Virus record (IMG/VR): IMGVR_UViG_3300013188_000002
Location: 1 to 52,544 of that record
Origin: a virus
Lineage: Duplodnaviria; Caudoviricetes
Direction: 5' to 3' (one strand)
DNA length: 52,544 bases
Shown here: positions 1-52,544 of the stretch, one piece after another
Layout of the letters: each line of letters starts with the position of its first letter
How positions within the stretch are numbered: position 1 is the stretch's first letter
Made by a program: the position numbers and the translations under genes
The notes under the pieces: model-generated
Told to the model about the DNA's origin: nothing
The model's database searches: none
Seen by the model: the letters and a program-made list of their open reading frames with translations, nothing else

Positions 1-1
1 C

Positions 2-370
2 GGAGGCGGCGGAGGCGGAGCAGGCTCAGCAGGATTTTTATCAAACGGCGGAGCAGGCACACAAGGTGACGGCGGATTTGGGCTTAGCAAATCAAACTAC
101 TCGCAGTTTGGCGCATCTGGTGTATTTGCTGGCGGCGGCGGTGGTCATACAGATGGCAGAGCTTCTCCGTTTGTTGGTACTAATACTTCAGGAGGCGCTG
201 GCGGCGGAGGTAATGGCGGGCGGTATGTCACCGGTAGCGGTTCCAGTGACTTAAATGCTACGGCAGGCTCAACTAACACTGGTGGCGGAGGCGGCGGCGC
301 TTACGGAGCCAGTTCTTCACTAGCAGCCGCCGGTGGTTCTGGCGTAGTAATTATTAGGTATATCGAGTAG
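2..370 (+). CDS. C-terminal part of glycine-rich tail fibre/adhesin (5' truncated by window edge)
   Basis: Open frame from nt 2 reads GGGGGGAGSAG...NTGGGGGG...GGSGVVIIRYIE*; GGSGVVIIRY is a typical end of phage Gly-rich fibre domains. Not in the ORF track. Confidence 0.85.
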   Translation, partial: GGGGGGAGSAGFLSNGGAGTQGDGGFGLSKSNYSQFGASGVFAGGGGGHTDGRASPFVGTNTSGGAGGGGNGGRYVTGSGSSDLNATAGSTNTGGGGGGAYGASSSLAAAGGSGVVIIRYIE

Positions 371-380
371 GGAGAGCAAC

Positions 381-770
381 ATGGCACATTATGCAAAAGT
401 AGTTAACGGCATTGTCGCTCAAGTAATTGTTGCTGAGCCTGAGTTTTTTGATACGTTTGTAGACGATACTCCAGGTGAGTGGGTAAAAACTAGCTATAAT
501 ATGAGAGGCGGAGTTTATTATGATCCAAGCACAAATACTCCTGCAGAAGATCAGTCAGTTATAACAGGTGATGAAGCCAGAGAACGTAAAAATTATGCGT
601 CTATCGGAGATGTTTATGACTCCGCTGCAGATGTTTTTTACAAGCCGCAGCCGTTTGATAGCTGGACATTAAACACAACAAGTTATGTATGGGAGGCACC
701 TGTAGCCTATCCTGATAGCGGCTTCCACCTTTGGAATGAAACAGAACAACGCTGGGATGAGGTGACATAA
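381..770 (+). CDS. Conserved phage protein associated with tail-fibre genes (MAHYAKV...V..VIV type)
   Basis: SD GGGAG upstream; Trp/Pro-rich C-terminus (PQPFDSWTLN..W.AP...W.E....W); lies between two fibre genes. Confidence 0.75.
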   Translation: MAHYAKVVNGIVAQVIVAEPEFFDTFVDDTPGEWVKTSYNMRGGVYYDPSTNTPAEDQSVITGDEARERKNYASIGDVYDSAADVFYKPQPFDSWTLNTTSYVWEAPVAYPDSGFHLWNETEQRWDEVT

Positions 771-1951
771 TGGGCGTAAAAGTAGAAAATAATGCCTTCG
801 GCACGCTAAGTGCTGGGATAACTACTTCTGACACTACTGTCACACTGGACTCAGGTGAAGGCGCACGTTTCCCCACACTTGGCTCGGGCGATTATTTTTA
901 CGCCACGATTGTCGATACCAGCAACAATCTAGAGATTGTAAAAGTCACTGCTAGGTCTACTGACTCTATGACTGTAACTCGTGCGCAAGATGGTACTACA
1001 GCTCGTGCGTTTTCTATTGGTGACCGCTTTGAACTTCGCCCTGTAGCTGCGTTGTTTGAAGATATTGATATTAGAGGTTCTGGAGGTACAATTTCTGGTA
1101 ACGTAGATATAGATTCTTCTGGCGCTGAACCTCTTACTATTACAGGTACAGACGCTACACAAACTCGTGTACAACTTATAAATACAACTAGCGGAGTTGA
1201 CTACACTTACGTCCAAGCAAGGACAGACGCTGGTTCAGGTTATTTTATCCACAACGGTACGGGTCAAGGTAACGGTCTTGCATCTAATGAGACTTATCTA
1301 TGGTCGGATAATGGTAAAATATCTCTTATCCCAAACAGTACTATCGCTAACAAACTAGAAGTAGCTACCAATGGTGATGTTACTGTAAATGGTAAAGTAT
1401 TTGGCGGTGGACTAGTTTTATTAGGTCAATCATCTTGGACTACTAATACTACTGGTGCTAGTTTTGACGTTTTTGACTACACAAAGTATTCGAACTATTT
1501 ACTGACTTGGATTGTAAGTCATTCTCCTGTCTGGGAGCATACATATTTTAGGTTTAGAAATAGTAGTGGAGATATAACTACTGCTAGTGCATACAACGGT
1601 GTAACCGCTTGGTACGGTTCAAGTCAGACTGATGGTCATCCTACTTACAACAGTAGCGGAAACTTTGGAGGATCGCGAAATCATATATGGATGGCCGGTA
1701 ACGGTACGGGATACTCATCACATGGAATGGCTATAATTAGTATTCCTCACAATGGAGCTTATGCTAGAGCTGCTATACGAGGAGATTCTCAACTTGTTTA
1801 CAGGAATAGTACTGTTCACTATTTAGAACAATTTAGCGGCGCACTTTCATTGTCTAATCCCCATACGGCTATAACAGGCTGTTCTGTATTCGGCTCTGGA
1901 GGCAACAGTGAATATGGGTCTGTTGAGATATTCGGAATTGAGAGGGGGTAA
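770..1951 (+). CDS. Tail fibre / receptor-binding protein
   Basis: N-terminal ~95 aa (NNAFGTLSAGIT...EIVKVTARSTD...RAQD.TTARAF.IGDR.ELR) paralogous to 51765 gene; beta-rich S/T/G/N C-terminus. Confidence 0.8.
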   Translation: MGVKVENNAFGTLSAGITTSDTTVTLDSGEGARFPTLGSGDYFYATIVDTSNNLEIVKVTARSTDSMTVTRAQDGTTARAFSIGDRFELRPVAALFEDIDIRGSGGTISGNVDIDSSGAEPLTITGTDATQTRVQLINTTSGVDYTYVQARTDAGSGYFIHNGTGQGNGLASNETYLWSDNGKISLIPNSTIANKLEVATNGDVTVNGKVFGGGLVLLGQSSWTTNTTGASFDVFDYTKYSNYLLTWIVSHSPVWEHTYFRFRNSSGDITTASAYNGVTAWYGSSQTDGHPTYNSSGNFGGSRNHIWMAGNGTGYSSHGMAIISIPHNGAYARAAIRGDSQLVYRNSTVHYLEQFSGALSLSNPHTAITGCSVFGSGGNSEYGSVEIFGIERG

Positions 1952-1953
1952 TT

Positions 1954-2253
1954 ATGGCTGAGCAATATTACCAAATAATAAATGGCGAGCGAGTAGAGAT
2001 TACAGGTGACGACCTTACTGCTAGAAAAGCTGAATGGGCGTCTGAGAACGCACAATCTGATGCTCGGGCATTAGACTTTCTTAGGAACGATCGTAATAAT
2101 TTACTAGCACAATCCGATTGGGTAGTTGTTAGAGCACAAGAAGACGGTACGGCAGTACCAGCAGCTTGGGTCACATACAGGCAAGCACTACGAGATATAA
2201 CTAACACCTATTCAAACGTAGAAGAAGTAGTGTGGCCGGAGAAACCAGAATGA
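1954..2253 (+). CDS. Tail fibre assembly chaperone
   Basis: LR..RN.LL..SDW...W..YRQALRDIT....WP..P motif, directly after fibre gene. Confidence 0.85.
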   Translation: MAEQYYQIINGERVEITGDDLTARKAEWASENAQSDARALDFLRNDRNNLLAQSDWVVVRAQEDGTAVPAAWVTYRQALRDITNTYSNVEEVVWPEKPE

Positions 2254-2429
2254 AGCGTACTCCTCTATATATGTTTCCTAACGGCACGTTTGCTAGAACA
2301 GCAGACAAAGTGCCTGATGATTGCGTGTTAGTGGAAGAACCAGAGTTACCGGATGAGCCGGAAGTAAAGATAGAAGATCAAACTCAAGCTGTATTGGAGG
2401 CAGAGCGTGGCGAGAATGACAGTCGCTGA
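2250..2429 (+). CDS. Hypothetical acidic protein
   Basis: ATGA overlap with upstream stop at 2250 (MKRTPLY...). Confidence 0.6.
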   Translation: MKRTPLYMFPNGTFARTADKVPDDCVLVEEPELPDEPEVKIEDQTQAVLEAERGENDSR

Positions 2430-2589
2430 GATACAGCAAGAACTTCTCACACATGAAGCTGTGTGTGCTGAACGGTATAATACGTTTATAACTCGTGTTG
2501 ATCGGCTTGAACGTATTTTGATTGTGGCATGTGGCACAATCATTGTCGGACTAGCGTCCATCCTTAGTGCAATTCTAATAGGAGGCTGA
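2407..2589 (+). CDS. Small membrane protein (coiled coil plus C-terminal TM)
   Basis: HEAVCAERY...RLE followed by one hydrophobic helix; true start may be ATG 2416. Confidence 0.7.
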   Translation: MARMTVAEIQQELLTHEAVCAERYNTFITRVDRLERILIVACGTIIVGLASILSAILIGG

Positions 2590-2590
2590 T

Positions 2591-2761
2591 ATGCCAGGAT
2601 ACGGAATGTCGAAAGACAAAAAGAAAAAAGTTGCTTCTTACAAAAAAGGTGGCGAAGTAAAAAAAGCTAGTGCTTCTGCAGGGTTCAAGATGTGCCCTCA
2701 GTGTAAGACTAAGCGTGCTTGTGCCATTGCTAAGAAGTGCATGAAAAAAGTTTATGCATAG
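2591..2761 (+). CDS. Small basic Cys-containing protein (56 aa)
   Basis: GGAGG SD at 2581; MPGYGMSKDKKKKVASYKKGGEVKK...CPQC...C....C; below ORF-track cutoff. Confidence 0.75.
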   Translation: MPGYGMSKDKKKKVASYKKGGEVKKASASAGFKMCPQCKTKRACAIAKKCMKKVYA

Positions 2762-2764
2762 CAC

Positions 2765-3214
2765 ATGCTAGCAGAACTTGCTGCCGCTAACGCTGCTTTC
2801 TCAGTTATAAAGTCAGCTGTACAGAACGGCGCAGATTTGACCCGCTGTGCGAAGCAAGTCGGTCAGCTAGTTAGCGCGAAAGAGGATCTGCAAAAGAAGG
2901 TAAATAAGAAAAAGGCTACGCATCAGACAAATGACTTTGAAGAGTTTATGGCGCTTGAGCGTATCCGAGAGCAAGAGGAGCAACTGAAACAACTAATGAT
3001 CTATGTGGGAAGGCCAGGTTTACTTAGTGATTGGCAGAAGTTTCAAAAAGACGCCCGAGTAGCCCGTAGAGAAGCTGAGCTAGCTGCTGAACGTAGACGG
3101 GAAAGAATCATAGAATATGTTGGTGCAGGAGTTCTAGCTCTAATTTTAATAGCGGTACTTGCTGCGTTTGCTGCATGGGTAGCATGGCTAAAAGGATGGA
3201 TAAAATGGCCGTAA
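2765..3214 (+). CDS. Hypothetical protein, coiled coil with C-terminal TM helix
   Basis: ORF track; operon-like packing; hydrophobic C-terminus. Confidence 0.75.
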   Translation: MLAELAAANAAFSVIKSAVQNGADLTRCAKQVGQLVSAKEDLQKKVNKKKATHQTNDFEEFMALERIREQEEQLKQLMIYVGRPGLLSDWQKFQKDARVARREAELAAERRRERIIEYVGAGVLALILIAVLAAFAAWVAWLKGWIKWP

Positions 3215-3522
3215 GGAAAAAGCTAGAAGAGGCATCTAAGTACGCAGACTATGACACAGACGGCGACGGTACTGTAACTGATGCTGAAATCGCCAGAGCA
3301 AAAGAAATTAAGGCCACAGAAGATGAACTGCGCAAGCATCTAGCACAACTACGCATGGCTAGGTATACGTTAGTAGCTATGGGTGCTTTTACAGCTGGCA
3401 TGTTTTTTGTGCCTATAGAGCGTGTAGAAGCACTCTCTGACATAAGTAATTTATTCTACATAAGTGGTGCAGGTATTGTCGGCGCGTATATGGGTGCTAC
3501 TGCGTGGATGAGTAGGAAGTGA
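3205..3522 (+). CDS. EF-hand-loop membrane protein (2 TM), possibly lysis related
   Basis: DTDGDGTVTDAE loop plus two hydrophobic segments; ATG 3205 follows AGGATGG. Confidence 0.7.
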   Translation: MAVRKKLEEASKYADYDTDGDGTVTDAEIARAKEIKATEDELRKHLAQLRMARYTLVAMGAFTAGMFFVPIERVEALSDISNLFYISGAGIVGAYMGATAWMSRK

Positions 3523-3529
3523 TAAATGT

Positions 3530-3928
3530 ATGGCAGCTAAGCTTAGTGAGAATACAGAGGTAGCGTTACCACTTCGGAACATTATTTCGATGGTGGTTGC
3601 CGCATCTGTTGCTACTTGGGCTTACTTTGGCATCATAGAACGTCTTAACCAGATAGAGACTAACATCACTATGATGAAGTCAGATCTGGAGCATAACACA
3701 GAATTTAGAATTAAGTGGCCGCGAGGCGAGATGGGCAGTCTACCCGCCGACAGTGAGCAGTTCATGCTCATTGAACACCTTGCACAGCAGCTCGATGAGT
3801 TAGCTACACAGATAGACGAAGGCCGTGCGCCGCACGACCAACAACAAAAACTTACTTTAGATTTTTATGAAAAACGCATCGCAGGGCTAGAAGCTCAGAT
3901 AGAAAAGCTGAGAAATAGGAGTAAGTGA
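3530..3928 (+). CDS. Hypothetical membrane-anchored coiled-coil protein
   Basis: N-terminal TM then heptad-rich sequence. Confidence 0.75.
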   Translation: MAAKLSENTEVALPLRNIISMVVAASVATWAYFGIIERLNQIETNITMMKSDLEHNTEFRIKWPRGEMGSLPADSEQFMLIEHLAQQLDELATQIDEGRAPHDQQQKLTLDFYEKRIAGLEAQIEKLRNRSK

Positions 3929-4146
3929 TGGGTGTAATAACTATAGTTCTTATTTTATACCTAGGCGGCGAAGCTATAGAGTACACACAAAGAGGCAGTA
4001 TATCTGAGTGTCTAGGAGTAAAGCGTAAGATTGAGCGTCTAGGGTGGAAAGACACACGCAACACTAGATACGCATGTGAAAAACGTGAAGTGGAACTTGA
4101 AACCGGCCCAGACGGTAAGCCACAAGTTGTAAAGTTATTAGATTAG
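3928..4146 (+). CDS. Small hypothetical protein with hydrophobic N-terminus and two Cys
   Basis: SD AGGAG; start overlaps upstream TGA. Confidence 0.7.
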   Translation: MGVITIVLILYLGGEAIEYTQRGSISECLGVKRKIERLGWKDTRNTRYACEKREVELETGPDGKPQVVKLLD

Positions 4147-4161
4147 GAGGAGGATGTACAG

Positions 4162-4557
4162 ATGTTACAAGCGTTAATTGGCCCTGTTACAGGGATTCTT
4201 GATAAGTTTATCGAGGACAAAGACCAGAAAGCTAAGCTCGCTCACGAGATAGCTACTATGGCAGAAAAACAAATGCACGAGCAGGCAATGGGCCAGCTTG
4301 AGATCAATAAGATGGAGGCGCAACACAGGAGCATATTTGTGGCTGGCTGGCGACCATTTTTGGGTTGGGGGCTTTCGTTTGCCATGATATGGCACTTTGT
4401 TCTGGTGCCTATGGTTACGTTTGGTTTTGCATACGCAGGTATGGAAGCCCCTGATTTACCAGCGTTTGACATGGACTCGCTGATGACTGTACTACTGGGG
4501 ATGCTCGGACTCGGAGGACTCCGTAGCTTCGAAAAAGCAAAAGGATTGACTAAATGA
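4162..4557 (+). CDS. Holin (3TM, GTA-holin-like family)
   Basis: FVAGWRPFLGW and LLGMLGLGGLRSFEK motifs; immediately upstream of endolysin; SD AGGAGG. Confidence 0.85.
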   Translation: MLQALIGPVTGILDKFIEDKDQKAKLAHEIATMAEKQMHEQAMGQLEINKMEAQHRSIFVAGWRPFLGWGLSFAMIWHFVLVPMVTFGFAYAGMEAPDLPAFDMDSLMTVLLGMLGLGGLRSFEKAKGLTK

Positions 4558-5066
4558 AAGATAACTTTGGTAAGTGCCTAACACTAATTTTACATCATGA
4601 AGGGGGCTATGTTAACCACCCCCGAGATCCAGGCGGTGAAACCAACCTTGGTGTTACTAAACGCGTCTACGAAGAATGGGGCGGTACTAAGGATATGAAG
4701 GATCTTACAGTAGAAGATGTTGCTCCAATATACGAAAAAAACTACTGGCTAAGAGCAAAATGCCAGCATCTTCCTGCGGGCCTTGACCTTGCCGTTTTTG
4801 ATTGGAGTGTAAATTCTGGGGTTGGTAGAGCTGCTAAAAAACTACAAGCTATGATTGGCACAGAAGTAGACGGAGGCATCGGCCCCAATACTTTACGCAC
4901 ACTAGATGAGTATATCGAACACCACGGTATAGAGAAAACGATTGAAAATTACAGAAAAATACGGCAAGATTTCTATGAGTCTTTATCTACGTTTGATACG
5001 TTTGGTAAAGGCTGGACTCGTAGAAACGAAGAAACCTGCGAGGCTGCTTTGGGAATGGTACAGTAA
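4554..5066 (+). CDS. Endolysin, glycoside hydrolase family 108 with peptidoglycan-binding C-terminus
   Basis: HEGGYVNHPRDPGGETNLGVT, FD..VNSG, DG.IGP.T and FGKGW.RR motifs. Confidence 0.93.
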   Translation: MKDNFGKCLTLILHHEGGYVNHPRDPGGETNLGVTKRVYEEWGGTKDMKDLTVEDVAPIYEKNYWLRAKCQHLPAGLDLAVFDWSVNSGVGRAAKKLQAMIGTEVDGGIGPNTLRTLDEYIEHHGIEKTIENYRKIRQDFYESLSTFDTFGKGWTRRNEETCEAALGMVQ

Positions 5067-7438
5067 TGGCGTCAGTAAAGCTTACAAAGTTTCTAGGTGA
5101 AGCACCTAAAATTTCATCAGAGCTATTGCCTGACGGCGTGGCTCAAGAAGCATTTAACGTTAAGCTTTATTCAGGCGATTTACTTCCCTACCGCACACCA
5201 AAGGACGTAGACAGTACAGAACGATCTGTAGAAGCTAAAACTTTACACGCTTTGCGCGATCCTGTTACAGATGCTCTTGTGTGGTTATCTTGGACTACTG
5301 ACGTAGATATTGCTGTCGCGTCTGACAGTGATGACAATGCTCAGCGGTTTTACTACACAGGAGACGGAGAGCCTAAAGTATCTGACTATGCTTTAGCTAC
5401 TAGCGGTAGTGAGCCGTATCCTGTGTCTAACGGGTATTATGACCTTGGACTGCCGCTGCCAACTACTAAAGTCACCGTAGCGGCCACATCTTTTACTGTT
5501 GTAAATTCAACACACTATGAACGAGATAGTGGCAATACTGCAACATTTTACGGTAGCACTGCCCACAACTTACGCACAGGTAATATCGTAACTGTTCGTG
5601 ACTTCGGCACATCTGATGAAGCTAAAGGGTTTAACGCTAAGAATGTTGAGGTCACAGTAACAAGTGACAATAACTTTCAGTATTTTAGTTCTGGCGATCA
5701 GGTTGCTAAGACAGCTAACACTACAGGCCGCGCTGACTTGGCCGGTAACACGCAGATCAGAACGTATGTTTACACTTGGGTTACACCGTGGGACGAAGAA
5801 TCTATCCCATCTAACGTATCTAACGAATTATATATTAAAGAAGGCCAGACAGTTACTGTTTCCTCCCTGCCCCAGACTGCACCGACTGGGGACAACTTTA
5901 TCCGTGGCGTTAGGCTGTACCGAAGCGTTGCTTCTGCGTCTGCCACGGATTTCTTTTTACTTGCTACGTTGTGGTTTCCTACAACTGTCGCTGAGTTTTC
6001 GCGTACTAGTAATGTATCTAGCCTTACTTTATCTAAACCCCATAATTTTATTAAAGACGACAGATTCAAATTAAGTGGGTGTTCTGACGCTAGTTTTGAC
6101 ATTACTGACGGTGTAGTAACAGAAGTTGTAGATGATTTTACATTTAAGTATGCGCAGACTGCTACTGATGTAGGGACAACTAATGCATCTGCTGGCACTG
6201 TTTTCCACGATGTGTCTGAATCTTTGGACGACCCTGCTCGATATTGGGGAGATTCTAGCTTTGATTTTACAGATGATTTTCTAGTATCTAGCTTGGATAC
6301 AATTATTCCATCCGAGGAATATGATCCTCCACCTACAAATATGAGAGGCTTGATTGCAGCTCACAATAATATTCTTGTAGGGTTTTTTGGTAATCAGCTG
6401 TGTTTTTCTTTTCCTGATAAACCACATGCGTGGCCCGAAAAATACAGGCTTACGTTCGACGCTGACATTGTAGGTATTGCAGCCGCAGCTGGATATATAC
6501 TTGTTCTCACAGAAGAGTATCCGTTTCAGGTATCAGGTAATGATCCAGCCACAATGGTGTCTGCACGTATTGATACGTTGTATCCGTGTTACTCTAAGAG
6601 ATCTATTGTAAACATGGGCTATGGCGTTGTGTGGTCTACTCACGGCGGACTTGCTACATGGAGTCCTACAACAGGTATTGATCTTATCACTAAGTTTGTC
6701 CACGATTGGGATACATGGAATGAAGCGCTAGATCCAAGTACTATTGTAGGCCATTTCCACGACGGTAAATATTTTGGGTCGCACAGTACTAAGTCATTTA
6801 TTTTTGAGCGTGACGATAAGGTAGGCGGGTTTTTTGTACAAATTCAATATAAGTTTAGTGCAGCGTACTCAGATCCTAAAACTGGCACTATGTATTATAC
6901 TGAAGGTGCTGACGGAGAAATTTACGAGTGGGATAACGAAGGCGAAGTTTTATCCCCTATGGAATGGAAATCTAAAACTATTGTTACCAAAGACTATCTT
7001 AATTTAGGAGCCTTTAGAGTTGTAGCTGACTATGATGCTAGTGCTGAAGAAACCCAGAATATTACTAACTATAACAATAGCCTTGCTAACCTCAATCAAG
7101 TTATCTGGAATAGAAGCCAGCAATTAGCACCGATAAATGGCCCAACGCATTATGTATCTGGTGGTGTAACGTTTACACCAAGTGGTACTCTTAACGCTTT
7201 TACTGTAAACGGCGACCCTCAAACTTCCTATCCTAAAGCTAATACAGGCACACAGCCTGTAACGTTTAGACTTTGGGTAGACAAAAGTCTTGTGTTTCAA
7301 GGTGTAGTTGCAACAAATGATATATTTAGATTGCCTACAGGCTATCGTTCGGATACATTTGAGGTAGGGGTGTCAGGTTCCGCTAGAGTGCGTGCTATAC
7401 ATTTTGGCGAGACGCCCTATGGATTGAGGACATCATAA
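5066..7438 (+). CDS. Tail nozzle / tail tubular (stabilisation) protein
   Basis: 790 aa beta-rich; YVYTWVT..EES.PS and FS....PHAWP motifs; precedes internal virion genes. Confidence 0.75.
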   Translation: MASVKLTKFLGEAPKISSELLPDGVAQEAFNVKLYSGDLLPYRTPKDVDSTERSVEAKTLHALRDPVTDALVWLSWTTDVDIAVASDSDDNAQRFYYTGDGEPKVSDYALATSGSEPYPVSNGYYDLGLPLPTTKVTVAATSFTVVNSTHYERDSGNTATFYGSTAHNLRTGNIVTVRDFGTSDEAKGFNAKNVEVTVTSDNNFQYFSSGDQVAKTANTTGRADLAGNTQIRTYVYTWVTPWDEESIPSNVSNELYIKEGQTVTVSSLPQTAPTGDNFIRGVRLYRSVASASATDFFLLATLWFPTTVAEFSRTSNVSSLTLSKPHNFIKDDRFKLSGCSDASFDITDGVVTEVVDDFTFKYAQTATDVGTTNASAGTVFHDVSESLDDPARYWGDSSFDFTDDFLVSSLDTIIPSEEYDPPPTNMRGLIAAHNNILVGFFGNQLCFSFPDKPHAWPEKYRLTFDADIVGIAAAAGYILVLTEEYPFQVSGNDPATMVSARIDTLYPCYSKRSIVNMGYGVVWSTHGGLATWSPTTGIDLITKFVHDWDTWNEALDPSTIVGHFHDGKYFGSHSTKSFIFERDDKVGGFFVQIQYKFSAAYSDPKTGTMYYTEGADGEIYEWDNEGEVLSPMEWKSKTIVTKDYLNLGAFRVVADYDASAEETQNITNYNNSLANLNQVIWNRSQQLAPINGPTHYVSGGVTFTPSGTLNAFTVNGDPQTSYPKANTGTQPVTFRLWVDKSLVFQGVVATNDIFRLPTGYRSDTFEVGVSGSARVRAIHFGETPYGLRTS

Positions 7439-7785
7439 TGGCGAGGTTTACAGCTATACCAGCAGTTCCCCAAGGTGGGATTACAGATTGGCAGAGTGTA
7501 CTTATTAGCTCTGTTAAAGAAAACGTTGAGCTTCTTACAGGACTTCGCGGCGAAGCTGACCTTGCTAGTAAAGCTATTACCAAAGGCCAAATAACTTTAC
7601 TTGAGATGCCTGATCAAAATATGAGGCAAATATCTTCTAAAGGTTCAGGCTTTACAATCAGCGGCCAACAGGTTGCTGGACTTGACGACTATGGTTTGCT
7701 ATTAACAGATGTGCAAACTTTAGCAAATGACCTTGCGTTCACTAGAGCTGTAGTAAACGCGTTAATTAACCAGCTTAAAGGATGA
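7438..7785 (+). CDS. Hypothetical virion-associated protein
   Basis: Translationally coupled to nozzle gene. Confidence 0.7.
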   Translation: MARFTAIPAVPQGGITDWQSVLISSVKENVELLTGLRGEADLASKAITKGQITLLEMPDQNMRQISSKGSGFTISGQQVAGLDDYGLLLTDVQTLANDLAFTRAVVNALINQLKG

Positions 7786-7791
7786 TGTGAC

Positions 7792-8649
7792 ATGGCTATG
7801 AGACCTACAACACCACCCGCAGGCATGGCACCTGTTCCTGTCATGGCTGGCGGCGCAACCCCTGCAGCAATACCGACTACTGTTTCTATGGATTTACCAC
7901 CAAGTATTCAGCAACTTATTGCTGCACCTTCTCCTGCTGTAAACGAACAAGCTGTAGGAACTATACCTACAGGTACAGCAAACACAAACCCACAGTTTCC
8001 GGTTCTTGATTTTCGTATGCAACCTTCTTACGAGGAAGGCGGTCTGATTGGCCCTAGTGGTATGCCAGCCCCTACAGGCGTAGGATTGCAGACTCAGGCA
8101 CCTCAGCAGATGAACTCGCAGATGGCTGACATGCAGATCAATGACATGCTTAGCAAGAACCCTGAAGTTGTAGCCCGTATTCGTGCTGCTATCGAAGCAG
8201 GTTTGCAGTCAGGTGAGCTATCACAACAGGAACTACAGATGGCCACGCAGCTTGCGCAGGTTGCATTGCAGAACCCACAGATGTACCCGCAGCTCCGTCA
8301 GTTTGCTATTGATCGCGGACTAGCTGGGCCTAATGACCTACCTATGGAATATGACCAAGGTCTAGTTATTGCACTTGTTACTGCAGCGAAAGCTATGCAG
8401 GCCGATGTACAGATCGAAGGCGGACAGCCAATGCCGCAACAACCTCCGGTACAGGAAATGGAGTTTGGCGGATTGCTTGTTGGCCCCTCTCACGACCAAG
8501 GTGGCATCCGCGTTAAGATGAAACACGGCGGCGAGATTGAAGCCGAAGGCGGTGAGTACGTTATTCCTAAAGACATTGTAGCCCGTAAAGGCACAGAGTT
8601 TTTTGATAGACTAATTGGTAAAGATACTAAAAAGACAGATATGGCATGA
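7792..8649 (+). CDS. Pro/Gln/Met-rich virion protein with GPSH..GG and EGGEYVIP motifs
   Basis: C-terminal G.SH..GG...EAEGGEYVIP resembles motifs in phage ejection and tape-measure proteins. Confidence 0.65.
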   Translation: MAMRPTTPPAGMAPVPVMAGGATPAAIPTTVSMDLPPSIQQLIAAPSPAVNEQAVGTIPTGTANTNPQFPVLDFRMQPSYEEGGLIGPSGMPAPTGVGLQTQAPQQMNSQMADMQINDMLSKNPEVVARIRAAIEAGLQSGELSQQELQMATQLAQVALQNPQMYPQLRQFAIDRGLAGPNDLPMEYDQGLVIALVTAAKAMQADVQIEGGQPMPQQPPVQEMEFGGLLVGPSHDQGGIRVKMKHGGEIEAEGGEYVIPKDIVARKGTEFFDRLIGKDTKKTDMA

Positions 8650-9134
8650 GCTTACAAGTAGTAGAAAAACAAAAACCGGAGAGTCTCGCACCCAAAAAGT
8701 ACGAGGCTATTCTGCTATCTACGCAAGAGGCTTATGATAAGTACTGGGCGCAGTGCGTACCCCACCTACAGAAGTGTATAGAAGGTATGCATGGTGAGCT
8801 TACTGTCGAAGATATATACACCAGAGCATTGCAAGGTCAGATGTTTGTCCTTGTGGCTAAGAACGACGACACGGAAGTGCCTGAGGTAAAGTTAGTTTTG
8901 GTTATGGAATTGGTGTACTACCCACAGTACACCACAATGAACGTGGTTGCGATGGGCGGCAAAGACTTACGCCACCTTATCAAGCTGTTCTGGAAAGACG
9001 TTTGTGGGTGGGCGCGAATTTGCGGCGTCAAAAAAATTGAATGTTCAGTAGCACCAGCTATGGAGCGCATCCTGCTAAGTACTGGTTTTGAACGCAAATA
9101 TGTCCAGTTACAACAGGATTTAATGGAGGTCTAA
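8646..9134 (+). CDS. Putative GNAT-fold protein (podovirus internal-virion locus)
   Basis: WAR..G..KIE....AMER.L...GF pattern typical of GNAT C-termini; located before ejection genes. Confidence 0.55.
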   Translation: MSLQVVEKQKPESLAPKKYEAILLSTQEAYDKYWAQCVPHLQKCIEGMHGELTVEDIYTRALQGQMFVLVAKNDDTEVPEVKLVLVMELVYYPQYTTMNVVAMGGKDLRHLIKLFWKDVCGWARICGVKKIECSVAPAMERILLSTGFERKYVQLQQDLMEV

Positions 9135-9135
9135 A

Positions 9136-10701
9136 ATGACAACTATCGCTATAAACCCGATGGTAGTATCCGTTAGCCCAAGTGCCGATGCTACCATTTC
9201 TCGTATTCAACCCACTATGCACGGCGGAGGCGGCGGCATTAAGAAAGTTATTGCGGTTGTTGCCGCAGTTGCCATTCCTATTGCAGCCCCGACCATTGCA
9301 GCGTCTATCGGACTTTCAGGTGCGATTGGTGCCGCTATTGGTACCTCAGCCGTTGCAGGCACAATAGGCGCTACAGTAGGTTCCGCGATTGTAGGCGCAG
9401 GACTTGGAGCTATTTCTGCTAAAGTAACAGGCCAAGATGTAAAACGCGGTGCTATTATGGGCGGTCTTAGCGGCGGTATTGCAGGATACTTTAGAGGAGC
9501 GCCTCAAACTCAGGCTACATCTGGTTCAGGCGTTAGCCCTACAGCAGCCGGTGAAGGATCTCAGCTTGGCACAGACCTGAGTAGTAGTTCACAACAGTTT
9601 GGCAATATTGGCCCTGGCGATCCTACTACTTTTGGCCCTGACGCAGTCAATCAGCCTCAAACACTTACAAACCTCAACGCTGGCACAACAGGTGGGGATG
9701 TAGCTTCGCAGCTATCTAACACTACCAACCCAAATATAATACAGACTAGCGCTGGTGGTGCAGGGAATGTAGCCCAAGGTGCGCAGAATCTAGCACAAGG
9801 TGGTGCAAATCTACAAGGTGCAGTAACAGGCACACAGGCAGCTCCTACAGCGCTGAGTCAACTTGGCCCTAACGCTAGCATTGGCGAAAAGTTTGTGGCC
9901 ACTATGAAAGACAGCGGCTCTGCTTTGGTTAATAAGTTTACTGATCCTGAGGCTCTTGCTAACGTTACTATGCAGGCCGGTGGTCAGCTACTTGGTACTG
10001 CACTAGCACCAGATCCAGAGATGCCGCCAGAGCAGCGTGAGCTGCTTGAGATGCGTAAGCAGGAACTTGCGGAGCTTAAACAGAAAGACGAAGCAGCGTT
10101 TAACGCACAGATGGATGCAGCTAAACAGTATCTACAGCAGGCTAAGCAGTATGATCCTACATACATGGCGTTCCAAGCAGCTAACAAAGAAGCCATTGAC
10201 CAGCAGCGTAAGCTGCGTGAGCAGTATCGTAGGGCAGCTCTTAGCGGTGGCCGTGATATTAGTGAAGCTGAAAAACGTCGTATGAGCCTAGATTCTGCGC
10301 GTCAGGTTAGCTCTGAGTATGACCGTGGATTCCAACAAGGTTTGTCAGCTCAGAACAAAGTGACACAAGCCGGTCTGTCTGCGATACCTAACTCAGCGCA
10401 GTTTGCTAACTACACCAACGCACTTCGCACACTACAAAGCGATGAAGGCAGGCTTGCTGAATACTACGCTGGCAAGTCGCAGGGTGCAGCTAAGAACATT
10501 TCTGATCTGTTTTCTAACTTTAACACTGAGACAGGCACAGGCGTTCAATACCAACGGCGCGGCGGGCAGGCTCCCAAAGCTCCTGTAACGAAAGGCGGTC
10601 TTCCTGACTCCGGTATTGAGAAAAAAGGCGGGCTAACTCTACCAGACGAAGACGAGAATGTGACTCCGTTCTACCAACCTGGTCAGTCATACGCGATATA
10701 A
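9136..10701 (+). CDS. Internal virion / DNA ejection protein
   Basis: Gly/Ala-rich hydrophobic N-terminal segments, low-complexity middle, coiled-coil C-terminus; SD GGAGG. Confidence 0.7.
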   Translation: MTTIAINPMVVSVSPSADATISRIQPTMHGGGGGIKKVIAVVAAVAIPIAAPTIAASIGLSGAIGAAIGTSAVAGTIGATVGSAIVGAGLGAISAKVTGQDVKRGAIMGGLSGGIAGYFRGAPQTQATSGSGVSPTAAGEGSQLGTDLSSSSQQFGNIGPGDPTTFGPDAVNQPQTLTNLNAGTTGGDVASQLSNTTNPNIIQTSAGGAGNVAQGAQNLAQGGANLQGAVTGTQAAPTALSQLGPNASIGEKFVATMKDSGSALVNKFTDPEALANVTMQAGGQLLGTALAPDPEMPPEQRELLEMRKQELAELKQKDEAAFNAQMDAAKQYLQQAKQYDPTYMAFQAANKEAIDQQRKLREQYRRAALSGGRDISEAEKRRMSLDSARQVSSEYDRGFQQGLSAQNKVTQAGLSAIPNSAQFANYTNALRTLQSDEGRLAEYYAGKSQGAAKNISDLFSNFNTETGTGVQYQRRGGQAPKAPVTKGGLPDSGIEKKGGLTLPDEDENVTPFYQPGQSYAI

Positions 10702-10713
10702 GGGGTAAGTCAG

Positions 10714-13350
10714 ATGGGATTGCTCGGAGATTTTGTAGGTAACACGCTAGGGCTTCAGTCGGGAGCGGATTACGCTTCCTCTGTTGAATCAGCTAGTAAG
10801 TTGCGTGCGCTACAGCGTAAAAATCAAGCTATTGCTGATATGCGAGACTTTGGGCAACCGTCGCAGTCAACTCCTATAAGCTCTGTAGAACCGTTTAATC
10901 CTGACGATTCCTCACTTAGCTTTGACAACCTGCAACAGCCAGGATTACGCAACATCCCCCCATCACCAAAGCCACCTGTTGATCAAGAAGGCGGCGTGGC
11001 ACAGGGTATGGATCAAGCGGATGAAGCTACTACCGAGCCTACACCTAAGCGCGATTCAAGTGGCAACATTATTATGGAGCCATCAGCAGATGGCCGTCTA
11101 GGTGACGCACCTACTCTTGATACACCTGATCCATACGAAAACCCAGCAAATGAATTTTCTTTGTTGCCTGATCTTGGGCCAGAGCTTCCAGACCTAAGCA
11201 CATATAACAAAGCTGCTCGCGCAGGCGAAGTAGCAAAGCGTAAGAATTTACAGACTTCTCTTACAGACATTATGAAGTCTGCAGGCATTCGACGTAAATC
11301 AGGTATCGGCTCGCGTAATATTACAAAGGAGCAAGGCGATGCATACAAATGGTGGTCTAGCGACAATGCTTTCCGGTTGTTCTACAACAATCCAAGGTTG
11401 CTTGATGAAGCTAGAAGAGATCCTATCGGATTTGCCAAGCGTTATTCAAGTCAGCAGCCTCAAAGAACTCAATCTGATATTGCTACTAATTCTGGAACTC
11501 GCACTAAAAAACTTATCGACGGGCGTATCGAGGGTCTAAAGACTCAGATTGATGGTGATAAAGTACAAGAAGTTTATAGAGCCGCCAATGAAATCGGTAT
11601 CGACCCGTTTGCTGCAATCGCAATTTTTGGTATTGAGTCTGACTTCGGACGAGCCAAAGGTGTAAGCGCTAAGGGTGCAGTCGGCGGTATGCAGGTTATG
11701 CCTGCGCAGTTTGACCGCCTAAAGAAATGGTTTGCTGACCCCGCCAACCTTGATCAAATTAAAAACGCGTTCCGTATGCCTAACGGCGAAGTAAACATGA
11801 AACGCGTAGAGTACGCAATCCAAACATTTTCTAACATGCAACAGCCTGGGTCTCGTGGCCGTGGCACTCCTAATGCCAACGTCTACGCTGGACTTGCGCA
11901 GCTAGTGTACAACAAAGCCATTGGGCTACCCAAAAACCTATGGGGTGCAGGCTATCAAGGTAACGCTAACGAAGTTTTAGCCGCAGGTCGCCCGCTTATG
12001 GTGGACGATGGTAACATTAGCAACTCTGATTACAATCGCGCCTATGTCTCACTATACAACCATATCCAACAAACCTATGGCGGAAAGCTAGCAGAAATAC
12101 AAACTCCGTATGGTATAGACCTCAACACGATTGCAGGGTCTGGCGTAGGCCAGCCTGTTATGACAGGAGAACCTGTTACAGATACAGATATCTCTACTCG
12201 CGTCGGTATGGGCGATTTAAGTCAGTCTATGCCTGCTGCGGGTCTTAATACAGGCCAAAAACAAACACAGACAAGCACCGATGGCTATGAGATTCGCCAA
12301 GAAGATGGCCCTGTAGTCTATAAAGACGGCAAGCCTGTGTTTAGATTTGCTGGCCCAGACGGCCAGAAAAGAGCTGAAGAATATATTGCAGGTGAGACGG
12401 GTACGGGATCTATCGCAAGCCCGTCAGTACAGCCTGATGAGAATACTATTACTCGGTTCCTTGAGAATCCGCCTAACATCGGCATTGAGATGAACAATCT
12501 CCTCAAGCAGCGCGAGCTTACAGTAAATTCCATTAACCGTCAGCTACAGCTAACCAATGAAAAAATTAACGCTGCAAATGCAAAAGCTGCTGAGTATGAC
12601 AGATATGCAGAGATTGCACTGGCTAACGGCCAGATTGCTGATTTTGAAAGATATAAGGGTCTAGCTCAGACCGAAGTTGATAACGCTAGAACTTTGCGTG
12701 ATGAATCTATTATAGCTAGAGACGGCAAACAGATTGAGATTTTACAGGGCGACAACAAGATGCTGCTGGTACAGGGTGCACAAGCACTGCGTGACCTATC
12801 GTATGGCTCTACCGCTCGCGCTGGCGCTGTTATGTCTGCCTTCACTGGGCTAGATATTAAGATACAACCACGGTCTGACGGCAAGTTTGACATCGTTGTA
12901 CAAGGTAACGTGCAGCAAACACTTACAAAGGCGCAGCTGTCAGACAGACTGCAGCGTACATATAGCCAAGCATACAGAGATAGCCAGACTAAGATCCTGA
13001 CAGAACGTCAGACATATCTGTTTGAAAAGTCTGTTGACCTTGAAGCTAAACTGGTTGAAGAACAGGCAAAATTCATAAACCAAATGAAGACTGATAAACT
13101 AAAATACCAAGCTGAAGCGTACCTTGAGAAGCTGAAGCAAATGGGCGGTGAGTTTAAGGCTTTGGGTAACGGCATGGCTCTTGTCCAGCAAGGCGGCCAG
13201 TTCTTCTTGGTCAACCCTACTAAGATAGTTAAAACTGCAGACGACGAAGCAGAAGAGCGGTTGGACGTACAGCCGATTGCATTACCACAAGCTATGGCGT
13301 TACTAAGTGGTGCGTCAAAAGGTGAAGATTTCGTAGCCGCGACAGAGTGA
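10714..13350 (+). CDS. Internal virion protein with lytic transglycosylase (SLT)-like domain
   Basis: GIDP....AIFGIESDFG...SAKGAVGGMQVMP matches the SLT catalytic-Glu and GxMQ motifs. Confidence 0.8.
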   Translation: MGLLGDFVGNTLGLQSGADYASSVESASKLRALQRKNQAIADMRDFGQPSQSTPISSVEPFNPDDSSLSFDNLQQPGLRNIPPSPKPPVDQEGGVAQGMDQADEATTEPTPKRDSSGNIIMEPSADGRLGDAPTLDTPDPYENPANEFSLLPDLGPELPDLSTYNKAARAGEVAKRKNLQTSLTDIMKSAGIRRKSGIGSRNITKEQGDAYKWWSSDNAFRLFYNNPRLLDEARRDPIGFAKRYSSQQPQRTQSDIATNSGTRTKKLIDGRIEGLKTQIDGDKVQEVYRAANEIGIDPFAAIAIFGIESDFGRAKGVSAKGAVGGMQVMPAQFDRLKKWFADPANLDQIKNAFRMPNGEVNMKRVEYAIQTFSNMQQPGSRGRGTPNANVYAGLAQLVYNKAIGLPKNLWGAGYQGNANEVLAAGRPLMVDDGNISNSDYNRAYVSLYNHIQQTYGGKLAEIQTPYGIDLNTIAGSGVGQPVMTGEPVTDTDISTRVGMGDLSQSMPAAGLNTGQKQTQTSTDGYEIRQEDGPVVYKDGKPVFRFAGPDGQKRAEEYIAGETGTGSIASPSVQPDENTITRFLENPPNIGIEMNNLLKQRELTVNSINRQLQLTNEKINAANAKAAEYDRYAEIALANGQIADFERYKGLAQTEVDNARTLRDESIIARDGKQIEILQGDNKMLLVQGAQALRDLSYGSTARAGAVMSAFTGLDIKIQPRSDGKFDIVVQGNVQQTLTKAQLSDRLQRTYSQAYRDSQTKILTERQTYLFEKSVDLEAKLVEEQAKFINQMKTDKLKYQAEAYLEKLKQMGGEFKALGNGMALVQQGGQFFLVNPTKIVKTADDEAEERLDVQPIALPQAMALLSGASKGEDFVAATE

Positions 13351-13357
13351 GGATAGT

Positions 13358-16300
13358 ATGGCAAAAGCAGGACTTAAATCTTTCGGAAGCCCTACACTCA
13401 GCGCGATGGATTTGGAGCCACTAGGCAACCCTTACGATGTTGCACCTGACATCGGGATGGGCAACCTCCTAGGTAGCAGGGAAGCTCTTACTAACGAAGC
13501 AGACAGTGTCTTTAATCAAGCCATGTCTCAGTTCTCTATGCCTGAGATGAAGCGGCCTGCGCCTACTGGCCCTAATGTTCTGTTCGATCCATCAGCTAAC
13601 AAGATGTTTGTAAACGGGTCGTTGTTTGACCTTGACGACGCTGACGCAGCCGTAAAATCCAAAGGTTTTTTAACTGGCCCGCGCCAAGAGCCGCCGTCAG
13701 GCAACTGGCAGCGTGTTACACCTGCTGAATATGGCAGGTACTATAAGTCTATTACTGACCCCACACTTAGCCGTAGATTCTCTGAGAACGTTGATATTGG
13801 TATGGCCAACCTGCGATCTTTGTTTGGCGCAGGTGCTGTATTGCTTGGCGCTGACGAATACGGCCTTGGGGTTATGGAGCGTGCAGATGAAGTTATCCGC
13901 AAAAAATCACCGTTTGCAGGTGAAGCTACAGACATCGGCTTTGGAGATGAAGATCTCGGCCCTGTAGAGTGGTTTGTAGGCGTACTGGGCGCACAAGGCC
14001 CGATGCTTCTTGAGACCATTGCTGCAGCAGGTGTAGGTTTTGTCCTAGGTTCTGCCACTGCAGGGCCAGGTTTGGGTTCCGCAGCAGGTACAGTCGGTGG
14101 CCTGTTTGGTAAGACAGCGTTTAAGAAAGCTGTAAAAGAAGCTGCAGAAGAATATGCAACAATTAAAGCTAGGGACGGCAAGGCAGCGGCCAAAGCCTTC
14201 CTGAAGACTGACAAGGGTAAGACGCTCAAGCGTGCGTCCGGTGCTGCAGGTGCCGTTGGCCTTAGCTATGTCAACAACTTTGGTATTGCATCGTCTGATG
14301 TGTACTCAGAGCTATTGGAGTCAGGCGTAGATGTAAACGATTTTAACGCTAAGATGACTGCACTTACAGCCGCAGTGCCATACGCTGCACTCGATACCAT
14401 CCCTGAGTTTGTCGTAGGTGCTAAGCTTTTTGGTGGGTTGCGTGCAGGATCAAAGGGCGGACGCTTGCGTCGTGGTGCTAAAGGTGCAGGAGTAGGTGCT
14501 GTCTTAGAAGGCACTACTGAAGCAGGCCAAGAAGGCATTATTATGGGTGCAACTAGCGCCTACACTGGACGCGAGTATGAAAGCGATGAGGTACTTAATC
14601 GACTGGTCAACTCCTTTGCCGCAGGCGCAGCTATTGGTGGCACCATTGGTAGTGTTACCAATCTAAAAACCAATAAGCCAGCTGACCTACTACAAGGCAC
14701 GGCTAATGAACAAGAAACACAACAGGATGAAGGCCCAGCGCAGACTGAAATGTTTGCAGAGGACACTGACTTTGGTACTGCTCCTGAGGTTGACCCAGAT
14801 ATAGCCGCACTACGCGCACAAGACGAGGCGCTAAGACAAGAGGTAGTGGCCGATCTTGAGTTGGATAGAGAAAATGAAGCTATTAGGCAGGAGATTGCAG
14901 GTGTGGCAAACATGCCACCAGCACCAGTCATCCCTGCACAACGAGAAGCTGAGATCCAAGAAGAAATAGGTCGCCGTGAGCGGGCAGAAGCCGACCGCCT
15001 AGACAGAACTATGGAGGCAGCGCAGCCTCTTTCTGACCGTACAGGTGGCGTGCAGCCTGACCAAGGTGATTTGTTTGCTCTTGATGGCCCTGCTTATACA
15101 CCCCCACCGGCTCCACCGGCTCCACCAACTCCTCCACAGCCTGTGGATAACGTTGTGGAAAGTATTGAGCAAGTTGCACAACAGCAACCACAAGCACAGC
15201 CAAACTTGTTGCAGCAACGTATGCAAGAAGCAGCGGCAAGACAGCGTGAGCAAGAAGCACAAGCTGAAGCTCGCAGACAGGAAGATGAACGCATAGAACG
15301 GAATAACCGCGAAGTCGAAAACGCACTGGCTTTACAGCAGGCGCAAAACGAAATCGCGGCTTATGAGGCGGAGCAGGCTGGCGTGACGCAGCCCGAACTT
15401 CCTCCCGTGGCAGCTCCGGTACAGACGAATAATCTCCCTACTGTACCAGTTCCTCCTGCTCCGCCTCGCCAGTTAAACTTGTTCCGTGGCCAAGTAAAGC
15501 TACCAAGAATATCTAAAGCGGAACAAAAAGCTATCAACAAAGCTAATCGTCTACGCCGCAAGCAAGAGCAAGAAGCACAGAAGGCAGCTGAAGAAGCAGC
15601 ACGCCCAATGACTCCAGCGGAAGCTCGTGCAGCAGGGCAAGGTATCCTACTTACACAGCGTGGCGAACCGTCAGTTGCTGCACTCAAGGCAGCGGGCACC
15701 GTAGCACCGACAACCACACCAGAACTTGTTCAGACAACACCTGCTGAAGAAGCCGTCGTTGCGCAGCAGCAAGAAATCAACAGGCTCCAGCAACAAGTAC
15801 AGGAGCTTTCTGCAGCTCGTACAGAGGAAAGCAGTTCCGCCGCTGAGTATAAAACTACTAAACAAGAGGAGTTTGACGTTGCTGAGCGCGGAATGCCTGC
15901 GCGAGAGCTTATGGGTCAGTATTGGCAAAATCAATGGAACAACGCTAATTCTATCGCAGAGGTAGATAAAGTTCTTGCCGATATGAAGCAAGTCAGAGAA
16001 GAGGTAACACAAAATGTACAAGAGCAAAGCACAGAAAACGTGGATGGAAGCGAACAGGCCAGACCTAGCGAAGCAGTTCGAAGCGGAAACACCCAAGAAC
16101 GCGCAGCTGCCGCAGTCGTTGAGTCCGAGAAGCGCCTCAGAGAAGCGGAGGATAGCAAGGCAGCTAGCCGCCCTGCGGAAACAGAAGCAGCCGTTCGGGA
16201 AGATAGCGGTCAACAAGGTGTACAGGAAGATAGCGTACAAGGGGGAACTCAGCTAGATCCAGACTCTGAGCAGGCCATCGCCGAAGAGCTAACCTATCAG

Positions 16301-19300
16301 TTTGATTTACAAGAAGCCATAGGGGAGCTACGTGGTATTGCTGTATCCCTGTTGGATTACGCATACTGGGCTGCTGCACCTAGTGGCACAAGTAACGCAG
16401 CAGATGACTACAGAGCTGCGCGGGCCACAGCTAAAGCCTATGTAGATAAAGCGTTTACAGACCCTGAGTATTTTACAGAAGCTCAACTAAAAATCTTAGA
16501 CGAACAGTTTGTTAAGTTTGCTACATATGAAACGGACACCCGCTCGTCTACGCAACCGTGGTTTGAGTATGCTGCACGTCGTGGTCTTGTAGAAAGAATC
16601 GCTAATCCTGACCCAAAGAAAGGTATAAGGATTACAGGTGCGCCGTACGAAAAGATGAGCAAGGCAGCAGCCAAGGCTGCTAACGTATCTCCGGCCCGCA
16701 GTGAAGACACCACAAACCTTAACGAAGCAGCGACAGCAGCTGATGGCAAAGTTACTGGCGGCGGTAGGTATTTCAAGATCGACGACAACACCGAGATCAC
16801 ACAGCCTCTGGATAAGCTGCGTGTAACTGCTATCGCAAAGAACGCTATCCGTAAGCTGAAGACCAAGCCCACTGTGACCGTGGTCAAAGACCAAAACGAT
16901 CTGCGTGAGAACCACCCAGAGCTATTCAAGCGGGCTATGGAGTCTCGTCCTAACGGCGACTTTGAGTTCACACCTGCTGGCGGTTTCTCTGTTGGCGATC
17001 AAGTCATTCTGTTCAGCGATAATATCAAGACCGAGAAGCAGGCTCGCTTCATCATTGCCCACGAAACTATGGGCCACTTTGGTCTGGGTGCTTTCTTAGG
17101 CAAACCGCAGCTAGAAACTGTGATGGATAACATCTATCAAGATGACTCTAGCGTACGAGTGAAAGCTGACCGCCGTATGGAAATGTACGGTGAAAGCAAA
17201 GCCGAAGCAGTTGAAGAAGTCATTGCCAATATGGCAGCTGACCTAGACGCACACCTTATCAAGCGGATCTGGTACGCCATCAAGGATGCTCTTGAGACTA
17301 TGGGCATGGAGTTTGAGGATAGTCTTGCCAGGTATATGCTAAGACAATCACGCAGGAACTTGTTGCAGGGTGGTAGCGGCCTTGTAAGTATGCAAGAGCT
17401 TAGCAAAAACTTAGAAAGTTTAAGAACTGACAACACGTTGGGGCGGTTTAATGTTGTTGACGACACTGCAAATGCCGCATCACGGGCGCTTTCGTCACAT
17501 GCCTACACCAAGCGTGCAGGCGATACAGGCGGACTGAAAGGTCTAGCACAGACATTCAAAAAGATTAAAGATGTAGAGAACATCCGCGACTTTAGTGTAT
17601 GGCTTGGCTCACTGGCTGAAAACGTGCAGTCACTGGACAATGCAGCTACCAGAAGTGACGGCCTGCAGCAGGTGTTTAACATCTTCCAAGCTAGAGCCAA
17701 CCGTTCACGCCGCCACCTCGCGACCTACGAGTCTATGACTTCGTACTCACATCAAGCGTTTAACGGGCCAACGAAAGAAGAACTAGAAAAAGCTGGCGAG
17801 CTTCTTGCCCATGCTGCACTACACAAGCAGGACATGATTACTGATGAGCAAATCAGAGACTTGTCAGTAGAAGTAGGCACTGATCAGAACGGCGATCCGA
17901 TTAAGGTAAGCGATCTCGTGGTTATGGAGAACGGTGTAGCTGGCATCAACCGTGAGCTGTTTGAAGCAGCAGTAGCGGCAGGCAATGTTACACGCGAACA
18001 GTTTGCTCAGGGACTTGCTGTTACTCTGGGCGACCAAGACCAGAAAGTATTTGCTACTCAAACCTATACACCAGCAGAAGCTATCACAGATAACGAGTGG
18101 CGCATCTACACCGAGCAACGCAAAGCAGTAAATCAAGCAGCACTGGATGTTGTTCGGTCTACAGTAGAGGGTGCAATCGCACAGAAAGATGCCACAATCA
18201 GCGGGTTCAAGAAAGCATACCGCATGTCAGACGCAGACACACAAGTCATGCGGCAGGTCATGGATCGGTATGTAGAGCTGTACCAGAAAGATGCACGCCA
18301 AGAAGGTGGAGCGTTCCAGTACAAAACCGAATCCGTAGAGAATGCAAGAGACTTCCTAAGAGAAATCAATCGTGCGCTATTTGTAAAAGACAAAGTGCAA
18401 GACTTCAAGCAAAGCAAAGGCGACGCAGCCAAGTTCCAAGGCCCAGAGTTCCAAGGTATCATTGATGGCCTGGATTCGCTGTCCGACAAAAACTACACAC
18501 AGAGCCAAGCTAACCGCATTACATCAGCTATTGGTAACTTGTACCTGCTGGATGTTCAGGTAGCTAACGCACAGTTTAACGCCAAGCGTACGATTATGAC
18601 ATCGTATGTACCATTTACTCGCCGTGGCGATCATCAGATCCGCCTTGCTGCTTTCAATGAGAATGGCGATATAGTTCAGCTAGATGAAGTTTGGAAAACT
18701 GTACTGCCATACTACCAAGCACAGGGTCGCGCTGATGCCAGAGAGATTGCAGCAAACTTAGACTCTGAGTTTAGCGACAGAGAGTTCAAGATTATGGACG
18801 CCAACGGGGTTGAGCAAACCGTAACCTTCCGAGCTGTGGCGGAGAAGTCTCGTAAAGGCTCAGTTCTAGGGCAGCAATTTAGTCTCAATGACTTCGTCAA
18901 TACATTGGCTCGTCTTGATGTGAACATAAACCCACAAGAACGTGAACGTATTGTGGAAGCTCTGACAGCGCAGACTCAACGTGCTCGTAGAAGTTTGCAG
19001 AGAGCAGGTGTTAGAGGGTGGGATCGTGATGTCATCCGTAGCACCTCAGAATATCTTGAGATGCAGGGCCACATTGCAGGTCAGGCTTTCTATCGCCACC
19101 GTCTCAATAACATCATGCTTACAGACAGCTTCTGGCGCGGTGACTACAAGCGAGTACAAGACTTGTTTGCTGAGACTCAACGAACAGACTTGTCTCCTGA
19201 AAAGCTACGTCAAGCGCAGACTGAGTACGATAAGTATGCCTACATGTATCAGTACATGGCAGGTGATGGTATGCCACAGGCTGTTAACCGCAAAACTGGC

Positions 19301-21100
19301 AAGCCCATGAAGAACCTCGGCAGAGGTGAAGACTACAGAGGCACAGCACTCGGATTACAGCAGTGGTTTGCGGACGCCGCCAACATCAACAACTCAACTG
19401 AGGACTTGTTGTCAGGCGAGACAGGTTCACAGATTAAGATGTGGACAGTTATCGCTCAGCTTGGCGGTAACTTAGCTACAGCCTTTATCAACATGGCTTC
19501 GATGGCCACTCACAGCATCCCATACCTCGGCACATACAACGAGGCTAGAGGCTTCGGTGGCGGATTCGGTTTGCGTAAGTCAGCGTTTGAGATCCAACGT
19601 GCGGCTTTCCAGATGGGTCGCCCTGCTATGGCAGACTTCACCAAGCTCAGAGACCTCATCAATGACGAGGCGGCTCTGCGTAAGGCAGGTCTGACTAGAG
19701 ATGAAGCTATCTTCCTGACAGACGCCACACAAGAAGGTGTTCTACAGGCGGCACAAGCCAATGCTCTGGTCGGTACGGCTAGAGGCGGTATCCACAGCAA
19801 CAAGCTACAGGCAGGTATCAAACTGTGGATGGGAGCGTTCTCTTATACTGAGCAACTTAACCGTAGATCGACAGCACTGGCGGCTTTCCGTCTGCACAAG
19901 CAACGTGCGGTAGCAGGTTCTCCTGAGTTCACAGCCCTACAACAGAAGCGCAACAAGACTCCAGAGGAGACAGAACAGCTTCAGCAAATGGAAGCTAAGA
20001 TGAACGCTGATGCCACTGAGTTCGCGCGTACAGCGGTGAACACATCACAGGGTGAGTACGGTATGTTTAACCGCCCTGAGATGGCTCGTGGTAACATCGG
20101 TCAATACCTGTTTATCTATAAGCAGTTCTCTATCATCACCATCCAGATGATGAAAGGACTCAGCCCTAAGGGTCGAATCGCGTTTGTCTCTATGCTCCTG
20201 CTTGCATCTGGCCTCAAAGGTATGCCATTCGCAGATGACTTGGCAGACTTGATTGATACGCTCTTGCAGTTCTTCGGAATTAAGAAGGCAAGCGTAGAGC
20301 AATATCTTGTGGAGACAATCGGTGAGTTCGCACCTGACATGCCATTCGACATCAACCTGACTAACATCGCAATGCGTGGTGTCCTTGATCAGATCATGGC
20401 AGGTACATTCTCAACACGTTTGGGTATGGGTGATCTTATCCCTCTGACTGGCGCATTCAAAGCAGGTGCTGATACAGGCCGTGAGATTACTAACTTCTTC
20501 GGGCCAGTCTACTCAGGAATTGAAGGCGCAATAGTTACAGCAGGTAACTTTGCTAGATACGGAGCGCAAACAGTCGGGCTAAGAGATGCTACTATGACAT
20601 TCCCTGAAGTACTGCGTGACGCACCAGTGGCAGGTATCAGAGCTTTGACAGACGCTTACACTTACTACGACTCAGGTGTCATCACTAATGCACAAGGTAA
20701 GGTGATTGATCCGTCAGCTAGCACTGCGGACATCCTGTTCAGAGCCGCAGGGTTCTACCCATCTATTGCTACCAAAGAGAATGATGCTGTACGTCTGACT
20801 AAACAGATGGCCGCTTACGCAAAGCAACTGCACGCAGGGTATAAGGATGCCTACGTCAAAGCCTATATAGAGAAAGACTTCTCTCGTATGCTAGACGTCC
20901 GCCAGATGGTTATGGAGTGGAACCTGATTCACCGTGGTACAGAGTTTGAATTGACAGACTTTAGGCAGAAAGCTGATAGAGCCGCTAAAGCCGCCTCAAT
21001 GCCAACTGCTCAACGCTACCTCAAGACTGCGCCTAAGAACGTGCGTGAAGGTATGCGTGAACTGTTGGACATCTACGGATTGAATGACGAGAAACTCTAG
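13358..21100 (+). CDS. Giant internal virion / ejection protein (polyvalent-type) with zincin-like HETMGH motif
   Basis: 2580 aa; N-terminal G/A-rich block (EG.TEA.QE), P/Q/E-rich linker, IAHETMGHFGL...EE, helical C-terminus; last gene of late arm. Confidence 0.8.
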   Translation: MAKAGLKSFGSPTLSAMDLEPLGNPYDVAPDIGMGNLLGSREALTNEADSVFNQAMSQFSMPEMKRPAPTGPNVLFDPSANKMFVNGSLFDLDDADAAVKSKGFLTGPRQEPPSGNWQRVTPAEYGRYYKSITDPTLSRRFSENVDIGMANLRSLFGAGAVLLGADEYGLGVMERADEVIRKKSPFAGEATDIGFGDEDLGPVEWFVGVLGAQGPMLLETIAAAGVGFVLGSATAGPGLGSAAGTVGGLFGKTAFKKAVKEAAEEYATIKARDGKAAAKAFLKTDKGKTLKRASGAAGAVGLSYVNNFGIASSDVYSELLESGVDVNDFNAKMTALTAAVPYAALDTIPEFVVGAKLFGGLRAGSKGGRLRRGAKGAGVGAVLEGTTEAGQEGIIMGATSAYTGREYESDEVLNRLVNSFAAGAAIGGTIGSVTNLKTNKPADLLQGTANEQETQQDEGPAQTEMFAEDTDFGTAPEVDPDIAALRAQDEALRQEVVADLELDRENEAIRQEIAGVANMPPAPVIPAQREAEIQEEIGRRERAEADRLDRTMEAAQPLSDRTGGVQPDQGDLFALDGPAYTPPPAPPAPPTPPQPVDNVVESIEQVAQQQPQAQPNLLQQRMQEAAARQREQEAQAEARRQEDERIERNNREVENALALQQAQNEIAAYEAEQAGVTQPELPPVAAPVQTNNLPTVPVPPAPPRQLNLFRGQVKLPRISKAEQKAINKANRLRRKQEQEAQKAAEEAARPMTPAEARAAGQGILLTQRGEPSVAALKAAGTVAPTTTPELVQTTPAEEAVVAQQQEINRLQQQVQELSAARTEESSSAAEYKTTKQEEFDVAERGMPARELMGQYWQNQWNNANSIAEVDKVLADMKQVREEVTQNVQEQSTENVDGSEQARPSEAVRSGNTQERAAAAVVESEKRLREAEDSKAASRPAETEAAVREDSGQQGVQEDSVQGGTQLDPDSEQAIAEELTYQFDLQEAIGELRGIAVSLLDYAYWAAAPSGTSNAADDYRAARATAKAYVDKAFTDPEYFTEAQLKILDEQFVKFATYETDTRSSTQPWFEYAARRGLVERIANPDPKKGIRITGAPYEKMSKAAAKAANVSPARSEDTTNLNEAATAADGKVTGGGRYFKIDDNTEITQPLDKLRVTAIAKNAIRKLKTKPTVTVVKDQNDLRENHPELFKRAMESRPNGDFEFTPAGGFSVGDQVILFSDNIKTEKQARFIIAHETMGHFGLGAFLGKPQLETVMDNIYQDDSSVRVKADRRMEMYGESKAEAVEEVIANMAADLDAHLIKRIWYAIKDALETMGMEFEDSLARYMLRQSRRNLLQGGSGLVSMQELSKNLESLRTDNTLGRFNVVDDTANAASRALSSHAYTKRAGDTGGLKGLAQTFKKIKDVENIRDFSVWLGSLAENVQSLDNAATRSDGLQQVFNIFQARANRSRRHLATYESMTSYSHQAFNGPTKEELEKAGELLAHAALHKQDMITDEQIRDLSVEVGTDQNGDPIKVSDLVVMENGVAGINRELFEAAVAAGNVTREQFAQGLAVTLGDQDQKVFATQTYTPAEAITDNEWRIYTEQRKAVNQAALDVVRSTVEGAIAQKDATISGFKKAYRMSDADTQVMRQVMDRYVELYQKDARQEGGAFQYKTESVENARDFLREINRALFVKDKVQDFKQSKGDAAKFQGPEFQGIIDGLDSLSDKNYTQSQANRITSAIGNLYLLDVQVANAQFNAKRTIMTSYVPFTRRGDHQIRLAAFNENGDIVQLDEVWKTVLPYYQAQGRADAREIAANLDSEFSDREFKIMDANGVEQTVTFRAVAEKSRKGSVLGQQFSLNDFVNTLARLDVNINPQERERIVEALTAQTQRARRSLQRAGVRGWDRDVIRSTSEYLEMQGHIAGQAFYRHRLNNIMLTDSFWRGDYKRVQDLFAETQRTDLSPEKLRQAQTEYDKYAYMYQYMAGDGMPQAVNRKTGKPMKNLGRGEDYRGTALGLQQWFADAANINNSTEDLLSGETGSQIKMWTVIAQLGGNLATAFINMASMATHSIPYLGTYNEARGFGGGFGLRKSAFEIQRAAFQMGRPAMADFTKLRDLINDEAALRKAGLTRDEAIFLTDATQEGVLQAAQANALVGTARGGIHSNKLQAGIKLWMGAFSYTEQLNRRSTALAAFRLHKQRAVAGSPEFTALQQKRNKTPEETEQLQQMEAKMNADATEFARTAVNTSQGEYGMFNRPEMARGNIGQYLFIYKQFSIITIQMMKGLSPKGRIAFVSMLLLASGLKGMPFADDLADLIDTLLQFFGIKKASVEQYLVETIGEFAPDMPFDINLTNIAMRGVLDQIMAGTFSTRLGMGDLIPLTGAFKAGADTGREITNFFGPVYSGIEGAIVTAGNFARYGAQTVGLRDATMTFPEVLRDAPVAGIRALTDAYTYYDSGVITNAQGKVIDPSASTADILFRAAGFYPSIATKENDAVRLTKQMAAYAKQLHAGYKDAYVKAYIEKDFSRMLDVRQMVMEWNLIHRGTEFELTDFRQKADRAAKAASMPTAQRYLKTAPKNVREGMRELLDIYGLNDEKL
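16014..16256 (+). CDS. Nested out-of-frame small basic protein (M.KSKAQ..WM.A..P..A..F...TP....LP type)
   Basis: GAGGT SD at 16001-16005 before ATG 16014; sequence resembles small stand-alone phage proteins starting MPFKSKAQ (recalled, not searched). Confidence 0.65.
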   Translation: MYKSKAQKTWMEANRPDLAKQFEAETPKNAQLPQSLSPRSASEKRRIARQLAALRKQKQPFGKIAVNKVYRKIAYKGELS

Positions 21101-23970
21101 TCTGTAACAATTTGTAACTGTCCGTAAGCCAAGTCGTCAGCTGTTACATCTGCGTTCTCAAGCAAGCTCTGGAAACGAGGGTGCGTCAGGTTAAAGCCGA
21201 TGACATAGGATTGTGCCAGTTTGATTGGTGTGTCCTTGCCAAGTGAAGCCTTCTCTGACTTTGGTGTAGCAATCGCGTTCTCCACAGCAAGTTCCTGTTT
21301 GAATGACTTGTAGTCAGCTCCCCGCACAGACAACCATTTGCGGAAGTGAGTGCGGTCAATCATCATAGTACCCTTATCGAATGGGTCAGCCGCAGACTTA
21401 CGGAACACATCAAGACGAACACGAACATCCCCTCGTGGCATACGTCCATAGTCAGGCTGTGGTTTCTGACCTGCTGTGTGCATCACTGTTACCTGTGCAT
21501 CTGCACTGTCAGCCATATACTCAGCGATAAGGTCAAAGCAATCAACTTGGTTCTCTTGCACTGTCCTACGGATAGCACCAATCTGTGACAGTACCCACTC
21601 GGTTGCTTGGCGATAGTCAAACTGTAGCAGGTTCCATTCACTTGCCAGTTTCATACCTAAGTCTGCAAGCACAATAGCCTGTTCCCAATAACGCTCCTCG
21701 CCACTAAAGCGAGACTTGTATCGCTTCTGGAATGTATCTGATGCCTCTGCGATTGCCGCCTGTATACCGTCCTCGCCCATCTCTAGCAGGTTCTTGATGA
21801 AGATCCGCCCTGCGTGGCCATAGTTAGCGTGGATAGCTTCGTATATCTTACGCCCTGCTTCTGAGTTTCGTATGAATATAGGACTCTGCGGCACAGTAAT
21901 CTCTAACATACGAGCCATCTGTGCGTCTGTGTCTAAACCGGATGCAATCAGCTTACTTTGTAGAGACTTGTTGGTGGATACCACGACTGGTGTAGCCCAT
22001 GTCTTAGCATCACGTTCTTCTGCATTACGATTAAGACGAGCCTTGTCTCGGCCTTGTGTCACCCAATAACAGAAGTCACCGACTTCTTTATCGTTCATCA
22101 TAGTGACTTCGTCTATCGTCAGCGGAAGGTTAGCGTATGTGCCAAGTCGTGCGAACAAGCTGTTCTGTGTGTACTTAGCCGCAAAGTGTAGCTTGTCAGG
22201 GTTGCCGTATATCGACTGCGCCCAGTACTGAGCCAGTGTTTTACCACCGCCTGTGGCCCCATACAAAGATACTGTCAGACCTTTGAGTCCAGTGAAGTTA
22301 TATAAAGGCGCAGACAAAGCCACGCCTAGTGTAAACATATGAGCTTTTAGATCAGCCTTCTCCATAATAGAGGTGAGGTTAGACCACCCCTCTAGTGTAC
22401 CTTTTGTCTGGTACAATTCTCCCCCTTGGCGTTGCACACCAGAGGATAATTTAACTGCTTCTTCTGACACCAGTCCATTAGCGTCACGCTTAATAACTGT
22501 GTCGCCTAGAACAAATGCCGTGTTGTTTTCTTTCCAACCCATTGTTGAATAGAGGTTAGTCATGGCACGGATTTGTCTAAGCTCTTCCATGTATGACCGC
22601 ATCATAAGTTGAAAGTACTCCGTTTGCCGTTTGTTATATAGGACAATACCTTGGTCTGCGATTGCCGTTGCAAACTCTCGACTGCCCTCTGCTAAGTACG
22701 CTTGTCTCAGTGTAATCTCTTGCCACCCCATGTGCGGCCTGTTCCAATGAAAGCGAACTGTCTCGTATCCCAGTGACTCATCATAGCCGTAGCCCACTGG
22801 ATAAATGTCGAACTTACATACATCAATATCTGTATCGTCTATCGTAACTTTGATGCCATCAGCTGTGCGCTTGAATGGCTTCGGCATAGGTATAGAGTTA
22901 GCGACTTTATCTAGTGCCTCTTGTGGAATAGCCACCTCTTGATACTGCACCCCAAGTCTGGCAGGTGAACCGATTTTGCCTTTGAACTTACAGCCTCTAC
23001 AGCCATTCGGCCTGTCTGCTTCAAACTTCGCGCATGTCGTTGGCCCTGTCGTGGACTGCTTCCAGTGAGCGAGTTTCCGTAAGGTTGCCCTTTCATCATA
23101 TGACGGATGTTTATTGCTCCACTCCTTTGCTGTTTCCTCAGGGTCAATACAGTGTGCCGCTACGCCTATGATGTCGTACCATAGTGGCTCATCTACATCA
23201 CCTTGGTTAGCTATAGCCCACTCAATCTGCTTACACTTGCTTGCTACTACAGAGCCTACAGCAGGTGGAAACTCTTGCTTTACTGCTAAACTACTCAGCA
23301 ACGTGTTGTCACGAGTGTGATCTATAGCGCTGCCAGGGGATGCTTTGAAGTAATAACTTAGACAATCCCTCAGAGTCTGAACGTCCACAGGGTCAGCATC
23401 AACGAGCATCTTTACTTCGTTGCCGCCCTTCGTGTTCGTAGTTCCTACAGGCCGCAGTACTCTTGCACTGTCAGCAGGTACAGCAGGGTCAACCTCAAAG
23501 CCCTTTGCGACACAGGCTTCCTTCATAGCCTCTGCCAGTGGCTTCCAATCATCAGGCTCTAGCTCTTTGGTCAGCACCCAGTACACATGCAGACCGTTGC
23601 CTGAATGAATGATAAGTGGTTTGGGCAAGCGCATCTCAGATACAAACTTACCAAGAGCTTGTAGCCCTTCTTTCCATGTGGGGAATGGTTTACCGTCGCC
23701 ACAGTCCACATCTACAGCTATCAGCTTAGTAGCTCGTACATTGTCTTGCTTTCTGTTGCCCTTATTTCCGAAAGCAGACACAGCGAAATAGACGTTCTTG
23801 TCTGGTTGTGACGTTGATAACCTCTTACAGGCTTGTGCGAGTTCCTCTACCGTATCAAAAAAGCCTTGTTGTACTTTACCTTCAGGGCTTATTAGAGTTG
23901 TTACATAGTACCCTTCAGACGGTAGGACTCGCTGTAAAAAACTCAGCGTATCCATCATTGTTACCTTCAC
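21097..23970 (-). CDS. Primase-helicase (AEP/RepB-like primase, Cys cluster, DUF927-type helicase)
   Basis: VDVD and HSGNGLHVYW primase motifs; C.KF....C..C; GATGGGKT Walker A; TIDE Walker B. Confidence 0.88.
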   Translation of the reverse strand: MKVTMMDTLSFLQRVLPSEGYYVTTLISPEGKVQQGFFDTVEELAQACKRLSTSQPDKNVYFAVSAFGNKGNRKQDNVRATKLIAVDVDCGDGKPFPTWKEGLQALGKFVSEMRLPKPLIIHSGNGLHVYWVLTKELEPDDWKPLAEAMKEACVAKGFEVDPAVPADSARVLRPVGTTNTKGGNEVKMLVDADPVDVQTLRDCLSYYFKASPGSAIDHTRDNTLLSSLAVKQEFPPAVGSVVASKCKQIEWAIANQGDVDEPLWYDIIGVAAHCIDPEETAKEWSNKHPSYDERATLRKLAHWKQSTTGPTTCAKFEADRPNGCRGCKFKGKIGSPARLGVQYQEVAIPQEALDKVANSIPMPKPFKRTADGIKVTIDDTDIDVCKFDIYPVGYGYDESLGYETVRFHWNRPHMGWQEITLRQAYLAEGSREFATAIADQGIVLYNKRQTEYFQLMMRSYMEELRQIRAMTNLYSTMGWKENNTAFVLGDTVIKRDANGLVSEEAVKLSSGVQRQGGELYQTKGTLEGWSNLTSIMEKADLKAHMFTLGVALSAPLYNFTGLKGLTVSLYGATGGGKTLAQYWAQSIYGNPDKLHFAAKYTQNSLFARLGTYANLPLTIDEVTMMNDKEVGDFCYWVTQGRDKARLNRNAEERDAKTWATPVVVSTNKSLQSKLIASGLDTDAQMARMLEITVPQSPIFIRNSEAGRKIYEAIHANYGHAGRIFIKNLLEMGEDGIQAAIAEASDTFQKRYKSRFSGEERYWEQAIVLADLGMKLASEWNLLQFDYRQATEWVLSQIGAIRRTVQENQVDCFDLIAEYMADSADAQVTVMHTAGQKPQPDYGRMPRGDVRVRLDVFRKSAADPFDKGTMMIDRTHFRKWLSVRGADYKSFKQELAVENAIATPKSEKASLGKDTPIKLAQSYVIGFNLTHPRFQSLLENADVTADDLAYGQLQIVTD

Positions 23971-23976
23971 AGTTAC

Positions 23977-23998
23977 GGAAGGGGCTTGCGCCCCTCCC
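23977..23998 (-). promoter_or_regulatory. GC-rich hairpin (GCAA loop on - strand) between HTH gene and primase
   Basis: ggaaggggc-ttgc-gcccctccc; T-run follows only on the + strand. Confidence 0.55.
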
Positions 23999-24005
23999 TT
24001 TTACC

Positions 24006-24290
24006 TTAGTCCTGTTTGTCCAAAATCTCAAGAAGCCTTTGGAAACGATCCTTCTGATCAAGGGCTATGACCTCTGGTTGAGGCCACCCTTCTGACAGCA
24101 TGGCTAGCATCTGCCTCAATACTTCACGGACTTTCTCATCGTTCTTTTTACGGATAGCTTTGCCCTTTACCCATCCGTAATAAGTCATCCGTGACACATC
24201 AAGTAGTTGTGCCATGTTACCAGTGGTCAGTAGCATGTGTTTCCGCAGAGCTTCCACTTTCGTGAAGTCAAGCGGTGGCACATTAGTCAT
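24006..24290 (-). CDS. Cro/CI-like helix-turn-helix protein
   Basis: LR....LT..NMAQLLDVSRMTYYGWVKG. Confidence 0.8.
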   Translation of the reverse strand: MTNVPPLDFTKVEALRKHMLLTTGNMAQLLDVSRMTYYGWVKGKAIRKKNDEKVREVLRQMLAMLSEGWPQPEVIALDQKDRFQRLLEILDKQD

Positions 24291-25242
24291 CAGCTACATC
24301 TCCCACCAGTGCGGCAATCTCAGCCGCCAAGTCATCAGCTTGACCGTTGGCTACAGGTGCGGCCTTAGGTTCTTCAGCTACCTTCGGTGCAGGTGTAGGC
24401 TCAGCGGCCTTCTTTGCACCAAACCCTTTTACAGGAGCAGGTTTCTCTGCGACTGACTCAGGTGCAGGTGCAGGAGCAACAGGCTCAGGCTTGCTTTCAA
24501 CTGCCGGTACTTCGACAGGCTTACTCGCAGCAGCAAGTTCTCCTGTGATTTCCTTAACTTGGTCTGTCCCGAACAGCTTATCGACAGCAGTTTGTGTCTG
24601 CTCATCGTTGAAGCCACCAAAGGCAAACATCAACTTCGGAAAAGAAGCACTGGTATCAAACGAGACTTTAGTACGCACAATCTCTGGCGCAATGCCACGG
24701 ACTGACAGTTCCTTTTGGTATTGGTTCAGCCCCTTCAATGCGGCAGGTGTAACTGACAGCAGATACACAGCACCCTCAGGGTCATCAGCCGCTACGATTG
24801 CAAGCCGCTTCTGGTCAGAGCAAGCCTTCACTTGTTGTCCATTAGGTGTCACCTTGGAACCCCATGCGTTGTGAGGGCATGAAGCACACAGATCATTCTG
24901 CGGATCTTCTACAGCAGAGTGAGGGCTAACACCATCAAGTGAGTAGCAATCAGGGCCAGTAGCCTCAACATCTGGATTCCACTCTTTCGCATACCATGTC
25001 TTAGATAGTCGTGGGTTAGCCCCGACAATCACAGCTTCAAGGGTATTGCTATCAAGCACAGTCTCAGTCTTGCCTTCGACAATACGGAAACGTGAGCCTT
25101 TGATTGAAATACGAGGATAAGCATCCTCAGTAGTTGCCATGCCTCCTGACAGCGATGCGGCAAGCGCAGATGGTTTGCCAACTTTATCCGCCAGATGGGC
25201 AGGAACTTGAATGTTTGCAGGTATAATATCGTTCATTGTCAT
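24283..25242 (-). CDS. Putative ssDNA-binding protein with Cys motif
   Basis: PRISIKG, C.SC..N.WGS...KAC, P/A-rich linker and acidic C-terminus; replication module context. Confidence 0.6.
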   Translation of the reverse strand: MTMNDIIPANIQVPAHLADKVGKPSALAASLSGGMATTEDAYPRISIKGSRFRIVEGKTETVLDSNTLEAVIVGANPRLSKTWYAKEWNPDVEATGPDCYSLDGVSPHSAVEDPQNDLCASCPHNAWGSKVTPNGQQVKACSDQKRLAIVAADDPEGAVYLLSVTPAALKGLNQYQKELSVRGIAPEIVRTKVSFDTSASFPKLMFAFGGFNDEQTQTAVDKLFGTDQVKEITGELAAASKPVEVPAVESKPEPVAPAPAPESVAEKPAPVKGFGAKKAAEPTPAPKVAEEPKAAPVANGQADDLAAEIAALVGDVADD

Positions 25243-25245
25243 CTC

Positions 25246-25644
25246 CTAGTCTTCGACTTTTGCAACAGGTTTACGGACGTTTACATCAATGCGTGTTCCG
25301 TAATTCACGCCTGACGGTACAGTTTTATTCTGTTCGATGTAGCCCCGAACAGCGTTCTTACTGACACGTTTCTCTAACATGTCATATGCTTCGTTCTCCT
25401 TGACAAAGGATAGAACAGCATCCCAATCGGCTACGTTTGCGTAGTCATTGGTTGTGACAAAGGCAGTGCCGTGTGCTGTCTTGAAAGACGTTACTCCCTC
25501 GGCATCAGCTTTTGTCTTAATCCACGCTTCAAGTTTCGCCATCTTGTCCTTGAGTTCTTTAACTTGGTCTTTGATCTCAGCTTCAAGAGCTTCCTTCTTA
25601 TTGCGATACTTGAGGTACGCTTCTATTACTTGGTCTACAGTCAT
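25246..25644 (-). CDS. Conserved phage replication-module protein (coiled coil)
   Basis: ORF track; SD GAGGT; located between helicase and putative SSB. Confidence 0.7.
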   Translation of the reverse strand: MTVDQVIEAYLKYRNKKEALEAEIKDQVKELKDKMAKLEAWIKTKADAEGVTSFKTAHGTAFVTTNDYANVADWDAVLSFVKENEAYDMLEKRVSKNAVRGYIEQNKTVPSGVNYGTRIDVNVRKPVAKVED

Positions 25645-25648
25645 ATCG

Positions 25649-27199
25649 TTACCTCGTTTCTTGTTGTATCAAATCCAGTAACAAGCCTTGTAGTTTCTGC
25701 TTGTTCTTGAGCCGTTCATACATACGGTACTCAACTTCTGTACCTTCTATATGCACAACATTTGACACATGTTTTTTACCAATGCGCTCTATCCGACCAT
25801 TCGCCTGAACGTATTGTTCGTTGCTTGTTACTGGCCCATACCAGACAACCGTAGATGCGGCAGTCAAGGTTAGCCCATGAGCCATAGTCGCAGGGTGCGC
25901 TATCAACACATGTGGTTCTTTGCCATTCTGAAAGTTATGGAATATCTCGTTGCGTTGCTTGGCAGATACCTCGCCATTCACTACACCGACAGACCAATGC
26001 TTTCCTAGCTCTCGCTCCAACATGCGTAACGTGCCTGTTAGTGGCACGAATATAATTACTTTCTGTCCTACTTCATCTATTACCTCCTTCACAGCGTTTA
26101 CTCTTGGGGAACAATCAAGTTCTATGTTGCGGCCATCATCCCCATAGGCCACACCACATGCTATCTGAACAAGTTTCTGTAACTTGACCGCTTCGTTTAC
26201 AGCGGTGATAGTTCCTTCCTCCGCCATCTCGGTTACAAAATGACGTAGCATCTTTGTGTAGTGTTCCTTCTGCTCCTTGGTCATCTCGACCTTGCGTGTC
26301 TGGAACACTGTATCTGGTAAGTCAAAGCACTCATCCCTTGTGTACCTGACAGCAGGTTGCAGGATATGTTTGACAGTATCCACTGACTCTGGTCTTGGTA
26401 TCCACTTCCACTGTCCAATCTTCATCATCACCTGTTCTCTGAACGCAGTGTATGTCTTGGTACAGAACGGACTATCTACTAGCTTTGCTAATGCCCAAGC
26501 ATCTGTCGGATCATTCGGCGTGGGTGTACCTGTCATCAGCCACAAACGTGTTGTGGTGTTCTTTGCCATCCACCTCCTCAAGATCTTGAATCTGTTTGTA
26601 GATGGATTGCGGTAAACAGCGGCCTCGTCAACCACCACTAAGTCAAACATACCAAGGGCTTCCTCTGCTATGATTGGAAAACCATCGTGGTTGATGATAA
26701 AAAAGTCAGCATCTACATGTAGTAGCTTCTTACGTTTAGCCGCAGTGCCATGTAAGGTTACATGCTTACGCTCAGGGAAGCCCATAAAGATACCGTCACC
26801 CCATACACGTTCAAGTGTGGATAACGGGGATATAATTAAGACCTTCTTAACAGAACCTGTTTTCATAAGGTAGTCAGCCGCCCACAGTGCAGACTGTGTC
26901 TTACCAGTTCCAATCTCATTAAGCACCAATGCCCTCTGGTTCATAGTCAAGAACGCAGATGTCATCTTCTGATGCTCGTATGGTGTGAACCTGCCTACCC
27001 AATCATAATAATAAAGTATAGGCGCAGGTGCTTGGATGCCTAGGTTACGCAGAACCTTGACCTCATCCTGTCGGTGCGGTGTCACAACCAAGTTCTTACC
27101 CTTGAAGTTAAGAACCTTCGCAGTTGGTATTGTGTCTAGCACTCTGTTTGGATTAGTAAGGTTAAGTGCCAAAGCCTTTGCTTGCTCTACCACTAACAT
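25649..27199 (-). CDS. SNF2-family (SF2) DNA helicase
   Basis: EIGTGKT, VVDEA, MTGTP, HGLTLT and QANGRIERIG motifs; likely start MLVV at 27199. Confidence 0.92.
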   Translation of the reverse strand: MLVVEQAKALALNLTNPNRVLDTIPTAKVLNFKGKNLVVTPHRQDEVKVLRNLGIQAPAPILYYYDWVGRFTPYEHQKMTSAFLTMNQRALVLNEIGTGKTQSALWAADYLMKTGSVKKVLIISPLSTLERVWGDGIFMGFPERKHVTLHGTAAKRKKLLHVDADFFIINHDGFPIIAEEALGMFDLVVVDEAAVYRNPSTNRFKILRRWMAKNTTTRLWLMTGTPTPNDPTDAWALAKLVDSPFCTKTYTAFREQVMMKIGQWKWIPRPESVDTVKHILQPAVRYTRDECFDLPDTVFQTRKVEMTKEQKEHYTKMLRHFVTEMAEEGTITAVNEAVKLQKLVQIACGVAYGDDGRNIELDCSPRVNAVKEVIDEVGQKVIIFVPLTGTLRMLERELGKHWSVGVVNGEVSAKQRNEIFHNFQNGKEPHVLIAHPATMAHGLTLTAASTVVWYGPVTSNEQYVQANGRIERIGKKHVSNVVHIEGTEVEYRMYERLKNKQKLQGLLLDLIQQETR

Positions 27200-27519
27200 T
27201 CTAAGTCCACCCATCGTGTGTCAAGTTGTTCGTGTATGTATTGACGAACCTCCTCGATAGTGGCGTCATCATACACAAGAAAGCATTTGCCCCCTGCCAT
27301 CTCTATCTCCTTCATACATTTGATTTGTAGGGCGGTTGGCTTCTTAGTTTTGTCAGCCTTACATTCCATTCCTACAAACCGTCCACTTACAATAGCTACC
27401 TTGTCTGGGATACCCGACCTTCCAAAAGGCCCTGCCTGTGGGTTGTAATACCAGACACCTTCTTCCTTCAACATCTTGTCAAGTTTACGTTTAATCTTTC
27501 CTTCAGGTGTAGATGCCAT
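27193..27519 (-). CDS. VRR-NUC domain nuclease / Holliday junction resolvase-like
   Basis: E..I...GIPD......GRFVGMECK......PT.LQ. Confidence 0.88.
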   Translation of the reverse strand: MASTPEGKIKRKLDKMLKEEGVWYYNPQAGPFGRSGIPDKVAIVSGRFVGMECKADKTKKPTALQIKCMKEIEMAGGKCFLVYDDATIEEVRQYIHEQLDTRWVDLEC

Positions 27520-27539
27520 AAGATTACATACTTGTCAAG

Positions 27540-28199
27540 TTAAATTTGTGCGTACTCACACATATTTTGTGCGGGGCAGAACCTACATAAACCACTTGGT
27601 TTAGCAGGCCAGTTCTCTGTCTCCGCAGATTTGTAGATACGGTCTATCCTAGCTAGTAGGTTTTGCCACATCTCAGCAGACTGGTCTCGACTAAATTCTT
27701 CCGAGTCCATCTTCATCTCTTTGAGCCAGACAAACGTGGTCTTTATGTTTACGACCTCAGGGAAATGCTTCCACACTTGTAGTGCGAACATCTCAAGCTG
27801 TGTAAAATCTGGCCTACGCTTACCTGTTTTCCAATCAAGTACGATTGCTGTGTCCTCTTTCAGTATCAGTACATCAAGTATGGATCTCAGCCATGCGTCA
27901 TCCGCAAACCAACTTGTTGGTGTAAGGTCTTCCGTCAGTGTCAGCTGTCGTTCAGCGTGTAACTCTCCGCCCCTTGCCATACCCTCTATGGTCTGACATA
28001 GCACTTCGTACTTCTCGACCTCAGGCGGCAGGACTGTGTTGTTCACTAACCTCTGCTCTAAGTATTCGTGGATACGCTCGCCATACTTGCTTGCTTCGCC
28101 ACCTTTATCCTGCACTTCTTTCGTTACTCGTTGGTGATAGTAACGTTTCGGGCAGTTCTCATACAGCTTGATAGCCGAGAATGAATGCGCTAACTGCAT
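27540..28199 (-). CDS. PD-(D/E)XK Cas4-like exonuclease
   Basis: HSFS....Y.NCP, G..IH, LD....VLDWKTGK, QL, C.FC....C; SD GGAG before ATG 28199. Confidence 0.88.
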   Translation of the reverse strand: MQLAHSFSAIKLYENCPKRYYHQRVTKEVQDKGGEASKYGERIHEYLEQRLVNNTVLPPEVEKYEVLCQTIEGMARGGELHAERQLTLTEDLTPTSWFADDAWLRSILDVLILKEDTAIVLDWKTGKRRPDFTQLEMFALQVWKHFPEVVNIKTTFVWLKEMKMDSEEFSRDQSAEMWQNLLARIDRIYKSAETENWPAKPSGLCRFCPAQNMCEYAQI

Positions 28200-28253
28200 A
28201 TAAACTCCATAGGGTTGCACCGTGAAGGCGGTATTCGCCACCCACGGTAAAGT

Positions 28254-30128
28254 TTACTTAGCATCACTATAGTTATACCCCACGCCTGACTCGCAAGCAA
28301 CAGGTAAATCCTTTGCCCAGCGCGGAGGAGTAGACATTCTCTTCTCAACAAGTTGCTGTGCGTGTGACTTATCCTCTTCCGCGGCAGTGATGATTACTTC
28401 GTCATGTACCTGAAAGGCAACGTGGTATGACTGACCGATTGATGCCATCTGTTCAGCCACCACAATCCTAGCTAGTGCTTGGACTATGTTCTCTGTGACC
28501 TTCCCACCATAGATGCGTGTCCAGTCAACGGTTATCTGTTCGCCCGATGTCACTCGTGCCTTCGCTAGTTTGCGATAGGTTCGTGCGTCTGCGATATATT
28601 CAAAGCCATCTGGTGTCTGACGCAGAGCGTTGTACTGGATGCGTAGTCCGTTGGGTAGGACGATACCGTTACTGTCGAATGGTAGTAAGTCAGTGATGTT
28701 CCCACTGCCACCTGCCACCATAGTAGTAAGAGCATGACCACACTTGTTCCACAGGGATACAATCTTGTGGTTCTTCTGTCGATACAACCTGACAATACGT
28801 TGTGCTTCGTTCTCGTCAATGTCTACCGCTATTCCCCCCTGCCCAAGCGCAAGCGTGTTACGAAATTTAACATGACCCATACCGTAACCTAACCCTAGAA
28901 TACAGGTCTTGCCGACAAAGCGTTCAATCTTGTCAGCCTTAGTCACCTTCTTACCGTAGACTTCAGAGGCAAACTCACTGTACACATCACGGCCTTCTCT
29001 AAATGCCTGTACAAGATCCTCTTGTCCTGCAATGTAAGCGACCATCCTCGCTTCTATCTGCGATGAGTCACAGGCTACAAGCACCTCTCCAAGTGGGGCG
29101 GTCAACGCCTCTCTGATAGCACCGTTGCGTGGTAGGTTCTGTAAGTTCAGCTTATCACCGCCACTAAACCTACCTGTATGTGCGCCATAGTAGTTGAGCA
29201 TGATAGGTAATGCGCCTCGCTCGGCCACCTTCATCAAGTTCTCTGTGCGTGTCTCTTCGATTGTGGATTTAGTACCTAGCCTTGCCGCCACTAAGTTCTG
29301 GACTCTTGGGTCTGGATGTTCAAGTAGGGCTGTAAACTCTTTGTCTGTCTTGGCAAAAGCGTATGTCTCTTTACCTGTACGCAGACTGGTTTTCATTGGT
29401 GGTTCTACACCTACCGTAGACAACAGCTTAGAGAATATCTGGTTAGACATAAGGGCTTTCTTCACCTTGTCCTCACTCAATCCTTTCAGAGCCAAGTCGT
29501 CTATCAGTTTGCGCTTGTCTGCCTTCACCTTTTCCAAGTGACGCTCAAGCACATCAGTGTCGAGTTGGATTACAGGTTGCGTGTACATCCGTATCGTCTG
29601 GTCAATGACCATCAGCTCCGATACAGGAAACCCCTCTTTCAATTTTTGGAATAGTTGGTATGTCAGTTCAACATCGTTGACACAGTAGGACGCATACCTG
29701 TCAAGTTCTTCTGGTGTGAAGTCCTTCAAGTGACGGCCCAGATTGTTGAACACTTCATCACCCTTCTGCCCCAAGCCATAGTGTGCAGTCAGGTTCTTGA
29801 GCGACCCACCTACCGTGGCATTGTGTAGGGGTCTTGCCATAGACAGAGTATCTAACCAAAACCTAGGCTTGATACCGTAGTGCCATGACAAGATAGCCCC
29901 ATCAAATGCGGCATTGTGAGCAAGTATCGCCTTGTCAGAATAGTCTAACGAGTTGAGAAACTTGCCCACATTGTCACCGCTATACCAGTCGGTAGGGAAA
30001 TCGTTCACCTTGACGCATACACCAATCACCTCAAAGCGAGGGTCACGAACATAAGCCTCCGTTGTCATCTTCGACAATGAGTACTCACGGTCATAGTAGG
30101 TTTCAAAGTCAATGGTAACGATGTCCAT
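28254..30128 (-). CDS. polA: DNA polymerase, family A, with 3'-5' exonuclease
   Basis: DFET, HNAAFD and YCVND exonuclease motifs; HTGRFSG, NLQNLP, DSSQIEAR (A), R..GKTCILGLGYG (B), VHDE (C). Confidence 0.95.
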   Translation of the reverse strand: MDIVTIDFETYYDREYSLSKMTTEAYVRDPRFEVIGVCVKVNDFPTDWYSGDNVGKFLNSLDYSDKAILAHNAAFDGAILSWHYGIKPRFWLDTLSMARPLHNATVGGSLKNLTAHYGLGQKGDEVFNNLGRHLKDFTPEELDRYASYCVNDVELTYQLFQKLKEGFPVSELMVIDQTIRMYTQPVIQLDTDVLERHLEKVKADKRKLIDDLALKGLSEDKVKKALMSNQIFSKLLSTVGVEPPMKTSLRTGKETYAFAKTDKEFTALLEHPDPRVQNLVAARLGTKSTIEETRTENLMKVAERGALPIMLNYYGAHTGRFSGGDKLNLQNLPRNGAIREALTAPLGEVLVACDSSQIEARMVAYIAGQEDLVQAFREGRDVYSEFASEVYGKKVTKADKIERFVGKTCILGLGYGMGHVKFRNTLALGQGGIAVDIDENEAQRIVRLYRQKNHKIVSLWNKCGHALTTMVAGGSGNITDLLPFDSNGIVLPNGLRIQYNALRQTPDGFEYIADARTYRKLAKARVTSGEQITVDWTRIYGGKVTENIVQALARIVVAEQMASIGQSYHVAFQVHDEVIITAAEEDKSHAQQLVEKRMSTPPRWAKDLPVACESGVGYNYSDAK

Positions 30129-30130
30129 GA

Positions 30131-30589
30131 TTAGCTTTCCTTAACTACTTCGCTAGCTAAAGCTACATAACCACAAGTATCGACGTAGTTATCTGAGTTA
30201 TCAGGACTGCTTTTTACCCTAGCAATCTTGAGCAACGCCATCATCATAGGTACATCATGAGCAGAAAACTCTACCCCTTTATAAGCAGACCACAGTTCAG
30301 CAGTAGTCTTTGCGTTATCTGCAAAGTCACCATGCTGTTCTTCACGCACTTCTTCTACCAAACTAGTAGCAACGTACAACGTCTTGCTACGAGTGCGCTT
30401 ATGCGGATGCTCATTCTGAGTAACCTCGGCTTCAATAACTTCCTTTGGCGTACCTATCTTCTGCATCAGCTTATAGGTATACCCATACGAAACACCAGTA
30501 GCTTTGGATACTTCCTTTGGACTGGCGAGTTTATTCTTGAGAAGGTATGCCCACACCTTCTCTGCTTTAGTCTTTTTCTTACGAGCCAT
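30131..30589 (-). CDS. N-terminal HTH fused to DUF6378-like domain
   Basis: R..QHG.F.DN...A.LWS.Y...DV..MM.LLK.AR....DNYVD..GY; likely start MARKK at 30589. Confidence 0.7.
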   Translation of the reverse strand: MARKKKTKAEKVWAYLLKNKLASPKEVSKATGVSYGYTYKLMQKIGTPKEVIEAEVTQNEHPHKRTRSKTLYVATSLVEEVREEQHGDFADNAKTTAELWSAYKGVEFSAHDVPMMMALLKIARVKSSPDNSDNYVDTCGYVALASEVVKES

Positions 30590-31079
30590 TCTCGTTCTCC
30601 TCAAAGTTACTCTCCTGTAAAGTATACAATGCCACGCCTTTACCGCAGTGTAAAGAGTATTCATTAGCTACACTTACTGCTTGAGCCGCATTAGCCCCCA
30701 TAGCAAGTGCGCCCATTGCGTATTCTTTACCCTCACCGAAAGCCATTGGTGCTTGTAATCTCACAGGTGAGAAGGTTGCTTTACTTTCATGACCATGAAA
30801 GCCTTCATAGACACACAGCCCTTGTTCATCGACAACGATTAGCTGTGCCATAGATGGGGCTATATCCAAGTGCATTCGGTGTTCCCAATCATAACCTCCT
30901 GCAAACCAGTCTCTCAACTGGATGATATATCCCAACATACCAACGCCTGAGACTATACAAACTTTCTTAGTGTCAGGGTGGGTAATATACCAAGCCTTCT
31001 CTGCCTCCCATTTCATAGAGCCATCGTTAGCCTGTTGATCAGTGGCAAGCGACTTACCATCCCATACAATTACTGTCAT
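30579..31079 (-). CDS. HslV/proteasome-beta-like Ntn-hydrolase peptidase
   Basis: M-T-V-I-V-W-D-G..LATD...K, later A.G.G..YAMGAL..GA.A.QAV..A; N-terminal Thr after Met removal; SD GGAAGGAG. Confidence 0.75.
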   Translation of the reverse strand: MTVIVWDGKSLATDQQANDGSMKWEAEKAWYITHPDTKKVCIVSGVGMLGYIIQLRDWFAGGYDWEHRMHLDIAPSMAQLIVVDEQGLCVYEGFHGHESKATFSPVRLQAPMAFGEGKEYAMGALAMGANAAQAVSVANEYSLHCGKGVALYTLQESNFEENENGS

Positions 31080-31288
31080 TCTTTCTCCTTCCAATTAACA
31101 TTAAAATGTAGCCATCCCCTGAAGGGATACCAAAGCATCACGTTGTTATAAAACTTACACTCTCGGTTCACACATTGCCGCACACTAATTGGCTTGATGT
31201 GTTTGAAAGGGCCTTTGCCCCAGTGGGTATGTCGGGTCATTACTCCGCACTCAAAACAACTTGGTGATGATGCTTTGGTAATCTTCAA
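31076..31288 (-). CDS. Small Zn-finger-like protein
   Basis: CFEC...CVNREC. Confidence 0.5.
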   Translation of the reverse strand: MKITKASSPSCFECGVMTRHTHWGKGPFKHIKPISVRQCVNRECKFYNNVMLWYPFRGWLHFNVNWKEKE

Positions 31289-32173
31289 TTAGCCCTCCGC
31301 AAATACACCGAAACGTCTACGCAGTTCGATGCTCTGGTTGTTACACACATAATCAAGAGCCTTGAGTACATCTTTACCTTTTGGCTTGCTAGACATGTAG
31401 TATCCTGTACTTGTGGTCTGTGCTAGCCCCTTGAGCAACTCAGGTGGAAACTCGTTGTCACGAATAGAACTCTCAAGCAAGTCCATCCACTGCTTTGATT
31501 CCCACTGTGGTTGTTGCCAATGCCATTGGTTCTTCTCAGCCTGACGCTCAGCCCACATCTCATCAATGATGCCATCGAAAGCATGGACTCTGACACGAGC
31601 CTTGATACCACGTTTGAAGGTAGCCAATGCCCTGCGCCATTGCTTACGCTCCTCTGGCTTCTCGACTAGCTTTACATCTGCTTTGGGATTGAGACACTCA
31701 CCGTTCACAATGTCGAACTGAATACCTTCAAAGTAATAGGCTTGTTCACGCATCGCAGGGTTGTAGTATCGGTAAGTAGAGTACCAGTGATTTTCGACTT
31801 TCGCGTCATCCTCAATCTCTAACTCTTTCATGCGCTTGAGTACAGGCTGAGTACCTGCGATACGATACAGCCCTTTACGGTGTCGCATAGTAGTGAAGGG
31901 TAGCCAACGGTGTAGGGCAGAGACTACTGTCTGTGCATAAGACTGCCACACCTCTGGCGGTGCGACAAACGTCAACGTGTTGTCAGGTGACAGTCGGCAT
32001 AAGTCGTTCGTGCCATAGCCTGTAATCTTGAACAGGTAATCATCGCCATCACGGAACATACGAAGCCAACCTGTAATGGGCTTGCCCTTGTGTGGCGTAC
32101 GCACCCTTGACCAGAGTGCATCCGCTTGTTGATAATTTAGAATGGTTCTATCCTGTGGTTCTAACCAACTCAT
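31289..32173 (-). CDS. Hypothetical protein
   Basis: 294-aa ORF, SD AGGAGG, coupled to neighbours. Confidence 0.8.
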   Translation of the reverse strand: MSWLEPQDRTILNYQQADALWSRVRTPHKGKPITGWLRMFRDGDDYLFKITGYGTNDLCRLSPDNTLTFVAPPEVWQSYAQTVVSALHRWLPFTTMRHRKGLYRIAGTQPVLKRMKELEIEDDAKVENHWYSTYRYYNPAMREQAYYFEGIQFDIVNGECLNPKADVKLVEKPEERKQWRRALATFKRGIKARVRVHAFDGIIDEMWAERQAEKNQWHWQQPQWESKQWMDLLESSIRDNEFPPELLKGLAQTTSTGYYMSSKPKGKDVLKALDYVCNNQSIELRRRFGVFAEG

Positions 32174-32565
32174 TGCTTTTCCTCCTTGTTATATTCATCT
32201 TTGAAACTGCCAGATAAGGTAAAGTCCGTGTCATCTTTCAGCATTTCTTGTAGCTTGCTGACTGGCACAAGCCTTGCCTTCCACATGTAACTATCAATCG
32301 CTCTATCAAACGCAGTAGAGTAGTCATCAAGTTTATCAGCAACCTGCTTTTCCACATTGTCATAAAGCACATGCATCATCTGCTCCATGTCTACTGGTCT
32401 GCGATTGATTTGCTTGAGGTGTTCTGCAAGTGTGCTATCTACCTCTCGCATTTCGTCTTTATGCTTCTGCATTTGCTCGTGCATCACAGACATAAAGTGT
32501 CTAGTAGAGCGTTGCAGTTCATCGACTTGACGCTCCAACTTATTTATCCTTTCTAACTCGTTCAT
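32170..32565 (-). CDS. Hypothetical coiled-coil protein
   Basis: SD GAGGT, ORF track. Confidence 0.75.
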   Translation of the reverse strand: MNELERINKLERQVDELQRSTRHFMSVMHEQMQKHKDEMREVDSTLAEHLKQINRRPVDMEQMMHVLYDNVEKQVADKLDDYSTAFDRAIDSYMWKARLVPVSKLQEMLKDDTDFTLSGSFKDEYNKEEKQ

Positions 32566-32567
32566 AG

Positions 32568-33242
32568 TTACCTCGTCAGTTTGTTTAGGGTTACAGCAGC
32601 AGTCATACTGTTAAGGTCAACGTCTAGCTCGACCTCAGCTTTCTTACGTTCGACTACCTTCTTGTGACGTTCCTTAGCTTCCTCTGGAACCAAGTCCCAA
32701 AGGGCAGGGAAAGCCTTGAGTGCAGGGGCAAGGGTAGAGTATGTCTCCATCAGCTTGTTGATACCCTCAAGAAACTTCTCTTGCTTAGCCTCTTGTTCGA
32801 ATATCTTACGGACATACTCTTTGAACTCAGGGATTAGCCATGACCAACGGCTGTCATTGTAGTCAGCTTTGTTTGACCGCCACTCTGACTTGAAGCCTGT
32901 AGTCTCTGGATGAAAGTTGTGAGGCCACGGCATAGCCTTGCTGAACTCTAGCCGTACCTCATCACACTCATAAGCGTTGCGTTTGTATTCAGCAGTTTGG
33001 AATACATCTTCTGGTGCGTTGAAGAACCCTGCAAAGTTTATGCTCGACTCTTTCTTCATTGCGTAGTCAGGCAATGCGTTGAACTTTGCAATCACATCAG
33101 CAGGGAAAAAGGACTGATAAAGTTTATCAGCCCAGTGTGCAGGTACATCCGCCTTAGCCTTGTCGATGCTCTCCTTGAACATCGCTCTCGCATTGTTGCG
33201 AATGTTATCTTTAAGTTGATCAGAAAATCTTACAGTAGCCAT
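32568..33242 (-). CDS. Hypothetical protein, possibly Nmad5-like
   Basis: N-terminal V R and C-terminal L....TL..ALK.FP.L..LVP pattern recalled from Nmad5; not verified. Confidence 0.55.
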   Translation of the reverse strand: MATVRFSDQLKDNIRNNARAMFKESIDKAKADVPAHWADKLYQSFFPADVIAKFNALPDYAMKKESSINFAGFFNAPEDVFQTAEYKRNAYECDEVRLEFSKAMPWPHNFHPETTGFKSEWRSNKADYNDSRWSWLIPEFKEYVRKIFEQEAKQEKFLEGINKLMETYSTLAPALKAFPALWDLVPEEAKERHKKVVERKKAEVELDVDLNSMTAAVTLNKLTR

Positions 33243-33245
33243 GTC

Positions 33246-34343
33246 TTATACCTCCATCATTACTACTTCACCGAATGGTGCTTCATTGTCGTGTGTGGAT
33301 ACCCACAGCACAGGATATTCTGGTGCATCACCGAAGTCGTTACAGCACAGGTCAGTTAGAAATACACAAGCGACAGGATTGATGTCGTTGTCTCTCATGT
33401 ATTGAAACACTGGACTGAAAGCTGTACCGCCACCGCCATGCGGCTTGATAACTGGTGCTTCACCTTGTTCGAACACATCGTAGTGACATACTTCTGAATC
33501 GAAGTAGATGATGTGTAGTTTGGATGGGTGATGGTCTTGCTGAACCTTGAGTATCTCTGCCGCATACTGGTCAATCTCTTCTTGCCCGATTGAACCTGAG
33601 CAGTCGATAGCAAACGCCATCTCACCCAATGCCTCGCCTGTGATACTTGGCAGATACATACCTTGCTGTATAAACCTGCGGTTAGGTCTGGCAAATGAAC
33701 GGTCATCAGTCTTGTGCTTGACAATGAACCGCTGAAGTATATCCGCCCAATAGACTTTGGGTTGCAGGATGTTTTCGACAAGACGTTCAAGTCCTGCACT
33801 CATCTTGCCCATCATCTTGGCGGCTTGTGCGGCTTGAGCAACCTTGACCTTCCACTCTGCGGCCTGTTGCTCTAGCTCGGCAGGTGAACCCTCGCCATCC
33901 TGACAATCATCAAGCGGGTCATCCTGCCCCTCTGGTGTGTCTGGCAAGATGTTGTAGATACCATCACTGGTTCCGTTACCTGCATTGTAAATGTCATCAC
34001 TGAGCAGACCGACATCAGGCATCTTGCCGATGTGTTCATCAGTCAGCAACTTGTTGATGACATAATCAGCCGCTTGATTCCACTTACGAGGGTCACGGCT
34101 TTGTCTGCGAAAGTTATGCTCCAACATAGGGTGCATACATTCGTGAGCGATGAGGAACTTTAGCTCCTCATCATTCAACGACTCGCAGAACTCAGGGTTG
34201 AATAGCACCTGCTTGCCGTTAGTAGCGGCAGTAGGTACGTCCTCGCTCAGTTTGAATGGCATGTTCATGGCGACATTGCCTATGAACGGATGCTCAAGCA
34301 CAAGGGCAGTCTTGCCCTTGCTAAGTCGTTTGTTAAGATCCAT
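33246..34343 (-). CDS. Metallopeptidase (HExxH) plus vWA domain protein (DUF2201-like)
   Basis: PTAATNG, AHECMH, WN.A.DYVIN, DCSGSI (MIDAS), GGGGT.F, FLTD. Confidence 0.88.
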   Translation of the reverse strand: MDLNKRLSKGKTALVLEHPFIGNVAMNMPFKLSEDVPTAATNGKQVLFNPEFCESLNDEELKFLIAHECMHPMLEHNFRRQSRDPRKWNQAADYVINKLLTDEHIGKMPDVGLLSDDIYNAGNGTSDGIYNILPDTPEGQDDPLDDCQDGEGSPAELEQQAAEWKVKVAQAAQAAKMMGKMSAGLERLVENILQPKVYWADILQRFIVKHKTDDRSFARPNRRFIQQGMYLPSITGEALGEMAFAIDCSGSIGQEEIDQYAAEILKVQQDHHPSKLHIIYFDSEVCHYDVFEQGEAPVIKPHGGGGTAFSPVFQYMRDNDINPVACVFLTDLCCNDFGDAPEYPVLWVSTHDNEAPFGEVVMMEV

Positions 34344-35194
34344 TAGTTACCTCCCATGAAAGCGCCCATCTTGTCCATGATTGCCTTAGCTTCTGCGGCT
34401 TTATCACGGCGTAAGTCTGGGTCATTACGAAGTGCATCAGGATGATGCTGTGTGAGTGATTGCTCCACCTCAAGACGCATGGCCTCAAGGTTGGGGTCAT
34501 CGGTGAAGTTCAACCGTGACAGGATTGAACATATCTCACGAGTGTTGCCGACCATTGTGTCTTTGAAGCCTTTAGCAGGGTCAGCAAGTGTCTCAGCCAT
34601 GTGCTTGACACGCTCATGCAGTCGGCTCCAAGCCTCATTCATTGCGTTCTGAGCCGCGTCTTGAACTCGTGCTTCCACATCGGAAGTGATACGAGCAAGT
34701 TCCTCGTCTGCAATGTCAACTCGGAAGTCGCCACTTGGAACAGGCATGATGCCCATGTCTATACTGAACTTAGCCGCGACCTCATCCAACGTGGGATAGT
34801 CTGCGTCATTGTATAGGTGGCCAAGAAAGCGTTGAGCGTCATACTTGAGCGACTCATACTCAGTCTTGAACTGATTGACGAGCATCTGCCACTCATACTT
34901 TTCCTTGCGGAAGTCAGTCATGAAAGACAGATAGTTTGCACTAGGCAAGATTTGTGTACCGTCAATGCCCCACGGCAACGTGTTGGCGTAGTACTTCTTG
35001 CGGATAGCAGTTGTTTTCTGATGAACATTGTTAAGGTAATCGTTCATCGGAAGCAGAGACTTGTTGTATCTACCTGCTGAGTTTACCGCAGAGTTTGCAG
35101 AGGCCACCTGTTCGGTGGCTCTCTTGTCGTATTTACGAGCAGTCCACTGCGACACACGCAGTTGAACAAGTAATGCTTTGTCTGAAAGTTTCAT
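34343..35194 (-). CDS. DUF3150-like protein
   Basis: L..L.VS.W...K, F...Y....YP....A.KF, L..LNFTDDP.L; located between AAA and vWA genes. Confidence 0.6.
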   Translation of the reverse strand: MKLSDKALLVQLRVSQWTARKYDKRATEQVASANSAVNSAGRYNKSLLPMNDYLNNVHQKTTAIRKKYYANTLPWGIDGTQILPSANYLSFMTDFRKEKYEWQMLVNQFKTEYESLKYDAQRFLGHLYNDADYPTLDEVAAKFSIDMGIMPVPSGDFRVDIADEELARITSDVEARVQDAAQNAMNEAWSRLHERVKHMAETLADPAKGFKDTMVGNTREICSILSRLNFTDDPNLEAMRLEVEQSLTQHHPDALRNDPDLRRDKAAEAKAIMDKMGAFMGGN

Positions 35195-35208
35195 AGTTAC
35201 CTCCGTTT

Positions 35209-36204
35209 CTAGAACAAGACATCTTGATGGTTAATCGCCCACTTAGTGAACGCTTGAGTCGAAGCCAACTCTGGCTTCTTCCGTGCCGCATAGGACACAG
35301 ATAAGACTGAGAACTCTGGCGGCATACGCTCTGCATAAGTGCAGACACGCTCAAAGTTACTCTCAGTTGCTCGCTCTGCGATTGCACCAGACAGTGCATA
35401 CAGAGTAGCAGGGTCATCAGGAACATCCGCAGTAGTTGGATTCATGATGATATTGTCAGGGTTAGGTAGCTTACGATAGATGCGTACAAAGCCAACGAAC
35501 TCTGCCGCCGCACCTTCACCAACAGCACCCTTGAAGCACTCGTACTCAGCCTCGGCACTAACGACACCAAGCACTGCACTGACACCCTCGACCCATGAAC
35601 GTGGCGTTGGATTCTGGTCACGCTGAGGATCGAAATCATGTAGCAGGTTAGGACGGAATCGAAGGAACGCTACTACCTCGGTAGCAACATCGTTCTCAAT
35701 CATCCACTTGGTTGAGTCATCAAGGTGAGTGTCAAGTTCGATGACAGTCTCACGGTTAGCGAGGTGAGATAGGATACGATTAGCACCTGCCCTGTCCTCT
35801 TGGCGGTTGCCAGTAGTGACGACCATCCAACCGTCTTTCATCTTGACGCCATGCAATGTCCTAGCCTGTTCGATATTGGCTAGCACTTTCTGCAAGTCAT
35901 TACCTGCTTGGTTACGGTCATCGAAACAGATGATACCCTCGTCAGGTATATCGTCACGACCTACCGCAGGAAACCAATCGGGTAGCTTGTAAGCAAAGTT
36001 ATCATCCCCAGTTGCCATGTCGGGAATACCGAAGTCCTCGACTAGCATGGTAGGCATGTGTTTCTCGATGTAGCCAATGGACAACTGCTGAGAAGCTGTT
36101 CTCACAAGGCTGGTCTTACCGCCACCTGGAGGGCCAACGATAGACAGTGGACGTTTGATAGGAAATAAATCCTTGATAGTTTGAAGAACTAATTCGGCTC
36201 GCAT
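35209..36204 (-). CDS. MoxR/CbbQ-like AAA+ ATPase
   Basis: GPPGGGKT Walker A, ICFDD Walker B, TTGNR..D, LANR, PTPRSW; start ATG 36204 with SD GGAG. Confidence 0.9.
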   Translation of the reverse strand: MRAELVLQTIKDLFPIKRPLSIVGPPGGGKTSLVRTASQQLSIGYIEKHMPTMLVEDFGIPDMATGDDNFAYKLPDWFPAVGRDDIPDEGIICFDDRNQAGNDLQKVLANIEQARTLHGVKMKDGWMVVTTGNRQEDRAGANRILSHLANRETVIELDTHLDDSTKWMIENDVATEVVAFLRFRPNLLHDFDPQRDQNPTPRSWVEGVSAVLGVVSAEAEYECFKGAVGEGAAAEFVGFVRIYRKLPNPDNIIMNPTTADVPDDPATLYALSGAIAERATESNFERVCTYAERMPPEFSVLSVSYAARKKPELASTQAFTKWAINHQDVLF

Positions 36205-36392
36205 TATACAATCTCCCAATGAGCGTTGAATTTGTTATGGTCAGGGCCATAGGACACTTTCATGTCCTTGTTACGAATAGCCTTAGCGGCTTTTTTGCTA
36301 CTGAAGAATAACGGCTTGCCATCATCGCCAGTAACGATTGCTCCACCCTTGATGTACCGAAGTACAAAGAGTTTCAGTGCGGACTTAGTCAT
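36204..36392 (-). CDS. Small hypothetical protein
   Basis: SD GGAGGG, coupled stop/start. Confidence 0.65.
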   Translation of the reverse strand: MTKSALKLFVLRYIKGGAIVTGDDGKPLFFSSKKAAKAIRNKDMKVSYGPDHNKFNAHWEIV

Positions 36393-36564
36393 GTGTTATA
36401 CCCTCCCAGATTTGAGTGATGGTGATACAGGAGTTCGTCTCAGTCCAAAGAGACTCATCCCAAGTTTCACAGCCCAACAAGAAGTTGAGTGCTATGAAGG
36501 CGATAGCAAAACCTACCGTTACTGATAACAGTAGGCCGCCAATAATGTTGATCAGTCGAGCCAT
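36385..36564 (-). CDS. Small membrane protein
   Basis: TM helix followed by GCETWD...NSC; probable start MARL at 36564. Confidence 0.6.
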   Translation of the reverse strand: MARLINIIGGLLLSVTVGFAIAFIALNFLLGCETWDESLWTETNSCITITQIWEGITHD

Positions 36565-36662
36565 GTGAATAGCCCCCAATCAAAGTAGATGTCTAACATC
36601 GTCATCACGACAGACGAGACGACTCCGTATAGAACCCACATGAAGAGCGTTGACAATTTCAT
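36552..36662 (-). CDS. Putative 36-aa hydrophobic peptide (MKLSTLFMWVLYG...)
   Basis: GGAGG SD upstream, fills the gap with overlapping start and stop; translated by eye. Confidence 0.45.
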   Translation of the reverse strand: MKLSTLFMWVLYGVVSSVVMTMLDIYFDWGLFTWLD

Positions 36663-36865
36663 CGGACATTACCTCCCTTGTTATTGATACCCTTCAAATC
36701 CTCAGGATTAGTGAAGAGCATATAGTTAGACTTGTGCATCGGAGCGACAGTGAACACTCGCTCTCGTGCTAGCTTATCGCCACAGACTAGACATGTGTCA
36801 TAGCCCAGAGCTGAACGGCGAGGATGAACCTCGCCGCCACAACGTACACACTCAACGAACGACAT
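36659..36865 (-). CDS. DksA/TraR-type C4 zinc-finger protein
   Basis: CVRCGGEVHPRR..LGY.TCLVC; probable start MSF at 36865. Confidence 0.65.
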   Translation of the reverse strand: MSFVECVRCGGEVHPRRSALGYDTCLVCGDKLARERVFTVAPMHKSNYMLFTNPEDLKGINNKGGNVR

Positions 36866-37010
36866 AGAGAAAACCTCTGTGTGATGCTGTCTTAGAGTGC
36901 CAGCTGTCAGGTTTGGCATACTCGTCTGGTGTAAGAGTCCAGACTAGAAAGCCGTTGGTAAACCAACCATAAACACCAGACTGAGTGCGTGACTTGTAAA
37001 CTTGTTGCAT
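36852..37010 (-). CDS. Small hypothetical protein (52 aa, MQQVYKSRTQSG...)
   Basis: GAGGT SD before ATG; below ORF-track cutoff. Confidence 0.55.
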   Translation of the reverse strand: MQQVYKSRTQSGVYGWFTNGFLVWTLTPDEYAKPDSWHSKTASHRGFLYVVR

Positions 37011-37075
37011 GATAGACCTCGCTTGATAGAAACACAGAAAGGGAACGCCACAGAGTGACGCTCCCAGAGAGAAGT

Positions 37076-37441
37076 TTACAGGGTGACAATATTGTCATCC
37101 GCTTTCTTGATGTGTTTTACAGGCCCTGCAATAGTCACCTTAGGCTTGCCCCATTTGCCGACACCAAGAGTCGCTACATCACCTCGATCAATAGCATCCT
37201 TGACCTTGGATTGAGGAAGCGCCTTAGACTCACGGTCTAGTTCTTGGTTTACATTGGGGATATAGAAGTCCCAACGATTGAATGCCGCCTTAGGATTGGA
37301 ATCACAGAACGCCATAGCAGACGCTACAAGTTCAGGGATATTGGAAGCATTATACTTCCCATCCTCAGCAGGTTGCAGATAGAGCAATCCAGTAGCTTTG
37401 TTGAATTGCAGATTGATATTACCTTCATAAGTTTTAGCCAT
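37076..37441 (-). CDS. Early hypothetical protein, paralog B
   Basis: SD GGAGG; shares EG..NK.TG, GKY.A, RW.FYI, VNQEL, GKWGKP and NIVTL with 38530-38892. Confidence 0.85.
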   Translation of the reverse strand: MAKTYEGNINLQFNKATGLLYLQPAEDGKYNASNIPELVASAMAFCDSNPKAAFNRWDFYIPNVNQELDRESKALPQSKVKDAIDRGDVATLGVGKWGKPKVTIAGPVKHIKKADDNIVTL

Positions 37442-37506
37442 GTGACTAACCTCCAGTTAAAAGTTACAATAAAACTCTCTAAGAGAGTCGCCCCGAAGGA
37501 CAGCCC

Positions 37507-37542
37507 CAAACTTGACACGCTTTGCCCCAGATGTCAAGTTTG
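37507..37542. promoter_or_regulatory. 11-bp inverted repeat CAAACTTGACA-N14-TGTCAAGTTTG (operator or symmetric promoter)
   Basis: Perfect IR containing TTGACA on both strands, upstream of 37441 gene. Confidence 0.6.
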
Positions 37543-37559
37543 CCCCCCGTTTACAGACT

Positions 37560-37980
37560 GAATGGGGGTATATAGATTTCTCTAGAGTAGGCGGCGCCGT
37601 TTTCCGAAGTATCTACTAACAACAGATACTCAGAAGATGAGGTTAATCAAGGGGTTAGATGTCAAGTATCTAAACTATCTAGTGATTGTGGAATGATAAG
37701 ACGCTACGCGCAAATTACAATATTGCAGGATATTTAAGTTTAGGAAAGGGTATATGTAAAAAAACTATATAATTTAGATAGTTTAGATAGTAATACTGTA
37801 CATATGGCTCGGAATATATTGATTTCTATGGCCTTCCTATCAATATGTTGTATAGTTTCGCTATCTAAAACACAGGATATAGTGTAAACTTAAACGTAGA
37901 TACTATAGATAGCTCTGATTCCTGGCTATAGAGTGTGCCGTAACCCCCCGAGCAATGGGTGTATATATATAAAATAACAG
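37560..37980. repeat. AT-rich non-coding region with TATCTA/TAGATA repeats; candidate replication origin
   Basis: TATCTAAACTATCTA (37667-37681) and its exact reverse complement (37775-37789), more copies near 37861 and 37897-37911; no ORF. Confidence 0.55.
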
Positions 37981-37989
37981 AAACTTGAC

Positions 37990-38020
37990 ACAAAAAGAGA
38001 GGGAGCCTTGCGACTCCCCC
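37990..38020 (-). terminator. Intrinsic terminator
   Basis: Minus strand GGGAGTC-GCAA-GGCTCCC followed by TCTCTTTTT. Confidence 0.7.
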
Positions 38021-38074
38021 TTGGTCATTTGCCTATCAGTCTCCCGATACGTTTGGATTGCTTGGGTTTACACC

Positions 38075-38266
38075 TTATGATGATCGGTTTCGACATAGCA
38101 TCATACCTGCGAACCAAGTAACTACCCCGATCAGTGTGATCAGTGCCCAGATTATTAGCTCGATGCCGACAATACTGTTGTCATACTCGATGGTGCCTAC
38201 GCCTGCCATCATAAGAAAGAATCCAGCCATGCTGAATATTACTCCAAATACCTTCATAGTTTTCAC
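38075..38266 (-). CDS. Small two-TM membrane protein
   Basis: Two hydrophobic helices; likely start ATG 38257 after GGAG. Confidence 0.7.
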   Translation of the reverse strand: MKTMKVFGVIFSMAGFFLMMAGVGTIEYDNSIVGIELIIWALITLIGVVTWFAGMMLCRNRSS

Positions 38267-38320
38267 TCCAGTTTGTTGAAAGGTAGCTGGGGCGATTGCC
38301 CGCCCCAGCTGTTAGGTGGC

Positions 38321-38482
38321 TCACTGTTCTGATATGTTTACCAAGTGTTTTGGTATCTTCACATCGTGGACAAGTGTTAGATATAAAGCTCGGGCAGCGC
38401 CCTCGGTTTTATACCAGCGGAAGTAAAGGGTTCCGTACTCAACCCAGTCGACGCGAAAACGTCTTAGCTTTTCTACTTTCAT
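38321..38482 (-). CDS. Small hypothetical protein (53 aa, MKVEKLRRFRVDW...)
   Basis: GGAGG SD (ggaggcaactatg); below ORF-track cutoff. Confidence 0.65.
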   Translation of the reverse strand: MKVEKLRRFRVDWVEYGTLYFRWYKTEGAARALYLTLVHDVKIPKHLVNISEQ

Positions 38483-38529
38483 AGTTGCCTCCGGTAGAAG
38501 GGCTGGGGCTTGCGCCCCAGCCGGTTGAG

Positions 38530-38892
38530 TTACAGAGTAACGATGTTCTCGTTGCCCTTGGCGACAGGTGCGTCAGGGTTGACTAGGTCAAGCCTTGGCT
38601 TGCCCCACTTGCCAGCTTTGAGTACTGGCATGTGGCCCGCCTTCAACGCTTGCTCCATCTGCTTGGCGTTCAGGTTTTCGCCTTCGGCGAGTTCCTGATT
38701 GACGCCCTTGATGTAGAAGCTCCAGCGGTCAATCGACGCCTTGTGCTTTTTAGCGGCCTCGACCACCAGCTTTGCGACCTGAGCCGCTTCGCCTGCGGAA
38801 TACTTTCCGCTGCTAGCCTTAGCAAGGCTGATTACACCTGTTTCTTTGTTCAAACGAACATCGAAACGCCCTTCAAAGATACGTGCGTTCAT
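38530..38892 (-). CDS. Early hypothetical protein, paralog A (first gene of leftward arm)
   Basis: SD AGGAG before ATG 38892; paralog of 37076-37441. Confidence 0.85.
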   Translation of the reverse strand: MNARIFEGRFDVRLNKETGVISLAKASSGKYSAGEAAQVAKLVVEAAKKHKASIDRWSFYIKGVNQELAEGENLNAKQMEQALKAGHMPVLKAGKWGKPRLDLVNPDAPVAKGNENIVTL

Positions 38893-38992
38893 TGCACTTT
38901 CTCCTATACCCACATTGTCAAACAGCGTGGCGGATGTGGGCTTCCCCGCCCGCCGTCGTTGCCGTCATCAGCAACAACTACATACAAGCATA

Positions 38993-39001
38993 ATTATACC
39001 A
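38993..39001 (-). promoter_or_regulatory. Extended -10 sigma70 promoter (TGgTATAAT) for leftward early arm
   Basis: + strand ATTATACCA; about 100 nt upstream of the first leftward gene. Confidence 0.55.
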
Positions 39002-39191
39002 AGATGTAAAGTTACAGCATTTTGCCTAGGTTTTCTGCGCTGTCTAGCGCGTCGCTTTTCGCGTCGCATCATGCACGCGCACGCGCAAGGGAGGGGGGCA
39101 CATGGATTATTTTTTGCAACCCCCCGCCTATATAAGTAAACCTCACATAACAAGACCCTAAAAAATGAAGATGTAAAGTTTTGAAAGTTTC

Positions 39192-39221
39192 TTGACAGTC
39201 CCGTAACTTACACCGTAGAGT
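39192..39221 (+). promoter_or_regulatory. Sigma70-like promoter TTGACA-N18-TAGAGT for rightward arm
   Basis: Consensus -35; -10 ends 7 nt before ATG 39228. Confidence 0.55.
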
Positions 39222-39227
39222 CTGGGT

Positions 39228-39734
39228 ATGGATACGTTACCGTTGAAACATACTAAGTGGTCTGACCGTCTTGCCTTTGACATGGCTTTGATGCTGGAAG
39301 GTAGCGGTGAGACTTTGGATGAAGTTAAAGATCGCCACAACATTACGGCGGAACAGTTGCTTGTGTTTAACAAGGACACTGTGTTTCTGAAGAAAGTCGA
39401 GTCCTATCGCGACGAAGTCCGCGAAAAGGGTATGACGTTCAAGCTTAAAGCCAGGGCACAGGCGGAAGAACTCCTGACAACAAGTTGGACGCTGATACAC
39501 AGCCCAGAGGTGTCCGCAGCTGTAAAAGCAGATCTTATTAAGTCTACAGTCAAGTGGGGCGGGCTAGAACCTAAGAACGAAGTAAATGCGGAGGGAGCAG
39601 GTGGCGGAGTTAAAATTACAATTAACCTCGGGGGTCAAGACCTCGCAGCGACTGTCGTTGATCACGAACCTATTGACGAAGTTTACTCAGAAGGACAAGG
39701 GTCAGAAGATGGCCACCTTCTCGACGCTGGATGA
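39228..39734 (+). CDS. Putative terminase small subunit
   Basis: Helical HTH-like N-terminus, GG..ITINLG tail, upstream of TerL. Confidence 0.6.
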   Translation: MDTLPLKHTKWSDRLAFDMALMLEGSGETLDEVKDRHNITAEQLLVFNKDTVFLKKVESYRDEVREKGMTFKLKARAQAEELLTTSWTLIHSPEVSAAVKADLIKSTVKWGGLEPKNEVNAEGAGGGVKITINLGGQDLAATVVDHEPIDEVYSEGQGSEDGHLLDAG

Positions 39735-39996
39735 ATGCGAGCGGTGTGCGGCAGTATTGTCGCAGCTGAACGTACGATACAAGCAGAAGATTCGGAGGAA
39801 AAAGAGTATCGAAGAACCTTACGCAATAGTACTCCTCGACGATCCGTCTCTTCTGCTTGCCCAGACCGAAGTGTCTGAGCAGTGTCCACATTGCGGAGAA
39901 CACACTACAGATTATAAGTGGTGTAAGTATTGTGGGGACATAACACATTTGGATGAGTATGAAGATGCAGCAAAGAAACAGGGTTGGCCAGGTTAA
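39709..39996 (+). CDS. Small Zn-ribbon protein
   Basis: CPHC...CKYC; likely start ATG 39709. Confidence 0.6.
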   Translation: MATFSTLDECERCAAVLSQLNVRYKQKIRRKKSIEEPYAIVLLDDPSLLLAQTEVSEQCPHCGEHTTDYKWCKYCGDITHLDEYEDAAKKQGWPG

Positions 39997-40009
39997 GAAC
40001 GCAGCCAAC

Positions 40010-40159
40010 ATGACAGTAGAAGAATTTGCGTTAGAGCTTCAGCGTATAAAGCATAAGGCGTTGTTTATTGATACATCACCTACAGGCAGGGAAGCTGCTA
40101 AACGTACGCGTAGCTATATGAACCAAAAGCGAGGGCAAGCTATTGGCTCTAGATATTAA
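40010..40159 (+). CDS. Small hypothetical protein
   Basis: Fills gap before TerL; start uncertain (39965 or 40010). Confidence 0.45.
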   Translation: MTVEEFALELQRIKHKALFIDTSPTGREAAKRTRSYMNQKRGQAIGSRY

Positions 40160-41528
40160 CTTTACACCATCGCGGACTGCTGCGAACTTTATGAGTTCGG
40201 ATGCAAAGATGCGTGTGCTTATGGGGCCAGTCGGGTCAGGTAAGTCTGTGGCGAGCTGTTTTGAAATTGTCCGCAGGGCATCACAGCAAGCTCCAGGTCA
40301 GGACGGGGTGAGACGCTCCCGTGCCGCTGTTGTTCGTGAAACCGTTCGTCAGCTGACTGATACGACCATTAAGACGTTTCTCGACTGGTTCCCGCCAGGC
40401 CCGTGCGGTAATTTTATGCGCACGACCAAAACATATTTCTTTAAGGTAGGCGATGTAGAGTGTGAGATTATGTTCCGCGCACTTGACGACGCTGACGATG
40501 TGGCAAACTTGAACTCTCTTGAACTTACGTTTGCATGGTTCAACGAATGTAGGGACATCAACTCCGAGATTGTGGACGCGATGTCTAAACGTATTGGCCG
40601 TTTTCCTTCTGCGAAAGACGGCGGGCCATCATGGTTCGGTATGTGGGGCGACACCAACCCGCCGACTATGGATACTTGGTGGTACTACCAGATGGAGAAG
40701 CTAGATCCTCAAGACGGAGTCAGCCACAACGATAATGGTTGGGATGTGTTCAAGCAGCCATCCGGACGTAGTGTTAACGCAGAAAATGTGGAGAACTTAC
40801 CCGATGGATATTATGACACCCAAGGGCGCAGTGAAGAATATATCAGGGTCTTTATTGACGGAGAGTACGGACTCAGCTCAGCAGGACAACCCGTCTACAA
40901 GTATTTCAGACCGGACTATCACATGGCTGACGAGACTCTCAGTCCTATTCTCAATGGCGTGCGTCCTGTCGTTGTTGGTATGGATTTGGGGTTGACACCG
41001 GCAGCAGTTATAGGGCAACAAGACCCTCGCGGACGAGTGCTAGTGCTCGATGAGGCAGTGTCTTTTGATATGGGCATTCAGCGTTTCGTCCGCACCATAC
41101 TTAAACCAATGATCTATGAGCGGTTCAGCGGGGCACCAATACTAGTTATTACTGACCCCGCTGGTATTCAGCGTGCGCAAACTGACGAACGCTCGGCAGT
41201 TGACATCATCAAAGCTGAAGGATTTCGTGTTCTGCCAGCTAAGACAAACAATGTGTCAGCACGTTTGTCTGCGGTGGACGACTTCCTTATGAGGCATGTC
41301 GATGGTGACAGCGCATTCCTGTTAGATCCTAAATGTTCTCACCTCAAAGCTGCTATGATGGGTGGGTACAGGTTCCACCACAAAAACGGCACGATTGATA
41401 AAAACAACCACTCGCACATAGCTGAAGCTTTACAATACTTCATGCTGCATGTAGCTACAGCTGGCGAGGGCGTGATCATACCTCAACGACGAGATGTTAA
41501 AAGGGTTGCAGCAGCAGGCTGGACTTGA
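40143..41528 (+). CDS. terL: Terminase large subunit
   Basis: GPVGSGKS Walker A, WFNE Walker B variant, DTNPP coupling motif, GMDLG and SHIAEALQY nuclease motifs; TTG start. Confidence 0.93.
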   Translation: MALDINFTPSRTAANFMSSDAKMRVLMGPVGSGKSVASCFEIVRRASQQAPGQDGVRRSRAAVVRETVRQLTDTTIKTFLDWFPPGPCGNFMRTTKTYFFKVGDVECEIMFRALDDADDVANLNSLELTFAWFNECRDINSEIVDAMSKRIGRFPSAKDGGPSWFGMWGDTNPPTMDTWWYYQMEKLDPQDGVSHNDNGWDVFKQPSGRSVNAENVENLPDGYYDTQGRSEEYIRVFIDGEYGLSSAGQPVYKYFRPDYHMADETLSPILNGVRPVVVGMDLGLTPAAVIGQQDPRGRVLVLDEAVSFDMGIQRFVRTILKPMIYERFSGAPILVITDPAGIQRAQTDERSAVDIIKAEGFRVLPAKTNNVSARLSAVDDFLMRHVDGDSAFLLDPKCSHLKAAMMGGYRFHHKNGTIDKNNHSHIAEALQYFMLHVATAGEGVIIPQRRDVKRVAAAGWT

Positions 41529-41589
41529 TATTGTTCAAATGTCATCTCGTGACACCTTCATAGTTACCAACCTTAAACCTTCCACGGAT

Positions 41590-41613
41590 TGCCCCCGTGG
41601 GGGGTTTTTTCTT
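41590..41613 (+). terminator. Intrinsic terminator after terL
   Basis: GCCCCC-GTG-GGGGGT followed by a T-run. Confidence 0.65.
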
Positions 41614-41677
41614 GACTTGTACAGGAACTTGTTGTCATGTATAAATAAAAGTGTACACTTACTGCAGGAGTGTGAAT

Positions 41678-42046
41678 ATGCACAAAAACGGAATGCCTTG
41701 CGGCTGTAGCAAACCTTACGTTGTCTATTCGGATAATTCGAAGATGGACACTAGCGGCATGGCTGAACGTAAAGTACAGAGCTATAGAAATGGTGGAGCT
41801 ATCCTTCCTGCAGCGCGTATTGATGGTGATGTGTTTGTTAGGGCTGCGCAAGCAGTAGGACTACCTACTACTAATGCGTCTCTTAATCGTATTGTAAATT
41901 TAGTAAATCAAGGCATGACCCCCAACCAAGCTGCAAAGAAACTGGCCGAAGTCCGTAGCTACAAATCAGGTGGTTATGTTTACACCGACGCAAATGATCC
42001 TGATACAATGACCGAAGATAAGGATCGTGAAAAGGAGATGTACTGA
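41678..42046 (+). CDS. Hypothetical protein with two SYxxGG motifs
   Basis: SD AGGAG before ATG 41678. Confidence 0.7.
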   Translation: MHKNGMPCGCSKPYVVYSDNSKMDTSGMAERKVQSYRNGGAILPAARIDGDVFVRAAQAVGLPTTNASLNRIVNLVNQGMTPNQAAKKLAEVRSYKSGGYVYTDANDPDTMTEDKDREKEMY

Positions 42047-42615
42047 TGGCTAGAATAATCGACACCCGTGGCTCTGATGGTAGAGGTATTAGGTACACGG
42101 CTTACGATACAAAGCTTGTTGATTACGCTAAAGCACCAGCTACCGGTATTGATCCAGATAAACGATTTAAGGTTGGCAAGCCTAAAACTTTAGACCGGCC
42201 AGGAAACGTAGAGTATTTCGGTTCTGAGTTTAGGAAAGAGGCTGAAGACCTTGCAAATGCTCGTGAAGCTGCATATCGACGCCGTCAGACAAACGAATAT
42301 ATTAGAACGGGCGCAGCTGCACCTGGCGATGTGGTTAGTCAAGCTACGTCAAATGTTAAGATCGGGCAGCTTCGTACAGAAGGGTTTACTGCTGCGGATC
42401 GTGCGCAGAAACAAGCTGGACGCCAACAAAAGATTGAGCAAAATCGTGCAGATCTTGTTGCAAAAGGGCAACAGCAGCTGACTAATTTTGCTACTGGCCT
42501 TACTTCAGGCAATCTTAGAAAAGCTAGAAAAGCTTTTCGTAACCTAAAGGGTACTGCTGCGGAGGGCTTGACTACTTTTCGTAACACAAAAGACGATGAC
42601 GGGGGTATTGCCTAG
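42046..42615 (+). CDS. Hypothetical basic protein
   Basis: Coupled ORF, SD AGGAG. Confidence 0.7.
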   Translation: MARIIDTRGSDGRGIRYTAYDTKLVDYAKAPATGIDPDKRFKVGKPKTLDRPGNVEYFGSEFRKEAEDLANAREAAYRRRQTNEYIRTGAAAPGDVVSQATSNVKIGQLRTEGFTAADRAQKQAGRQQKIEQNRADLVAKGQQQLTNFATGLTSGNLRKARKAFRNLKGTAAEGLTTFRNTKDDDGGIA

Positions 42616-44666
42616 TGCTTAATGTCGTAAGTAATTCAGAACTCCGTAAGCGCGAAAAAGAACTTGTAGACAAAGAACTCGCTGCTCGTCAGAACAACGC
42701 TGTTGTTTTGGGGCTAGCTTCGCATCTTCGTGAGTGCTGGGACGCTGCGCGTCAAGCCAAAAAACCTATTGAAAACATTATGCTACGTGGACTACGTCAG
42801 CGTAACGGTGAATACGAAGCTGACAAGCTATCTCAGATACACGAGCAAGGTGGCTCAGACATCTATATGATGATTACTGAGGTTAAGTGCCGTGCAGCCG
42901 AAAGTTGGCTGCGCGACATTTTGTTAGACACAGGTACTCCACCTTGGGATCTAAAACCAACACCTATTCCAGATCTATCACCTGAGCAAACAACTGAGCT
43001 ACAAGCTGCGTTTGCTGCGGTTGTTACTCGTATAGTTGAAAATGAAAAGCGTGCGCCAAACGCCAATGAAATGGTCGAGCTAAAAGAAATGGTAGGTCAA
43101 GACTACCGCTTTAAGCTGCTAGAAGCTGCAGACAACCGCTCACAGAAGATGCGTATAAAAATTGCTGACCAGTTTGCACAAGGCGGCTGGGGTGATTCTT
43201 TTAATGAATTTATTACTGACCTAGTTACATACCCATGTGCTTTTATCAAAGGGCCTGTTGTCCGTAGACAACGTAAACTTGGTTGGTCACAAGGGCCAGA
43301 TGGTAAAACTATTGTAGAAGCTACAGAGGTTATCGCACCTGAGTTTGAGCGTGTTGATCCTTTCCGTATTTATCCTGAGCCAGGAATTTCAAATGTTAAC
43401 GAAGGTTACATCTTTGAGCATCATCCCCTAAGTCGTACCGAGCTGGCTGACCTTGTTGGTGTGCCAGGGTACGACGACGATGCTATCCGCAAAGTACTGG
43501 ACATCGGTAACGGCTCGTCATGGATTAACGAAGATGTTGAGCTTGTTAAAGACGAAGAAGAACGTAAGTTCCATTCGTTTAACCGTCCTACTGAAACCTT
43601 TGATGCTCTAGAGTTTTGGGGCAAAGTAACTGGTAAAATGCTTATCGAGTGGGGACTTGATGAAGAAGAAATTGATGATGAGCATCGAGAGTACGATGCC
43701 AATGTTTGGATTGTAGGTAATTACGTTATTAAGGCTATTCTTAACTACGATCCGTTAGGAGAGAAGCCATATGCTAAAACGTCTTTCATCAAGCGCCCTG
43801 GGGCGTTTTGGGGTAGCGGTATCCCAGAAATTATCGAAGATATACAAAGCGTGTGTAACGCTGCTGCTAGAGCTTTGGTTAACAACATGGGCATTTCTAG
43901 CGGGCCTCAGGTCGAAGTTAACCTTGAGCGTATCCCGCCAAATGAAGATATTACGCAGCTCCACCCGTGGAAAATCTGGCAAGTAACTAATGACCCTCTT
44001 GGGTCTAGCGCACCTGCAGTGCGGTTTACACAGCCAGATGACAACGCAAACACGTTGCTGGGTGTCTATGACAAGTTCAGTAAACTAGCCGACGATCACT
44101 CAGGAATACCTTCCTACGTGTATGGCGACCTTAACGTCCAAGGGGCGGGGCGCACATCATCAGGCTTGTCCATGCTTATGGGTGCAGCTGGTAAGGGTAT
44201 TCGACAGGTGGTTATGCACATCGACACAGATGTGATTAAGCCAGTTGTACACCGTCAGTTCGTATACAACATGCGATATGACGAAGACGAAACTATTAAA
44301 GGCGATGTTGAGATCTTGCCAAAAGGCTCGATTAACCTTGCAGTTAAAGAGACTGTTAACATCCGCCGTCTTGAGTTTCTTAACGCAACCGCCAATCAGA
44401 TCGACATGGAGATCGTTGGTAAAGAAGGCCGTGCAGCGATTCTTCGCGAAGTGGCTAAAGGGTTGCAGATGCCTGTGGACGACATCATCCCATCTAGGGA
44501 GAAGGAAGGCTACATGAATCGAATGGCAGCTACAATGCAGCTTGAAGCTAAACAAGCAGAACAAGCAGCAGGAGGTAAGCCAGCCGAGATGCAGCCTGAC
44601 GGTACCCCCAAAGGTGGGCAAGATGCGAACACAGTTAGTAACCGCGACACAGGAGGAGCAGGATGA
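42615..44666 (+). CDS. Portal protein
   Basis: 683 aa; RVDPF.IYP.P, PG.FWG.GI, RTSSGLSML motifs; between TerL and scaffold. Confidence 0.85.
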   Translation: MLNVVSNSELRKREKELVDKELAARQNNAVVLGLASHLRECWDAARQAKKPIENIMLRGLRQRNGEYEADKLSQIHEQGGSDIYMMITEVKCRAAESWLRDILLDTGTPPWDLKPTPIPDLSPEQTTELQAAFAAVVTRIVENEKRAPNANEMVELKEMVGQDYRFKLLEAADNRSQKMRIKIADQFAQGGWGDSFNEFITDLVTYPCAFIKGPVVRRQRKLGWSQGPDGKTIVEATEVIAPEFERVDPFRIYPEPGISNVNEGYIFEHHPLSRTELADLVGVPGYDDDAIRKVLDIGNGSSWINEDVELVKDEEERKFHSFNRPTETFDALEFWGKVTGKMLIEWGLDEEEIDDEHREYDANVWIVGNYVIKAILNYDPLGEKPYAKTSFIKRPGAFWGSGIPEIIEDIQSVCNAAARALVNNMGISSGPQVEVNLERIPPNEDITQLHPWKIWQVTNDPLGSSAPAVRFTQPDDNANTLLGVYDKFSKLADDHSGIPSYVYGDLNVQGAGRTSSGLSMLMGAAGKGIRQVVMHIDTDVIKPVVHRQFVYNMRYDEDETIKGDVEILPKGSINLAVKETVNIRRLEFLNATANQIDMEIVGKEGRAAILREVAKGLQMPVDDIIPSREKEGYMNRMAATMQLEAKQAEQAAGGKPAEMQPDGTPKGGQDANTVSNRDTGGAG

Positions 44667-44881
44667 TCCGGCCCTCTCCTGAAGTTACTAAGGCACTAGC
44701 CGCAAGTGTGCGCCAATATCCCGAGATAGCTAAATGGCTACAGGAATGGCGTATGCACGAGTTAGAGCAGCTACCCAGCGTCGCACAGAATACGACACTT
44801 GCACAGGGGCGGTGTCAAGTTCTGTCAGAGCTTTCTAAGCTCGTGAGCGAGTCCCCTGAGATAGCGGCAAAGTCATCATGA
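44663..44881 (+). CDS. Small conserved protein downstream of portal
   Basis: AQGRCQVL motif typical of post-portal genes. Confidence 0.7.
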   Translation: MIRPSPEVTKALAASVRQYPEIAKWLQEWRMHELEQLPSVAQNTTLAQGRCQVLSELSKLVSESPEIAAKSS

Positions 44882-44918
44882 CAGCTGTTAATTGCGCACA
44901 CCGATAGGAGCGTTCAAC

Positions 44919-45929
44919 ATGGCAATACCAAAGCAAGTTCAGATGCAATCTGAGGCAGTACAAGAACTCTATAAAGAACTCAATGGTGAGGTTGAGGCAC
45001 AGGGCAATGCGCCCGAGGCTGAAGCTAATACTAATGAAGCACCTGTAGAGGAGGCTGTAGCCGACAGTGCAGAAGAGCAAGCACCTCAGTCTGGAACCGA
45101 GGAGCAAGGACAACCAGACACCGAAACTAAAGATACTTGGGAACAAAAGTACAAAACACTGCAAGGTATGTACAACGCAGAGGTTCCCCGCATGAAAGCG
45201 GAGAATCGTGAGTTGACATCCCGTGTTTCTCAAATGGAGCAACTGCTTAGCACACTGAATAGTCAGCCTGCTGCACAACCTGTATCTAGCGATCCATTGA
45301 TTACAGATAAGGATGTTCAGGAGTACGGCGATTCTATTGATGTTATGCGGCGTGCAGCACGAGAAGAAGTGGCGCAAGCCAATGCTCGGGTCGCACAGCT
45401 AGAGCAACAAGTAATGCAGATGCAGACCAGCGTGGTACCGCAGATGAATCAGATCTCGCACGCACAGGCTCAGTCAGCAACGCAGCAGTTTTGGGCAGAC
45501 CTTTCCAATAAAATACCCGAGTGGAATGACATCAATAATGATCAAAACTTTCAGTCTTGGTTGTTAGAGATTGACCCGCTTACAGGTATTTCTCGTCAGA
45601 CATATCTAGAAGACGCACAGTCTAACCTAGATTCTAACCGTGTGGCGCAGTTCTTTAAGTCTTGGCAAGAGGCAAACGGTACACCAAGTGTTGCTCAAAC
45701 CAATCGGAAGGTTCCTTCTGATCAGTTGGAGAAGCAGGTATCGCCAGGGCGAGGTCGCTCAGGCACCAATACTATGCCATCCGAAGGCCAGACATACTCA
45801 CCCGCCGACATCGAGCAGTTCTTTGATGCTGTCCGTAAGGGTAAGTACAAAGGTCGTGAAGAGGAACGTGGCCGAATAGAGCGTGACATTTTCGCTGCAC
45901 AGCGAGAAGGTCGCATAGTCACTGCATAA
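44919..45929 (+). CDS. Capsid scaffolding protein
   Basis: Acidic N-terminus, WEQKYKTLQGMY, coiled coil, AQREGRI end; upstream of MCP; SD AGGAG. Confidence 0.78.
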   Translation: MAIPKQVQMQSEAVQELYKELNGEVEAQGNAPEAEANTNEAPVEEAVADSAEEQAPQSGTEEQGQPDTETKDTWEQKYKTLQGMYNAEVPRMKAENRELTSRVSQMEQLLSTLNSQPAAQPVSSDPLITDKDVQEYGDSIDVMRRAAREEVAQANARVAQLEQQVMQMQTSVVPQMNQISHAQAQSATQQFWADLSNKIPEWNDINNDQNFQSWLLEIDPLTGISRQTYLEDAQSNLDSNRVAQFFKSWQEANGTPSVAQTNRKVPSDQLEKQVSPGRGRSGTNTMPSEGQTYSPADIEQFFDAVRKGKYKGREEERGRIERDIFAAQREGRIVTA

Positions 45930-45945
45930 TTAAAAGGAGGCTAAC

Positions 45946-46854
45946 ATGGCTTTTGCAGTATCATCAGGTCGTCCGGACTACACGGGCAACTTTATTCCTG
46001 AGATCTGGTCAGGCAAGCTCATCGAGAATTTCTACGATGCGACTGTCCTGTCTGCGATCTCTAACACTGACTACGAAGGTGAAATTCGTAACATGGGTGA
46101 CACGGTTAACATCCGTACCACTCCGGAGATCACCATTCAAACCTACGTTAAGGGCCAGACTCTTTCAGTCGAAAACCCTGACAAGGCTAAACTGCAGCTC
46201 GTAATCGACAAAGGCGAGTACTTCGCTTGCGTTGAAGACGATGTTGATCAGGTTCAGTCTGACATCGCATTGATGGATATGTGGTCTAAAGACGCTTCTG
46301 AGCGTATGAAGATCAAAATCGACGAGCGTGTCTTGACTGATCTACTACCAGATGTATCCGCAAATAACAAAGGCACAACAGCTGGCGCTATTTCTGGAAA
46401 CATTGATTTGGGTGTAGCAGGTACCCCTGAAGCTCTTACAAAGACTAACGTCATTGATAAGATCGTGGATATGGGTACTGTTCTTGACGAAGCTAACTGT
46501 CCAGAAGGGGATCGCTTCCTTGTGATTCCTGCGAAGATGGCTGGCCTTATCAAGCAGTCTGACCTGAAAGACGCGTCTATTACTGGTGACAACCAGTCGC
46601 CACTGCGTAATGGCCGTTTGGGTATGATCGACAGATTTACCGTTTACGTTTCTCACAACCTAAAGAAAACTGCAGGCGGTGAGTTCAGCGTAATTGGTGG
46701 TCACAAGATGGGTTTTACATTTGCATCTCAGATGACAAACATGGAAACCATCCGGTCTGAAACAACTTTTGGCAACATCATTCGTGGCCTTCAAGTTTAC
46801 GGCTATAAAGTCGTTAAGCCTGAAGCTCTTGCTACGATGATTGTTACTGTATAA
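45946..46854 (+). CDS. Major capsid protein (HK97 fold, P22-coat-like)
   Basis: FIPEIWS, N.DYEGEI..GDTV.I, G..VYG.KV..PEAL; strong SD AAGGAGG. Confidence 0.92.
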   Translation: MAFAVSSGRPDYTGNFIPEIWSGKLIENFYDATVLSAISNTDYEGEIRNMGDTVNIRTTPEITIQTYVKGQTLSVENPDKAKLQLVIDKGEYFACVEDDVDQVQSDIALMDMWSKDASERMKIKIDERVLTDLLPDVSANNKGTTAGAISGNIDLGVAGTPEALTKTNVIDKIVDMGTVLDEANCPEGDRFLVIPAKMAGLIKQSDLKDASITGDNQSPLRNGRLGMIDRFTVYVSHNLKKTAGGEFSVIGGHKMGFTFASQMTNMETIRSETTFGNIIRGLQVYGYKVVKPEALATMIVTV

Positions 46855-46868
46855 GGAGGGCTTAGATC

Positions 46869-47324
46869 ATGGCTACTTATAACGACGGTAAAGGTTACAA
46901 CATGGGTACAGGTGCCGCACACGTTGCTGCAGGTATCAACAAAGTATCATCTGTAACTGTAGATCTAAACTTCGCTACTATCACTACTGAGAGAGCAGCA
47001 GCTGGTCTGACTGCACTTACAAGTGCTGATATTCTTGAAGTTATCAAAGTCCCAGCACAAACTTTGGTCACACATGTGGCTCTAGAAGTTACTACTGCTG
47101 AGGGCGGAACACTAACAGTTGACGTTGGTGACGGCGATAACCCAGATGGATACCTTGATGGTGTTAACGCTAATGCTACAGCAGCATATATTTCTGTAGC
47201 TGGAACTGACGCTTTTGAGCAAGGTAAGTTTTATACTGCTGCCGATACAATCGACATTGTGCTTAACAATGCCGCTGACGCAGCAGTTATGAAACTTACA
47301 GCTGTAATGGTTGACTGTTCATAA
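46869..47324 (+). CDS. Capsid decoration / cement-like protein
   Basis: Follows MCP with strong SD, followed by a hairpin; beta-rich, Y.AADTID motif. Confidence 0.65.
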   Translation: MATYNDGKGYNMGTGAAHVAAGINKVSSVTVDLNFATITTERAAAGLTALTSADILEVIKVPAQTLVTHVALEVTTAEGGTLTVDVGDGDNPDGYLDGVNANATAAYISVAGTDAFEQGKFYTAADTIDIVLNNAADAAVMKLTAVMVDCS

Positions 47325-47331
47325 CTTGGTT

Positions 47332-47349
47332 GGGGGGCTTCGGCCCCCC
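47332..47349 (+). terminator. GGGGGGC-TTCG-GCCCCCC hairpin after capsid genes
   Basis: Perfect 7-bp stem with cUUCGg loop; no clear U tract, so possibly a leaky terminator or mRNA stabiliser. Confidence 0.6.
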
Positions 47350-47369
47350 TCCCTACCTAGGAGGCGCAT

Positions 47370-47615
47370 ATGGCTAAGATTGATAAAAGCAAGATGGCTT
47401 GTAATAAACCTAAGCGTCAGGTCTCTGGAGGTAAAAAATTTGTTGTTAAGGCATGTCAGAACGGTAAAGAAAAGATAATTCGGTTCGGGGATGCCAATAT
47501 GAAGATTAAAAAGAATCAACCTGGGCGGCGTAAGAATTTTCGTGCAAGACACGGTTGTGATAGTAGGCCACCCTCAAAGATGACCGCACGTTATTGGTCT
47601 TGTAAAAAGTGGTGA
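47370..47615 (+). CDS. Small basic protein (RFGD..M...RKNFRARH.C....ARYWSC type)
   Basis: Recognisable conserved phage motif; SD AGGAGG. Confidence 0.85.
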   Translation: MAKIDKSKMACNKPKRQVSGGKKFVVKACQNGKEKIIRFGDANMKIKKNQPGRRKNFRARHGCDSRPPSKMTARYWSCKKW

Positions 47616-47619
47616 TAGC

Positions 47620-47781
47620 ATGGCAGCTCCTAAAGCAAAATCTAAAAAAGACGCCTGCTACTATAAAGTAAAGGCTCGCTACAAGGTTTGGCCCTCAGCT
47701 TATGCATCAGGGGCTTTGGCTAAATGCCGAAAGGTTGGAGCAGCAAACTGGGGTAATAAGAGTGGCCGTAAGAAAAAGTAA
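47620..47781 (+). CDS. Small basic protein (KKDACY.KVKARYKVWPSAYASGAL.KCRK type)
   Basis: 53-aa ORF translated by eye; motif recalled from marine phages. Confidence 0.8.
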   Translation: MAAPKAKSKKDACYYKVKARYKVWPSAYASGALAKCRKVGAANWGNKSGRKKK

Positions 47782-47998
47782 AAAGGGCGCATCGCTTCGA
47801 AAGTGGTTTAGCCAAAACGACGGCAAAGGCTGGGTAGACTGCAAAACAGGTAAACCTTGTGGACGAAGTGGGTCAAAAAGTGATAGTAAGAGGGGGTATC
47901 CAGCGTGCCGTCCTACTATGGCGCAATGTAAAACTGCAGCGGCAAAGGCGGCAATGAGGAAGAAAAGCTCGTCTAGTCGCGTTAGCTGGAAAAAATAA
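47762..47998 (+). CDS. Small basic protein (LRKWF...WVD...GKPCGR...YPACRP type)
   Basis: Probable GTG start at 47762; conserved phage motif. Confidence 0.75.
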   Translation: MAVRKSKKGASLRKWFSQNDGKGWVDCKTGKPCGRSGSKSDSKRGYPACRPTMAQCKTAAAKAAMRKKSSSSRVSWKK

Positions 47999-48008
47999 GG
48001 AGACTAAC

Positions 48009-48245
48009 ATGACCAGATGGTTAAAAAACAAAGTTGACGGCGAGATCTACGAGTGGGATCCAATCTTAGCCGAAAACCCTAAGACAGAAGAAGTTACTGA
48101 GGAGCAAGCGTTTCCTGAGAAACATATCCCTAAGAAGCAACGTGGCAGACCTGCAAAGGTAAATTTAGCTACTGAAGAGCCGGAAGCACCTGATAACACT
48201 CCTGCAGAACTGGCTGAAGAAGCATCAAGAGGGCTACCTGAATGA
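48009..48245 (+). CDS. Hypothetical protein
   Basis: SD AGGAG. Confidence 0.75.
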   Translation: MTRWLKNKVDGEIYEWDPILAENPKTEEVTEEQAFPEKHIPKKQRGRPAKVNLATEEPEAPDNTPAELAEEASRGLPE

Positions 48246-48886
48246 TTCTAAACGATGTAATCACTGAGGTTAGGCGTATCATACAAGATACCAACACACC
48301 GTTTCGCTACAGCGATGATGTATTGCTGGGGTTTGCTAATCAGGCTCTGAAGCGAATTGCTGTGTTGCGGCCTGATCTTTTTGCTTTCATCGGAGATATT
48401 ACATGTACAGACGGCGAGGTTGTTCAATCTACGCCGTCTGATTCTATTCGTCTTATAGAAATATATTCTGTAAAAAACGGTAACGGAATTATCGAGACAA
48501 ACCGTGAAGCGTTAGATCAAGCGTACCCTACATGGATGAACGACGTAGCAGGGCCAACTGTAAACTTTATGCGGCATGTTCGTAACCCCAATAAGTTTTT
48601 TATATACCCCAAGGCTCCTGCGGGGCAGATATTGGTGGGTGAATACGCGAAGACTCCACCTGACTATAGTGGTACTCAAACTGTAGAATTAATTCCTGAT
48701 GCGTATTTTCCCGTAGTTATTGACGCTACAGTATTTATTGCAGAGTCGGTGGACAACGAACACGTTAACTCTAACCGAGCGCAGTTGTTTCAGCAGTCGT
48801 TTACTCAGGCACTTGGCGTTGCTGCTCAGAGCCGTGCGATTACTGATCCTGAACGTGGCGGGCTACAAGAGGAGGACGTTGTATAA
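48242..48886 (+). CDS. Head-tail adaptor / tail tubular protein A-like
   Basis: R.IIQD...RYSD..L..F.N.A...I..LRPD and F.IYP motifs; position after capsid genes. Confidence 0.72.
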   Translation: MILNDVITEVRRIIQDTNTPFRYSDDVLLGFANQALKRIAVLRPDLFAFIGDITCTDGEVVQSTPSDSIRLIEIYSVKNGNGIIETNREALDQAYPTWMNDVAGPTVNFMRHVRNPNKFFIYPKAPAGQILVGEYAKTPPDYSGTQTVELIPDAYFPVVIDATVFIAESVDNEHVNSNRAQLFQQSFTQALGVAAQSRAITDPERGGLQEEDVV

Positions 48887-49539
48887 TGCCTAATAGAAAG
48901 TTTTCCGAATTAGTCACTAGACTCGCTCCAAGCGTCCCTGGCGCTCCTAACGTTGTTGTAGAGCAGTATGTGCGGGACGCGGCTATAGAGGCGTGTGAGC
49001 GCACTCTAGCATGGCGTCATGAGCAAGCCCCTATAAGACTTAATAAAGGCGGACATGACTATGCGTATGAACCACCAGATTACGCTGAGGTGCATGCGAT
49101 TATTACCGCTACTGTAAACGGTAATAAACTGAAGTCCGTGTCTCTAGATCATTTACATGATTTATACCCTAAGTGGCCGTATGGAGCAGCTAATGAACAG
49201 GCTGAGCCTAGATATATTACAACCATTGATGTTGATAATTTTGCTGTAGCTCCCATTCCAGACGGTATCACTAACTATGACGTTCGTATGATAGTTGCTT
49301 GTAAGCCACTAAGAACAGCGGAGGAAATGGATAAAACTGTGCTTGATGATTTAGAGAATGTGATCATGCACGGTGCGCTACAACATCTTCTGGTGCTGCC
49401 CGAGCGAACATGGAGTGATAGAGAACTAGCTTCATACCATGCAAAACAGTTTGCATATAAATTATCAGAGCGTAGAGCCAGAGCTAACCTTGGTACAGGC
49501 AGAGGTTCTATGCGTGTACAAAATCAACGATTTGCGTGA
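48886..49539 (+). CDS. Second adaptor / tail tubular-like protein
   Basis: AAIE.CERT..W, P.P, I.HGAL..L...P...WS motifs. Confidence 0.65.
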   Translation: MPNRKFSELVTRLAPSVPGAPNVVVEQYVRDAAIEACERTLAWRHEQAPIRLNKGGHDYAYEPPDYAEVHAIITATVNGNKLKSVSLDHLHDLYPKWPYGAANEQAEPRYITTIDVDNFAVAPIPDGITNYDVRMIVACKPLRTAEEMDKTVLDDLENVIMHGALQHLLVLPERTWSDRELASYHAKQFAYKLSERRARANLGTGRGSMRVQNQRFA

Positions 49540-49547
49540 GGTAAGCT

Positions 49548-49889
49548 ATGGCGGATACAATTAGATTAGTAAAAGGTGATGCAAAACCCGTTGTTATACT
49601 TACGCTTACTGATGAGTCTACCGACAGTGCTTTAGATGTTTCCCCAGCGGGTACAACTGTATCTGTGCGTTTTCGTAAAGCTAATACCGACACGCTACTT
49701 AGCACAATTACTTGTAGTAACGTTACCAATGGTACAGATGGCAAAGTTCAGTTTGATTTTTCAGGTGGCGTATTAGATAGCGTAGATGCAGGACAGTACG
49801 AAGGTGAAGTAGTTGTTACTACCTCAGGCGCTGGTACACAGACAGTATATGAACTATTAAGTTTTAGAGTAAGGGATAACCTTACATGA
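49548..49889 (+). CDS. BppU-N-like Ig-fold virion protein
   Basis: GD..P....LTD, G.V.F.F, AG.YEGEV, T.Y..L.F.VR. Confidence 0.6.
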   Translation: MADTIRLVKGDAKPVVILTLTDESTDSALDVSPAGTTVSVRFRKANTDTLLSTITCSNVTNGTDGKVQFDFSGGVLDSVDAGQYEGEVVVTTSGAGTQTVYELLSFRVRDNLT

Positions 49890-51301
49890 AGATAGGTCTT
49901 AGCGTCAGTGTAGTATCTTTTAGTGCTTTTGCTGCGGTAAGTAATATATCTGTTACTGCGGAAGCAGCATACGTAGTTGCTGATGTTGCCGCAAAAACTA
50001 TTATACTTGACAGTGCTGATCGACCTTTTGTCTTACCACAAACTAATTTAGCATCTGAATCTGTTACAGTTAGTGATGTTGGGGACGGAATTAATGTTGA
50101 AATAGATTTACAAAAAGATTTTGAAACTTTTAAGACTGACGGCCCAGATATAACTGACTCTGATCCTGTGTTTCTTGTTGAGCCTGACTTTAGTGATTCG
50201 GTAATAGTAACTGACGCGCAGCTTGTTGTAACGTTTGACGATGTAGCAGACTTTGACCCATCTACGCCAGCTGTGGATTTTGACCCTGTAAGTATTACAG
50301 AGGCTGACGCCAAAGATGTTACGGTTGCAGAGCTGGCCGATAACGACGATGTATCTGTAACCGAAGCTATCTCTAATCAACCTGATATACCTAAGTCTGA
50401 TGCTGTTACAGCTACTGAAGTTAGTGTGCTAAATCCACAACTTGCTAAATCAGAGACGTTAACTGTAACTGACGCTGTTGATGATTTTGATGTAGATAAG
50501 GTATTGGCTGACTCAGTGTCTGTTACTGAGGCTATAGAGAATGAAGTAACTTTACCTCAGTCTGATTCTGTGTCTGCTGTGCAGTCAAATGTTAAAACGT
50601 TTACATCTAATGTAGACTTTGATCTTTCCGATGCTGACGTAGACCCAGACCCAGTTACAGCTACAGATGCTATTGATGATTTTGATTTCGATAAAGGCGT
50701 TACTGACACAGCGTCTATAACTGAGTCAGATGCCAAAAACGTTACAGTTGCAGAGTTGGCTGACAGCGATACAGCTTCTGTGGTAGAGTCTATTGCGCTT
50801 GATCCTGAAAGCGTTCTGACTGATTCCCTCACAGCCGTGGAAGGGATCAAGCTTAATCCTGACATACCAGTATCCGACACTGTATCTGCTACAGAAGCGC
50901 AAGTATTTGATATGCGGCCAGAACTTTCTGATACTGCAACTGCTACGGAAAGCATAAATACTTTACTTACTCTTGGCGAGTCTAGCTATGTGTATCCAGA
51001 TTTTGTTTCTGTTTCAGATGGTTATAGAGGTGGGTTTATAGAAGAACCTTACTCTTATACCATTTCTAGTGTAGAGTATTTTGTACCTTATACAGGTGTT
51101 ATAGGATCAGCAGAAACACTCAATACTGTAATACTTAACGCTGACCGTGTAACAGCACCAGATACAAGTTCTTCTGGACTTGTTGTCAACTTTCATTATA
51201 CTGATGTTGACGAAGATGACCGCGTTATGGGCGGATACATGTATAACCAAACGCCTCTGTGTGCCGGTAACAGCACGGTAGGCCAACGAGCAATCTTGTA
51301 A
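49886..51301 (+). CDS. Acidic D/V/T/S-rich repetitive virion protein
   Basis: About 19-20-aa repeats (SD.V..TE...) and an internal duplication. Confidence 0.75.
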   Translation: MKIGLSVSVVSFSAFAAVSNISVTAEAAYVVADVAAKTIILDSADRPFVLPQTNLASESVTVSDVGDGINVEIDLQKDFETFKTDGPDITDSDPVFLVEPDFSDSVIVTDAQLVVTFDDVADFDPSTPAVDFDPVSITEADAKDVTVAELADNDDVSVTEAISNQPDIPKSDAVTATEVSVLNPQLAKSETLTVTDAVDDFDVDKVLADSVSVTEAIENEVTLPQSDSVSAVQSNVKTFTSNVDFDLSDADVDPDPVTATDAIDDFDFDKGVTDTASITESDAKNVTVAELADSDTASVVESIALDPESVLTDSLTAVEGIKLNPDIPVSDTVSATEAQVFDMRPELSDTATATESINTLLTLGESSYVYPDFVSVSDGYRGGFIEEPYSYTISSVEYFVPYTGVIGSAETLNTVILNADRVTAPDTSSSGLVVNFHYTDVDEDDRVMGGYMYNQTPLCAGNSTVGQRAIL

Positions 51302-51312
51302 AGGAGCTAACC

Positions 51313-51753
51313 ATGATCCAAGATTCTATCAAAATGACCGGTGAACTTCGTATCACGGTTACTAATCCTGAGGGTAACATTACTCAAGAAACTGTTATCC
51401 CAAACCTTGTAGTTACTGCGGGTAAAAACCTCATTGCTTCTCGGCTAAAAGACACAACTGATGGTGCTATGTCTCACATGGCTATTGGCACGGGCACAAC
51501 TGCTGCGGCAGCTGGCAACACTGCGCTAGTCACTGAAGCAGGTCGTGTTGCCCTTACTTCTACTACGGTCACAAACAACGCAGTGGCATACGTTGCTACG
51601 TTTGGAGCAGGTACAGGCACCGGTGCAATCACCGAAGCAGGTCTGTTTAACGCTAGCTCTTCAGGCACAATGTTGTGCCGCACAGTGTTTTCTGTTATCA
51701 ACAAAGGAGCAGCTGATACTCTAGGTATTACATGGACTGTCACTGTTAACTAA
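51313..51753 (+). CDS. Tail protein (NLVVT.G, H.AIGTG, ITEAGLFNA type)
   Basis: Conserved phage tail-associated motif set; SD AAGGAG. Confidence 0.8.
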   Translation: MIQDSIKMTGELRITVTNPEGNITQETVIPNLVVTAGKNLIASRLKDTTDGAMSHMAIGTGTTAAAAGNTALVTEAGRVALTSTTVTNNAVAYVATFGAGTGTGAITEAGLFNASSSGTMLCRTVFSVINKGAADTLGITWTVTVN

Positions 51754-51764
51754 GGAATCGTAAG

Positions 51765-52544
51765 ATGGGCTTGAAATTTGCTAACAATGCCTTCGGCACG
51801 CTAAGTGCTGGTATAACAAATTCAGCTACGAGTATCACCCTTTCTAGTGGGCAGGGTGCTCGTTTCCCTACTCTTGCCGTTGGTGACTATTTCTACGCAA
51901 CGTTAATTGACACTAGCAATAACTTAGAGATTGTAAAAGTTACAGCTAGGTCTACTGATGTTTTGACTGCTACACGAGCGCAAGATAACACTACAGCTCG
52001 TGCATTTGCTATCGGAGATCGTATAGAGCTTCGTATTACAGCAGCTACGCTTGAAGAAGTAGTATCAGGGGCTACAGTTTTAACCGACCAAAGTCCTCAG
52101 TTGGGCGGCAATTTGGACTTAAATAGCCAAGACATCACAGGCACGGGTAACATAGATATTACCGGTGACATTGATGCTTCTAGCGAATTTAAGATAGGCG
52201 GCACAGTTTTAGCTGACAGTGATGGGATTCATGTACCTCAGCTATCATCTAACCCTTCTTCTCCTGTAGAAGGTCAGATGTATTACAATACAACCAATAA
52301 AGTTATCTATAATTGGGATGGCAGCCAGTGGCTACAAATGTCCAATAAGTTTACAGGCAGCGGCGGAACTGAAAGCACTTCAGGTGGCTACAAATTTCAC
52401 TTATTTACTACGTCTGGTACTTTTGTAGCTGATACAGCAGGTATAATTGACGTTCTTATTATAGCTGGCGGCGGCGGAGGCGGCGGCTGGGGCGGCGGAG
52501 GCGGAGCCGGTGGGCTTGTTGACGCTACTTCTGCGTCTATTAGT
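51765..52544 (+). CDS. Tail fibre, N-terminal part (3' truncated), entering a Gly-rich domain
   Basis: MGLKFANNAFGTLSAGIT...; SPQLGGNLDLN; G..YYNTT....WDG..W; H.FT.SGTF...LIIAGGGGGG; open to window end. Confidence 0.88.
   Translation, partial: MGLKFANNAFGTLSAGITNSATSITLSSGQGARFPTLAVGDYFYATLIDTSNNLEIVKVTARSTDVLTATRAQDNTTARAFAIGDRIELRITAATLEEVVSGATVLTDQSPQLGGNLDLNSQDITGTGNIDITGDIDASSEFKIGGTVLADSDGIHVPQLSSNPSSPVEGQMYYNTTNKVIYNWDGSQWLQMSNKFTGSGGTESTSGGYKFHLFTTSGTFVADTAGIIDVLIIAGGGGGGGWGGGGGAGGLVDATSASIS

What the first reader, a model, noticed from the sequence alone, without database searches (positions are those of the whole stretch)
16001..16256. Hidden gene nested out of frame inside the 2580-aa virion gene
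Seen: inside the giant ORF, a +1 frame ORF (16014-16256) has its own SD (GAGGT, 8 nt before the ATG; the same GAGGTAAC context precedes real genes at 25644 and 32565). It encodes MYKSKAQKTWMEANRPDLAKQFEAETPKNAQLP...RRIARQLAALRKQK, a basic, protein-like sequence. The outer frame here is low-complexity (NVQEQSTENVDGSEQARPS...). Recalled: small stand-alone phage proteins begin MPFKSKAQ..(W/F)M.A..P..AK....TP...LP, and giant phage virion proteins often contain [DN]A[IV]QEQST, which is the same DNA read in the other frame. Inference: the linker of these giant ejection proteins may commonly host an unannotated overprinted gene, possibly a DNA-binding or core protein.
Basis: partly seen in the sequence, partly recalled or inferred. 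Interest (0 to 1): 0.85.

Follow-up and report, generated by a model that had tools for sequence, protein, structure and literature searches.

The report
Conserved small gene hidden inside giant gene
An 80-codon gene for a small basic protein sits out of frame inside a phage's 2580-codon virion-protein gene, is conserved across dozens of related uncultured phages, and shows that gene callers miss real genes nested in large ones.

Summary
The window is a 97%-complete uncultured phage genome. An ATG-started 80-codon ORF (16014-16256) lies in the +1 frame of the 2580-codon giant ORF (13358-21100), behind GAGGT.

It is not a chance ORF. A scan keyed only on the giant protein's C-terminal domain gave 48 loci that reach this place. 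42 carry a homologue of the small ORF, 41 of them at this place in the +1 frame.

Among 43 distinct nested copies, 40 start with ATG and 3 with GTG. 40 of 42 have a Shine-Dalgarno 5-mer, against 2.2% of control ATGs.

Selection acts on the inner frame: pN/pS is 0.42 inner and 1.47 outer. A control stretch of the giant gene gives the reverse, 0.40 outer and 1.02 in +1. The outer frame stays open only through particular synonymous codons.

Stand-alone homologues exist, and many of them match phrog_1375.

Five of the six loci without this ORF carry an unrelated small ORF (phrog_2423) at the same place, with the same selection signature. The place therefore behaves as an exchangeable slot.

Translation and function are not shown. 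I infer independent internal initiation of a small basic late or virion-associated protein.

The parts
13358..21100 (+). Giant ORF of 2580 aa. It is the last gene of the plus-strand structural block, and its C-terminal part is a PLxRFG domain.
   Evidence: One search gives the ORF. One search matches NF032893 at E 4.4e-41, 141 bits against a cut-off of 100. One search matches phrog_11358 at E 1.1e-42. The upstream neighbours are an internal virion protein (phrog_511) and an 878-aa protein with a weak SLT match (below the cut-off).
14800..16360 (+). Approximate extent of the low-complexity linker of the giant protein (about aa 480-1000) that holds the nested ORF. The borders are rough.
   Evidence: In one search the share of A/E/Q/P/S/G/K/R/D is 0.71-0.76 in aa 501-800 and 901-1000 (0.65 in aa 801-900), against 0.50-0.67 elsewhere. 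In one search the N-terminal homology to relatives ends near aa 420-480.
16001..16008 (+). GAGGTAAC, which holds a Shine-Dalgarno-like GAGGT 8 nt before the ATG.
   Evidence: One search finds an SD 5-mer at -17..-4 in 40 of 42 distinct nested copies, against 2.2% of 5716 control ATGs.
16005..16007 (+). TAA stop in the inner frame, two codons before the ATG.
   Evidence: It excludes an N-terminal extension. It also leaves only two codons for any frameshift that would join the outer frame to the inner one.
16014..16256 (+). Nested +1 ORF of 80 aa plus the TAG stop (P0001).
   Evidence: Conservation is shown.
16014..16121 (+). Conserved N-terminal domain (residues 1-36), predicted as a helical hairpin followed by an extended T-P...L-P stretch.
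   Evidence: Searches give the alignments. One search gives AF2 block means of pLDDT of 90-96 over residues 1-50, with helices at 5-14 and 16-25. One search gives inner-frame pN/pS of 0.42.
16122..16253 (+). Basic C-terminal tail (residues 37-80), variable in length and sequence between clades.
   Evidence: Searches show copies of 47-98 aa. One search gives a median pI of 10.9 for the whole inner proteins.

Best explanation
The ORF at 16014-16256 is a real protein-coding gene carried in the +1 frame inside the giant virion-protein gene.

Shown:
- Its start codon, ribosome-binding site and amino-acid sequence are conserved across a clade of uncultured phages.
- Selection acts on its frame, while the giant frame over the same bases is only kept open.
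- It belongs to a family that exists as stand-alone small genes in other phages.

Inferred:
- On the late mRNA, most ribosomes read through the giant ORF. Its product here is a tolerant, acidic, low-complexity linker.
- Other ribosomes start on their own at the internal SD/ATG and make an 80-aa basic protein, a helical hairpin plus a basic tail.
- The giant gene's linker was laid over a pre-existing small gene.
- The place now behaves as a slot whose occupant can be exchanged by recombination between giant genes.

Guess: the protein acts late, with or in the virion, for example on DNA or on the ejection proteins.
For: 1. An ascertainment that did not depend on the small ORF. Loci were fetched with the giant protein's C-terminal domain only (91 relatives, 80 kept). 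48 reach the place. 42 have an HMM hit to the small-ORF family. 41 of these are at the place, 3.2-4.5 kb upstream of the C-terminal domain, in the +1 frame of the giant frame; one of the 41 starts at a contig end. The remaining one, L051, sits in a separate N-terminal-module gene.

2. Start signals. 43 distinct nested copies start with ATG (40) or GTG (3). An SD 5-mer is present in 40 of 42, against 2.2% of 5716 other ATGs in the same giant ORFs.

3. Selection.
- Over 35 codons, amino-acid identity is higher in the inner frame in 44 of 45 pairs, mean 0.61 against 0.41.
- On a 24-codon core with 903 pairs, NG86 gives inner pN/pS 0.42 (pN<pS in 894 pairs) and outer 1.47 (pN<pS in 102 pairs).
- Pairwise differences per inner codon position are 0.371, 0.242 and 0.460, so the outer third position is the least variable.
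- The control on 308 C-terminal columns with 703 pairs gives outer 0.40 (702 pairs) and +1 frame 1.02 (286 pairs).

4. Both frames are kept. With random synonymous codons for the inner proteins, the outer frame stays open with mean P = 0.002. That predicts 0.1 of 43 open; 43 are observed. The stand-alone copies have 2 and 6 stops in that frame.

5. Stand-alone relatives.
- Of 37 phmmer hits at E<=1e-3, 36 are proteins of 47-191 aa with the same N-terminal motif.
- 9 of 10 tested match phrog_1375.
- L016 and L017 carry stand-alone genes packed among other genes.
- Weak matches in cultured phages are Barnyard gp9, FlowerPower gp48 and an unannotated stretch of P-RSP2.

6. An independent replicate. 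An unrelated small ORF (phrog_2423, E 6e-8) fills the same place in 5 of the 6 remaining loci. It is nested in the +1 frame in 23 of 23 loci found with it. Its inner pN/pS is 0.37 (136 of 136 pairs) and the outer is 1.67 (6 of 136).

7. The window itself. A TAA lies two codons before the ATG. The RNA around the start is not more folded than shuffles (z +1.14).
Against: - There is no direct evidence of translation. No Ribo-seq, mass spectrometry or reporter data were available.
- P0001 itself matches no Pfam, PHROG or NCBIfam model. It has no significant tblastn match in 50,697 phage records. Its link to phrog_1375 runs through intermediates.
- The window's own copy is atypical. It starts M-Y-K and lacks the proline that most copies have, and its SD is the weaker GAGGT.
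- The gene is not universal. One close relative (L053) has neither nested ORF. Five genomes without family 1 have no copy elsewhere (0 of 5; positive control 5 of 5). Five cultured phages with distant giant genes have none.
- Pair counts are not independent, because the copies share ancestry. NG86 was not made for overlapping frames, so the two ratios depend on each other.
- The first set of loci was found with patterns from the ORF itself, so its 17 of 17 intact starts is biased.
- The function is a guess. Fold searches gave only single-helix matches (best Z 3.4) and uncharacterised phage proteins.
Confidence: 0.85

Rival explanations
1. The inner frame is made not by its own initiation but by a programmed +1 frameshift from the giant ORF. 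That would give a truncated N-terminal module with the small peptide as its tail.
For: The inner frame is +1 to the outer frame. In some relatives the inner frame is open for 16-163 codons before the start codon: 16 of 42 have more than 12 codons. SD-like sequences are known to stimulate +1 shifts, as in prfB (recalled, not tested).
Against: - A start codon sits at the homologous position in 43 of 43 distinct copies, with a properly spaced SD in 40 of 42.
- In the window a TAA lies two codons upstream, and 26 of 42 copies have 12 codons or fewer there.
- Stand-alone homologues begin at exactly this methionine.
- I noted no conserved zero-frame stop or slippery site, but I made no systematic search for one.
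Confidence: 0.05
2. The stretch is conserved as a nucleic-acid element, such as an RNA structure, a pause site or a packaging or regulatory signal. The open +1 frame would be a by-product that is never translated.
For: There is no direct evidence of translation. An internal SD could act as a pause or coupling signal for the giant ORF; this is speculation.
Against: - The substitution pattern is that of a protein. The inner third positions vary most and the inner second positions least.
- Homologues are free-standing genes in unrelated genome contexts.
- An unrelated sequence with the same coding signature fills the same place.
- The start region folds no better than shuffles.
- No plus-strand promoter-like or terminator-like site lies nearby.
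Confidence: 0.04
3. The giant ORF is not one gene. The real genes would be an N-terminal module, the small gene and a C-terminal module, and the outer frame would merely happen to run on across the small gene.
For: In L051 the N-terminal module is a separate gene. It ends 45 codons after the nested ORF and is separated from the C-terminal module by five ORFs. The outer frame shows no amino-acid constraint over the overlap (pN/pS 1.47).
Against: Keeping the outer frame open across the small ORF needs special synonymous codons. The expectation is 0.1 of 43 open, and 43 are observed. The same holds for the second family, where 23 of 23 lie within an open frame of 966-2878 codons. Even in L051 the small ORF is fully inside the outer ORF.
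Confidence: 0.04
4. It is a chance ORF in a low-complexity, stop-poor stretch.
For: Other 80-190-codon ORFs overlap the giant gene on both strands.
Against: All the comparative results above speak against it. Within the window's giant ORF, only this ORF and one 37-codon TTG ORF combine an SD, a start codon and 30 or more codons in the other two forward frames.
Confidence: 0.01

Closest known systems
phiX174 gene E nested in gene D (passages of the review PMC8227390 read); lambda Rz1 inside Rz (recalled, no call)
   Same: A small gene lies wholly inside a larger one, on the same strand, out of frame, with its own start signals.
   Different: In those textbook cases the nested gene is regarded as the young, overprinted one (recalled). 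Here the nested gene belongs to a widespread family with free-standing members, and the outer frame is the unconstrained one. The nested product is not a lysis lipoprotein: it has 0 Cys, so no lipobox. The host gene is a 2580-codon virion protein, and the place holds either of two unrelated genes in different relatives.
ORFs embedded out of frame in mycobacteriophage Patience genes 91 and 20, found by mass spectrometry (PMC4324244, passages read)
   Same: [quoted passage not shown]
   Different: [quoted passage not shown] Here conservation and selection are strong, and peptides are lacking.
phrog_1375, small phage proteins of unknown function, for example Barnyard gp9
   Same: They share the N-terminal motif and the small, basic make-up. 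9 of 10 stand-alone relatives match the profile at E 6.6e-6 to 4e-3. Barnyard gp9 matches P0016 at E 6e-3.
   Different: P0001 itself does not match the profile. The known members are free-standing genes, and no function is known for them.
PLxRFG-domain giant virion proteins of F116-like and other phages (NF032893)
   Same: The C-terminal domain of the host gene matches at E 4.4e-41. tblastn finds 44 phage records at 24-26% identity.
   Different: Five such cultured phages (Y7, F116, Y11, 8P, Mel-JY34) show no nested family-1 ORF; the best E is 0.39.
Out-of-frame homing endonuclease gene inside the cyanobacterial dnaX intein (bioRxiv 10.64898/2026.09.14.751524; search listing and start of abstract only)
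   Same: A gene of a pre-existing family is carried out of frame within a dispensable segment of a host gene.
   Different: That case involves a mobile selfish element. Here there is no sign of an endonuclease or intein, and I did not read that paper's text.

Membership tests
Same-strand, fully nested, out-of-frame overlapping gene pair | Both frames stay open over the overlap in relatives. | tested here: met
   expects 0.1 of 43 open by chance and observes 43.
Same-strand, fully nested, out-of-frame overlapping gene pair | The nested ORF has its own conserved start codon and ribosome-binding site. | tested here: met
   40 ATG and 3 GTG among 43 copies, and an SD in 40 of 42 against 2.2% of controls.
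Same-strand, fully nested, out-of-frame overlapping gene pair | Purifying selection acts on the nested frame. | tested here: met
   with the control. NG86 is only approximate for overlapping frames.
Same-strand, fully nested, out-of-frame overlapping gene pair | The nested product is shown to be made. | not testable with these tools
   No Ribo-seq or proteomics was available.
phrog_1375 (small phage proteins, function unknown) | The protein matches the family profile. | tested here: not met
   One search gives no PHROG at E<=10 for P0001. I therefore call it related to this family, not a member by profile.
phrog_1375 (small phage proteins, function unknown) | Significant similarity to proteins that do match the profile. 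| tested here: met
   links P0001 to P0016 at E 9.4e-6, among others. One search matches 9 of 10 such proteins to phrog_1375.
PLxRFG domain-containing protein (NF032893), for the host gene | A score above the curated cut-off. | tested here: met
   141.1 bits against a cut-off of 100.
Rz1-type o-spanin (the classic nested phage gene) | A lipoprotein signal with a lipobox cysteine. | tested here: not met
   One search finds no cysteine in the 80-aa product.
Programmed +1 frameshift product | The inner frame is open upstream to a shift site, with no need for its own start. | tested here: not met
   In the window a TAA lies two codons before the ATG. A start codon is kept in 43 of 43 copies. For relatives with long open upstream stretches the test is inconclusive.

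The most novel reading that the evidence does not exclude
The giant ejection-protein gene arose by reading through a pre-existing small gene, a reverse form of overprinting. The place now works as an exchangeable slot. Unrelated small basic proteins ride in the +1 frame of the disordered linker and are swapped between phages by recombination. They are made in step with the giant protein and act on it, for instance by binding the acidic linker that the very same bases encode in the other frame, or by travelling with it into the virion and the host.
Probability: 0.2. Interest if true: 0.9.

Novelty: new variant of a known kind. Interest (0 to 1): 0.8.

Why it matters
Nested out-of-frame genes are textbook material for tiny phages, but they are normally discarded when large double-stranded-DNA phage genomes are annotated.

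Here a nested gene is conserved in dozens of uncultured phage genomes inside one of their largest genes, and it carries a clean, controlled selection signature. Two unrelated small-protein families alternate at the same place.

- This gives a concrete, testable case of dual coding in which the nested gene is the old one and the host gene's linker is the tolerant overlay.
- It suggests that disordered linkers of giant virion proteins are places to look for hidden genes.
- It assigns a genomic home, and hence late co-expression with ejection proteins, to two PHROG families of unknown function.

Tried and rejected
**Family searches.** Pfam, PHROGs and NCBIfam on P0001 gave nothing. Pfam on 10 stand-alone relatives gave only sub-threshold, unrelated matches. 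Pfam on the second family gave nothing.

**Searches of cultured phage records.**
- tblastn of P0001 found 6 records at E 1-9, none credible.
- blastn of 15400-17000 found no match.
- tblastn of the L016 copy found 1 record.
- tblastn of the 471-aa window protein, to name the phage group, found no match.

**Structure.** The AF2 model is confident for residues 1-50. Foldseek against PDB gave 0 matches. BFVD gave only uncharacterised small phage proteins at E 0.03 or worse. VIA-align wide gave a best Z of 3.4, single helices only. A PDB profile search gave two chance-level rows at E 0.11. No function follows from any of this.

**P0012.** This 2303-aa hit is a repetitive protein without the motif. 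I treated it as spurious and left it out of the family alignment and the HMM.

**HExxH motif.** I looked for one in the giant protein and there is none.

**Large ORFs of L013/L014 and L015.** I asked whether they are relatives of the window's giant gene. BLASTP of the N-terminal parts found no hit. hhalign of the last 600 aa gave a probability below 1%. L013 matches phrog_6651 'internal virion protein', and L015 matches nothing. I left both out of the tree.

**Tree.** The careful search did not finish within the time limit. The quick tree, with midpoint root and SH-aLRT support only, was used. L133 sits on a very long branch.

**Promoter scan.** No plus-strand site was found near the ORF.

**Literature.** Six full-text searches found no description of a gene nested in a giant phage virion gene or of this protein family. 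Supplements were closed, and subscription journals are not covered.

**Not used.** Complex prediction (I claim no binding), the look-up of sequencing runs and read laying (RNA reads would not show translation), and scans of metagenome contigs and genome contigs.
Full report
**What is there.** The window is a whole IMG/VR virus record of 52,544 bases, estimated 97% complete.

On the plus strand it carries a structural block:
- terminase, portal-like and major head genes near the end of the record;
- a tail fibre gene, an internal virion protein (phrog_511) and an 878-aa protein with a weak SLT match near the start.

The last gene of this block is a 2580-codon ORF at 13358-21100. Its C-terminal part is a PLxRFG domain (NF032893, E 4.4e-41, 141 bits against a cut-off of 100; phrog_11358, E 1.1e-42). 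Replication genes lie on the minus strand.

Inside the giant ORF, in its +1 frame, an ATG at 16014 opens an 80-codon ORF that ends with TAG at 16254-16256. GAGGT lies 8 nt upstream. A TAA in the inner frame lies two codons before the ATG. The nested ORF covers outer codons 886-967, within a low-complexity stretch of the giant protein. The inner product is basic and the outer peptide over the same bases is acidic.

The octamer GAGGTAAC occurs five times in the window against 1.07 expected. By the coordinates, each of the other four copies lies just before the ATG of a minus-strand ORF.

**Is it more than chance?** The small protein matches no Pfam, PHROG or NCBIfam model and nothing credible in 50,697 phage records. 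Large protein collections gave more.
- Five called proteins are 71-96% identical over the full length, or 76% over 64% of the query. They align with 33 invariant columns.
- A full HMMER pass over 1.84 billion representatives gave 37 hits at E<=1e-3.
- 36 of these are proteins of 47-191 aa with the same N-terminal motif, most of them beginning with it. One, P0012, is a repetitive protein that I regard as spurious.
- 9 of 10 such stand-alone proteins match phrog_1375, a family of unknown function, at E 6.6e-6 to 4e-3.

**Nested copies in relatives.** A scan of viral contigs with patterns from the small protein gave 17 loci. In 15 of them the ORF lies in the +1 frame of an open frame of 1101-2852 codons (five of them cut by a contig end). 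In L016 and L017 it is a free-standing gene packed among other genes.

That scan can only find intact copies. I therefore made a second scan with the giant protein's C-terminal domain alone (91 relatives, 80 kept, 41-68% identity).
- 48 of the 80 loci extend far enough upstream to cover the place.
- 42 of the 48 have a hit to a profile of the small family.
- 41 of the 42 hits lie 3.2-4.5 kb upstream of the C-terminal domain in the +1 frame of the giant frame; one of them starts at a contig end.
- In L051 the hit lies in a separate N-terminal-module gene.

Pooling all loci gives 45 distinct ORF sequences, of which 43 are nested.

**Start signals.** The 43 nested copies start with ATG (40) or GTG (3) at the homologous codon. 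40 of 42 with enough upstream sequence have an SD 5-mer at -17 to -4, against 2.2% of 5716 other ATGs inside the same giant ORFs. By the same crude criterion, 19 of 39 long ORFs of the window have an SD. The upstream bases differ between clades while the SD is kept. The outer-frame amino acids there are therefore not what is conserved.

**Which frame is selected?**
- Over 35 codons in 10 diverse nested copies, the inner peptide is more conserved than the outer in 44 of 45 pairs, mean identity 0.61 against 0.41. In the most distant pairs the values are about 0.5 against 0.1-0.2.
- On a 24-codon ungapped core in 43 copies (903 pairs), differences per inner codon position are 0.371, 0.242 and 0.460. 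The outer third position, which is the inner second, is thus the least variable.
- NG86 on the same core gives pN/pS 0.42 in the inner frame (pN<pS in 894 pairs) and 1.47 in the outer frame (pN<pS in 102 pairs).
- The control uses 308 ungapped columns of the C-terminal domain in 38 loci (703 pairs). It gives the reverse: 0.40 for the giant frame (702 pairs) and 1.02 for its +1 frame (286 pairs).

These pair counts share ancestry, and NG86 is only approximate for overlapping frames. Even so, the reversal between the overlap and the control is large.

**Is the outer frame also kept?** I recoded each inner protein with random synonymous codons drawn from the giant gene's own usage. The outer frame then stays open with mean probability 0.002 (maximum 0.042). 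That predicts 0.1 of 43 open, and all 43 are open. The two free-standing copies have 2 and 6 stops in that frame. So the overlap is truly dual-coding. The inner frame is constrained as a protein, and the outer frame is constrained to stay open.

**A second occupant of the same place.** Six of the 48 loci lack the family. Five genomes among them have no copy anywhere (0 of 5, three of them at least 98% complete). The same search finds the family in 5 of 5 known carriers.
- In five of the six loci, the same place in the +1 frame holds a different ORF of 58-61 codons with an SD and ATG or GTG. It matches phrog_2423, again of unknown function (E 6.4e-8 and 1e-7), and no Pfam family.
- A scan with this second family found 23 loci. 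In all 23 it is nested in the +1 frame of an open frame of 966-2878 codons.
- Its inner pN/pS is 0.37 (136 of 136 pairs) and the outer is 1.67 (6 of 136).
- The sixth locus, L053, has neither ORF. Its DNA matches L057 closely up to the SD and again after the stop, with an unrelated shorter segment between, and the SD and ATG are gone.

On a quick tree of the C-terminal domain (54 rows; L013 and L015 left out), short family-1 carriers and family-2 carriers are interleaved. The well-supported branches force at least three changes of the family-2 label. L053 sits among near-identical family-2 carriers. The careful tree search did not finish and the root is arbitrary. I read this only as evidence that the occupant has been exchanged more than once, most simply by recombination between giant genes.

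**Other hosts and contexts.** The family-1 ORF is also nested in large ORFs that I could not relate to the window's giant gene. These are L013/L014 (1535 codons, phrog_6651 'internal virion protein', E 3.3e-13) and L015 (2290 codons, no match).

Free-standing copies lie mostly among late genes:
- between the major head gene and tail genes in L016;
- between recombination/HNH genes and an endolysin-like gene in L017;
- in Barnyard, between gp7 and the head protease genes;
- in FlowerPower, just before the holin;
- in P-RSP2, in an unannotated gap (these tblastn matches are weak, E 4e-3 to 3e-2).

Five cultured phages with distant PLxRFG giant genes have no such ORF.

**How it most likely works.**

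Shown by sequence: an internal SD and start codon, a protein-level constraint on the +1 frame, and an outer frame kept open but free to vary.

Inferred:
- On the late transcript, ribosomes that started at 13358 read through and make the giant protein, whose linker tolerates almost any acidic, low-complexity sequence.
- Other ribosomes bind the internal SD and make the 80-aa protein.
- No plus-strand promoter-like site lies nearby, and the start region is not more structured than shuffles. This fits expression from the same mRNA, though only weakly.

A frameshift fusion is unlikely. The start codon is always kept, and in the window a stop lies two codons upstream.

The family is widespread and free-standing elsewhere, whereas the outer frame here is unconstrained. 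I therefore infer that the giant gene's linker was laid over an older small gene, not the reverse. L051, where the N-terminal module is a separate gene ending 45 codons after the nested ORF, may be a related architecture.

**Function.** The AF2 model built on 47 sequences has mean pLDDT 83. It shows helices at 5-14 and 16-25, an extended conserved stretch, then a basic helix at 41-57. The median pI of the nested copies is 10.9. No fold or sequence search gave a functional relative.

From the basic tail, the late or structural neighbourhoods and the repeated association with internal virion protein genes, I guess at a small late protein that binds nucleic acid or an acidic partner, possibly packaged with the ejection proteins. 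This is a guess, with perhaps one chance in three.

**Novelty.** Nested out-of-frame genes are known in phages. phiX174 E in D is described in the review PMC8227390 (passages read). Embedded ORFs with peptides, said by the authors to be generally not conserved, occur in phage Patience (PMC4324244, passages read). Rz1 in Rz is recalled.

Six literature searches found no report of a gene nested in a giant virion-protein gene or of this family. Supplements and subscription journals were not covered.

Three things are new here:
- the scale and cleanness of the conservation;
- a nested gene that is the older partner;
- a slot that holds either of two unrelated families.

I rate it a new variant of a known kind.

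Noticed in passing
L057 6033-6215; L033 6126-6302; also L038, L058, L060 and L111-L133: A second, unrelated small ORF of 58-61 aa (phrog_2423) is nested in the +1 frame at the same place of homologous giant genes. It shows the same inner-frame selection signature.
   Followed up: yes
L053, about 6060-6200, compared with L057 and L058: A close relative lacks any nested ORF. The segment between the SD and the end of the nested gene is replaced by a shorter unrelated sequence, the flanks are near-identical, and the giant frame is still open.
   Followed up: partly
L051 3-1856 and 5843-11722: The N-terminal module of the giant protein is a separate gene with the nested ORF near its 3' end. Five other ORFs lie between it and a 1959-codon gene for the C-terminal part.
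   Followed up: partly
L013 8110-12714 (nested ORF 9995-10135); L015 7018-13887 (nested ORF 9992-10144): The same small-gene family is nested in the +1 frame of large ORFs that show no detectable relation to the window's giant gene. One of them matches phrog_6651 'internal virion protein'.
   Followed up: partly
window 25648-25655, 32567-32574, 34346-34353 and 35196-35203 (minus strand) and 16001-16008 (plus strand): The octamer GAGGTAAC occurs 5 times against 1.07 expected. Every copy lies 1-5 nt before a start codon, so it looks like this phage's preferred ribosome-binding context.
   Followed up: partly
L108 4001-4096 (Prochlorococcus phage P-RSP2, HQ332139.1 6939-7034): A weak match (E 4e-3) to the stand-alone small-protein family falls in a stretch with no annotated gene on that strand. 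It may be a missed small gene in a cultured cyanophage.
   Followed up: no
window 13358-14800, compared with the 521-aa ORF at 9136-10701: The 521-aa ORF gives a weak, sub-threshold glycine-zipper match in Pfam. The giant protein's N-terminal module is also rich in G/A runs, which may be membrane-active segments of ejection proteins.
   Followed up: no
window 1-2253 and 40143-52544: The structural block runs off the end of the record and resumes at its start: terminase, portal-like and head genes at the end, the tail fibre gene at the start. This is what a circularly permuted or arbitrarily opened genome would show.
   Followed up: no
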